Shown here in pieces: positions 1 to 64,000 of a DNA stretch of 64,000 nt. Position 1 is the first letter of the stretch; the number at the start of each line of letters is the position of its first letter. Made by a program: the position numbers and the translations under genes. The notes under the pieces are model-generated. The model saw nothing but the letters and a program-made list of their open reading frames with translations. It ran no database searches and was not told the DNA's origin. Source of the DNA: Eledone cirrhosa (Eukaryota); contig OZ024751.1 of the NCBI GenBank assembly GCA_964016885.1, positions 3,286,001 through 3,350,000 on the forward strand, written 5' to 3'.

Positions 1-1049
1 ACGATGCATGTGTTAGCAGGAGGTAGTGGGAGAGAATAGCGGCGGTAGTGATAATGAGGCAGTGGTGGTGGTGGTGCTGTACTAGTAGTACTTAGCAGGA
101 GGTAGTGGGAGAGAATAGCGGCGGTAGCGATAATGAGGCAGTGGTGGTGGTGATGTGATCATAGTACTGTAGTGATGGTGTTGAAGTTGAAGTAGAAATA
201 GAGGTTGAGGTAACTTGACTAGAGTTTTTAGCGTGGCAATGGTGTTGGTGGTGAAATTATCTTCTCTGTCCACTTAGCTATTTAGCTATTTAGTCATTTT
301 GCCATTTTCCTCCTTTTCGACTCTAACATTCCTGATCCAAAAATTAAATATTAATATTGTTTATTAATATTGTCTAGTGATACCGCCACCTTCCCCTTTC
401 GTAAGTTAACAGAAGGTAATGGAGGAATAGCGGTGGTAGCAATGAAGGAGTAGTGGCGGCGGTGATGGGATAGTGGTAGCAATGATGGATGGGGTGGTGG
501 CGGCGGTGACTATAGTGATGGCGTTGTCGTTACTGAGTTTTGTTGAATAGACTGTAGTTTGTTTGATCGGCGAATATATGCGGTTAGTCGCGTATGTTTA
601 ATATATGTGTTGACATATTTTCTTAATATTGGAATTAAACATTTTGTGAAAACTTGAGACAATAATAATAGTAATTATTATTATTATGCTGGGATTGGTG
701 GTGGTAGTGGTGAAATTGCCGTTATCTGGCTGTTGTATTTAGTGTACACAGAGGGATGATGGGATAGGTGGTGTATCTAGTTTGTGGTGTTGGTGAAATT
801 GCTGTTATTTGGCTGTTCTATATAGTGTAGACAGAGGGGGTTTTCTTCCATTTAAAACCATTTTCTTTTTTGAATATAAAATGTATAATGCAAAATTAAA
901 TATTTGAGCGATATAACAGAATATTATGGATCCGAATTTTCTGATAGTTGAGTCTGTTGCTAAGAATTGCTATTTCACAATTGATTTAAATATGTTAAAA
1001 ATCAAAAACTTACGGGAGCGATTTCATGACCTTCTATCCACCACGTGCG

Positions 1050-1059
1050 CCTTCTTCTT

Positions 1060-1143
<84 letters not shown>

Positions 1144-1146
1144 TTT

Positions 1147-1185
<39 letters not shown>

Positions 1186-1197
1186 GTTATTGTTATT
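1050..1197. repeat. (TTC)n-(TTA)n compound microsatellite; (TAA)n tail/target of the adjacent LINE fragment
   Basis: Read directly; the same TTC/TTA compound abuts the homologous LINE 3' end at 37624-37707. Confidence 0.95.
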
Positions 1198-1433
1198 CCT
1201 TGAATCTCAGTCATTGATGTTGGTTAACTGGAAAGTCCGTTGGATTGAATATCAAGCCACTACCTGCAGCCTCAGATATTCAGGACGTATCGGAGGGTTC
1301 TTGCTGTTCCAAGCAAGCATGCCTTTTGAAGCGTTCCAAAAAGCGTGAAGGGGCCGATTTTCTTTAACCATCCCTGGAAACCTTTGGAGATAGTCCCCAG
1401 TGCGCCTATGACAATCGGGATCACTTTGACTTC
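1198..1433 (-). mobile_element. 5'-truncated R4/Dong-type LINE 3' end (C-terminus of the REL endonuclease plus 3' UTR)
   Basis: Minus strand reads VIPIVIGALGTISKGFQGWLKK; near-identical to 37710-37945 and 56190-56420; TAA repeats on both sides. Confidence 0.85.
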
Positions 1434-1448
1434 ATTATTATTGTTATT

Positions 1449-1860
1449 ATGTCAGGTCGTTCTTCAGCGCTACTGGTAACACTGGTAACATGCAACCCAA
1501 TACAACATGTGCATGATCGGGTCGTCGGCGACTAAATCGGCAACCCTCCAAGCTTGCTTGTGAGGAGGGGGAATTTGGACACCCTTCAGGACAAAAGACA
1601 AAACCCATCAAAGGGGAGGAACTCAGCAGAGCCAACGGCCATCCAATAATTTGTTTTTTTCTGTGGCGCGAGGGACTGCTAGTCTTCATTAAGACATATC
1701 TCTATGAGAAGGTCACTCTGATATAAAACCTGCGGCTTCATTTGCATCCAATGATGTAGATCAGTTTTTTTCTTTTTGGGTAAATGCATTCGATGTTCAG
1801 AGAGTGGGACTGGCCCCGTGCAAAGCCTTTCCTTACTTAAAAAAGCTTCAAGCACAGGTA
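1449..1860 (+). repeat. Dispersed repeat, possibly the 5' UTR of a LINE; paralogue at 35248-35680
   Basis: tgtc.ggtc..tctt.ag.gctactggtaaca...gatataaaacctgcggct is shared between the two loci; the family assignment is a guess. Confidence 0.6.
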
Positions 1861-1986
1861 TTACTTAATATGTGACATTTTTTACGATGCATGATATTAC
1901 TGGACATAAGCAAGCAGGACTAAAAAAAAAAAATATCCGTGATACTTATGCTTAAGTATCAAGCTCGAAATCGAGTTGCAGCCATC

Positions 1987-2240
<254 letters not shown>

Positions 2241-3059
2241 ATACGATATATATATAATAATACCCGAATTACTTGATCGTTTTTTTGGCTATGCGAATGA
2301 TTGTTTAACCATCGTCTCAGTGTGTTTGGCCTTTAATGTTTGTTATAGCTCTGGTTCATCTGAATCATTGAGCACTTGCCGCACATCTCGGAGGTTGTTT
2401 TTCGTTATTTCGTGGGCCGAAATGCGAATCTCGATAATTTATGTTTGTAATTATATATATACATATATCGCAACATATGCTCGTCTAAATGCAGCACAGA
2501 TTTATAGATAGAGAAGTGTTTGGCGCTATTTCCATTCTATTTACATTTATATGTTTAATAAATACAAGACCAGTGGAATTAGATTGCTATCAGCTAATGA
2601 AACCTAACCTATGTGTTGACATTACAGAATCAAACCATCATTCAATACCCTTTCTTTACTTTCTCTCAAGTCGTCATTTTCTGTTTCGTTATTGGTTTTG
2701 TTTTTCGTTTATTTTCCCCAGATCTTATGGTCGTTAAGTGAGACAAATAAATGATCAGAAAAAAATATGACTGGATTTAATAAGATGTTGGAAATAAAAA
2801 TAAATCTTATTTTATAAACACACACAATAAACAAAGACTGACTGACTGACAGAGAGACAGACTGACAGGCAAATAACAATTGATTGCTTCTCTTGTGTGT
2901 GTGTGTGGGGGGGGGGGGGGGTCATTGACACCTTTACTGATCTCAGACCCTATTAACTGGTAATAAAGGTTTAGGGCGTCATCGCTGCATTAGTGATCAG
3001 GTCGGATGTAAGGCGACGAAATCAACAATAAATTAGAATTTAGACACAAAGTCAACAGT

Positions 3060-3395
3060 TTTGGGAGGAAGGGCAAGGTTGATAATATCAACCCAGACAT
3101 TTGACTGATACTATATTTTATCGACCTCGGAAAGATGAAACGCAAAGTTGACCTCGGCAGGATTTGAACTCAGAACGTAAAGGGCCATAACTAAATATTG
3201 CAATGCATTTTGTCCGGGCTCTACCGATTCTGCCAAGCCATCGCCACTAATAATTGTTTCTACTTTAGGCACAAGGCCAGCAATTACCCACTACATTACT
3301 GGTACTTTATTTTATCGACCCCGTAAGGATGAAAGGCAAAGTTAACCTCGGCGGGATTTGAACTCAGACTGTAAAGGGACGGAACTATGCTAATC
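3060..3395 (-). mobile_element. Two tandem tRNA-derived SINEs
   Basis: Minus strand has B-box-like ctgagttcaaatcc followed by gaggt.aactttgc.tttcatc.tt.c.gggtcgataaaa; the motif recurs more than 10 times in the window. Confidence 0.85.
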
Positions 3396-3454
3396 AGCCT
3401 CCTCTCTATACGCTACCGATGTTGTCCAAGGGAAAGCTTGGCACGAGAGACGTC

Positions 3455-3597
3455 ACAACTCATTTCTGCAACTGAGTGAACTGGAGCAATGTGAAAATAA
3501 AGTGTCTTGCTCAAGAACACAACGCAAAGCTCGGTCCGGGAATCGAACTCACAACCTCACGATTGTAAGCTGTAACCACTAAGCTATGCGCCTTCAC
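3455..3597 (-). mobile_element. CORE-like tRNA SINE
   Basis: Minus strand has a gagttcgattccc B-box followed by gttgtgttcttgagcaagacacttta...gctccagttcactcag, resembling the CORE domain; a degraded copy lies at ~18050-18130. Confidence 0.65.
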
Positions 3598-3651
3598 ACA
3601 CACACACACACACACACACAAATATATCTATATATATATTATATATATATA

Positions 3652-4058
3652 TATTAATTCAAAATATTCACTAAATTAGACATTCGTGTGATCAAGTATA
3701 TTATATTATACATATTTCAGAGGTACTGAGCTATCTTCAACAGTACGTCCTCATTAGATAAATAAGATGATGCATGACATACACTGACATAGTAGATGGT
3801 TAAGATTCAATCATGGTAGAGCGACCATCTACTATGTCAGGGTACGTCATGCATTATCTTATTTTATCTGATGAGGGCGTACTGTTGAAGATAGCTCAGT
3901 AGCTCTGAAATATGTATAATAAAATATACTTGATCACACGAATATCTATTTTTGTTAATATTTTGAATTAATAATATTTCCGGAAAACCCGACAGTGGAG
4001 TGCTTCCAATCTATTGTAAAACTAATTCTTTGATTTATTCATTGAACCTTGTTTAAAT
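3652..4058 (+). mobile_element. Fold-back HHR-bearing element, family B (PLE pLTR-like)
   Basis: Arms 3652-3800 and 3824-3972 are inverted repeats; the 3' extension gagtgcttccaatcta.tgtaaaact is homologous to 61388-61485; flanked by (TA)n. Confidence 0.8.
3860..3926 (+). ncRNA. Minimal type-I hammerhead ribozyme
   Basis: tattttat-CTGATGA-stem II (gggcgtactg/cagtagctc)-GAAA-tatgta-TA-ataaaata; 8-bp stem I and near-palindromic stem III. Confidence 0.75.
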
Positions 4059-4262
4059 ATATATATATATATGTAAGAATAATTTCTAAACAGCGACGGG
4101 GTTTGAAATTATTAGAAATGTAAGTTATCGCCGTATTTTGTACGTCAATACTCATCATTTTCAATTTCTCCGAGGGTTCTTAACCCCACTATCAGGCTAA
4201 CTAATTTCTTTAATTTCTTTAGTCAAAATACGGCGATAACATAGATGTATATATATATATAT

Positions 4263-7200
4263 AAAAACGTAAAAAATGAAACGAAATTTCATTTCCCACT
4301 CTTAGTACGGCTGTTACTTAAATATAAGTATGTACACGTACATACATATATGTATAAAGACGTACAGTAGTATGTATATATATATACATACATGCACACG
4401 TATGGATTCACCGAACATTTATTATAATGTTCGGTGTGTTTGTAAACAAACATCCCGTATTAAGCCGTAGTGTCTAGCAACCATCGTTGCTCGTTTGTTC
4501 AACACTGACAAAGGAACGCTGTACTAGCTTCAAGCTTATTAGCTATCGTCAGCAACGTATACCTTCCTGCCAGATTGTTGAACGTATACTTACCTTATGC
4601 ATATTTCAGTGTTGAACAAACGAGCAACGATGGTTGCTAGACACTACGGCTTAATACGGGATGTTTGTTTACAAACACACCGAGCATTATAATAAATGTT
4701 TGGTGAATCCATACGTACATATATATATATGTGTGCATGTATGTATATATATATATACATACTACTGTACGTCTGTATACATATATGTATGTACGTGTAC
4801 ATACTTATATTTAAGTAACAGCCGTACTAAGAGTGGGAAATGAAATTTCGTTTAATTTTTTTCCGTTTATCGTTTTCGGTGCACTAGGCCGATTAACCCA
4901 CTTGATATGCAAATTGGGCTACTCATCCGTTAATATGCATAAGGTAAGTATATCCGTTCAATAATCTGGCAGGAAGGTATACGTTGCTGACGATAGCTAA
5001 TAAGCTTGAAACTAGTACAGCGTTCCTTTGTCAGTGTTGAACAAACGAGCAACGATGGTTGCTAGACACAACGGCTTAATACGGGATGTTTGTTTACAAA
5101 CACACCGAGCATTATAATAAATGTTCGGTGAATCCATACGTACATATATATATGTGTGCATGTATGTATATATATATACATACGTACGTCTGTATACATA
5201 TATGTATGTACGTGTACATATTTATATTTAAGTAACAGCCGTACTAAGAGTGGGAAATGAAATTTCGTTTCATTTTTTCCGTTTATCGTTTTCGGTGTAC
5301 CCGGCCGATTAACCCACTCGATATGCAAATTGGGCTACTCAGCCGTTAATATGCATAAGGTAATTAAATACGTTCAACAATCTGGCAGGAAGGTATATGT
5401 TGCTGACGATAACTAATAAGCTTGAAACTAGTACAGCGTTCCTTTGTCAGTGTTGAACAAACGAGCAACGATGGTTGCTAGACACAACGGCTTAATAAGG
5501 GATGTTTGTTTACAAACACACCGAGCATTATAATAAATGTGAGGTGAATCCATACGTACATATATATATATGTGTGCATGTATGTATATATATATATATA
5601 CGTACTACTGTACGTCTGTATACATATATGTATGTACGTGTACATACTTATATTTAAGTAACAGCCGTACTAAGATTGGGAAATGAAATTTCGTTTCATT
5701 TTTTCCGTTTATCGTTTTCGGTGCACCCGGCCGATTAACCCACTCGATATGCAAATTGGACTACTCATCCGTTAATATGCATAAGGTAAGTATATGCGTT
5801 CAATAATCTGGCAGGAAGGTATACGTTGCTGACGATAGCTAATAAGTTTGAAACTAGTACAGCGTTCCTTTGTCCGTGTTGAACAAACGAGCAATGATGG
5901 CTGCTAGACACTACGGCTTAATACAGGATGTTTGTTTACAAACACACCGAGCATTATAATAAATGTTCGGTGAATCCATACGTACATACATATATATGTG
6001 TGCATGTATGTATATATATATACATACTACTGTACGTCTGTATACATATATGTATGTACGTGTACATACTTATATTTAAGTAACAGCCGTCCGAATAGTG
6101 GGAAATGAAATTTCGTTTCATTTATTCCGTTTATCGTTTTCGGTGCACCCGGACAATTAACCCACTCGATATGCAAATTGGGCTACTCAACCGCTAATAT
6201 GCATAAGGTAAGTATATACGTTCAACAATCTGGCAGGAAGGTATACGTTGCTGACGTTAGCTAATAAGCTTGAAACTATTACAGCGTTCCTTTGCCAGTG
6301 TTGAACAAACGAGCAACGATTGTTCCTAGACACTACGGCTTAATACAGGATGTTTGTTTACAAACACACCGAGCATTATAATAAATGTTCGGTGAATCCA
6401 TACGTACATATATATATGTGTGCATGTATGTATATATATATACATACGTACGTCTGTATACATATATGTATGTACGTGTACATACTTATATTTAAGTACA
6501 GCCGTACTAAGAGTGGGAAATGAAATTTCGTTTCATTTTTTCCGTTTATCGTTTTCGGGGTACCCGACCGATTAAGCCAATCGATATGCAAATTGGGCTA
6601 CTCAACCGTTAATATGCATATGGTAAATATATACGTTCAACAATCTGGCAGGAAGGTATACGTTGCTGACGATAGCTAATAAGCTTGAAACTAGTACAGC
6701 GTTCCTTTGTCAGTGTTGAACAAACGAGCAACGATGGTTGCTAGACACTACGGCTTAACACGTTATGTTTGTTTACAAATACACCGAGCATTATAATAAA
6801 TGTTCGTTGAATCCATACGTACATATATATATGTGTGCAGGTATGTATATATATATATACTTACTACTGTACGTCTGTATACATATATGTATGTACGTGT
6901 ACATACTTATATTTAAGTAACAGCCGTACCAAGATTGGGAAATGAAATTTCGTTTCATATTTTCCGTTTACCGTTTTCGGTGCACCAGGCCGATTAACCC
7001 ACTGGATATGCAAATTGGGCTACTCAGCCGTTAATATGCATAAGGTAAGTATATACGTTCAATAATCTGGCAGGAAGGTATGCGTTGCTGACGATAGCTA
7101 ATAAGCGTAAAACTAGTACAGAGTTCCTTTGCAAGTGTTGAACAAACGAGCAATGATGGTTGCTAGACACTACGGCTTAATACATGATGTTTGTTTACAA

Positions 7201-10200
7201 ACACACCGAGCATTATAATAAATGTTCGGTGAATCCATACGTACATATATATATGTGTGCATGTATGTATATATATATACATACTACTGTACGTCTGTAT
7301 ACATATATGTATGTACGTGTACATACTTATATTTAAGTAACAGCCGTACTAAGAGTGGGAAATGAAATTTCGTTTAATTTTTTCCGTTTATCGTTTTCGG
7401 TGCACCCGGCCGATTAACCCATTCGATATGCAAATTGGACTACTCAGCCGTTAATATGCATAAGGTAAGTATATCCGTTCAATAATCTGGCAGGAAGGTA
7501 TACGTTGCTGACGATAGCTAATAAGCTTGAAACTAGTACAGCGTTCCTTTGTCAGTGTTGAATAAACGAGCAAAGATTGTTGCTAGACACTACGGCTTAA
7601 TACGGGATGTTTGTTTACAAACACACCGAGCATTATAATAAGTGTTTGGTGAATCCATACGTACATATATATATGTGTGCATGTATGTATATATATATAT
7701 ATATATACATACGTACGTCTGTATACATATATGTATGTACGTGTACATACTTATATTTAAGTAACAGCCGTACTAAGAGTGGGAAATGAAATTTCGTTTC
7801 ATTTTTTCCGTTTATCGTTTTCGGTGTACCCGGCCGATTAACCCACTCGATATGCAAATTGGGCTACTCAGCCGTTAATATGCATAAGGTAATTAAATAC
7901 GTTCAACAATCTGGCAGGAAGGTATATGTTGCTGACGATAACTAATAAGCTTGAAACTAGTACAGCGTTCCTTTGTCAGTGTTGAACAAACGAGCAACGA
8001 TGGTTGCTAGACACAACGGCTTAATAAGGGATGTTTGTTTACAAACACACCGAGCATTATAATAAATGTGAGGTGAATCCATACGTACATATATATATAT
8101 GTGTGCATGTATGTATATATATATATATACGTACTACTGTACGTCTGTATACATATATGTATGTACGTGTACATACTTATATTTAAGTAACAGCCGTACT
8201 AAGATTGGGAAATGAAATTTCGTTTCATTTTTTCCGTTTATCGTTTTCGGTGCACCCGGCCGATTAACCCACTCGATATGCAAATTGGACTACTCATCCG
8301 TTAATATGCATAAGGTAAGTATATGCGTTCAATAATCTGGCAGGAAGGTATACGTTGCTGACGATAGCTAATAAGTTTGAAACTAGTACAGCGTTCCTTT
8401 GTCCGTGTTGAACAAACGAGCAATGATGGCTGCTAGACACTACGGCTTAATACAGGATGTTTGTTTACAAACACACCGAGCATTATAATAAATGTTCGGT
8501 GAATCCATACGTACATACATATATATGTGTGCATGTATGTATATATATATATACATACTACTGTACGTCTGTATACATATATGTATGTACGTGTACATAC
8601 TTATATTTAAGTAACAGCCGTCCGAATAGTGGGAAATGAAATTTCGTTTCATTTATTCCGTTTATCGTTTTCGGTGCACCCGGACAATTAACCCACTCGA
8701 TATGCAAATTGGGCTACTCAACCGCTAATATGCATAAGGTAAGTATATACGTTCAACAATCTGGCAGGAAGGTATACGTTGCTGACGTTAGCTAATAAGC
8801 TTGAAACTATTACAGCGTTCCTTTGCCAGTGTTGAACAAACGAGCAACGATTGTTCCTAGACACTACGGCTTAATACAGGATGTTTGTTTACAAACACAC
8901 CGAGCATTATAATAAATGTTCGGTGAATCCATACGTACATATATATATGTGTGCATGTATGTATATATATATACATACGTACGTCTGTATACATATATGT
9001 ATGTACGCGTACATACTTATATTTAAGTACAGCCGTACTAAGAGTGGGAAATGAAATTTCGTTTCATTTTTTCCGTTTATCGTTTTCGGGGTACCCGACC
9101 GATTAAGCCAATCGATATGCAAATTGGGCTACTCAACCGTTAATATGCATATGGTAAATATATACGTTCAACAATCTGGCAGGAAGGTATACGTTGCTGA
9201 CGATAGCTAATAAGCTTGAAACTAGTACAGCGTTCCTTTGTCAGTGTTGAACAAACGAGCAACGATGGTTGCTAGACACTACGGCTTAACACGTTATGTT
9301 TGTTTACAAATACACCGAGCATTATAATAAATGTTCGTTGAATCCATACGTACATATATATATGTGTGCAGGTATGTATATATATATATACTTACTACTG
9401 TACGTCTGTATACATATATGTATGTACGTGTACATACTTATATTTAAGTAACAGCCGTACCAAGATTGGGAAATGAAATTTCGTTTCATATTTTCCGTTT
9501 ACCGTTTTCGGTGCACCAGGCCGATTAACCCACTGGATATGCAAATTGGGCTACTCAGCCGTTAATATGCATAAGGTAAGTATATACGTTCAATAATCTG
9601 GCAGGAAGGTATGCGTTGCTGACGATAGCTAATAAGCGTAAAACTAGTACAGAGTTCCTTTGCAAGTGTTGAACAAACGAGCAATGATGGTTGCTAGACA
9701 CTACGGCTTAATACATGATGTTTGTTTACAAACACACCGAGCATTATAATAAATGTTCGGTGAATCCATACGTACATATATATATGTGTGCATGTATGTA
9801 TATATATATACATACTACTGTACGTCTGTATACATATATGTATGTACGTGTACATACTTATATTTAAGTAACAGCCGTACTAAGAGTGGGAAATGAAATT
9901 TCGTTTAATTTTTTCCGTTTATCGTTTTCGGTGCACCCGGCCGATTAACCCATTCGATATGCAAATTGGACTACTCAGCCGTTAATATGCATAAGGTAAG
10001 TATATCCGTTCAATAATCTGGCAGGAAGGTATACGTTGCTGACGATAGCTAATAAGCTTGAAACTAGTACAGCGTTCCTTTGTCAGTGTTGAATAAACGA
10101 GCAAAGATTGTTGCTAGACACTACGGCTTAATACGGGATGTTTGTTTACAAACACACCGAGCATTATAATAAGTGTTTGGTGAATCCATACGTACATATA

Positions 10201-13200
10201 TATATGTGTGCATGTATGTATATATATATATATACATACGTACGTCTGTATACATATATGTATGTACGTGTACATACTTATATTTAAGTAACAGCCGTAC
10301 TAAGAGTGGGAAATGAAATTTCGTTTCATTTTTTCCGTTTATCGTTTTCGGTGTACCCGGCCGATTAACCCACTCGATATGCAAATTGGGCTACTCAGCC
10401 GTTAATATGCATAAGGTAATTAAATACGTTCAACAATCTGGCAGGAAGGTATATGTTGCTGACGATAACTAATAAGCTTGAAACTAGTACAGCGTTCCTT
10501 TGTCAGTGTTGAACAAACGAGCAACGATGGTTGCTAGACACAACGGCTTAATAAGGGATGTTTGTTTACAAACACACCGAGCATTATAATAAATGTGAGG
10601 TGAATCCATACGTACATATATATATATGTGTGCATGTATGTATATATATATATATACGTACTACTGTACGTCTGTATACATATATGTATGTACGTGTACA
10701 TACTTATATTTAAGTAACAGCCGTACTAAGATTGGGAAATGAAATTTCGTTTCATTTTTTCCGTTTATCGTTTTCGGTGCACCCGGCCGATTAACCCACT
10801 CTATATGCAAATTGGACTACTCATCCGTTAATATGCATAAGGTAAGTATATGCGTTCAATAATCTGGCAGGAAGGTATACGTTGCTGACGATAGCTAATA
10901 AGCTTGAAACTAGTACAGCGTTCCTTTGTCCGTGTTGAACAAACGAGCAATGATGGCTGCTAGACACTACGGCTTAATACAGGATGTTTGTTTACAAACA
11001 CACCGAGCATTATAATAAATGTTCGGTGAATCCATACGTACATACATATATATGTGTGCATGTATGTATATATATATACATACTACTGTACGTCTGTATA
11101 CATATATGTATGTACGTGTACATACTTATATTTAAGTAACAGCCGTCCGAATAGTGGGAAATGAAATTTCGTTTCATTTATTCCGTTTATCGTTTTCGGT
11201 GCACCCGGACAATTAACCCACTCGATATGCAAATTGGGCTACTCAACCGCTAATATGCATAAGGTAAGTATATACGTTCAACAATCTGGCAGGAAGGTAT
11301 ACGTTGCTGACGTTAGCTAATAAGCTTGAAACTATTACAGCGTTCCTTTGCCAGTGTTGAACAAACGAGCAACGATTGTTGCTAGACACTACGGCTTAAT
11401 ACAGGATGTTTGTTTACAAACACACCGAGCATTATAATAAATGTTCGGTGAATCCATACGTACATATATATATGTGTGCATGTATGTATATATATATACA
11501 TACGTACGTCTGTATACATATATGTATGTACGTGTACATACTTATATTTAAGTAACAGCCGTACTAAGAGTGGGAAATGAAATTTCGTTTCATTTTTTCC
11601 ATTTATCGTTTTCGGTGTACCCGGCAGATTAACCCACTCGATATGCAAATTGGGCTACTCAACCGTTAATATGCATAACGTAAATAAATACGTTCAACAA
11701 TCTGGCAGGAAGGTATATGTTGCTGACGATAGCTAATAAGCTTGAAACTAGTACAGCGTTCCTTTATCAGTGTTGAACAAACGAGCAACGATGGTTGCTA
11801 GACACAACGGCTTAATACGGGATGTTTGTTTACAAACACACCGAGCATTATAATAAATGTTCGGTGAATCCATACGTACATATATATATGTGTGCATGTA
11901 TGTATATATATATATACATACTACTGTACGTCTGTATACATATATGTATGTACGTGTACATACTTATATTTAAGTAACAGCCGTACTAAGATTGGGAAAT
12001 GAAATTTCGTTTCATTTTTTCCGTTTATCGTTTTCGGTGCACCCGGCCGATTAACCCACTCGATATGCAAATTGAGCTACTCAGCCGTTAATATGCATAT
12101 GGTAAATATATACGTTCAACAATCTGGCAGGAAGGTATGCGTTGCTGACGATAGCTAATAAGCGTAAAACTAGTACAGCGTTCCTTTGCAAGTGTTGAAC
12201 AAACGAGCAATGATGGTTGCTAGACACTACGGCTTAATACATGATGTTTGTTTACAAACACACCGAGCATTATAATAAATGTTCGGTGAATCCATACGTA
12301 CATATATATATGTGTGCATGTATGTATATATATATACATACTACTGTACGTCTGTATACATATATGTATGTACGTGTACATACTTATATTTAAGTAACAG
12401 CCGTACTAAGAGTGGGAAATGAAATTTCGTTTCATTTTTTCCGTTTATCGTTTTCGGTGCACCCGGCCGATTAACCCATTCGATATGCAAATTGGACTAC
12501 TCAGCCGTTAATATGCATAAGGTAAGTATATCCGTTCAATAATCTGGCAGGAAGGTATACGTTGCTGACGATAGCTAATAAGCTTGAAACTAGTACAGCG
12601 TTCCTTTGTCAGTGTTGAATAAACGAGCAAAGATTGTTGCTAGACACTACGGCTTAATACGGGATGTTTGTTTACAAACACACCGAGCATTATAATAAGT
12701 GTTTGGTGAATCCATACGTACATATATATATGTGTGCATGTATGTATATATATATATATATACATACGTACGTCTGTATACATATATGTATGTACGTGTA
12801 CATACTTATATTTAAGTAACAGCCGTACTAAGAGTGGGAAATGAAATTTCGTTTCATTTTTTCCATTTATCGTTTTCGGTGTACCCGGCAGATTAACCCA
12901 CTCGATATGCAAATTGGGCTACTCAACCGTTAATATGCATAACGTAAATAAATACGTTCAACAATCTGGCAGGAAGGTATATGTTGCTGACGATAGCTAA
13001 TAAGCTTGAAACTAGTACAGCGTTCCTTTGTCAGTGTTGAACAAACGAGCAACGATGGTTGCTAGACACAACGGCTTAATACGGGATGTTTGTTTACAAA
13101 CACACCGAGCATTATAATAAATGTTCGGTGAATCCATACGTACATATATATATGTGTGCATGTATGTATATATATATATACATACTACTGTACGTCTGTA

Positions 13201-16200
13201 TACATATATGTATGTACGTGTACATACTTATATTTAAGTAACAGCCGTACTAAGATTGGGAAATGAAATTTCGTTTCATTTTTTCCGTTTATCGTTTTCG
13301 GTGCACCCGGCCGATTAACCCACTCGATATGCAAATTGGACTACTCATCCGTTAATATGCATAAGGTAAGTATATGCGTTCAATAATCTGGTAGGAAGGT
13401 ATACGTTGCTGACGATAGCTAATAAGCTTGAAACTAGTACAGCGTTCCTTTGTCCGTGTTGAACAAACGACCAACGATGGTTGTTAGAGACTACGGCTTA
13501 ACACGGGATGTTTGTTTACAAACACACCGAGCATTATAATAAATGTTCGTGGAATCCATACGTACATATATATATGTGTGCAGGTATGTATATATATACA
13601 TACTACTGTACGTCTGTATACATATATGTATGTACGTGTACATACTTATATTTAAGTAACAGCCGTACTAAGATTGGGAAATGAAATTTCGTTTCATTTT
13701 TTCCTTTTATCGTTTACGGTGCACCAGGCCGATTAACCCACTGGATTTGGAAATTGGGCTTACTCAGCCGTTAATATGCATAAGGTAAGTATATACGTTC
13801 AATAATCTGGCAGGAAGGTATGCGTTGCTGACGATAGCTAATAAGCGTGAAACTAGTACAGCGTTCCTTTGCAAGTGTTGAACAAACGAGCAATGATAGC
13901 TGCTAGACACTACGGCTTAATACAGGATGTTTGTTTACAAACACACCGAGCATTATAATAAATGTTCGGTGAATCCATACGTACATACATATATATGTGT
14001 GCATGTATGTATATATATATACATACTACTGTACGTCTGTATACATATATGTATGTACGTGTACATACTTATAATTAAGTAACAGCCGTCCGAATAGTGG
14101 GAAATGAAATTTCGTTTCATTTATTCCGTTTATCGTTTTCGGTGCACCCGGACAATTAACCCACTCGATATGCAAATTGGGCTACTCAACCGCTAATATG
14201 CATATGGTAAATATATACGTTCAACAATCTGGCAGGAAGGTATACGTTGCTGACGATAGCTAATAAGCTTGAAACTAGTACAGCGTTCCTTTGTCAGTGT
14301 TGAACAAACGAGCAACGATGGTTGCTAGACACTACGGCTTAACACGTTATGTTTGTTTACAAATACACCGAGCATTATAATAAATGTTCGTTGAATCCAT
14401 ACGTACATATATATATGTGTGCAGGTATGTATATATATATATATACTTACTACTGTACGTCTGTATACATATATGTATGTACGTGTACATACTTATATTT
14501 AAGTAACAGCCGTACCAAGATTGGGAAATGAAATTTCGTTTCATATTTTCCGTTTACCGTTTTCGGTGCACCAGGCCGATTAACCCACTGGATATGGAAA
14601 TTGGGCTACTCAGCCGTTAATATGCATAAGGTAAGTATATACGTTCAATAATCTGGCAGGAAGGTATGCGTTGCTGACGATAGCTAATAAGCGTAAAACT
14701 AGTACAGCGTTCCTTTGCAAGTGTTGAACAAACGAGCAATGATGGTTGCTAGACACTACGGCTTAATACATGATGTTTGTTTACAAACATACCGAGCATT
14801 ATAATAAATGTTCGGTGAATCCATACGTACATATATATATGTGTGCAGGTATGTATATATATATATACTTACTACTGTACGTCTGTATACATATATGTAT
14901 GTACGTGTACATACTTATATTTAAGTAACAGCCGTACTAAGAGTGGGAAATGAAATTTCGTTTAATTTTTTCCGTTTATCGCTTTCGGTGCACCCGGCCG
15001 ATTAACCCACTCGATATGCAAATTGGACTACTCAGCCGTTAATATGCATAATGTTCAATAATCTGGCAGGAAGGTATACGTTGCTGACGATAGCTAATAA
15101 GCTTGAAACTAGTACAGCGTTCCTTTGTCAGTGTTGAATAAACGAGCAAAGATTGTTGCTAGACACTACGGCTTAATACGGGATGTTTGTTTACAAACAC
15201 ACCGAGCATTATAATAAGTGTTTGGTGAATCCATACGTACATATATATATGTGTGCATGTATGTATATATATATATATACATACGTACGTCTGTATACAT
15301 ATATGTATGTACGTGTACATACTTATATTTAAGTAACAGCCGTACTAAGAGTGGGAAATGAAATTTCGTTTCATTTTTTCCATTTATCGTTTTCGGTGTA
15401 CCCGGCAGATTAACCCACTCGATATGCAAATTGGGCTACTCAGCAGTTAATATGCATAACGTAAATAAATACGTTCAACAATCTGGCAGGAAGGTATATG
15501 TTGCTGACGATAGCTAATAAGCTTGAAACTAGTACAGCGTTCCTTTGTCAGTGTTGAACAAACGAGCAACGATGGTTGCTAGACACAACGGCTTAATACG
15601 GGATGTTTGTTTACAAACACACCGAGCATTATAATAAATGTTCGGTGAATCCATACGTACATATATATATGTGTGCATGTATGTATATATATATATATAC
15701 ATACAACTGTACGTCTGTATACATATATGTATGTACGTGTACATATTTATATTTAAGTAACAGCCGTACTAAGATTGGGAAATGAAATTTCGTTTCATTT
15801 TTTCCGTTTATCGTTTTCGGTGCACCCGGCCGATTAACCCACTCGATATGCAAATTGGACTACTCATCCGTTAATATGCATAAGGTAAGTATATGCGTTC
15901 AATAATCTGGCAGGAAGGTATACGTTGCTGACGATAGCTAATAAGTTTGAAACTAGTACAGCGTTCCTTTGTCCGTGTTGAACAAACGAGCAACGATGGT
16001 TGCTAGAGACTACGGCTTAATACGAGATGTTTGTTTACAAACACACCGAGCATTATAATAAATGTTCGGTGAATCCATACGTACATATATATATGTGTGC
16101 ATGTATGTATATATATACATACATACTACTGTACGTCTGTATACATATATGTATGTACGTATACATACTTATATTTAAGTAACAGTCGTACTAAGAGTGG

Positions 16201-16991
16201 GAAATGAAATTTCGTTTAATTTTTTCCGTTTTTCGTTTTCGGTGCACCCGGCCGATTAACCTACTCGTATGCAAATTGGGCTACTCAACTGTTAATATGC
16301 ATAAGGTAAGTATATACGTTCAACAATCTGGCAGGAAGGTATACGTTGCTGACGATAGCTAATAAGCTGGAGACTAGTACAGCATTCCTTTGCCAGTGTT
16401 GAACAAACGAGCAACGATGGTTGCTAGACACTACGGCTTAATACGGGATTTTTGTTTACAAACACACCGAGCATTATAATAAATGTTCGGTGAATCCATA
16501 CGTACATATATATATGTGTGCATGTATGTATATATATATATACTACTGTACGTCTGTATACATATATGTATGTACGTGTACATACTTATATTTAAGTAAC
16601 AGCCGTACTAAGAGTGGGAAATGAAATTTCGTTTCATTTTTTCCGTTTATCGTTTTCGGTGCACCCGGCCGATTAACCCACTTAATATGCAAATTGGGCT
16701 ACTCAGCCGTTAATATGCATAAGGTAAGTATATATGTTCAACAATCTGGCAGGAAGGTATACGTTGCTGACGATAGCTAATAAGCTTGAAACTAGTACAG
16801 CGTTCTTTTGTCAGTGTTGAACAAACGAGCAACGATGGTTGCTAGACACTACGGCTTAATACGGGATGTTTGTTTACAAACACACCGAGCATTATAATAT
16901 ATGTTCGGTGAATCCATACGTACATATATATATGTGTGCATGTATGTATATATATATACATACGTACGTCTGTATACATATATGTATGAAC

Positions 16992-16999
<8 letters not shown>
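4263..16999 (+). repeat. Tandem array of ~421-bp HHR-containing units (retrozyme-like satellite, family A): inverted segment 4263-4605, then about 29.5 forward units
   Basis: The CTGACG core recurs at 4987, 5403, 5829, 6251, 6666, 7088 ... 16349, 16767 (29 times); units are highly similar; flanked by (TA)n. Confidence 0.95.
4982..5022 (+). ncRNA. Minimal type-I hammerhead ribozyme (representative of 29 array copies); predicted cleavage after GUA at 5017
   Basis: cgttg-CTGACGA-t-agct(aata)agct-t-GAAA-ctag-TA-cagcg; palindromic stem III ACTAGT; stem I extends through ctggca..aagg/cctt.tgtcag and gttcaa/ttgaac. Confidence 0.88.
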
Positions 17000-17039
<40 letters not shown>

Positions 17040-17043
<4 letters not shown>

Positions 17044-17302
17044 CAAAATGTTAACAAATGAAAAATATTCTCATAATCAAAATATATACTCTATTATACA
17101 TATTTCAAAAGTACTATAGTGTTTAAATACGTTTTCATCAGACAAAATATATGATTTGATATATGACACACTGCTACGGTTTTGATTATTCAATTCCAGT
17201 ACTGCCAATACTGGAATTGAATAATCAAAACTGTAGCGGTATGTCTAATCTATTGTAATATTGTATTCGTTGAGTAATCAACGAACCACACTAATCTTTG
17301 GT
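17040..17302 (-). mobile_element. Family B element with a minus-strand HHR (17087-17149) and an internal hairpin (17165-17246)
   Basis: Minus strand tattttgt-CTGATGA-aaacgtatt..agtactttt-GAAA-tatgta-TA-atagagta; homologous to the 3652 and 61388 elements. Confidence 0.72.
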
Positions 17303-17333
<31 letters not shown>

Positions 17334-17334
17334 C

Positions 17335-17450
17335 TGAAGACTAAAATCCGAAGAGGGCTCGATAAGGATTATATATATAAAAACCGTAGAGCAAATATTT
17401 ATTAAAATAGCAAATTAAAGTTTAATCAAAGAATCGCTGTTTTCACCCGT
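17335..17450 (-). repeat. Truncated copy of family G
   Basis: gaagactaaaatccgaagagggctcgataa...tttcaccc is shared with 20195-20360 and 31845-32037. Confidence 0.75.
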
Positions 17451-17804
17451 AATATATCGCAAAGCATGTTGTACGACGCGCCAAAGATTCTGTCAGGCCA
17501 CCACGAAGGCAACAGCAATAATAATTTATAATTTTGGCAAATGAGCATGTTAAACTTAATTTGGCCATAGCCCATTTCGTCCAGAGAACAAACACAATGT
17601 GAAAGAGAAAGAAAGCGAAGAAGAATCTACCCAGTATTAGATTCCTAATTTATACAACTCAATGTTGGCTTCGCTGACATTTGAACTCTGGTCGTGGAGA
17701 CCCCGAAATGAGCAGCATAAATCATTCTATTCGACATCCTAACCACTCCGCCACTCCGCTTCCTACATTTTCTTAAATAAAGACCTGCTATAGACAAATA
17801 GACG

Positions 17805-17819
17805 ATAGACGATAGATAG

Positions 17820-17905
<86 letters not shown>

Positions 17906-18010
17906 GTATATAGATAGATAGATAGAGAGGGAGAAATAGGTGAGAGAGAGGCAAGAGAGATAGGCACGAGAGAGAGAGATGTGGGAGAGAGAGGGACAAG
18001 GAGAGAGAGA
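17805..18010. repeat. (AG)n/(GATA)n microsatellite
   Basis: Read directly. Confidence 0.95.
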
Positions 18011-18509
18011 TACCATTGATCTTTCGATTGCTGATACTATCTGCTGGTCGCAACAGCTGGTAGAAGGAGCAAAGTGAAATAAAGTATCTTGCTGAAAAAC
18101 ACAATGTTCCTTCATCCTAACCACTAGGTCACACACCTTCACAAACAGATAAGCAGATAGATGATTGCTTTTGTGAATTAAATTTTTTGCTTGTTTTTTG
18201 TTAATGTGGGTTTGCGACTTAACGAAGATCTCACTCACCTGAGGGTATGCGTCAGCTCTTGCCTGTATGGAAACATCATAACCATGAGTGGTGGCCATGG
18301 CCCGCATTGTCTGCAACTGACCATATCTCTCTCGTTTTCTCCACTTGGCACGTCTGTTCTGGAACCAAACCTAAGCAGGACATGATTAAAACAAATTCTA
18401 TAGTATGATAGGTGTGAAATACACAGAGAAAAGTGTATGGAAATTATTTAGATGAAAAGTATTATTGTAAATATAGGCGTTAGAATGTTGGATAGAATGT
18501 TTTATGGTA

Positions 18510-18620
18510 TTCGTTACGGCTCTCTGCTCTCTGAGTTTAAATCCCACCGAGGTCAACTTTGCCTTTCATCCTTTCGAGATCGATAAAAAAATAGAACTAG
18601 TCTAGTATTGGGGCCGATTC
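18510..18620 (+). mobile_element. tRNA-derived SINE
   Basis: ctgagtttaaatcccaccgaggtcaactttgcctttcatcctttcgagatcgataaaa. Confidence 0.8.
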
Positions 18621-18951
18621 TTCCTCTATATCTCTTTCCCAATTTCTCTCTCTCACTTTCTATCTTTCTCTTGAAGAAACCTGCTGTTTGGAATGAGCTT
18701 CGCCAGGTTTAAAATGCCCAAGAAACGCCGTATATCAATACGGCACCCCTACGATTCTATCAGGAGATACGGGAACCTCCCACTACATCACTTGTCATAA
18801 ATGACAATATTTTTTATCATCCTGTTGGAGTTTATCTTAAGATATGATGAAAAAGGGTATATTTGTGGAAGGAAGTGTTGCTTCTTACTCTCTCTAACTA
18901 TCCTATTCGAACAACAGAATACATATTCATTATTCATGAAGCTATCTTCAC

Positions 18952-18983
<32 letters not shown>

Positions 18984-19074
18984 ACAACAACAACAACAAC
19001 AACATCGCCGCCGCCACAGCCGACACCACCACGGCCACCGCCGACACCACCACGGCCACCGCAGCGCGATATCC

Positions 19075-20030
19075 ATCCTGAAACCAGGGATCGCGCTACC
19101 GATTCAGCAGTTATGGCTCTAAGAGGAATGGCTTCAGGCTATCGGGTGAAACGATCAATGCAGGTCAGGATGTTTGAACATCCACGACTGACAGGGCAAA
19201 GTCCCACAATATCGATATGTATGTGGTAAAAACGTGCGTCAGGTGTGCTAAATGTGCCGAGAAGTGAACGAATATGTTCATGCAACATCGACTTCTGACA
19301 AGACAAACAGGAACGTGACCAAGCAGTGATATCACGTCTCATATTCGGCCAGAAGAATCTAGCCGAAATGAGTTTCACTGTGGTAGAAATTCCGGGGTGT
19401 TCTAGGCTGTGTAGAGAGTAAAAAACTATTCGACGATGAGTCTCTGGGACCAGTGGGCGAAGTGAATCTGTCGCCGTATCACACAGAATCTGAAAGTCCG
19501 AAGTGGGTACAGACAGGTATTTGAATTTGCAGGTTGCTAATTCTGGTGGAGAGAGATCCAACGACTCTAGGGTGGGCTGTTCTGCAACCATAAGATACAA
19601 GTCAATATTCGCAGGTGCTGACAAGGAATTCATGGGTAGGCGAGATAAGGCATCCGCCGCTGTATTTTGTTCACCAGGGATATGACGAATGCCATTCGTA
19701 AACTGGGAAATGAAGTCCAAATGACGAGTTTCCCGTGACGAGTTAGTGTCCGGCTTGGAACAAAGTGCGAACGTAAGCGGTCGATGGTCGGTACAGATCG
19801 TATATTGTTGGCCTTCCAGTGAATGCCAAAAAATGGCTAACAGCTCGCGGCCGAAAGTGCTATAGCGGGATTCGGCAGGCTTTAGCTGCTTTGAAAAGAA
19901 AGCAAGAGGTTGAAGCTGTTGTTGGTGATGATGTTGCAATACTGCACCTACCGCTGTGATTGATGCATCCACAACCAGCGAAAACTGGGCATCAGACACA
20001 TGGTGTGCAAGCAAGGATGCGTTTGCTAAA
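19075..20030 (-). mobile_element. Ty3/Gypsy pol fragment (RNase H, integrase HHCC zinc-binding region, start of integrase core); no LTRs seen
   Basis: ORF 19139-20095 contains VDASITAVGAVL, PLAFFSKQL..ESRYSTFGRELLAI, TDHRPL, H..HPG...FFWPNMRRDI...C..CQ and HIDIVG...LTCIDRFTR; a stop interrupts the integrase. Confidence 0.93.
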
Positions 20031-20194
20031 TTATGTTTATATTCATACGCGATCAAAACGATTGGTTTGTTTAACCAAATCACGTATGAATACACTGTTG
20101 TTGCGATATACGAAATAGCTCCGCTACAAGTACCTTATTTAACTGTGGTTAACCTCCGACAACACTATATATATATAGTAATAATAATACATGT

Positions 20195-20360
20195 GAAGAC
20201 TAAAATCCGAAGAGGGCTCGATAATGATAATATATATACAAAATATATAAAAGAACCCTAGAGCAAATATTTATTAACATAACAGATTAAAGTTTAAGCA
20301 AAGAATCGGTGCTTTCACCCTTAACGGGATCTTCTGAAACTAAAAAAATCAATCTGTGGA
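20195..20360 (-). mobile_element. Family G element with a variant HHR (20291-20341)
   Basis: Minus strand agttt-CAGAAGA-t-ccc(gttaa)ggg-t-GAAA-gca(9 nt)tgc-TT-aaact. Confidence 0.6.
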
Positions 20361-20699
20361 CGCAGAAGTAAATATTTCGAAAAACGTCGGAAAACCGAAG
20401 GAAAGCAAGAAGACGATACTTTGGTTCGTGGCAATGGACGGGAAAAAACGAGTATAATTACGTCGTTATGTGGAGCGTTGAGAATAATTCCACGCAAAGA
20501 CAAAAAACATGTCTATGGTATAAATGGAGTCAATAAACCAATATTCTATTTAGAAAACCGAATGATTCTCAGCTCCGGAGTTTAAGAATAATGTAAATAA
20601 ATGTGTTGAACGAAAATGACAGAGGTTATTAAAATCTTAAAAGTAAGTAATAAGATTTAGGCCAGTACATATACAATATATATATAAGTTTATCCCGGG

Positions 20700-22340
20700 T
20701 TTAATCGGGGGTAACTACAGTAAGGTACTCAATACAAAGCTGAGTATAAATAATTAATATAGAAAAGCTTCTACATGACTAGAACTGTTTCATTCGTGAG
20801 AAATCATCAGGAAGCTGACTGTCCAAGTAATATGCTGGTATTTATATCTTTTCTGGTGGTAGGAGAGGGTGGTGATTGGGATGGTGGAGGTCATTGGTTG
20901 ATGGGTTTAAAGAAAAGGGAATTTTTAAAAAGCTACTACTTCCCATTGAAGTGTATATGGTCTATTCCTAGTTTTCAGAGAGTGTATGTAGCTAGATAAA
21001 GAAGCAGAGTTGGCTAGATTGTGTTTTTTGAAAGAGTGGAGGTGCGAGTTGTATCTCGTCTTGAAGCAGTTCAAAGTAGAGCCACTATATGTTTTAAAAG
21101 AGTTGTTTGTGTTGACCGTGCATGAGTAAATTATGTCTTTGATTAAGTAATTATTACCTAAGGGGCAAGTCCTATTAGTTCTACAGTTACATTTATTCCG
21201 GATGTTTGCTTACCGGTTACTATGTTGTGTAGAAGTCTGGTTGCTAGGGATATCATTAGGGTAATGATGGTTGTCATTCCTATTGTTATTGATTTCATTA
21301 GTGCTATTACCATTATTACTATTACTACTAGGATTTACAGGTACTGAGTTTACCTCCTGTTATGTTTTAATTAGTTGGAAATAATTATTAATCTTCCTTT
21401 TATTACTACTAGCTATATAGTATGCGATGTTAGGTGTGGTAGAGTAAGAGATTTTAATGGTATTTTTATTTTTATGGTATTTGTGGCCAGATGGGAAGTT
21501 TTTTCCAGGATTGAGAAGAAAGCCTTAAGCAAGTTGGTAGAGACGTTTAGATTGAAAGGGGGATTGAACAATGTATTAGTTCTTCTATTTTTGTTTTTTG
21601 TAATGTTTTTTGGGGTATTTGTATTTCTGTTTATATTATTATTGTGGTGTTTACTTTGGTGCGAGTTAAGTTTGTTATTACCCTTCGTATTAGAGTTAGA
21701 GTGGCTAACTAGGATTACTATTAAAGTCTTCCTTATGGTCTTTCAGAGAGAATCTTGGGGGGTTAGGGTGTATGGATGTGTATGTGTATGAAGTCCTAAT
21801 TTACACACTATACTACGGCCGTCTATATTTATATCTTCTAGGTTTTTAATAGTAGTTTTCTTATAGGCTCCTATGTAGTTCTTTATATATAAATTTTCTA
21901 TATGTATCGTAATCTAAGTTATATATATATTATTAATTTTATCTGCATGTACTAGAATTTTTTTTTTTTATTAAATCCTTTAATAGTGGAGTTAAGGTTG
22001 TTTAAAAAGGTGTTGTTTCTATTACGATGTTTTTGTACCTTATGTTCTTAACTAGTTTTATTAGATGATTTTCAAAAGAGTTTAATAAGGTGTTGTGAGG
22101 AGGGCTTTTAAAAGTTTTAAAGCCGTAAGAGTCGAAATTGTTTGTATCTCTGTTTTTGTCTGATCGGTTTCTATCGTAATGGAATGTCCTCCATCTCATT
22201 CTATTGATAAAAGAGTTGACACTATTAATAAATAATTTTTCATATGTATCTTTAGATGGTATTGGTATGTTCTTAGTAGACATAGGAAGGTAATCTTTTA
22301 TTAGCATACTGGTAATTTAATGTATGTTAGCTCAACAGTA
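20700..22340 (-). mobile_element. Degenerate, internally deleted Penelope-like element with an HHR in the 3' pLTR (20766-20816)
   Basis: ORF 22002-22307 (KNIPIPS..FINRMRWR) is a PLE-type N-terminus; CNC...CPL and GIY-YIG remnants at ~21050-21200; agcttc-CTGATGA-tttctcacgaat-GAAA-cag...atg-TA-gaagct. Confidence 0.8.
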
Positions 22341-22349
22341 TGGAGCAGA

Positions 22350-22730
22350 TAATAATAATAATTGTTTCTACTTTTGGCACAAGGCCAGCAATTACCCAGT
22401 ACATTACTGGTACTTTATTTTATCGACCCCGTAAAGATGAAAGACAAAGTTGACCTCGGCGAGATTTGAACTTAGAATGGAAAGGGCCGAAACTCTATGC
22501 GTCAAAGCATGACGTCCGACCCTCTACCGATACTGCCAATCCACCGCAGTTAATAATAATAATTGTTTCTACTTTTGGCACAAGGCCAGCAAATAACCAG
22601 TACATTACTGGTACTTTATTTTATCGACCCCGTAAGGATGAAAGGCAAAGTTAACTTCGACGGGATTTGAACTCAGACCGTAAAGGGACGTAACTATGCT
22701 GGAAAGCATGGTGTCCGACCCTCTTCGTTT
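22350..22730 (-). mobile_element. Two tandem tRNA-derived SINEs with (TTA)n tails
   Basis: The SINE core motif occurs twice; a partial copy lies at 23715-23815. Confidence 0.88.
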
Positions 22731-24841
22731 CTTCCAAACTTTCGTTTGGAGTCATCGGAGCATTAGCAATGTTTGTACATATAATTAACCTCCTATTCAA
22801 CTGAACAATCATAGAGATACATATATATTGATGTTGTGAACAACAGTTTCGTATTTACAGGGTGTAATGGATGTGACAGATATTATACGAGAATTGTACA
22901 ATAATTCAAATTCAAATTAAAAGCACAGAGTGGAATACATGCGACAGATAATACAAGAGAATAGTCTAATAATTAAAGAGGCATTGAGAAAGAATGAGGA
23001 CACTAGCAGTACATATGCAAGCGTGTAGAAAGTGCACATGCGTTAGTCATATATATGAGAAGGAAACAAGCAAAGGTATTAGGCATATATAAATAAATAA
23101 ATAAATAAATAAATACTGTATGGCAAAGGTATCACATAAAATATTAGCATATTAAGCAAATGTTTTAGTGTATTAAAATTTACGGTGGATGTTATGTGAT
23201 GATAGTGTTCAAATTTGTATGTTTTGAGAGTATCAATGTTATTGTTTTCTTTTCCATTACATATGTTAAATTATATTTTAGTTAATGTTTATATTGAATG
23301 TTTTTAGTTAGTTACAGCAATGGATTGTAAAATGGTCTTATTGTATTCTTATTCATGGATTAGAGTTGTTCTACAACGAGTTATTCTAACGGTTTAATTT
23401 CAGGAAGTGAGTATGAGATCCAAAATTAAGGGGAGATAATGCGTAAGGGGAGGTAACTAGCTAATTAAATTAAATTATATGGGAAAGTATCAATTAATTA
23501 AATTATTTTCTCTAATATATAATATATTGTGTTACAAGTGAATCCCTTCTACATAATGTTATATACTTATATTTAATTTTAAATACAGACTATTTTCCTA
23601 TAATACATTAAAGGTCTCATTAGATTGTTATCTTGTCCATTACTGGACAAGATATAAGTTATGGAAAAATGTATAGCTGTTTACATGTCCAATTAGTTAA
23701 ATCATTTGTGTTAATAATTGTTTCTACTTTTGGCACAAGACCAGCAATTACCGAGTGTATTACTGGTACTTTATTTTATTGACCCTGTAAGGATGAAAGG
23801 CAAGGGCCGTAACTCTATGTGTTAATAATATACGTAATATTGCGTTAAAAGTTAATCCCTTATATACAATGCTATTAATTTATATATTTAATTATAAATG
23901 TATATATAATTTATTATCACATATAACATTAAATGTCTCTACATATATATCTATTATTGTATATAATATAAGTAAGCTATAGTAGTTATATTAAAAGGGG
24001 GTAATGTTATGTTTATTTCTAATAGTTATTGTAGAGTATAAGGTTTGAGATAAATAGGAGTCGTGTAGAGGAAAGAGTTGATCAAAGAGTGTGATACTGT
24101 GGGGGCTGATAATTGTGTAACCTCTGTCTTCTAGAGACCCGTACTATAATCTTTTCGAAACTAGACCTCCTAAAGAGAAAATCAGAGGTGTTTTCCTCAT
24201 GCCAGCACCACTACCGACACTCGTTCCATAATTTTAAACATAGCTGCTAGTATATAACAATGTCAGATTTGGATTTCTCACCACCATTAACCCTTCTCTA
24301 GGACTTATTAGCCCCCACAGGTACATGAAAGTCACTGAGTTGCAGAAACCCTATACCGGATTTTACCATTTCCGAAAGGGGTACGGGTAAATTTTTCAAC
24401 CATATATCACTATTTGTTTGACACGAATAGCTTGTTCGCGTTTTTGGCTTTGCGGTTAATGGTTTAACCATTGTCTTAGTGTGTATGGCCTTTTAAACGT
24501 ATGTTTATTGCTCTAGAACACTCGTATCTATCGAGCGCTTGCCACACAATTCGGAAGCTGTTTTTCGCTAATTTCCACTAGACGAAATGCGATTCTCGCT
24601 AATTTATATTTGTATTAACCTCCAGAGTCTAGCTATTAACCAGTTAATTTTTTTGATTTTTTTAGTTAATTCTATTGACTGATTAATAGCTTATGTTTAT
24701 TTTAAAAACTATTCTGTCGAGAGCTTTATTCGTTTTCTGATATTTTGCAATTTTACAATAACCACAACTACTGATTTCATCCGCCAAAACTAGGGGTTCT
24801 CTCCATTTTGAGTCCGCACGTACGTTCAGATCACGGCGAGA

Positions 24842-25047
24842 CCCATCTTGTTTTTGTGTGTGTTGTGTGCTTAGTTTGCGCATGTGTTACATCCGGGTGT
24901 CTGTGTGTGTTTATATTTGTTTATTTATTTGTTTATTTACATGTTACTGGTTGGTTGTTTTTACTATGTGTGTGTATAAACACACACAGACACCCGGCTG
25001 TAGCACATGCGCAAATTAAGCTCACAACACACACATAAACAAGATGG
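24842..25047. repeat. Inverted repeat with ~73-bp arms and a ~60-bp spacer
   Basis: ccatcttgttt...gggtgtctgtgtgtgtttata / tataaacacacacagacaccc...aaacaagatgg. Confidence 0.85.
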
Positions 25048-25353
25048 CGTAGGACATAACAAAGAAGAGGCACAAAAACAAAGAAAAGAATCACCAGTCA
25101 CTGAAGAGGTCACAGAATGTGTGACGAAAGAAATTTGACAATATATGAACAATCGTCTGGTTGTGGAACCAACCAACCAACCAACCGGAAATTTATAAAT
25201 TCCTAAATTTATAAATTTAATTTATAATAAATTGAAGTGAAAGCATCTGGTGCGTGTGTTTCTTATTGGCAACATGACCCTCCCAAAGTATAACAATATC
25301 GGTTTCAACACAGCTTTTCAGATAAAGAGTCTTGCTAAACAAATTCAGAAACG

Positions 25354-25421
<68 letters not shown>

Positions 25422-25474
25422 ATGTGTGTATATGCGTATATTTATTGTATGTATGTGTATGTGTGTATGTATAT

Positions 25475-26764
<1,290 letters not shown>

Positions 26765-26765
<1 letters not shown>

Positions 26766-27598
26766 AGAATGAATAATAACAGGTAGACATCATAAAAAGG
26801 TAATTTATTCCGTGTGCTTACAAGTGTTTCCACGGTGGTACTGCAGCCTAGTTCCGCTACGTGCAAATTCACAAGTATTTGCAGAACTCGAATATCCATT
26901 GCTGTGACCACTGTTTCCTCAGAGCAGAATGGTAAATGTACAATGTAAAAACCCTTAAGTGGGGTTGTTGGGGAAGATAGAGTGGTAGATCCGATATAAT
27001 ACCATTTCTGGTCGTTCGATTCAACCGTGCATTGGTAAACAATGTTGGACTTTAGGCATTCATTCTGCAATGGACATCTTTCAGGTAGATGGCAGTTACA
27101 TTCTTTGTTGTGGGTAGCGGGTATACCATGGATAGGTTGTGATAGCGGTACAGGTGGGTTGTGCAATACCCGTCTCCCATTTAGTGGTTGGGAGGCAGAT
27201 ATTGCGTTCTGCCCATTTGTTACTAAAATGTTTTGTTTTGTAGAGTTGTTTAATTGCCTTAAGTTAAGTTTTTTTATGTATGCTTCAAGGTTTGGTGCCG
27301 TGGAGTATGATAGTCTAATAATTTTAGAGTTCAGAATTTTGCTGTACTTATGGGAACTAGGGAAGTGTTTATTGATTAATTTAAAGAATGAAAGAGATAG
27401 TTTTGTACTAATCGAGGCATTAAATATAGGATTGTACCAGATATACTTTCTACAACGTGATTTATTTGGTGGTGATCTTCTATTATTAGTATGTCTGGTA
27501 GTACCGTGTGTGTGGGCTTGTGTTTTAGTCCCCCGGTTACGTATACCTTGATTACGTGTAGAGCTATGTGTGTTGTGGAAATTCCTATCGATGTATTC
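26765..27598 (-). mobile_element. Penelope-like fragment (Cys linker and GIY-YIG start) fused to a pLTR with a long-stem-II HHR (26815-26926)
   Basis: IWYNP..HFPSSHKYSKILN..IRLSYST and CNC..CPLQNECLKSNIVYQCTV..YYIGST; tgct-CTGAGGA-aacagtggt...accaccgtg-GAAA-cacttg-TA-agca. Confidence 0.85.
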
Positions 27599-27614
27599 TA
27601 TATATATATATATA

Positions 27615-27695
<81 letters not shown>

Positions 27696-27724
27696 TATAT
27701 ATAATATATATATATATATAATAT

Positions 27725-27756
<32 letters not shown>

Positions 27757-27773
27757 ATATATATATATATATA

Positions 27774-27816
<43 letters not shown>

Positions 27817-27892
27817 TATATATAATATATATATATATATAATATATATATATATATAATATATATATATATATAATATATATATATATATA

Positions 27893-27931
<39 letters not shown>

Positions 27932-27945
27932 TATATAATATATAT

Positions 27946-27977
<32 letters not shown>

Positions 27978-28015
27978 ATATATATATATATAATATATAT
28001 ATATATATAATATAT

Positions 28016-28074
<59 letters not shown>

Positions 28075-28086
28075 ATACATATATAT

Positions 28087-28152
<66 letters not shown>

Positions 28153-28206
28153 TATATATATATAATATATATATATAATATATATATATATATGTAATAT
28201 ATATAA

Positions 28207-28238
<32 letters not shown>

Positions 28239-28257
28239 AGATATATATATATAATAT

Positions 28258-28350
<93 letters not shown>

Positions 28351-28361
28351 TATATATATAG

Positions 28362-28393
<32 letters not shown>

Positions 28394-28414
28394 TGTATAT
28401 ATATATATATACAT
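27598..28414. repeat. Long interrupted (TA)n
   Basis: Read directly. Confidence 0.95.
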
Positions 28415-28559
28415 ATGGAGTATGTGTTTTTGCGAGTGTGTGGGAGTAAGTGCTTTATATATATGTGTGTGTGAATGTGCTTGTTGACACCGGAATTATA
28501 GGCATTGTTAGCTTAAGGGAACATTAAAAGTAAGGAGGTGGCACCCCCAGCTTGAACTT

Positions 28560-28791
28560 CTTTATAGAATTCTTTCTGCCTTTGTTACTCTAAATATATC
28601 TTTCAAAGAATCAGCTTTTAAAGAATTCCCTTTTCTTTAAACCCATCAACCAATGACCTCCACCCGTCCCTATCACCACCCTCTCCTACCACCAGAAAAG
28701 ATATAAATACCAGCATATTACTTGGGCAGTCAGCTTGCTGATGATTTCTCACGAATGAAACAGTTCTAGTCCTGTAGAAGCTTTTCTATAT

Positions 28792-28795
<4 letters not shown>
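28560..28795 (+). mobile_element. Solo PLE 3' end/pLTR with an HHR (28732-28782)
   Basis: Reverse complement of 20755-20930; agcttg-CTGATGA-tttc(tcac)gaat-GAAA-cag(ttctagtc)ctg-TA-gaagct. Confidence 0.78.
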
Positions 28796-28869
<74 letters not shown>

Positions 28870-28871
<2 letters not shown>

Positions 28872-29662
28872 CAGTATTTTCCGTAGTGTTGTAATATAAA
28901 TATTACACACAGTAGATGGACGGCTCACGTAGAGTTTGCTCGACGGTTCCAGTTGTAGTTCCAAAAGTAATCCGGAGAAAAATAGAAGGATTTAAATGGA
29001 TACAGTTTAGTTAAAAGGAATTTATTGACACGTGTTTCAATAACAGTTACATAACCTGAAAACAGCTGCTATCTACAAAGTATTAGTTATGTAGACATTC
29101 AATATTTCGATGTTATTATCAACTGTCATTTAATCAGAATAATTTTACTGAGGACCTGTTTGGTTTTTATAGAGAATATTAGGAGGGAGGGGTGATGTTG
29201 TTAGAAGAATATCGAGGGAGTGGTTTTTTGATAGCAGTGAGAATTTTTGGTGGCAGTGAGTAATTAGATTCCCATCTGTTGTTTTGACATTTTTATAGAA
29301 TATATTATTGGTTATTTTTCTAAATCTATAGAAGGATTAGAGATAGTATAGATATGCATGGTTGGTTTTGTGTTTGCACTTAATTAACATTCAGACTTAA
29401 ATCTTTCTTTCAAGTGTACGTATCCTTTCGCCCACGCATTCACACACAAACATATATGCACACCTCTACAAAATACATATACTCACATACACATACTTAC
29501 ATGCTCATACTTACATACATATACACATGCACATATATATATACATATATATACATATATACATGCACATACATACGCATTCATGTGTATACATTTTCAT
29601 ACTCAACTTATCTTTATATACACACGTATAGACACACACATATATACATACATACTCCAGTC

Positions 29663-29739
<77 letters not shown>

Positions 29740-31393
29740 ACTTTAATACATGAATACACTTACATCTAACTATACACATCAAACATATATATATATATTT
29801 ACTTATTTATATACATTTTCACATATATATACATACATATGGTCGCTTTTAGACACATTCATTATGGCATATTTGCACCTATTCTCATCAGCATATCTTT
29901 CCATTATTAGTGTGGTAATTTAAGGTTATTAATATACATATATATGTTGAGAAGAGATTGTTTTTATATTTTTCTAACTAGATTGAGGTTTATATAGTTG
30001 GGGGGATGTCCCTCTTTTATGTAATATTCAGCTTGTAGTGGGAAAAAAGGGTTTTAGTTCGGTGACGGCAGAATAATGCTCGTTCAATTCTGTTATTAAG
30101 CAATTTCTTCTTGTGCGTGATTATGTAATTAATCTCAAGATTACACAATTTTCAGAAATTTTGGCTCCTGGAAAAGCTTTGGGTTTTAGCTAATTTCTCC
30201 CATTTTAGGGTAAACTTTTGATCGCTATCCCTGAGCGTCCAAGCTTTTTCTGCTAAAGTTGTTACATTTCTTTGGCTCTGGTGTTTTATTGAGTAAGAAT
30301 GCCTATATAATCGAGATTTAAACGATGTTGCCGTTGATCCCACGTAATACCACTCGTTGCCTCCGGATTTAATGGTACACTTATAAATGATATTTTTTTC
30401 CAGGCAGTTATTGCCGAGGGGGCAGTTGTCAGGATAGGTGCAGTTACAGTTGTGTACGTTGAGTTTTCTCTGGAGTAGTATTGCGGACGAACTTAGGTGT
30501 GGTTTATTTATGTTCTGTAGTGTATTGTCTACTGTTTTTTTTGTGTTCTTTGTACTTAAGTTTTTAGTGTTTTCGTTTAACCTTCTAGTATTGATCTTTT
30601 TTATGTGTTGTTCAAGGTTTAACGCTGTAGAGTATGACAGTCTTATAGTGGTAGGGTTTAGGATTTTGTGGTATTTGTGTGATGTAGGAAAATGTCTCTT
30701 AATTATTTTAAAGAAGAGTACTGGAAAATTTGTACTAATGGAACTATTGTATTCAGGGTTATACCATAAGTACTCTTTGCATCGCTTTCTATTAGTTTTG
30801 TTTGTTGGTTTACTGGTGTGTATACTATGGTAGTAAGTGTGGTTTGGTCTTGTGTTATTATATCTGCCTATGTGGGATTTATTTTGGGTGTTTTGATTGT
30901 TCTCATCTATATACTCTATTTTGTTGAGGTAGCCTGCTTTACTAAGGGCGTTATCGTAGTACTCGGCGTGTTCCTTAAATACTTGTATGTTAGAAGATAG
31001 ACCCGAGATTCTAAGGGAAATATTTTTAGGGATAGATTTAATTATAGAGATGGGGTGGTTAGACCCAACATTTTCGTACTTGAGATTTTCATTCAATTTA
31101 TGAAACGGTTTAATCAGACCAGAGTTTAAATTGAGTGTGACATCCAGGAAGTTAACTACTTTAAGGTTGTATTCATATGTTATAGTTAGTCCTATTTCGA
31201 GTAGTAGTTTTCTTATATCTTTGCGTAGTTGATAATAACGTAGTTGATAATAACATAGTTGATAATAACATTGAAATATTGAATGTCTGCATAACTAATA
31301 CTTTGTAGATAGCAGCTGTTTTCAGGTTATGTAACTGTTATTGAAACACGTGTCAATAAATTCCTTTTAACTAAACTGTATCCATTTAAATCC

Positions 31394-31400
<7 letters not shown>
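28870..31400 (-). mobile_element. 5'-truncated Penelope-like element: RT thumb and GIY-YIG ORF (30152-31096), 3' pLTR, and an inverted partial pLTR at 31255-31399
   Basis: SNHPISIIKSIP and CNC..CPLGNNCLEKNIIYKC..YYVGSTATSFKSR; 31255-31399 is the reverse complement of 28983-29123; HHR-like motif at 29022-29142 (CTGATTA...GAAA-cacgtg-TC). Confidence 0.92.
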
Positions 31401-31469
<69 letters not shown>

Positions 31470-31473
<4 letters not shown>

Positions 31474-31712
31474 GTAGAACACTGGAAGGTAATATCAGTA
31501 GTGGTAGAGCACTCAGTCCATGGGACGAGTCAGATAGAAGTGGTTACACAACAGTTAGTTCACCATACCGAGAACAATTGTTTCACCTTAGCGGATCCTC
31601 AGCTCGTAATGGACATGTTCTATATAACCATGTCCATTACGAGCTGAAGATCCGCTAAGGTGAAACAATTGTTCTCGGTATGGTGAACTAACTGTTGTGT
31701 AACCACTTCTAT
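31470..31712. mobile_element. Fold-back element, family D, with an HHR in each arm (+ 31640-31677; - ~31569-31606)
   Basis: Arms 31534-31617 and 31629-31712; cgag-CTGA(A/G)GA-tcc(gctaa)ggt-GAAA-caattg-TT-ctcg; flanked by (TA)n. Confidence 0.8.
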
Positions 31713-31799
31713 AAATATATATATATTTACATAATTGCAAACGAATCAAAGGTTATCATTAATATTCGAAAAACTCAGATTACATTCATGATTATTATA

Positions 31800-31844
<45 letters not shown>

Positions 31845-31850
<6 letters not shown>

Positions 31851-32037
31851 TAAAATAACAGATTAAAGTTTAAGCAAAGAATCGCTGCTTTCACCCTTAA
31901 CGGGATCTTCTGAAACTAACAAAGTCAATCTGTAAATGTCTACAAAATCTGTTATTTTAATAAATATTTGCTCTACGGTTCTCATATATTTGATATATAT
32001 TTTCCTTATCGAGCCCTTTTTGGATTTTAGTCTTCAA
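31845..32037. mobile_element. Family G element (inverted plus direct segments) with a variant HHR on the minus strand (31867-31917)
   Basis: Same CAGAAGA-core fold as 20291-20341; atatttattaaaataacagatt is inverted at 31947-31968; (TA)n flanks. Confidence 0.65.
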
Positions 32038-32052
32038 TTTTATTATTATTAC

Positions 32053-32147
<95 letters not shown>

Positions 32148-32559
32148 TCACACACACCACACGCACCACCACCCACACACACATATAGAGATATATTATT
32201 ATATTTGGGGAGGGTCATATTGTTGTAATATTGCCAGAAATAATAATAAAACACACTCACTGTTAGGTTTGGATTGGTTTTCGCTTCTGTATCTTTTATA
32301 TCTCCATCGTTAATTTATCTGGCAATCAATGTTTATCATTGATTGACCAAGAGTTTAAAAATATAGATATAAATATATATAAATGCATATAGTCTATCAA
32401 AGTTTTTTCATCACACAACTGCGACATCATCAGTGGTACTAATATGTTTCCTCACGTTGTATTGTAATGTCTACGCCATTTTTATTTAGTTATTTATTTT
32501 TGTTTCTGTTTGTGCATGCGTTTGTGTTATATAACGTTATATCTATCAGTCATCTTTAC

Positions 32560-32680
32560 GATCTGAGTTCAAATCCCGCCAAGGTTAACTTTTCCTTTCA
32601 TCCTTACGGGGTCGATAAAATAAAGTACCAGTAATGTACTGATTTAATTACTGGCCTTGTGCCAAAAGTAGAAACAGTTA
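32560..32680 (+). mobile_element. tRNA-derived SINE
   Basis: ctgagttcaaatcccgccaaggttaac...ggggtcgataaaataaagtacc. Confidence 0.85.
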
Positions 32681-32713
32681 TATCTATCAGTCAATAGTAA
32701 AATCCACTAATTG

Positions 32714-32766
<53 letters not shown>

Positions 32767-32829
32767 CACATGACAGGCTTCCGCACAGATTTCGCCAAAC
32801 AAATTTCACTTAAGATCTCAAATTATTAA

Positions 32830-32923
32830 TTGGTGCTAGACCACCCGTTGGGCCACGTTGACTTAAAACGCCTTATTCGTTTCTTTGAAGTCACCGGTTA
32901 TAATTTCATTCAACAACACCACT

Positions 32924-32968
<45 letters not shown>

Positions 32969-33885
32969 GCTCTCTCTCTCTCACTCACTCTCCCTTCCAT
33001 TTTCCTTCTCTCCCTCTCCGTCTCTCTTTCAATCTACTTTCTCACAACCGCTATCTCTTTTTCTCTATCCTTCTCTCTCTCTCTATTTATGCAGGAACCC
33101 GGAAAAATCCCGTTTCTCGGGAACCCGTGCTCTGATTTACGTGAAACTTGTTTTATTCCATTTGTATACCCATTTCAGGGTCAACTTCCTTTCAAAGTAT
33201 TATCCCATTATGCGCCTTCTTGGCTGTATTACAGGCAAGCAAACAAGCAAGCAAACACAGAGAGACCCGTTGGGTCACGTTCACTTCAGAATATTTTTTT
33301 TAAATCATGTTCACTTAAAAATAATCTTTAAATAATTAAAATATACACAGGCATGCATATGTGACATGAACCTGGAAGGCTCATATATATACGTGTGTGT
33401 ATGTATATATATAAATGTGTGTATACATATATATATATGTGAGTGTGTGTATGTATATATATATGGGTGTCTGTGATCTATATACACTGGTCATAGACAC
33501 ACACACACACACATACACACACACATATATATATACACAACAACACTACCAGCTCTCTCTCTCTCTCTGTCTCTCTCCCTCTTCCATTCTCCTTCTCTGT
33601 CTCCTCTCCTTCTCTCTATGTCTGTCTTTCAATCTACTCTCTTACAACCACTATCTCTTTCTTTCCATTCTTCTCTCTCTCTCTGATTATGAAGGTACCC
33701 GGAAAAACCCCATATCTCGGGAACCCGTGCACCGATTTACGCGAAACTTGTTTTATTCCATTTGTATTCCCATTTCAGGGTCAACTTCCTTTCATATTAT
33801 TATCCCATTATGCTCCCTTTTGGCTGTATTACATTACAGACAAGCAAGCAAGCAATCACAGAGTTTTAGTAGTATATAGATAGAT
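32830..33885 (+). mobile_element. Two related ~330-bp units, possibly a non-autonomous Helentron/HINE-like element
   Basis: 32915-33255 is similar to 33540-33860; acccgttggg.cacgtt occurs at 32843 and 33265; (CT)n and CAAG/CAAA microsatellites; ends in agttttagtagtatatagat; classification is inference. Confidence 0.45.
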
Positions 33886-33894
33886 TAATATTAT

Positions 33895-34240
33895 TTGGCA
33901 GTATTGGTAAAGCGTCGAACATGTTTTGTATCATGGAGTTACGGCCCTTTACGTTCTGAGTTCAAATCCCTCCGAGGTTAGTTTTGCCTTTCATCCTTAC
34001 GGGGTTGATAAAATAAAGTACCAATAACCACCCTTCAAATTGCTGGCATTGTGCCTAAAGTAGATACAAATATTATTATTATGAATTGACGGAGTCGATA
34101 GAGGAGTATTTGTTACAACCCTTTACATTTTGCGTTCAAATCTTTCCGATGTCAAGTTTACCATTTATCTTTCCGTGGCCAATAAAATAAAGTACCAGTT
34201 AAATACTGAGGTCGATATAACCGACTTTCCCTTCCCCTAA
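33895..34240 (+). mobile_element. Two tandem tRNA-derived SINEs (second one degraded)
   Basis: SINE core at 33955-34025 and 34130-34200. Confidence 0.8.
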
Positions 34241-34595
34241 AAATCCCATAATTACACAAAGTAATTTGTAGCTATCCTTGTATCCTAGCTGTTGACTGCA
34301 TTACACATATATATATACTTCCAGCGTGAACCTAATATAACTGTACAATTGCCTCCCGTGTTTTGTTCGTTCGTTTTCAACTATATATATATAATTGGCG
34401 CTAGCAGTAAGACAGCATTTCAGCATAATGGAGATGTATATAAACATATGGGTAGTCTCAATATATCACAGAGGAAAACAGAGAAAAATACAATTTTTTC
34501 GTTACGAAAAAATATTTTTCTTTGGAGCGAGGTTACCCATATGTTTATTATTTATTATATAGAAATGTATAATATATGTTTTCATATATACATCC

Positions 34596-34637
<42 letters not shown>

Positions 34638-34644
<7 letters not shown>

Positions 34645-35225
34645 TATGTATGTATACGTACATACATATATGTATACAGACGTACAGTAGCATGTATATA
34701 TATACATACAGGCACACATATATATATGCACGTATCAGTTTACCGAACATTTATTATAATGCTCGGTTTGTTCATTTGTAAACAAACAAACAGCCTGAAT
34801 TACGCCGTACAGTGTTTAGGCAACCGCGTCACCTTTTTGTTCAACACTGACACAGGAACGATGTACTAGTTTCAAGCTTATTAGCTATCGTCAGCACCGT
34901 ATACCTTTCTGCCAGATGGTTGAACGTCCAAAAGTATATACTTTCCTTATGAAAATTAACGGCTGAGCAGCCTAATTTGCATATCGACGTGGTTGCCTAA
35001 ACACTGTACGGCGTAATTCAGGCTGTTTGTTTGTTTACAAACGAACAAACCGAGCATTATAATAAATGTTCGGTAAACTGATACGTGCATATATATATGT
35101 GTGCCTGTATGTATATATATACATGCTACTGTACGTCTGTATACATATATGTATGTACGTATACATACATACTTACATTTAAGTAAGTGCCGTACTAAGA
35201 GTGAGAAATGAAATTTCGTTTCATT
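34638..35225. mobile_element. Dispersed, diverged family A copy (inverted ~34638-34990, forward ~34990-35225) with an HHR at 34859-34899 (-)
   Basis: Homologous to the array unit; cggtg-CTGACGA-tagctaataagctt-GAAA-ctag-TA-catcg. Confidence 0.9.
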
Positions 35226-35247
35226 CTATTCCATTTATATATATATA

Positions 35248-35680
35248 TGTCGGGTCACTCTTGAGTGCTACTGGTAACATGTAACGCAGTACAACCTGTC
35301 GCATGGTCGGATAGTCGGCGATTAAACCGGCAACCCCACCAAGTTTACTTGGTGGGGAGGGTGATTTTGGAGACCCTGCAGGACAAAAAATAAAACCTGA
35401 CAAAGGCGGTAGAACTCATAAGAGTCAACGGCCATCCGAAAGTGTGTAAATTTGTATATACACATGTGCCGCGCGATTAAACCACTGGGAGTGAAGGACC
35501 CTTAGCCTTTGTCAGGACATTCTTCTAGGAGAAGGCAACTCAGGAAACTGGGATAACTCCGATATAAAACCTGCGGCTCAGTAGTTACCGATGATGTTGA
35601 TCTTTTCTTCTTTTCGGGTTATAGCTACTCTCGCTCAGAGAGTGGGATTGGCTCAGTGCATAGTCTTTCCTCACTTTAAA
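35248..35680 (+). repeat. Dispersed repeat, paralogue of 1449-1860
   Basis: Collinear similarity by eye. Confidence 0.6.
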
Positions 35681-35982
35681 AAATATGTTGATGAAGGCAT
35701 TGCACGATAGAATTAAATAATAATTATTAATAACGGTATATCGTGCAATGGCCATACTCGATAACGAGGGGCAGCTATCATATATATATATATATATAAA
35801 TTTAAGAAGATTAACAAAGAGAAGACAAGACAATGAAGGAAAACAAGGCAAAACGAAAAGACTTTTTTGGAATGGGAAACAAAAAAATTGTTATATAAAA
35901 AAACACTCGAAAGACACGGAACTGCAAGGTCTCCAGCCGTTAAGATGAACTTTGGCAGTTTCAGCCCCTGCTAACGGTACTG

Positions 35983-36119
<137 letters not shown>

Positions 36120-36739
36120 GTGTACAAACAGACCGTTCGAACACAAATATACATTGAAAATAGACTCATTCTGATCACGTGGATATTTTGAAGTGGTTTG
36201 GATTGGGAGATAATTTGCATATATCAAAGATCGATGGTGAATATTACGACAGCGATGATGATGATCATCATCATCATGACGACGATGATAACGAAGTAGA
36301 TGTTTATATGAAAACTCCAAACCTCAGTAAAACATGTGAAGTCCTTCACCCCTCTCTTCTCTCTTAATTACATGCATGTTGTGTAACTAATGAAGATCTA
36401 GACAGCGGTAATCATCTCAAGTGACACACGGACAAACAGGCAGATATCCTTATAGATAGACAGACAGACAGATAGACAGGCACACAGATAGACAGACAGG
36501 CAGATAGATAGACCCACAGATAGACAGACAGACAGGCAGATAGACAGACACGCAGGCAGACAGCCTTACAGATAGACAAAAAGTGTTTGTTGTAAGATTG
36601 TATTTGTTGTCTGTGTCTGGTAATTGAGTCGAGCGGTGAGGGTAGTGTCTTATTGTTTCAGTTTCTTATCAGGGAATTCATTAACTTCTGACTACCTCCC
36701 CACCACGTAAATATTCCTCCACTTCATATATATATATAT

Positions 36740-37600
36740 GGCAATCTGGCGTGGTATTACATAGGTTCGACGGCTGGTGACTTTAAAAAACGATGGTATG
36801 TGCATCGGCACTCCATGAAAAAAAAAATCTCAGTAACACAACAGCACTGGCCAATAAAATCTTGCAGCCTCAGGACAATAATCAAGGATATGAAATTAGC
36901 TGGTCAAAGTTATCAAATGCAAAGGCCTACACGAATGGGATGTCCTATTGTGGACTCTGCAATACAGAATTACTCCATATTCTACAATATAATAAAATGC
37001 TGCTTAACAACAAGATCGAGCGGACAATTTTCTGTAGGCACAAAGCCGCTAGTAAATTCTCTAACTACAAACCGAGACGAACAAGATTCGATTTGGTAAG
37101 CTCATTATCCATATAAACAACACATCTCTCCGGATTTAAAACGTCTGCAATATTGGCGCCAACGAACCAATTTTACACCTCCTGGCTACAAGTACGGGCG
37201 AAAGCTTGCTATATCTACCAATAGTAAGCAAAGTAATTAACTTTTGACCAATCGGACATGAGATCAAGCGATGCTCTCAGCCATTGAGTACACTTTCTTT
37301 GTAGACACACCCTCTCACATCCAGCACCCTATATAGCAAGCATTACCATTAAAATAATACATTTCAAAATACCCAACCTTAATCACCCGTCTGTTATCTT
37401 TTTATTTTATATTTTGCTGTTTCATCTATTTAACTCACTTCACCCCACTGTATTTGAATGTCGCCATTATCCCTTCATCTAATCCCATTTTATTACACTG
37501 TCAAGTTACATTAAGTATCTCCCTTATCATATCATCTCTTCATACCACTTCTCTTACTTTTTCCATGATGTTATTATTATTTTACACCTATATCCCAGTG
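36740..37600 (+). mobile_element. Penelope-like 3' fragment (GIY-YIG C-terminal half, frameshifted)
   Basis: WYYIGSTAGDFKKRWYVHRHS, then TALANKI..YEISWSKL..CGLCNTE..LLNNKIERTIFCRHK. Confidence 0.85.
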
Positions 37601-37623
37601 TCCCCCACACGACTGCACCACCC

Positions 37624-37627
37624 TCTT

Positions 37628-37708
<81 letters not shown>

Positions 37709-38443
37709 GTTCTTTGAGTCTCAGTCATTGATGTTATTTAACTGGAAAGTTTGTTGAAATGAATATGTAAGCTGCTACCTACAGCCTCAGGTATTCAGGA
37801 CGTATCGGAGGGTTCTTGCTGTTCCCAGCAAGCATGCATTTTTAAGTGTTCCAAAAAGCGGGGCGGGACACCAATTTTCTTTAACCATCCTTGGAAACTC
37901 TTTGAGATAGTACCTAGTGCGCCTATGACAATCGGGACCACTTTGACCTCATGGCAGATCCAAATCCTTTTTACCGCCCACTTTAAGTCCTGGTATCGGT
38001 TAATTTTCTCCCTCTCCTTCTCTTCCACTCTCGTGTCGAATGGGCAGGCTACATCCACAATCAGGCACGATCTTTTCCCTTGTCCAAAATCACCAGGTCA
38101 GGTCTATTGTGTTCGAGTTTCTTGTTCGTCTGTATCCTAAAATCCCACAGCACCTTCACCTGATCGTTTTCTATCACCGACTCTGGGTTATGCTCATACC
38201 ACTCTCAGAATGTGGTAAATTGTTTACTTTGCATAGGTGCCAGTGGCTCACCTTGCCCATCACATCATGTCTCCAGCCTTTATAGTGAGTCTGGGCTAGG
38301 TGTTTACACTCGGATACAATGTGAGCCACAGTCTCCTCTCTCTCTCCACAGATCCTGCACAGTGGGCTAGCCTCCTCCTTGTAAATATGGTATTTCAGCC
38401 ACTTCCTTTTGAGGGCCTGCTCTTGCGCAGCCATTAGAATTGC

Positions 38444-38477
<34 letters not shown>

Positions 38478-41400
38478 CCGTTTTACGTCCGTTCTTCCAC
38501 GCTAGCATGGGTTAGACGGGTTGTCCTGTTGTGGGCAGTGTCTGGTCGGCTGACCATGCCTTGCTCATACAGGAACTGATTTGGCTTGATTTCTACAGCT
38601 GGATGCCCTTCCTAACACCAACCTCATTTACAGTGTGGGCTGGGTGCTTTTTTGCCGTGGCACCTCCACGACCACCTTGCGGTGGGGGGTGTGGGGGCAT
38701 ATTGTCTATATGCTTCAGCTTGTACCCATGGGAGGTCGGGTACTCTGTATTACTGCGTGACGCCAGAGGTGACGGTCGTGTGTCATTGCCTTTGAGAGGT
38801 GTAATTGGGTAAGGTCGGCTTTTATCACCTCATCCCAGTTCATGTTGGGTCTCCCCACTCCGCGGTTTCCATCGACTTCTAGTGCTCTGCACCTTTTTAT
38901 GCAGCTGTCATCCTTCATACGCATCACATGTCCATACCAGCGCAACCGCCTCTCCTGCAGACAGCATTTGATTCCTCTTATGCTCAGTCTCTATCTCAAT
39001 TCATTTATGCTTTGTCGTTCACGTATATTACTGTTACACATCCATCGGAGCATGCAGGCTTCGTTTCTCTCTAATCTACGTAAGTCTTCCACCTTCAGCG
39101 CCCAGGTCTCACTACCATGCAACATTGCTGTTCGGATACACGCATCATACAGTCTGCCTTTCATTCTGAGGGAGAAGCCTTTTGCAACTAGCAGTGGTAG
39201 TAGTTCCCTAAACTTCTTCCATCCAGTTCTTACCCTAGTTATTGTACTTTCTGAACACCCACCTCCGCTGCTAATTCGGTCACCTAGGTAGCAGAAGCTG
39301 TCTACTGTTTCTACAGAGCCCTCCCAGAGATTGGTGGTACTTGTTTCCTGTGGCTGTTTGCTGCTTGCTGTCTCAGCACAGCTGCTGCATGTGAATCCTA
39401 CATTCTTAATTAAGCTTCCTGAGATCCCGCTACATCTCTTGTGTACCCATTGTTTGCATTTGGGGCAGAGAATTGAGTTCCTATCTACACCTTTCCTACA
39501 TACTGAGCAACGCCATTTCCCTGAGGGGATCTGGGTTCTGTTTTCTCGTCTACTTACAAGAACCTTAGTCTTTGTCATGTTGACTTTGAGACCCTTTCTT
39601 TCTAGTCCCTGCTTCCAAGTTTGGAATTTCTTCTCTAGTTCTACCATAGATTCAGCTATAAGTGCGAGGTCATCAGCATACAGGAGTTCCCATGGGCATC
39701 CGGTCTTAAACTCCTCCGTTATTGCCTGCAGGACTATGATGAACAGGAGGGGGCTAAGAACAGAGCCCTGGTGGACCTCAACCTGTACGCTAAATTCCTC
39801 GCTATACTCATTGCTAATCCTAACTTTGCTGACTGCTTTCACAAGCCATTCATCTACTCCTAGTTTTCTAAGAGCCCACCAGATTACAGCACGTGGAACT
39901 CTGCCAAAGGCTTTCTCAAGGTCGACAAATGCCAAGTAGAGTGGCTTACTTTTACCTAGGTACTTTTCCTGTAACTGCTTCACAAGGAAGAGGGCATCAG
40001 TGGTGCCTCTTCCTGGTACAAACCCAAATTGCATCTCGTCTATTTTCACCCGGTCCCTAATCAACTGTGCTATAACTCTTTCTGTTAATTTCATGACCTG
40101 GTCCATCAACTTCATACCTCTATAGTTTCCTCTATCTAGTGCATCACCTTTACCTTTGTAGCAGTTGACAATGATGCTACTGCACCAATCTTTTGGTATG
40201 ACACCTTCTAGTATTACCTGGTTAACAATACGTGTGGTTATCCTTCTGTAGCCTTTTTAAGGTATCCTCTTTTCAACCAGTTCCATGTCTATGGATCTCT
40301 AAATTCAGTTTTCTCAGAGGTACTATGAAGGGATTTTTCTTGAAGGTTGCTTTTTCTCCTTGTTGTTATTTCCTCCTTGGACATCCCCTGGTCTATTGTC
40401 CGCTCCTTCAGTACAATTCTGAGCATTGGCCCCCTACTATCAGTCACGTATTTGTGTAGGTTGTTTTTCTCCATCTGAACACAGTCCTCTATGTTGATAA
40501 GACCTCTTCCGCCTTCAGATCTCCTTAAGTAGAGTCTATCGACATCACTCCTCTTGTGGACTATGTTGTAGATAGTCAATAGCTTCCTAGTCTTCCTATC
40601 CATTTCTTTTTGTTCAGAAACATTCCATCTCAGAATTTCCGCACTGTACCTAATAATAGACACAGCTCGGGAATTTACTGCACTTATGGCATTCCTACTG
40701 TTCAGATGTGACTTTAATACGCTCCTTACTCTCCGAATGTATTCAGATCTTATCAATTCCTTCATTTTTTTGTTCTTGATGTTATCAGCCTCCAGAACAC
40801 CTAAATATTTGTATCCTTCTTCAGTATCAATTTCCTTTATCATCTCACCTGTTGATACCTGGATTCCGTTTCTTCTGCTCAATTTACCCCTCTTCATCAC
40901 AAGGAATTGACACATACTAATACCAAATTGCATACATATATCATTGCTGAAAATACGGACAGTGTCAACAAGCACATCCAACTCCTTCTCACTCTTCCTG
41001 AAGAACTTAAGATCGTCCATGCAGAGGAAGTGATTGATGGTAAGCTCTCCCTTTCCCAACTTGTATCCTGCTCTCATTTTTCACTGTATAATGGTCAGGG
41101 GCATCAGGGCAAGGACAAACAACAGAGGGGACAAACTATCTCCCTGGAAGATACCTCTCTTGATCTTCACGCCTCCCAAGGATTCTTCACCCGATGTTAA
41201 CTCTATTTTCCAGGACTTCATACTTTTGCTCAACAACTGTCTGATGTTATCAGCCACCTTGAAGATCTCTAGGCTTTTGGTTATCCAAGAATGAGGTACC
41301 ATGTCGAATGCCTTTTTGTAGTCTATCCATCTCATGGCAAGACCAGTGTGTCTCCTCCTGCAATTCCTCATTTCCATCTTATCAATAAGTAACTGGTCCT

Positions 41401-43110
41401 TTGTACCACGGGACTTCTTTCGGCATCCTTTCTGTTCGTCCGGTAACAAGTTGTTTATGTGGAGGTGATGGTAGATTTCCTCAGACACAATGCTTGTTAA
41501 CAGTTTCTACATTACGGACAGACATGTGATAGGTCTATAGTTGGTAACATCATTACCCTTGATTCGGTCTTTCATTACCAGAACTGTGGTACCTTTTGTC
41601 AACCACTCTGGTACCTCACCTGACATCAAGCAGTCATTGAACATGGGTGTCAGTTTTGGGTGGAGGGATGTTATATGTTTAATCCAATACCCCTGCACAC
41701 CATCTGGGCCTGGTGATTTCCAGTTGGTTAGTTTTCTGGCCTGCCCCTTAAGAGTTTCAACTGTGATACTCAAATCAGTTTGTTGGTGTGCCTGTTCACT
41801 AATCTCCTTTTGTACTGTCTCAATCCACACTGCCTCATCATTATATTTAACATCCTGCTCCCATATTCCTCTCCAGATTTTCTTACTTTGTTCCGCCTCA
41901 GGGATCAAGTCGTTGCCTCTTTCTTTCCCTTCAAGCTGTCCAAACATCTTCTGGTTGTTGTCAAACATGCGGTTCTCTCTATACTGACTGATTCTGCTCT
42001 CGTATCGCCTAATATTTGCACTCTTTGCTACAATGCGTTGCTTCAGTTCCTCTATGATAATATTTAGCTTTTTCCTCCTAGTTTTGTATTTTATTTCCAG
42101 TCTATTTTTAGTGCCTATGTTTTGTAGTGTCCCATTCAGTAGGGACTCAAGCTTTCCAATGTCATTTCTCATTTCCCTGATTTGACCATTCAGTCGTTTC
42201 TTCCACCAAGGTTCTGATCTTTCTTGTTTGTTGTTTCCTCTCGCTTTTAAGCCAAGTAATTTCCTCACCGCATTTGCTGTTGCTTTGAGGATATTGTTGC
42301 ACTGGTGATGGTTCCACGCCTCAAGGTATGGGATGACTTTGTTTACCTTAGCTGTTGTTTCTTTTAACTTTTTCCTGTCTACAAATCTTAGGTTCATAGG
42401 TTTCCCACTATCATTGTTCATTTCATCTACCACTAAATTTAGGATATCAACCAAATCTTGTCCTAGCCCGTCAGCATTCATCTCCTCAATGGCCGTATCT
42501 CTGTTCGATGTATTATTTATTTCAGCATTCGGATCATTGTCTGCTTCGGATGCTTCCTCCGTTCTCTCAACCTCTTCACCTTCATTTCCCACTGGCTCGT
42601 TTGCATGACATACTCCACTCTCCATTTCCAACCTAATCTCCAGTTCCAGCTCGCTTATCCACCCATTAGTTCTTATTACCCGAGCTTGCCCGGCCAATTT
42701 TTGTTCATCTAATTTAAATAGACCAATCTCGTTCCAGATATTATGCATCCGTTTCCTATAGCCTTTTTCCTTGGGGTTACTCTTCAGGTAACATTGCATA
42801 ACAGTTCTATTCAATTCTTTCGTCTAGTTGGTTCTTGTCCCTTTCCTTCTTCTTCTTCCTCCAACACCAGCAGTATTTGGATGACAGCCAGGTCCCTGCT
42901 GCTGGGCCAGGGAGCACCTGCTGGGTGAGAGTCTGTCACATGACATTCGAGTCTCCACTTCACCGTTATTCGAACTGTTTAGGGTCGACATTTAAATACT
43001 CATATCGAGGATTGGTGAATGTATGGTTACATAACCACCGGTTATTTCATCACCCCCAGTGATTTGATCACCCACGGTGATTTTAGCGTGGCACTATCAC
43101 GCTGTAGACG
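37624..43110 (-). mobile_element. Near-full-length decayed R4/Dong-type LINE (RT, CCHC and REL endonuclease), split by an RTE insertion; (TAA)n tail
   Basis: ORFs 41507-42814 (WKSPGPDGVQGYWIK, NYRPITCL), 41081-41488 ([21 protein letters not shown]), 40289-41077 (CMDDLK), 38174-38434 (CRICG..ETVAHIVSEC) and 37795-38058 (DVACPFD..EK..RY.DL). Confidence 0.93.
38445..40241 (-). mobile_element. 5'-truncated RTE-clade LINE with a (GAT)n tail, nested in the Dong element
   Basis: ORF 38991-40115 has QFGFVPGRGTTDA, FVDLEKAF, QGSVLSP, LLYADD and HGSETW; the next ORF has RWYGHVMR; (TCA)n at 38445-38477. Confidence 0.94.
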
Positions 43111-43332
43111 AACATAAATAAACGAACAAATAAATAGGTAAAAACTTTAAAAAATAAGCATAAGTTTCATTGTAATGTGATGTCTGAATGTCTGACTTAG
43201 TTTGTTTGTTTGTTTGTTTGTTTGTTTTTCTTTTCTTTACGTTTTTCGTTGCTGCTGTGCTGTTTTGAATTTATTATTCGTTCAAAACTTTTGAAATGTG
43301 TTTCGACTTGTTGCTTATCATTATTATTATTA

Positions 43333-45425
43333 TCAGATTTTGGCCATGGTGCTAGCAAAGAGGTTGGCGTTTGTCGTTGGTGGTCTGGTGGGAGAGGCGC
43401 AGACACGCGCCATTCCCGACAGATCTATCCACGACAACCTCCACCTCATGCGATACATCGTAGAGAGGGTAGCTAGGGAACCTGGCACGGGTGGGTCCTT
43501 GATCAATTTAGATCAGTCGAAAGCTTTCGATAGGGTCGACCATCGTTACCTAGCGGCAGTCCTGAGGGCGGCTGGCTTTGGGCCCGTCTTCAGAGGCTGG
43601 ATCGCTGGCATGCACAGCGACATCTGCTCTGTGGTGAGAGTGAACGGTCACCTTTCGGAACCGTTCAACATCATGCGCCCGGTCCGCCAATGATGTCCCC
43701 TCTCGTCCCTCTTGTACGTATTGACTCTCGAGCCATTACTGCACAAACTGAAGACGTTGAGGGGTGTCCCGCGCGAACTAGGATGCGGAAGATCCGTGCC
43801 AGTATATGCGGACGATGTCACCGTAGTGGTGTCGAACGCCAAACACATCGAGGCGATCGGCACCACACTAAGAGAATACGAAGCGGTGACAGGAGCAATG
43901 ATCAACCAGGAAAAGTCAGTGGGCCTGCAGCTCGGCACCTGGAGAGGCAAGTCCATGCCGTCCAACAGCGGCGTCGGGCGCTGGACGGACGGACCGATTA
44001 AATTGCTAGGAGTCTGGTTCGGTCCGGACCTCCAGACGGACAAAAACTGGGACGAGGTGACGAGCAGGGTGGCTTCTCTCACCCAGAAATGGGCGGAGAA
44101 GAAGCTATCCCTGAAAGGTCGAGCGGAGGTGGCTAACGCGTACATCGCATCCGTCATCTGCTACCGCTTGACCGTCGTACTTTGTCCTAAGCCCCGCCTG
44201 ACTGCGCTGGAGCGTTTGCTCTTTCGCTTTTTGTGGAAGGGACGCGCTCCGATGGTTAGGCGGTCCATCTGCTGTCAAAACCCGCTACGTGGAGGGCTGG
44301 GCATGCCGTGGCTGATGATGCGCAGACACGCGCTCAGGCTACGACATATCCACCTCTACCTCGACGGTGATCAGGTGTGGTCGCCGTTTGCTAGACGCGT
44401 CTTTCCCCAGCTCGTTTCCTTGACGGAACTGCAGTCCTGGGTCAAGCGAAGACCGAGAGGGAGCGCTTGGAGACTGGAATGTCTTCAGGCGGTCACAGCC
44501 CTCGACCAATCGTGCAATGTGATCGGTGGAAACTCCACCTCGGCATTTTATAGAGGATTAGTGGAGGGGAAGAGCGACGACGTACTTCTAGAAACTCTAG
44601 GCCTCGACGAAAATCATCTAGCCAATCTCTTCGGAAGAACTTTCGGGCCGGAGCCTATGGACAACTTCCAGAAATCCCTGGCCTGGCAGTGCTACCGAGG
44701 AGCCTTGCCAGTTCGGGATAAACTCTACAGGCATGGAGGTGCCGTCAGCCGGGCATGTCCGAGATGCGCGCAGGGCGACGAAACCGTCCTGCACGCACTC
44801 GTCCAGTGTCCGAGAATTGCTGACTTGTGGGTTTATGTCGAACACCTGCTGTCGCGTGTATGACGGATCCGGCTATCAATTGAGTCCATCGTGAGGATTG
44901 CCTCGCCCTCTTCCTTTAGCCGGGAAGGGCAGGCAGTTTTTATCTGTCTGGTGGCCATGGCGAAAGAGATAGTATGGTGGACACGTTTGTGAAGGGCTGA
45001 AGACGAGCACTTACTTCTTCGGTGATGCCCTGATTAACGTTTTCAAATTTCATTTGAAAAGGAAAATCAGGGTAGAGAGGGAAGTGCTCTCTTCCCAGCA
45101 TTTTGTTGAAAGATGTGTGAGAGAAGCAAGAATGGCCCGAGTGAATGGGCCTACTCTGAGTATGTGTCTGTAAATTAAAGGTGGAAAATTGGGAGAGGGC
45201 ACTTGCCCTGGCGGTCAGGGTCACTGTGGCTTTTAATGGGCTTTCTCCTCAAATCTCCCTCCGAAGACTCCCCCCTATTGGGGAATTTTTCATTGTTATG
45301 TTTTATTACATCCTCTGTTTTTTTGTTTTTTTACACGCAGAAATGCCCATTTGTACCGTCTTGTATTGTCCTGTACTGTCCTTAATGTCTACTTTATGTA
45401 AACCCTTGTGGTTAATAAAGAAAGC
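43333..45425 (+). mobile_element. 5'-truncated Tx1/L1-clade LINE (RT and C-terminal CCHC), inserted in (TTA)n
   Basis: LDQSKAFDRVDH, VRQ*CPLS, YADD, GGLGMP and CPRC..ETVLHALVQC; ends aataaagaaagc; TTA repeats on both sides. Confidence 0.92.
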
Positions 45426-45454
45426 ATTATTATTATTATTAGTAGTAGTAGTAG

Positions 45455-46275
45455 TATAAGGATGGTTTCCAGGTTCTTTGCGATACCTGCAAACGAGATT
45501 GGTTTTTCTTTCTTGTTGTTGTTGTCGTCAGAGCTGCTGTTACTCTTGTTGTTGCTGCTGGTACTACGACCGCCGTCGCCGCCGCCGCTTTTGCTGTTGT
45601 TGCTGTTGTTGTTGCCGTTGCTGCTGTTGTTGTTGTTATTGTTGTTGATGTTGCTGCTGCAGCTGTTGTTGTTGCTGTTGCTGCTGCTGCTGTTGTTCTT
45701 TATGCTGCTGCTGATGTTGTTGCGGCTGCTACTAGTATTTTCCTCGCCACTGTTGCTGCTGCTGTTATTACGGCTGCTGCTGCTATTCTTCATGACATTC
45801 AGACGAATGAAATGGCTTTCCGTATTTACCGCACACATCTTTCGTGGTTGTCGTCGTGGAGAAATGTTCCACGGTACGCGCGTTCTCTTGATGAAGAAAC
45901 TACATTTTTCTTTTTCTTTAATGGCGTCGCTTGCGAAAGGGGCGTCAGAGGCGACACCACATTTAGAGAAGAGAAGGAGAGAGAAAATCTGTTCTCTGAC
46001 GTAATGATGATTGGGGAAGAAGAAGAAGACGGAAGGAGTGGGAGTGACTTGTGAAAATTATTTTTTGTAGGTTTAAAATGAATATTGGGCACAAATTCTC
46101 AATAACTGGTTATTTAACCCCGAAGGGCCAAATAACTGGCAGAAAGACCCCTCTCACGAGGAGGAGGGTGCCTTTATCTACAATTTGGTTCAAGTTTTAA
46201 ACAATTTATAATTGTTATAACGGTTAAAAATTACAATACCTTACAGAGCCGAGCCTCTGTCAACCATGGCATTCA
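45455..46275 (-). mobile_element. Isolated 5' UTR and ORF1 start of a Tx1-like LINE
   Basis: Reverse-complement homologue of 49410-50103, including the (CAA/CAG)n tract and PISFAGIAK. Confidence 0.85.
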
Positions 46276-46289
46276 ATAATAATAATAAT

Positions 46290-46640
46290 AATGATTTCTT
46301 ATATAGGAACAAGGCCAGTAATTTGGGGGGAGGGGAAAGTCGATTAAATCGACCCCAGTGCGTGACTGGTACTTTATTTTATCGACCCCGTAAGGATGAA
46401 AGGCAAAGTTAACCTCGGCGGGATTTGAAATCAGAATGGTAAGGACCGTAACTCGATGCGTCAAAGCATGGCGTCCGACCCTCTACCTATACTGCCAATT
46501 CACCATTTTATCGACCCCGTAAGGATGAAAGGCAAAGTTAACCTCGGTGGGATTTGAACTCAGACCATAAAGGGCCGTAACTCTTTCCTTGCAAAGCATA
46601 GCGTCAGACCCTCTACCGATACTGCCAATCCACCTGCGTT
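46290..46640 (-). mobile_element. Two tRNA-derived SINEs
   Basis: SINE core at 46365-46435 and 46505-46565. Confidence 0.88.
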
Positions 46641-46680
46641 TTGAATATAGTATAATAATTGAAAATAGTATAATAATCAT

Positions 46681-47725
46681 TAATATAAGTATGTATACGT
46701 ACATACATATATGTATACAGACGTACAGTAGTATGTATATATATATACATACATGCACACATATATATGCTCGGTGTGTTTGTAAACAAACATCCTGAAT
46801 TAAGCCGTACAGTGTCTAGCAACCATCGTTGCTCATTTGTTCAACACTGACAAAGGAACGCTGTACTAGTTTCAAGCTTATTAGCTATCGTCAGCAACGT
46901 ATACCTTCCTGCCAGATGATTGAACGTCTGAAAGTATATACTTTCCTTATGCATATTAACGGCTGAGCAGCCTAATTTGCATATCGAGTGAGTTAATCGG
47001 CCGGGCGCGCCGAAAACGATAAACGGAAAAAATGAAACGAAATTTCATTTCTCACGATGGTTGCTAGACACTGTACGGCTTAATTCGGGATGTTTGTTTA
47101 CAAACACACCGAGCATTATAATAAATGTTCAGTGAATCCATACGTTCATATATATATATGTGTGCATTTATGTATATATATATATACATAATACTGTACG
47201 TCTGTATACGTATATGTATGTACGTATACATACTTATATTTAAGTAACAGCCGTACTAAGAGTGAGAAATGAAATATCCTTTTAATTTTTCCGTTTATCG
47301 TTTTCGGCGCGCCCGGCCGATTAACTCACTCGATATACAAATTAGGCTGCTAAGCCGTTAATATGCATAAAGAAAGTATATACTTTCAGACGTTCAATCA
47401 TCTGGCAGGAAGGTATACGTTGCTGACGATAGCTAATAAGCTTGAAACTAGTACAGCGTTCCTTTGTCAGTGTTGAACAAATGAGCAACGATGGTTGCTA
47501 GACACTGTACGGCTTAATTCGGGATGTTTGTTTACAAACACACCGAGCATTATAATAAATGTTCGGTGAATCCATACGTACATATATATATGTGTGCTTG
47601 TATGTATATATATATACATACTACTGTACGTCTGTATACATATATGTAGGTACGTATACATACTTATATTTAAGTAACAGCCGTACTAAGAGTGGGAAAT
47701 GAAAATTCGTTTAATTGTTTCCGTT
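46681..47725. mobile_element. Dispersed family A copy (inverted 46681-47052, then ~1.6 forward units); HHRs at 46859-46899 (-) and 47418-47458 (+)
   Basis: Direct homology to the array unit; both HHR cores are intact. Confidence 0.92.
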
Positions 47726-48795
47726 AATCATTAATATGTTAACACCATAACATGCTAACCATCCACACACACACAGACACACACACACACATAACGCCCT
47801 CTTCTATATTTGAAAATAAGACCAGAGCTAAATATACTTTAACATACGTTAATATTTTAACACCTTAACATGCTAACAATACCCCCCCCCCCCACATACA
47901 CACAACACCATTCTCCATTTCTACTAATGGAATCATTTTCCTACACACACATCCGCACACAAATGAAAATATATATCTTTATTGTATACCCTTATCTATA
48001 CAAACATTCAATTTATTTCAATAGAAAGTCTAAATTTTGACACATCAGCCATACTCACTAAACAAGAACAATTTCTCCTCATCCTTTTTCTTGACCATTA
48101 TCTTTTGTTTGGCACAAAACTCTCTATGACAAATCATGTGACTGTGAAAACGGCTATAAAAAAAACCCAAATACGAACTGGCGCGAAATTTAATGTACTT
48201 ATTCACGTGACAGTCATAACCAACCAAATTGCATTTATAAAAAAGAAAAAACAATTTGAGCCACTTTTTTAAGTGAAAATGGTAATACCGAACCCTTAAA
48301 CGGGAACTGGCGCGAAATGTATTATACTTATTCACGTGATAGTCATCAAACAACCAAATTATTTTTTTTTAAAACTAGCAATGCGAGCCACTTTTTTTTC
48401 CACATAAAACAGAAGTAACATTCGAACACCAACCAGATGTGAGAAAAACCAGAAACCCTTCATCTCAATTCTACTTTTGAAAAGCATAAGAACTGTGAAA
48501 CCGGTAAAGGAAACAAATAAATATTCTTAAAAAGTCACCAGCTGAATTTTCGATTTCTTTTCCTTATATATATATATTTATAACATGTAGAAAAACATTT
48601 GTTATTAGGTTAAATGGTTAAAACTCCTGCATACTGATTCTTGAGAACATTGGTTTGGGTCGCGACCCAAATCAATGTGGTCGAGAATCTGAGCGCAGGA
48701 GTTTATTTTCATCGGCAAGGTTGAACAACCTGGTCCTCAGGACTAACAAAACGTACGTACCTTGTATGGCGCCATTGTAGTAACTGACCTTAATA

Positions 48796-48854
<59 letters not shown>

Positions 48855-49244
48855 ATGTGTGTGTGTGTATTAGTTCAACAATGATTATTTTTACATAAGC
48901 AGGTATACAATAAAACCAGTTGAGAACACAAAGATTACAGTGCAATGACGATACATGACTATTGTTGTTGTTGTTGTTAATTGTCTAAAATAATTAGATG
49001 AGATTTCAAGCCTTATTAAGGAAATACAGAGGGGGTAATCATGAAAAATTGACCCATTGCTTCTGTTAGACAATAAATAATTCCTGACGGGAATCCAAGT
49101 GGAAGAATTCAATTAATTTTGGCTATTGAATTGGAAGTTGTCACTTCTTGAATGAGAGTTCCAGTACCATTTCAGACTCAGGGTTCTTCTCATTTTATTC
49201 GCATTTTTCTCAAATTACTTCATGGCAGCTATATATTTATTTAC

Positions 49245-49376
49245 GAGGTTAACTTTGCTTTCATCCTTACAGGGTCGATAAAATAAAGTACCAGTAATAA
49301 AATAAAGTACCAGTAATAAAATAAAGTACCAGTAATACACTGGGTAATTGGTGGCCTTGTGCCTAACGTAGAAACA

Positions 49377-49409
<33 letters not shown>
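49245..49409 (+). mobile_element. 5'-truncated SINE with an internal 19-bp triplication and a (TTA)n tail
   Basis: aaaataaagtaccagtaat occurs three times. Confidence 0.8.
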
Positions 49410-49799
49410 GAATGCCATGGTTGACAGAGGCTCGTCTCTGTAAGGTATTGTAATTTTTAACCGTTATAACAATTATAAATTGTTTAAAACTTGAACCAAA
49501 TTGTAGATAAAGACACCCTCCTCCTCGTGAGAGGGGTCTTTCTGCCCGTTATTTGGCCCTTCGGAGTTAAATAACCAGTTATTGGGGTTTTGTGCCCAAT
49601 ATTCATTTTAAACCGTAACAAAACATGGCTGCAAAAAATAATTTTCACAAGTCACTTCCACTCCTTCCGTCTTCTTCTTCCTCAATCGTCATTACGTCAG
49701 AGAAAAGATTGTCTCTCTTCCTCCCTTCTCTAAATGTGGTGTCGCCTCTGACGCCTCTTTTGCAAACGACGCCACTAAAGAAAAAGAAAAACGTTGCAA

Positions 49800-49885
<86 letters not shown>

Positions 49886-51460
49886 GCAGCAACAGCAACA
49901 GCAACAGCAACAACAACAACAACAACAACAACAGGAACAACAGCAACAACAACAACAACAGCAACAACAACAACAGCAGCGGCAGCGGTCGTAGTACCAG
50001 CAGCAACAACAAAAGTAACAGCAGCTCTGACGACAACAACAACAACAAAGAAAAACCAATCTCGTTTGCAGATATCGCAAAGAACCTGGAAACCATCCTT
50101 ATAACAAATGAGGATTTACAGGAAGCAAGGAAGATGGTGACGAAAACCGGACACTGAGCAATCTGCAAGGCACCCGAAGAATTTTTGGAAACCCAACAGC
50201 ACTGTACGGTCACGTACCGTACAGTAAGCACAAAATCACATAGGGTTGAAAGGGCAACAGTGGCTCAAATACAAAAAGCCTTACGGTCTGTGTGGTAGCG
50301 GAAAACGCATACCACGCGCGGCAAGAAATATGCCACCGTGGACGTGCTTTTTTCCACACCCCAGGATGCAAAGGTTCAATCCTTAGTGACCCTAAGGAGC
50401 GACGAAATGGTGTTGGTGCCCTCCTACTGCGGGCAAAACATTGTGAGGGTCAAACTGACCCAAGTCCCCCCACCCCCACCCCCATCAGGATGGCCCCTTC
50501 TTGGCTGGCCGCTTCTGTCCTCGTCGGAATCGAAGGCAAAACATCTGTACTGCAAGTACAGAAAAATGTACGAGAAGATTGGGTCGGCGCCTCCATTGAG
50601 ATGTTAATTCAAACCAACCAGGAGTGCATCGAAGCTATCCCGGATGTAGACTTCGATAACGGCACTCAACTTCCCATAAGTGTTGAGGGCAAACACCCGA
50701 AATGCTTTCGCTGTGGGTCGAAGACTCACCTCAGGGCCTTCTGCAATGAGAAGACCCTGAGAAAGGAGAAAACCCCCTCCTACTGAAACCGGCTCCACTG
50801 CTACCAACAACAGAACAGGCGGCAAGCAGGAAGGATAGGTCCGTGGCACCCATAACCACGCCACGGAAATAAAGAACAGCAGCAGCAGTGGAAGTATTAA
50901 CAACAACAACAGTAATACCAACTACAGCTGCAACAGAGACTCCGCTTTAACCATCAACAACAAGAACAAGTGAAAGAGTGGAGCTGGTACTCCTCCCCGA
51001 CCTCACAGAATCGGACATGGAGTGTGCGGTGGGAGAGGGATGTCAAAAGGTCGCAAGAAGGCACAAACGCAGAAGTAACGCATCGTCGCCTTCGAAAAGG
51101 GAGGGAAGAAATGAAAAAAGGGTGAAGGCTACTGCAAAGAGACTTACAGCAGCAACACCACCAACACCATCACCACCCACACTAGTACTACCATCACCAC
51201 CGGCGGCAACCCCACCGCCAACAACAACAACACCTTCAACAACACCACCACAAACACCAACATCGCAAGCACAACAACAAAACACACACACCCAGCAACA
51301 ACGACAAGAAAATAGCAGAACCACACCCCACCCCCAGGAAAAGAAATGCACAGCAATAAATACATATAACAAGAAACTAATGACTTACATAATTGAACTC
51401 ACAGAAATTTCACAGCACCACTACATAATACCAGCACCAATCAAAACACCAACGAACATA
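49410..51460 (+). mobile_element. 5' half of a Tx1-like LINE (5' UTR and degenerate ORF1 with a CCHC knuckle), 3'-truncated
   Basis: CFRCGSKTHLRAFC in ORF 50292-50786; ORF1 organisation parallels that of the element at 54100-55870. Confidence 0.8.
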
Positions 51461-54400
51461 AGACTGGTAAGACTGGCTACTCTGCTTGTTACCTCGTCCC
51501 AATCCTTTTCCACCTGGAGGTCTGGTCCGAACCAAACCCCGAGCAACTTTACCAGTCCGTCCGTCCAGCGCCCCACGACGCTGTTGGACGGCATAGGCTT
51601 GCCTCTCCAGGTGCCGAGCTGCAAGCCCACCGGCTTTTCTGGGTTAAGTTTGGCTCCTGTCAACCTTTCATATTCCTTCAATAAGGTGCCGACCACCTCG
51701 ATTTCTGAGGTGTCCGACACCATCACGGTGATGTCGTCCGCATAAGCCGACACTGCCTTTCCACGTCCCGGTTCGAGCCCTGCAATAGCTCCAGCTTCCG
51801 CAGTAAAGGCTCGAGAGTCAATACGTACAGAAGGGAAGAGAGAGGGCACCCTTGACGGACCGATCGGGAGAGCCGAAATGGTTCCGAAAGGTGGCTATTA
51901 ACCTTGACCACCGAGCGTGCGCCGCTGTGCATTGCAGCGATCCAGCTTCTGAAGAGAGCGCCGAAGCCAGCCACCTTGAGGACAAACTCCAGACACCGAT
52001 GGTCGACCCTATCGAATGCTTTCGATTGATCTAAATTGATCAGCGCCCCACCGAAGCCAGGTTTACACCCTACCCTCTCTATGATGTATCGCATGAGGTG
52101 GAGATTGTCGTGTATGGACCTGGATGGGATTGCGCAAGTTTGTGCCTCTCCAACCAAATCCTCGACGACAAGCGCCAATATCTTTGCTAACACCTTGGCC
52201 AAAATCTTAAACTCTGTGTTGAGCAGAGTTATGGGCCTGAAGTTGTCTAATGTATCCCTCTTGTTCTTGTCTTTCCTTATCAGCGTCACCACTCCCCTGC
52301 TCACAGAACTGGGAATACTCCCATTCTGCTGCCAGTTGCAGTAGAGTGCTTCGAGGAGATAGGAGAACAAGTCTAGCATATTTACTTAAAGCTCGTAGGG
52401 CAGGCCATCCAAACCGGGTGACTTGTGCCTCATGCAGCCGACAAGGGCGTCATGAATTTCGGCTGAAGTATTCGGCTGAAGTATTCGGCCTTTTGCAGCG
52501 CTCAGTGTCGACCGTCGAAATGCGCGGCAAGCCGTCAAGGTAGGGACTGAAATCCGCTACTCTCTCTCTGACTCGCCACTCTCCCCGAACAACCGAGCAA
52601 AGTGCTGGCGAAAGGTCTCACACATCCGCTTGGAATCGCTTATCTCGTGTCCGTCTCGGTCCGCCAAAGACCGAATTGTGGTTTTATTACCACGCTGCGC
52701 CTCCGCCACGCGGACCCATCGAACATCTTTGGTTCCCTCGTTTCTCAGCGCACGCGCCTTAGCTCTGACAATACAACCTTCGTGTTTCGCATTGAAGAAA
52801 TGTTTTAATGCCATTCTCGCCGCTAGCACGTCAGTTGCAATGCCACTACAAATAGCCTCGTCTAACTTATCTACCAGCTCCCCCTCCTTTATATTTTTCT
52901 CTAACGCTAGTTCTTTGCTGAACTCTATCGAAGTTACTCTAATCTCTCTTTTGAGAGCCCCCCACCTGTTGTTGATGATCCCCGCTGTCAACTTTTGCTT
53001 AACTAAATTGTTGACTCGGTCCCTGTAAGCCATACGTCCCGGAAATGACATCTTCAGCTTCCAGTAACCCGGTTCCACCCTACGCGTTTTATCTAGGTCG
53101 ACCATACAGATCAAACATTTGTGATCTGAATAGGCGACCGTTTTAGAAAGTGGGCAGCCTACACTATTTCTATCTATTTTCCTAATGAAGATCCTGTCTA
53201 TATACGATCTAGATGACCCCATGCGGTTGGTCCATGTCCATATTGGTGGATTGGGGAAATCTAGTCGATACCTGTCAGAAGTTGGAACTGGCTGATTAGG
53301 TGCTTGAGGCTTTTGCACCTCCGCTCCTATCACCTACTCCCACACAATCCCAGCGTGCGTCTAAGATGCCGTTCCAGTCCCCGCTAACAGTAAAGGGCGA
53401 GACGTACCCAGAAAGGTTCACAGGCGCCTAAAGAAGTCCGGACGTCCGGCCCCTGTAGGGGCGTAGACGGCCAGTAGTCTAAAAGCACCACCTTCACCAC
53501 TGCTCACATCCAAGACCACCAACTTACCGTCCGGGTCCCGGAAGATCGACCTTACCTCGAGATCCAGTCCTTTCCTAAACAGCACTGCCATCCCACCTCC
53601 CATTCCCGGCCTGCTAACAGATGCGAAGATCTGATAGTCGTCGAAAATGGGGGCTAGTGCGCGCGTGTCGGAAATTCTGTTCTCGCTGACGGCAATCACA
53701 TCCATTTCCAGCGACCTGAGGTCGTTGAGCAGGCGACCCTGCTTCAAGCGTGACCCCAGGCCGCGAACATTTAAACTTCCTACTCTTAATATGGCCATGT
53801 TGGCAAGCTAAAAGAGAGAGGGAAGGTTTACTTACCTCCCGGGGTCTTGTGACGGTCGGGTGGTTCGACCTCCATGGTTGGTGGGGTTTCTTTTGGGAAC
53901 CACTTTAAAAGTCTCGATGTGGGTTTCACATTCGGGGTTCCCACGTCTTGAGGAAAGCTCTCCCGAATTTCTTTGAAGGAATTGAGTGTCATTCGGACCA
54001 GAAGCAAATCTTCTGGCACGAAAAATGTGCTCATTTCAAAGATCTCCCCCTCTGTTCGAATGTCCTCGCTTCGTGCTAAGAGGGCCATCAGTTTATCGTT
54101 GGCCCTCAGACAAGCACGAAGTTTTTAACATTTTGTTGGTGTGGTTTTATTTGTTTTCGTTTTAGTAACTGTGGTGGTGATGGTTTTGGTGGTGTTGTTT
54201 CGGGTATGGCTGTGTTTGTTGTAGGTGTGGTATCTGCAATTTCAGGTATTTGTGTGTTTATTTGTACTTGTGTTTGTTTAGGTTGTTTGCGTTTCGGGGA
54301 TTGCGGGGCTGGTGTCGATGTTGCTGTTGGTGCTGATGTTATTGGGGAAGTGATTGCATTAGTGGCGTCTGTATTTTTTGTTGTGTATGTCTTTGTGTTT

Positions 54401-55880
54401 TGTTGGGGGCTTTTTTTTTTGTGGGTTTTCTCTGTTTTTTGCGCTTTTGGGTTTTCCTTCATTTTCGCTGCTGGAAGACAAAGGTTCTGTGGCTGTGAGT
54501 ATCTCTGTGTCTGTGTGTGCGTTTATTGTTTTGTCTATGTGTATAATTGGAGAGGTAGGGGTGTGGGAGAGCTTTCCTCGTTTTCCCCTTGGATTGGTTT
54601 TGGTGTTGGTGGTGGTCCGGCTGTTTTTGATGTTGGTGTCCGTGTCTTTGTTGGTGTTGTTTTTGGTGGTGGTGGTGCAGCTTTCCGTCCTGACATTGGC
54701 GTTGGCAATAAAGGGGGTTTGCGACACCCTGCATTTTTGCACTGAGGGCAGAAGGCTTACAGATGCGTTGCTTCCCCGCAGACGAAGCAGTGCGGCCTTC
54801 TTACCTCAGTGATTAGTTGGATTGTTGTCCCGTCCTGCAAGCTGGCAAAATCCGGGATGTTGTTCATGTTCTCTGGTTTCATTTTGAGAAGAATCTCCAA
54901 ATCCATTCCGGACTAGTCTTCTCTCTCTGTCCTTTTGATATCCAGAAGGGTAGTGTCTGTCCCCTCCTCGATTACGCATCAGGAGCCACCATATGTCCAT
55001 TCCTGGTGGGATACTGGGAATGCGGACCTTTGCTGTCCTTTTACCCATGTAGGACGGGTTCATGATAATGCGTTCCATTCTGCAGGGGGGTCACGGAGTG
55101 CTTAATAGCAAGGGCCTCGGTTTTGAACAGTTCCGAGATGGTACCGAACTGTTTGGCCCTTGCTTTATGCTCTATGTCACTTCCGATGCACTCCAAAGCA
55201 GCCTCTACCTCTGCTTGGCTCGCAAGTTCCACTTTTCGTGTCTGCACCGAAATTCATCGAAAGAGCACCGTCCTCCTTTGTATGGCCGCTATTGCCCCGT
55301 CCGGGATGGTCAGGTTTGCCCAGGACTTCTCCCGTTTAATTAACCTCCACACTTGGGCCAACTGTTCGTCTTTATCGCTAATATCAATATTCAATAAGCG
55401 CTTTGTTTTGCTGCTGCTGCAGCAAAGGTGGTACCTCTGTTGCTCTTGTTGTTGGTGTTGTCGTTCTTGCTGTTGTTGTTGTTGGTGTTGTTGTTGTTGA
55501 TTTGTTTGTTGTTGCTGTTGCCACCGCCATCCGTGTTTACATTGAAGCTGTCGGTGTTATTGTCGTTGTTGTTGTGGTGGTGGTGGTGGTGATGTCGTTT
55601 TGAGATGATACTGCTCCTAACACAGAAGGGAGTGGTTGTGATGGCAGCTTTTGAGTTTTGCCTTCACATCCAGTGGAATGGTCAACAGACATGTTTGTAG
55701 TAGTCGTAGTTGTAGTGAGATCTACAGTGGCTGCTTTTGAACTTCTGACCTGAACGTTGTTTACCGTTTCAAGGTTGAACATTTCCATATACTTTTGGTG
55801 GGGAAGCGATTTTCTTCCAAGGTTTAAAAAATAAATCTGAATATTCGGGCTTAAAGCCTTGTACGTCTTCATACATGTGC
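51460..55880 (-). mobile_element. Decayed Tx1/L1-clade LINE (ORF1 with knuckle; ORF2 with APE and RT), 3'-truncated
   Basis: CFVCGEATHL*AFC near 54760-54800; MAILRVGSLNVRGL..VYAP (53418-53798); SYIDRIF..SDH; FRPITLLN..DQSKAFDRVDH..VRQGCPLS; YADD. Confidence 0.93.
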
Positions 55881-55929
55881 GTCTTCATACATGTGCGTCC
55901 AATAAATAATAATTAATAACAATAATAAT

Positions 55930-56445
55930 CAAGAAATTAGAACACAATAGGCCTGACCTGGTAGTTTTGGACAAAAAAATAGAACACAATAGGCCTGAAC
56001 TGGTGGTTTTGGACAAAAAAATAGAACACAATAGGCCTGAACTGGTGGTTTTGGACAAGGAAAAAAGATCGTGCCTGATTGTAGATGTAGCCTGCCCATT
56101 TGACACGAGAGTGCAAGAAAAGGAGAGGGAGAAAATTAACCGATACCAGGACTTAAAGTGGGAAGTAAAAAGGATTTGGAACTGCCATGAAGTCAAGGTC
56201 GTCCCGATTGTCATAGGCGTACTAGGTACTATCTCAAAGAGTTTCCAAGGATGGTTAAAGAAGATTAGTCCAGGCCCGCTTTTTAGAACACTTTAAAAAG
56301 GCATGCTTGCTGGTACCAGCAAGAACCCTCCGATACGTCCTGAATATCTGAGGCTACAGGTAGCGGCTTGATATTCATTTCAACAAACTTTCCATTTAAA
56401 TAACATCAATGACTGAGACACAAAGAATAATAATAATAATAATAC
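55930..56445 (+). mobile_element. 5'-truncated R4/Dong 3' end with a 42-bp triplication at its 5' junction
   Basis: EHNRP(D/E)LVVLDK three times, then IVDVACPFD..EKINRYQDL; TAA repeats on both sides. Confidence 0.9.
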
Positions 56446-56446
56446 T

Positions 56447-59400
56447 TGCAGAATGAAATAAGACTTGAAGAATGAAATTATGATCGAATGGATGAAAATG
56501 GAAGAATCTGACATGGGGGAACGAAACACTCTCCCTAAGATCCAGAACTTCAAACAAAACCAAAGGATAATATACAAGACTAACATAACTCTCAAAAACA
56601 TTATCATCACAAATAAACTAAACATTACTGATCTAAATCATCTTTATTATGCATCGGCTAAAGTCACCACTCACTTATGTGGAGTGAAAATGAAAAAAAC
56701 AAAGGAATCCCCCCCCAAAAAAACCTACTTGGCAAGGGAACATCAATCGCCAAATAAACCTTGTCCGATCTGACATAGAAATGTTAACAAACTATAAAGT
56801 AGGTGAACATATTAAACAAACTAAACTTAGAAAATTGAAAAGAAAATATAGTATAAAATCAACAAGTGACATAGACATGCTGATAGAAACAATCAAGCAA
56901 AAAGTATCGGCCAAAGCTGCTCGTATAAGGCGCTTTAAAAAACGATCTAGATTCCATAAGGACAATAATATGTTCAAAAACAACCGAAGAAACTTCTACA
57001 GAAAAATTAGCAATAACTGCTAAACCAATACCATCCAAGGAGGAAGTGCAAGAATTCTGGGAAAAGATCTGGGCCGAAGAAAAAGTTCATAATATATATT
57101 CCCCATGGATAGACAGACAAATGAAAGATACAGCTCACCTTGAGGAACAAACATGGGAAAATATAACAGTTGAACATCTGCGTTTAACTCTTAGAAAATC
57201 CAGCAATTGGAAATCCCCAGGAAAAGACAAAATACAAAATGTTTGGATAAATGCCTTCACAGAGTCTCATGAGCTGTTAGCCCAACTTTACAATGAAATG
57301 GTTAAAGAGCCAGAAAAGGTACCATCATGGCTAGTTAACGGCATTACATTCCTACTTCCGAAGAAGGATGAAACAAACAATCCCCAAAATTACAGACCGA
57401 TAACTTGCTTGACCACAATGTATAACATTTTAACATCAGTCCTAACTGATATGATCACTTGATCACAAATGATCTATTTCCCAATGAGCAGAAAGAGTGT
57501 AAATGAGGCTCATATGGCTGTAAGGATCAGCTTTTGGTTAACAAAATGATACTGGAAGATTGTCATAATAGACACAAAAATCTATCAATTGCTTGGATAG
57601 ATTACAAAAAAAGCATTCGATAGTTTTCCACACAGTTGGATTGAAAAGTATTTAGAGATTTTCAAAATATCTCCCGTTGTCAGGAGGTTCCTGTCATTCA
57701 GTATGAAGACATGGAAAACGACACTCCTTTTGAATAGTGAAAAAAAATCACTGGAAACAGGAGAAGTTAATATTAATTGTGGAATTTTTCAGGGTTACTC
57801 TTTATCACCGCTTTTATTCTGCATCGCATTTATACCATTAAGTAAAATGTTCAATGAAACAAAACATGGCTATAAAGTCTATGACAAAACCATTAATCAC
57901 TTGTTCTACATGGATGACCTGAAACTATTTGCAAAAAATGATGAACAATTGCAAGGGCTATTATCCACTGTGAAGCAGTTCAGTGATGACATTAAAATGG
58001 AGTTTGGACTAGATAAATGCGCCAAAGCAACGTTCACCAGAGGAAAGCTGCTGAGAAGTTCAGACATTAATATTGATCAGGGGAATGTGATAAGAGAACT
58101 TGATCAAGAGGAAACTTACAAATATCTAGGTGTTTGTGAAGGAGACGGAATCAAGCATTCGACAATGAGGGAAAGGATAAGGAAGGAATGTTACCGCAGA
58201 GTAAGAGCAATCTTAAGAACGGAATTGAATGCAAGGAATAGGATCGATGCCATAAACATGCTTGCGATACTAGTAGTAACCTACAGTTACAATGTCATCA
58301 ACTGGTCAAGCACAGAGATCCGTAGGCTCGATACAAAAATTAGAAATTACTTAACTATGCACAGAATGCAGCACCCTAAAGCAGATACAGATATAATATA
58401 TCTCCCTTGAAAGAAGGAGGACGTGGGTTAATCCAGTTAGATATTTCTTTGAAAACTGCAACAATTGGATTATCTACATATCTAAGGGAATCACATGATT
58501 GGATGATCAAACTCGTTTTGAAACAGGAAAGCATCAAAAGATCATATTCCATTACAAAAGATGCACAAAGATACACTAATGAACTACACATTTCAGAAGT
58601 TCCATTTACTGCTCTAATGAAAAACACTGACAAAGTAAAGCAAGTAAAAGTAACTGCAAAGAAAGAAGTGCTACAGAAACTGGCTAAGAAATGGCAAGAA
58701 AAGTCTCTGTATGGAAAATACCCAGAAAGAGCTAACAATCCTGATGTTCACAAAACTTTAAACCATCAGTGGTTGGCATCCTTTGGACTGAAATCGGAGA
58801 CTGAAAGACCAATTATATCAGCACAATATCAGTGTCTGCCAACAAAATATTTTCAAGCCAACATAATAAAAAATGGATGCAACACATTATGCCGTGTATG
58901 TAAGAAATAACCAGAGACCATTCATCATATAATTTCAATGTGCAGTCCTATAGCTCCAACCGAATACCTAAACAGGTATGACAGAGCTACACAATACATA
59001 CATTGGATAATGTGTAAGCATTTTGACCTGCCCCATCATAAGCATTGGTGGGAACATCAATCACCTCCCGTACTTGAAAAAGATCACATCTCAATCTTGT
59101 AGAACTTTAGCATCCAAACAGACTGAAAACTACATGCAAATAGACCTGATATAATACTGAAGGACTTTAAAAAGAGGGTATGCCTGCTAATTGATATGTC
59201 CGTTCCAATAGACAAGAATGTATCTATAAACACATTTGAAAAATTGAGCAAGTATAAGGACCTGGAGATAGAAATTAGAAAAATGTGGAAGTTGAGAACT
59301 AAAATAATACCAGCGGTTGTAAGCGCTCTAGGAATGACACCTAAGGGGTCTAATGATTACTTATCGCAAATCCCAGGAAACCTGCGTATAGGAGAAATAC

Positions 59401-59615
59401 AAAAGATAATTTTAATTGGACCTGCCCATATACTAAGGAAGATTCTGTCAATATAAGTACATCACAAGTCTAAACACCTAAAGATGCATGTGTGTGTATG
59501 TACTTTCTTGAACATGGCGGACCTTGTTGTCTCTTGAGGTCACTGGTTGTGACTTGGTGATAACTTGTATGAACATAAAGCAAGTTAAATGCAACTGTAA
59601 TAATAATAATAATAG
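56447..59615 (+). mobile_element. Decayed R4/Dong-type LINE of a second subfamily, with a (TAA)n tail
   Basis: WKSPGKDKIQN, NYRPITCL, GIFQGYSLSP, LFYMDDLK, GGRGL, CRVC, and DMSVP..EKLSKYKDL; several stops and frameshifts. Confidence 0.93.
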
Positions 59616-59790
59616 TAATAATTGTTTCTACTTTTGGAACAAGGCCAGAAACTACCAGTGTATTACTGGTACTTTATTTTATCGACCCCGTAAGGATGAA
59701 AGGCAAAGTTAACCTCGGCGGGATTTGAACTCAGATCATAAAAGGCAATAACTCTATGCTCCAAACCATGGTTCCCATACTGCCAATACT
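59615..59790 (-). mobile_element. tRNA-derived SINE
   Basis: SINE core motif. Confidence 0.87.
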
Positions 59791-59979
59791 ACTAATAATA
59801 ATAATCTATCTACTGATTAGAGAGATGTCAGATTTTGGGAGAATACTCTATCTTTCTGGAGCAATGGAGAATTGTATCGGTTTATATGAGAGGGTAACAT
59901 AAGGTTAGAGTGTCTAGTAGTGAAGAACTGGGCCGAGATATTCTGAAGACTGTACCAAACATTGGGAGTGATATATATG

Positions 59980-60057
<78 letters not shown>

Positions 60058-60192
60058 CATACATACATACATACATACATGTATGCATATATATATATTC
60101 ATACATAAGTATACATATATATGTATATGCATATATGTGTATGTATGTATACATATGTTTATATTTGAATGTGTATATATATATATATATAT

Positions 60193-60247
<55 letters not shown>

Positions 60248-61054
60248 TTTCCGAATCGGCCTGCAGCGTCCATGATAAAGACAAGTGAGCGAAACAAAGT
60301 GAAATAATTATAAAATTTACAACATGACTAAGCTTCACAGAAGTCGAAAGATAAAGAGCCAATGAAACGTATGAAATCCACGGTAAAGTAGTTGATGTCT
60401 TCTTGTAAGAGGTTGTCAGAAGATGGCGCCAGCTGATGTAAGTGGAATAAAGCAGAAGGTTGGAGAGAAAGAGAAAGTAGACGGTGCCGAACATGATGGG
60501 TATCATGAGTGGTGTGGGTTGAGTTGAGGAGGATTTAGTGATTGTGTATGGTTGGTTAAATTACTCACTCGTGTAGAAGAGTTTGTTGCTGATAGGAGGC
60601 AACAAGCGCACAAACTAAACTGTAAGGAAACCAAGTAAAACCTTCTTGTTCAACCAATAAACAAACGAAAAATAAAGAAAACTTAATTAATGCCTGTTAA
60701 GATAATTATTTTATAACTCACACCTGTTTAAAGTAGTTAAGAATTATTGAATAATTCTCGCTATTTAATTCAAAAGGAGAAAATTCGAAAAAGAAATCGG
60801 GTTACATGGAGGAGGGAACAGTAGTAATGAAACTAATGTAAACTAAGTTTTTACATATAATTTAACTAAGCTATCAAGTATCATCTACGGTGTAAGGACA
60901 ATGACTGACGGCTACAGGCTAACGTCTGAAGATCAGAGCAATGTCTCAAGGCTATGAGATAATAAAAACAAGGTCATTGGTATATATATATATATATATG
61001 TGTGCGTGTGTGTGTGTGTCTGTGTGTGTGTCTGTGTGTACTTATATATATATA

Positions 61055-61345
61055 TAAATATAAGTATGTATACGTACATACATATATGTATACAGACGTA
61101 CAGTAGTATGTATATACATACATACATGCACACATATATATGTACGTATGGGTTTACCGCACATTTATTATAATGTTCGGTTTGTTTGTAAACAAACAGC
61201 CCGAATTAACTCGTACAATGTTCGGCAACCATCGTTGCTCTTTTGTTCAACACTGACACGTCTGTATACACATATGTATGTACGTACACATACTTATATT
61301 TAAGTATCAGCCGCGCTAAGAGTGAGAAATAATATTTCCTTTTTT

Positions 61346-61348
<3 letters not shown>
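61055..61348. mobile_element. Short, diverged family A copy (inverted 61055-61257, then a forward piece); HHR not included
   Basis: Homologous to the array unit; (TA)n flanks. Confidence 0.85.
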
Positions 61349-61387
<39 letters not shown>

Positions 61388-61392
<5 letters not shown>

Positions 61393-61789
61393 GTTGTTAA
61401 ACAATATTCGATGATTATGTCAAAGAATGAGTTTTACAGTAGATTGGAAGCACTCAACGGTAAAAATAATTTTCAGGAGTTATTAATATTAAAATATAAG
61501 TATTAATAAAATAGATGTTCTTTTGATCAATTACATTTTATTATACATATTTCGGATGTACGACAGTACGTCCTCATCAGACAAAATATAATGATACATG
61601 ACATACCCTGAGATGTTAAATGGTTAAGATTTAATCAAGGTAGTGTTGATTAAATGCTAACCATTTAACATCTCAGGGTATGTCATGTATCATTATATTT
61701 TGTCTGATGAGGACGTACTGTCGTACATCCGAAATATGTATAATAAAATGTAATTGATCAAAAGAACATCTATTTTATTAATACTTATA

Positions 61790-61798
<9 letters not shown>
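61388..61798 (-). mobile_element. Fold-back family B element with intact HHRs in both arms (+ 61696-61750; - ~61534-61588)
   Basis: Near-perfect arms 61486-61638 and 61646-61798; tattttgt-CTGATGA-ggacgtac(tgtc)gtacatcc-GAAA-tatgta-TA-ataaaatg. Confidence 0.87.
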
Positions 61799-61873
<75 letters not shown>

Positions 61874-62283
61874 TAAACGGAATAGAAAATGCTGACATTC
61901 ACAGTTGAAAAATGGTTTAATTAGGAATAAAAGAGTATTAGTAATTGTATGGGTTAGTATTCTGTTGTGGTTTTAAGTTTTTAAGTTTTTACCGGTTGCG
62001 CATTTCTAAATGCTTTTCAAAAATAATTTTGAGACAGAGTGTCCGTGCTGTTTGCTCTGATCTGATTAGTTTGAGGAATTCTACCTGTTTTTATGTTAAA
62101 AAAGTGGCTCCAGTGCTACTTTGTTGTTGCAAAAATTATTGTGGTCAAAACAATTTTGATTGGTCGGTAGAGGTCATGTGAATGTAAAAAATTGATTTTG
62201 CGCCAAGACTGTTTTTATGTTAAAAAAGTGGCTCCAGCACTACTTGGTGTTTGCAAAAATTCTTGTGGTCAAAACAATCTTGA

Positions 62284-62772
62284 TTGGTCGGTACCATAAG
62301 AAGGAACAAAAACCCAAGAAATCATCTCCCCCAGAATGACATTTACAACTTTCCCCCTTCAAAGAGACACCATACCAAATCACTCAACTACTACGCGGAT
62401 GCCTCATCGTCAAACATAGGGAAAAGATACCACCACCATGATAGATGTAACAACTTCCCCGCTTCAAGGGGACAGCAAGGTAATTACCATTTTCTCAACT
62501 CTCGCTTCCACAATACACAACAAACCCACACCACACGATACAACCAACAACGTAGGCCACTTATAACACCACAATACAACATGGCACATAGAAACACACA
62601 CCCATACTCGCAGTACAGGAACACCCCATTCAATCTACAACCACCAACCCGAACCACATTTTACAACAACAAGGAATATAACAAACACAGGAGACCACTT
62701 AACATCAGCAGACAACCCCTCTACCCCAACCATTTTTTAGACACAGCACACAGATACAGGCAAACAAAATAA
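62284..62772 (+). CDS. Putative upstream ORF (ORF1) remnant of the Penelope-like element; N/H/R/Q-rich
   Basis: Open 162-codon frame overlapping the RT frame; no recognisable domain. Confidence 0.4.
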   Translation: MVGTIRRNKNPRNHLPQNDIYNFPPSKRHHTKSLNYYADASSSNIGKRYHHHDRCNNFPASRGQQGNYHFLNSRFHNTQQTHTTRYNQQRRPLITPQYNMAHRNTHPYSQYRNTPFNLQPPTRTTFYNNKEYNKHRRPLNISRQPLYPNHFLDTAHRYRQTK

Positions 62773-64000
62773 CACAAAACAGGGAGGAGAAACCAATAGT
62801 AATAAAAATTATCAATCTTACTAGTGCAGAACCAACACCCAACCTTATCAACTTACTCTCCAAAGGTCTTAAATTCACACCGACACCACTACGTCCTAAC
62901 TACTATGAAATGAAGGAAGACATCACAGACTTCTGTAGAAAGTTACGACTTAGTGAACCAGTAAGTTACGACTTCGACCAGTACAATGAGGATGAATCAT
63001 TAGCCAGAAATAGAAGCAATTACACCCCTTCAAAAACTAGAAATAAAATCCTGGACGAATTCTGTGAACACATCACAAACTTCCCTTACCAACACTTGCA
63101 CAGACAAAAACGCAAGCCAAACCTCAGCAAGAAAGAATGGGAAGAATTAAATAGATTAAATAGATTAAAAACCGACAGAACCATTACAATTAAAGAGGCT
63201 GATAAAGGGAGTACAGTAGTCCTAATGGAGACAGAATTCTATATCAACTTAGCGCTCTCCACTTTGGAAAACGAAACATACTACGAAAAGGCTGAACACT
63301 ACAATCAACAGAAAATTATGAGAAACCTAAAAACTCTAATCAACCAATACAAAGAAGGACTCACTAACAAGGAATTCAGCTTCATCACAGACTTCACAAG
63401 TAAATCCAGCCTTTTTTACGGTATCCCTAAAGTACATAAAAGCGAATCAATAAGTATTGCATGCAAGGAAGCCACAGACATAGTCATCAATGTCCCCTCA
63501 CCCAATGATCTCAAATTAAGACCTATAATAGCAGGTCCCGCTTGCGAAACCCACCGCCTTAGCAACTTCATTGATACCCTTCTCAAACCCTTCCTCAAAC
63601 ACATCAAAAGCTATATAAGGGACGACCTACATATGCTCAATCACCTCCCTAATATGCCACTTTCTGAACAAACCCTACTAGTGACGTTCGATGTAGTCAA
63701 CCTATACTCCAATATGCCCCACAACCTAGGAATAGAAGCTATCCAATTCTGGCTGGATAATTTCCACAATGAACTCCCACAACGCATCAAAAAAGAATTC
63801 GTGATAGAGGGACTCAAATTTATCTTGGAGAACAATTACTTCGTTTTCAATAACAAACCCTACAGGCAGAAATCTGGGACCGCTATGGGAACGAAAACAG
63901 CCCCCACTTATGCCAACCTAGTCATGGGATACCTGGAAATCACCCTCTACACTAAAGTCCTAAACAAATTTGGAAACACCCTCCACTTACACATTAAAAG
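62682..64000 (+). CDS. Penelope-like element reverse transcriptase; frame open to the window end
   Basis: Manual translation (absent from the ORF track) gives LSKGLKFTPTP, IKEADKGSTVV, FYGIPKVHK, LRPIIAG, LVTFDVVNLYSNIP and YRQKSGTAMGTKTAPTYANL, all in one frame. Confidence 0.93.

Follow-up and report, generated by a model that had tools for sequence, protein, structure and literature searches.

The window analysed here, by which we mean the whole 64-kb stretch of DNA, contains a repeat of about 421 bp that we call family A. Self-BLAST and a tandem-repeat search located it in one array (L1) and in three short loci near 34.6, 46.7 and 61.1 kb (L2 to L4). Position 1 of the unit was set to the base directly after the predicted hammerhead cut, and the arms were aligned to a reference unit of 415 nt. 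The outer ends were assigned by hand from these alignments with an accuracy of +/-3 nt owing to TA microhomology. At 4/4 loci, the alignment showed two family A arms joined 5'-to-5':

4263 to 4605, minus strand: short arm of L1, unit position 330 to about 266, spanning the hammerhead site, with the tail at its outer end
4263 to 4328, minus strand: tail of L1, 66 nt that are missing from the outer end of the other arm
4522 to 4552, minus strand: core of the hammerhead in the short arm of L1, with a single core base altered
4606 to about 17003-17007, plus strand: long arm of L1, about 29.5 units, position 14 to about 202, tail-less end in (TA)n
34640 to 34988, minus strand: tail-less arm of L2, position 300 to about 210, hammerhead core 34894-34864 intact
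34989 to 35238, plus strand: tail-bearing arm of L2, position about 40 to 268, 63-nt tail
46682 to 47055, minus strand: tail-less arm of L3, position 232 to 211, core 46894-46864 intact, internal deletion of 35 nt
47054 to 47729, plus strand: tail-bearing arm of L3, position 35 to about 270, 1.6 units, 59-nt tail, core 47423-47453
61055 to 61258, minus strand: tail-less arm of L4, position 12 to 213
61258 to about 61349, plus strand: tail-bearing arm of L4, position 169 to 268, 47-nt tail, small deletions

The arms meet between 4605 and 4606 in L1, between 34988 and 34989 in L2, at 47054-47055 in L3 and at 61258 in L4, and the alignments at L1, L3 and L4 overlap at the junction by about 0-2 nt. 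The original prediction had stated that all four loci begin with an inverted piece and that the breakpoints are unlike at each locus. Both points were borne out (4/4 loci by arm alignment), and the coordinates it gave for the inverted segments were correct to about 2-3 nt. The inverted part measured from 44 to more than 250 nt, consisted of the unit itself and met the other arm at a different junction in each locus. Since two arms joined 5'-to-5' always show an inverted segment first when read on the plus strand, the real content of the observation is the head-to-head arrangement at 4/4 loci. The sense strand of family A is given by the hammerhead motif, and all four loci are therefore head-to-head with their 3' ends pointing outward.

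The hammerhead was predicted from the sequence of the unit. In the first full unit of the array it lies as follows:

4966 to 5034, plus strand: predicted type I hammerhead, core 4987-5017, predicted cut after 5017

The motif has a stem I of 6 bp, a core of CUGACGA and GAAA, a stem II of 4 bp with a U-U mismatch at its base, and a stem III that is short and palindromic. The mismatch takes the place of the usual G-C at base pair 10.1-11.1 and resembles the base of helix II in the axolotl motif HHR_Amex2 (described in a passage of PMC7229834). A strict scan of the window returned 24 matches, of which 20 belonged to family A and the other 4 to a second family; the reversed and the complemented window gave 0 matches each. 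The core pattern was intact in 24 of the 33 family A copies and broken in 9. When a stretch of 141 nt was submitted to Rfam, the model Hammerhead_HH9 matched 4969-5040 with E=0.008 and 19.7 bits, far under the family threshold of 52. The fold of the 69-nt motif formed stems I and II and was no better than that of shuffled sequences (z=-1.2, 18/200 as good). PMC4209133 outlines type I motifs of metazoans that act as dimers; their helices I and II measure 6 and 4 bp, and helix III is short and palindromic. Only 1/9 predicted frog retrozymes cleaved in vitro according to the text available from a preprint (bioRxiv 10.64898/2026.07.22.740005).

Several computations were set aside. Co-folding two hammerheads produced an intermolecular structure that was not a clean dimeric hammerhead. 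The fold of a whole unit (z about -7) was dominated by the TA-rich hairpin, and the unit used had a broken core. Rfam applied to the whole window gave 565 matches, and the 150 listed were all sub-threshold microRNA models on AT-rich hairpins. Exact hammerhead patterns had 0 matches in metagenome contigs and 0 in viral contigs.

The units of family A measure 410-426 bp and have 36.4% GC, which agrees with the size and GC content of retrozymes. No coding capacity was recognised: the stop-to-stop frames found, about 90-110 aa long, are of low complexity, and a Hydra RT/EN protein profile built from 60 relatives had zero matches in any family A locus. Because of its unit size, its GC content of 36% and its lack of coding sequence, family A fits the definition of a non-LTR retrozyme as far as PMC7229834 sets it out in the text available. 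We conclude that family A is, by its sequence, a non-coding tandem non-LTR retrozyme with a predicted hammerhead.

The outer ends of the arms fell into two clusters, at unit positions ~266, 268, ~270 and 268 and at ~202, ~210, 211 and 213 (L1 to L4). One end from each cluster was present at 4/4 loci; alone, this pairing is weak, having a chance of 1 in 16. The clusters together take up 15 nt in two arcs, and 0/400,000 uniform draws were as tight. When the draws were restricted to the ends of A/T runs, p was 9e-5. The inner breakpoints, at unit positions 330, 14, 300, ~40, 232, 35, 12 and 169, were scattered over two arcs of 189 nt (p=0.52).

Only one arm of each locus carried a tail, which was 66, 63, 59 and 47 nt long at L1, L2, L3 and L4 and contained a hairpin. 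In L1 it sits on the short arm, hence the long array is the tail-less arm. This one-sided extra stretch of 47-66 nt is the 'tail' published for Penelope-like elements (PLEs). At the target sites, 6/8 outer ends run into (TA)n and L3 ends in an AT-rich 13-mer, in line with the earlier statement that the ends lie in or beside AT-rich, usually (TA)n, sequence. L3 also has a duplication at its borders:

46674 to 46686, plus strand: left copy of the 13-bp duplication TAATCATTAATAT, overlapping the end of the L3 element by about 5 nt
47725 to 47737, plus strand: right copy of the duplication, resembling a target-site duplication (TSD)

A TSD was thus visible at 1/4 loci, and the other three lie in (TA)n. 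Apart from neighbouring copies of a second hammerhead family (family B), the flanks of the loci had nothing in common. An artefact of assembly fold-back was rejected because substitutions and indels distinguish the two arms at L1, L3 and L4, the end positions obey a rule and the duplication is present at L3.

For comparison, the window contains a PLE that does not belong to family A:

28872 to 31399, minus strand: 5'-truncated and frameshifted PLE with an inverted 3'-repeat arm at 31257-31399 and (TA)n on both sides

Its inverted arm was 98.6% identical to 28982-29124, and the main arm extends 110 nt beyond it, forming a one-sided tail. A degenerate hammerhead with a long stem II lies at 29137-29027. 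The element covers positions 362-656 of the 701 positions of the profile, followed by a frameshifted piece (661-699), and the catalytic half of the RT is gone. The original prediction had described a 'true PLE' with the same inverted-pLTR architecture. The architecture was confirmed by the inverted 3' repeat; the element itself, being 5'-truncated and frameshifted, is a PLE copy rather than an intact autonomous element. The best match between the PLE repeat and family A was an AT-rich stretch of 17 nt that was not significant (E=0.043). With no significant sequence in common, this PLE is not the donor or partner of family A. An autonomous PLE with a 3' end or pLTR matching family A was not found in the 64-kb window.

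The PLE was classified with the help of its protein relatives. The ORF piece at 30155-31294 (minus strand) matched three full-length proteins of 699-714 aa with 33-34% identity. For the protein P0001, 2,243 relatives were found among 7,999 candidates scored, and its look-alike clusters bear HTH_animal, GIY-YIG or RVT_1. Among 118 of 122 fetched proteins of 650-760 aa, RW[KR] was present in 113/118, ADKT in 108/118 and CxCx5C in 115/118. According to section 11 of PMC8557442, the marks of the Hydra clade are RWK, DKT, a CxCX5C linker, a C-terminal GIY-YIG and a short ORF, with (TA)n as the target. The copy in the window has the CxCx5C linker and the (TA)n flanks; RWK and DKT were seen only in the full-length relatives because the copy is truncated. 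By these motif marks, the PLE is assigned to the Hydra clade. Pfam returned no informative family for the window PLE ORF or for P0001-P0003, and a PDB sequence search with alignment A1 gave nothing under E=0.09.

The Hydra profile also found more remnants at about 20.9-22.3, 24.1, 26.8-27.5 and 36.7-37.1 kb. One is a decayed Hydra-type PLE at 20430-22316 (minus strand), and 191 bp of its 3' region are repeated at 28613-28803, just left of the PLE at 28872, with 94.8% identity. Others lie at 26770-27590 (minus), 24113-24247 (plus) and 36700-37113 (plus), and a weak two-domain match (E=0.001) extends over 62703-63998 (plus). The remnant at 26.8 kb has a very long (TA)n tract on either side, and a hammerhead-like motif with a long stem was seen in it by eye.

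Other elements were observed in the neighbourhood. Family B occurs at 3647-4056, 17040-17300 and 61389-61798 with head-to-head arms, and two of its loci have a one-sided extension of 79 and about 97-105 nt. Two family B copies adjoin family A loci directly across (TA)n. A composite element of A and B was rejected, as the B copy at L1 adjoins it with the tail-less end of B, and the copy at L4 with the tail end. Family C (31471-31712) is a palindromic element of 180 bp next to the PLE, with an extension of 63 nt on one side and a hammerhead-like core that was seen by eye and not returned by the scans. Family D (17326-17500, 20187-20400 and 31843-32043) comprises three related short elements and has a possible hammerhead core; one of the three has inverted arms. 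At 25472-25702 and 26099-26181, a sequence of 43-84 bp is present in inverted and direct copies around (TA)n, possibly as PLE-type stubs, and further short inverted repeats lie at 4118-4246, 24843-25047 and 48621-48704. A fragment of an LTR retrotransposon with RNase H and integrase zinc-binding domains is found at 19139-20134 (minus). At about 18240-18370 (minus), an exon-like stretch codes for the final part of a homeodomain (Pfam E=0.011). The gene is putatively paired-type or aristaless-like, and its introns may contain or adjoin the repeats. Judging by the other repeats, the host may be an octopus.

The occurrence of family A in sequencing reads was analysed by comparing 4 of 23 listed runs with one monomer and the right flank of L3. 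Family A sequence was abundant in the reads of organism A and continued head-to-tail in other copies. Matches were found in 28,194 contigs of run X1 and in 96,248 of 12.5 million reads of run X21, many of them partial or limited to the TA-rich core. In run X5 (organism B), the match consisted of low-depth contigs and was left out of statements on the range. The RAD reads begin and end at restriction sites, and an AATT at 47704 masks the outer end of L3. No empty allele of L3 was seen in the four runs compared. Among 15 listed of 150 read joints, 5 switch strand, and 2 of these were set aside owing to the self-complementary TA core. The remaining 3 had distinct breakpoints at 47400, 47414 and 47439, each joined to 47680-47682, off restriction sites and with one read start each. 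They suggest more inverted copies, with the head-to-head orientation deduced from the lengths of the sides, and could also be PCR chimeras.

The arms also hold information on their template. In 5/8 arms (L1 short, L1 long, L2 minus, L3 minus and L3 plus), the sequence continues past the outer-end site into the next unit. The template of these arms, which span the unit boundary, therefore consisted of joined units, as in a multimer or a circle. The two arms of L2 differ by 1 mismatch in 185 nt, and L2 is 79-87% identical to the arms of the other loci (alignments of at least 180 nt). Two insertions carried by L2 and L3 are absent from both L1 arms. Private variants shared by the arms of one locus would fit one RNA family per insertion event; gene conversion between the inverted arms could be an alternative source of the similarity within a locus.

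The units of the L1 array differed by 2.1% substitutions at lag 6 compared to 5.1-6.3% at lags 1-5, and several unit pairs at lag 6 had 0-2 substitutions. From this 6-unit period, which is a higher-order repeat, we infer that the array gained most of its 12.4 kb after the insertion, through the duplication of DNA blocks. Lag 3 is slightly closer at 5.1% and hints at an older 3-unit block. The changes that break the hammerhead lie at fixed positions of the 6-unit repeat, so that intact and broken ribozymes alternate over 4606-17003.

How the loci were inserted can be compared to the known behaviour of PLEs. Their insertions have an adjacent inverted, 5'-truncated copy and a tail of 30-40 bp at one end, which can be either end (PMC8557442), and TSDs of 8-10 bp surround inverted pLTRs, with integration in trans via the pLTRs (PMC3846280). 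In the passages available, these two sources agree with the original prediction that an inverted 5'-truncated pLTR is typical of PLE insertions. The purified lizard PLE nicks both strands of AT-rich DNA, its RT starts at two internal RNA sites that delimit the tail and hammerhead cleavage is dispensable in vitro; the same account (PMC11167929, parts of the text) describes the one-sided tail and the head-to-head arms as unique to PLEs. The finding of both on a retrozyme is therefore mechanistic and not circumstantial support. The tail was also present on the PLE at 28872-31399 and on 3/3 other inverted elements measured (2 of family B, 1 of family C). The family A tails of 47-66 nt exceed the 30-40 nt given in PMC8557442, which speaks against a PLE.

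Taken together, we consider it highly likely that the family A loci, four within one 64-kb window, were inserted in trans by a PLE enzyme. The original prediction that a PLE RT/GIY-YIG mobilises family A in trans, and that it does not spread as a satellite alone, is supported by the hammerhead, the two fixed outer ends and the duplication at L3. It is limited by the finding that satellite-type DNA duplication built most of the L1 array.

We propose that a tandem family A copy would be transcribed and that the hammerhead, probably as a dimer, would cut some of the sites to yield monomers, multimers or circles. A PLE protein would nick (TA)n or AT-rich DNA on both strands, and the RT would start at two fixed internal sites of the RNA, which lie at unit position ~266-270 for one end of the target and at ~202-213 for the other; both steps are modelled on the part of PMC11167929 available. 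The two cDNAs would end at variable points and be joined 5'-to-5', giving the one-sided tail and, at L3, the 13-bp duplication, products that are present at the loci. The long arm of L1 would then grow by DNA block duplication to the higher-order array, of which the 6-unit pattern is visible. The enzyme would most likely be that of a Hydra-clade PLE, since members of this clade occur in the window and (TA)n is their known target; this is the weakest step.

The inner ends may hold a further trace of the RNA. In 4/8 arms, one per locus, the inner end lies 12-40 nt past the predicted cut, which was noticed post hoc and has p=0.004. Possibly, the junctions record the action of the ribozyme, such that one cDNA ran off the cleaved end of the RNA and the other arms read through a circle or an uncut multimer, an idea that we hold as tentative and rather doubtful.

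A different origin in cis has to be weighed, in which family A would be the pLTR of an autonomous PLE elsewhere and the loci 5'-truncated stubs made from the RNA of that PLE. The insertion geometry equals that of ordinary truncated PLE copies, and the 2026 preprint (bioRxiv 10.64898/2026.07.22.740005) in its available text derives retrozymes from pLTRs with local amplification thereafter. However, coding sequence was reached by 0/8 arms and no family A locus matched the Hydra profile. Five arms wrap into the next unit, so the template ran from unit to unit, and unit-to-unit joins also occur in the contigs of run X1 and in one contig of X5. We therefore regard stubs made in cis as improbable.

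Two further explanations dispense with reverse transcription by a PLE. A non-autonomous Helentron of the HINE/DINE-1 type would move by rolling-circle DNA transposition, with the inverted repeat and the microsatellite as normal parts. As described in PMC4067079 (in the portion available), HINEs have inverted repeats in an asymmetric position, with one copy only 2-4 nt and its partner 38-60 bp away from the respective end, a palindrome or hairpin near the 3' end and internal microsatellites; family A has an offset of 47-66 nt, a tail hairpin and a TA-rich core. Unlike HINEs, family A has no fixed subTIR of 12-15 bp, its inverted unit is long (44 to more than 250 nt) with variable junctions, and its ends lie in (TA)n with one 13-bp duplication at L3, whereas HINEs target T-rich sites without duplication. 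The hammerhead in the unit and the identical geometry on a real PLE would be left unexplained, and we give a Helentron origin very little credence. The other explanation is a satellite that spreads as DNA, for example by extrachromosomal circles, with the inversions being scars of repair or template switching at AT-rich breaks and no RNA step. The 6-unit period of L1 is an amplification at the DNA level, and unit and targets are AT-rich and hairpin-forming, as this would require. It does not predict the two fixed outer ends with one of each per locus (p=9e-5 among the ends of A/T runs), the steady 5'-to-5' polarity relative to the ribozyme or the recurrence of this tail geometry among hammerhead families that are unrelated, and is in our view just as hard to credit as the Helentron. 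A MITE has terminal inverted repeats at both ends that flank a constant interior; it was rejected, as the termini of family A are different unit positions and the interior changes per locus. The fixed TIRs or TSDs of a MITE or Helentron, named in the original prediction as counter-evidence, were not found at the family A loci.

Insertion in trans by a PLE enzyme places family A between systems that are already known. Like the metazoan non-LTR retrozymes, as portrayed in the accessible text of PMC7229834 and bioRxiv 10.64898/2026.07.22.740005, it has a non-coding tandem unit of 150-450 bp with low GC (<45-50%) and a type I hammerhead per unit, occurs from dimers to long multimers and shares its genome with PLEs. 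Unlike these retrozymes as described there, its dispersed copies are two-armed and head-to-head with a one-sided tail. The words 'tail' and 'junction' are absent from the preprint text available, and inverted arms are unmentioned in the available parts of PMC7229834 and PMC8490949. With the EN+ PLE insertion unit (PMC8557442, PMC3846280 and PMC11167929, each as excerpted), family A has in common the inverted 5'-truncated copy, the tail at one end, the AT-rich or (TA)n target, an occasional TSD and the hammerhead upstream of the 3' ends; it differs in having no ORF and a unit that joins itself, besides the longer tail. Chlamys MRC1 and Chlamys-N4 are similar in being non-coding PLE derivatives, multicopy head-to-tail, that are moved by an autonomous PLE (passages of PMC8557442 and PMC9977147). 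Unlike family A, they are algal, belong to an N-terminal-EN clade mostly without hammerheads and have a 3' end like that of their partner.

PLEs have been called strong candidates for the movers of retrozymes (PMC7229834, in the section available), and for frogs the case was argued from co-occurrence and pLTR similarity in the accessible part of bioRxiv 10.64898/2026.07.22.740005. Among the papers listed by our literature search, which covered few subscription journals, none dealt with inverted insertions of retrozymes or with family A, and family A may already be annotated in Repbase or Dfam. Retrozymes as non-autonomous PLEs have thus already been proposed in print, and new here is the support at the level of the junctions. 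The advance is modest, with four loci, no partner PLE found and each ingredient already published; the geometry of tail and head-to-head arms can be tabulated in any assembly. If the junctions do record ribozyme action, the timing of cleavage by PLE-type hammerheads in vivo would be readable from retrozyme insertions in the genome, even though a purified PLE did not need this cleavage in vitro. Hydra-clade enzymes would then be common to several retrozyme families that are unrelated and have no pLTR of matching sequence. Family A illustrates a retro-inserted unit becoming a higher-order satellite array.
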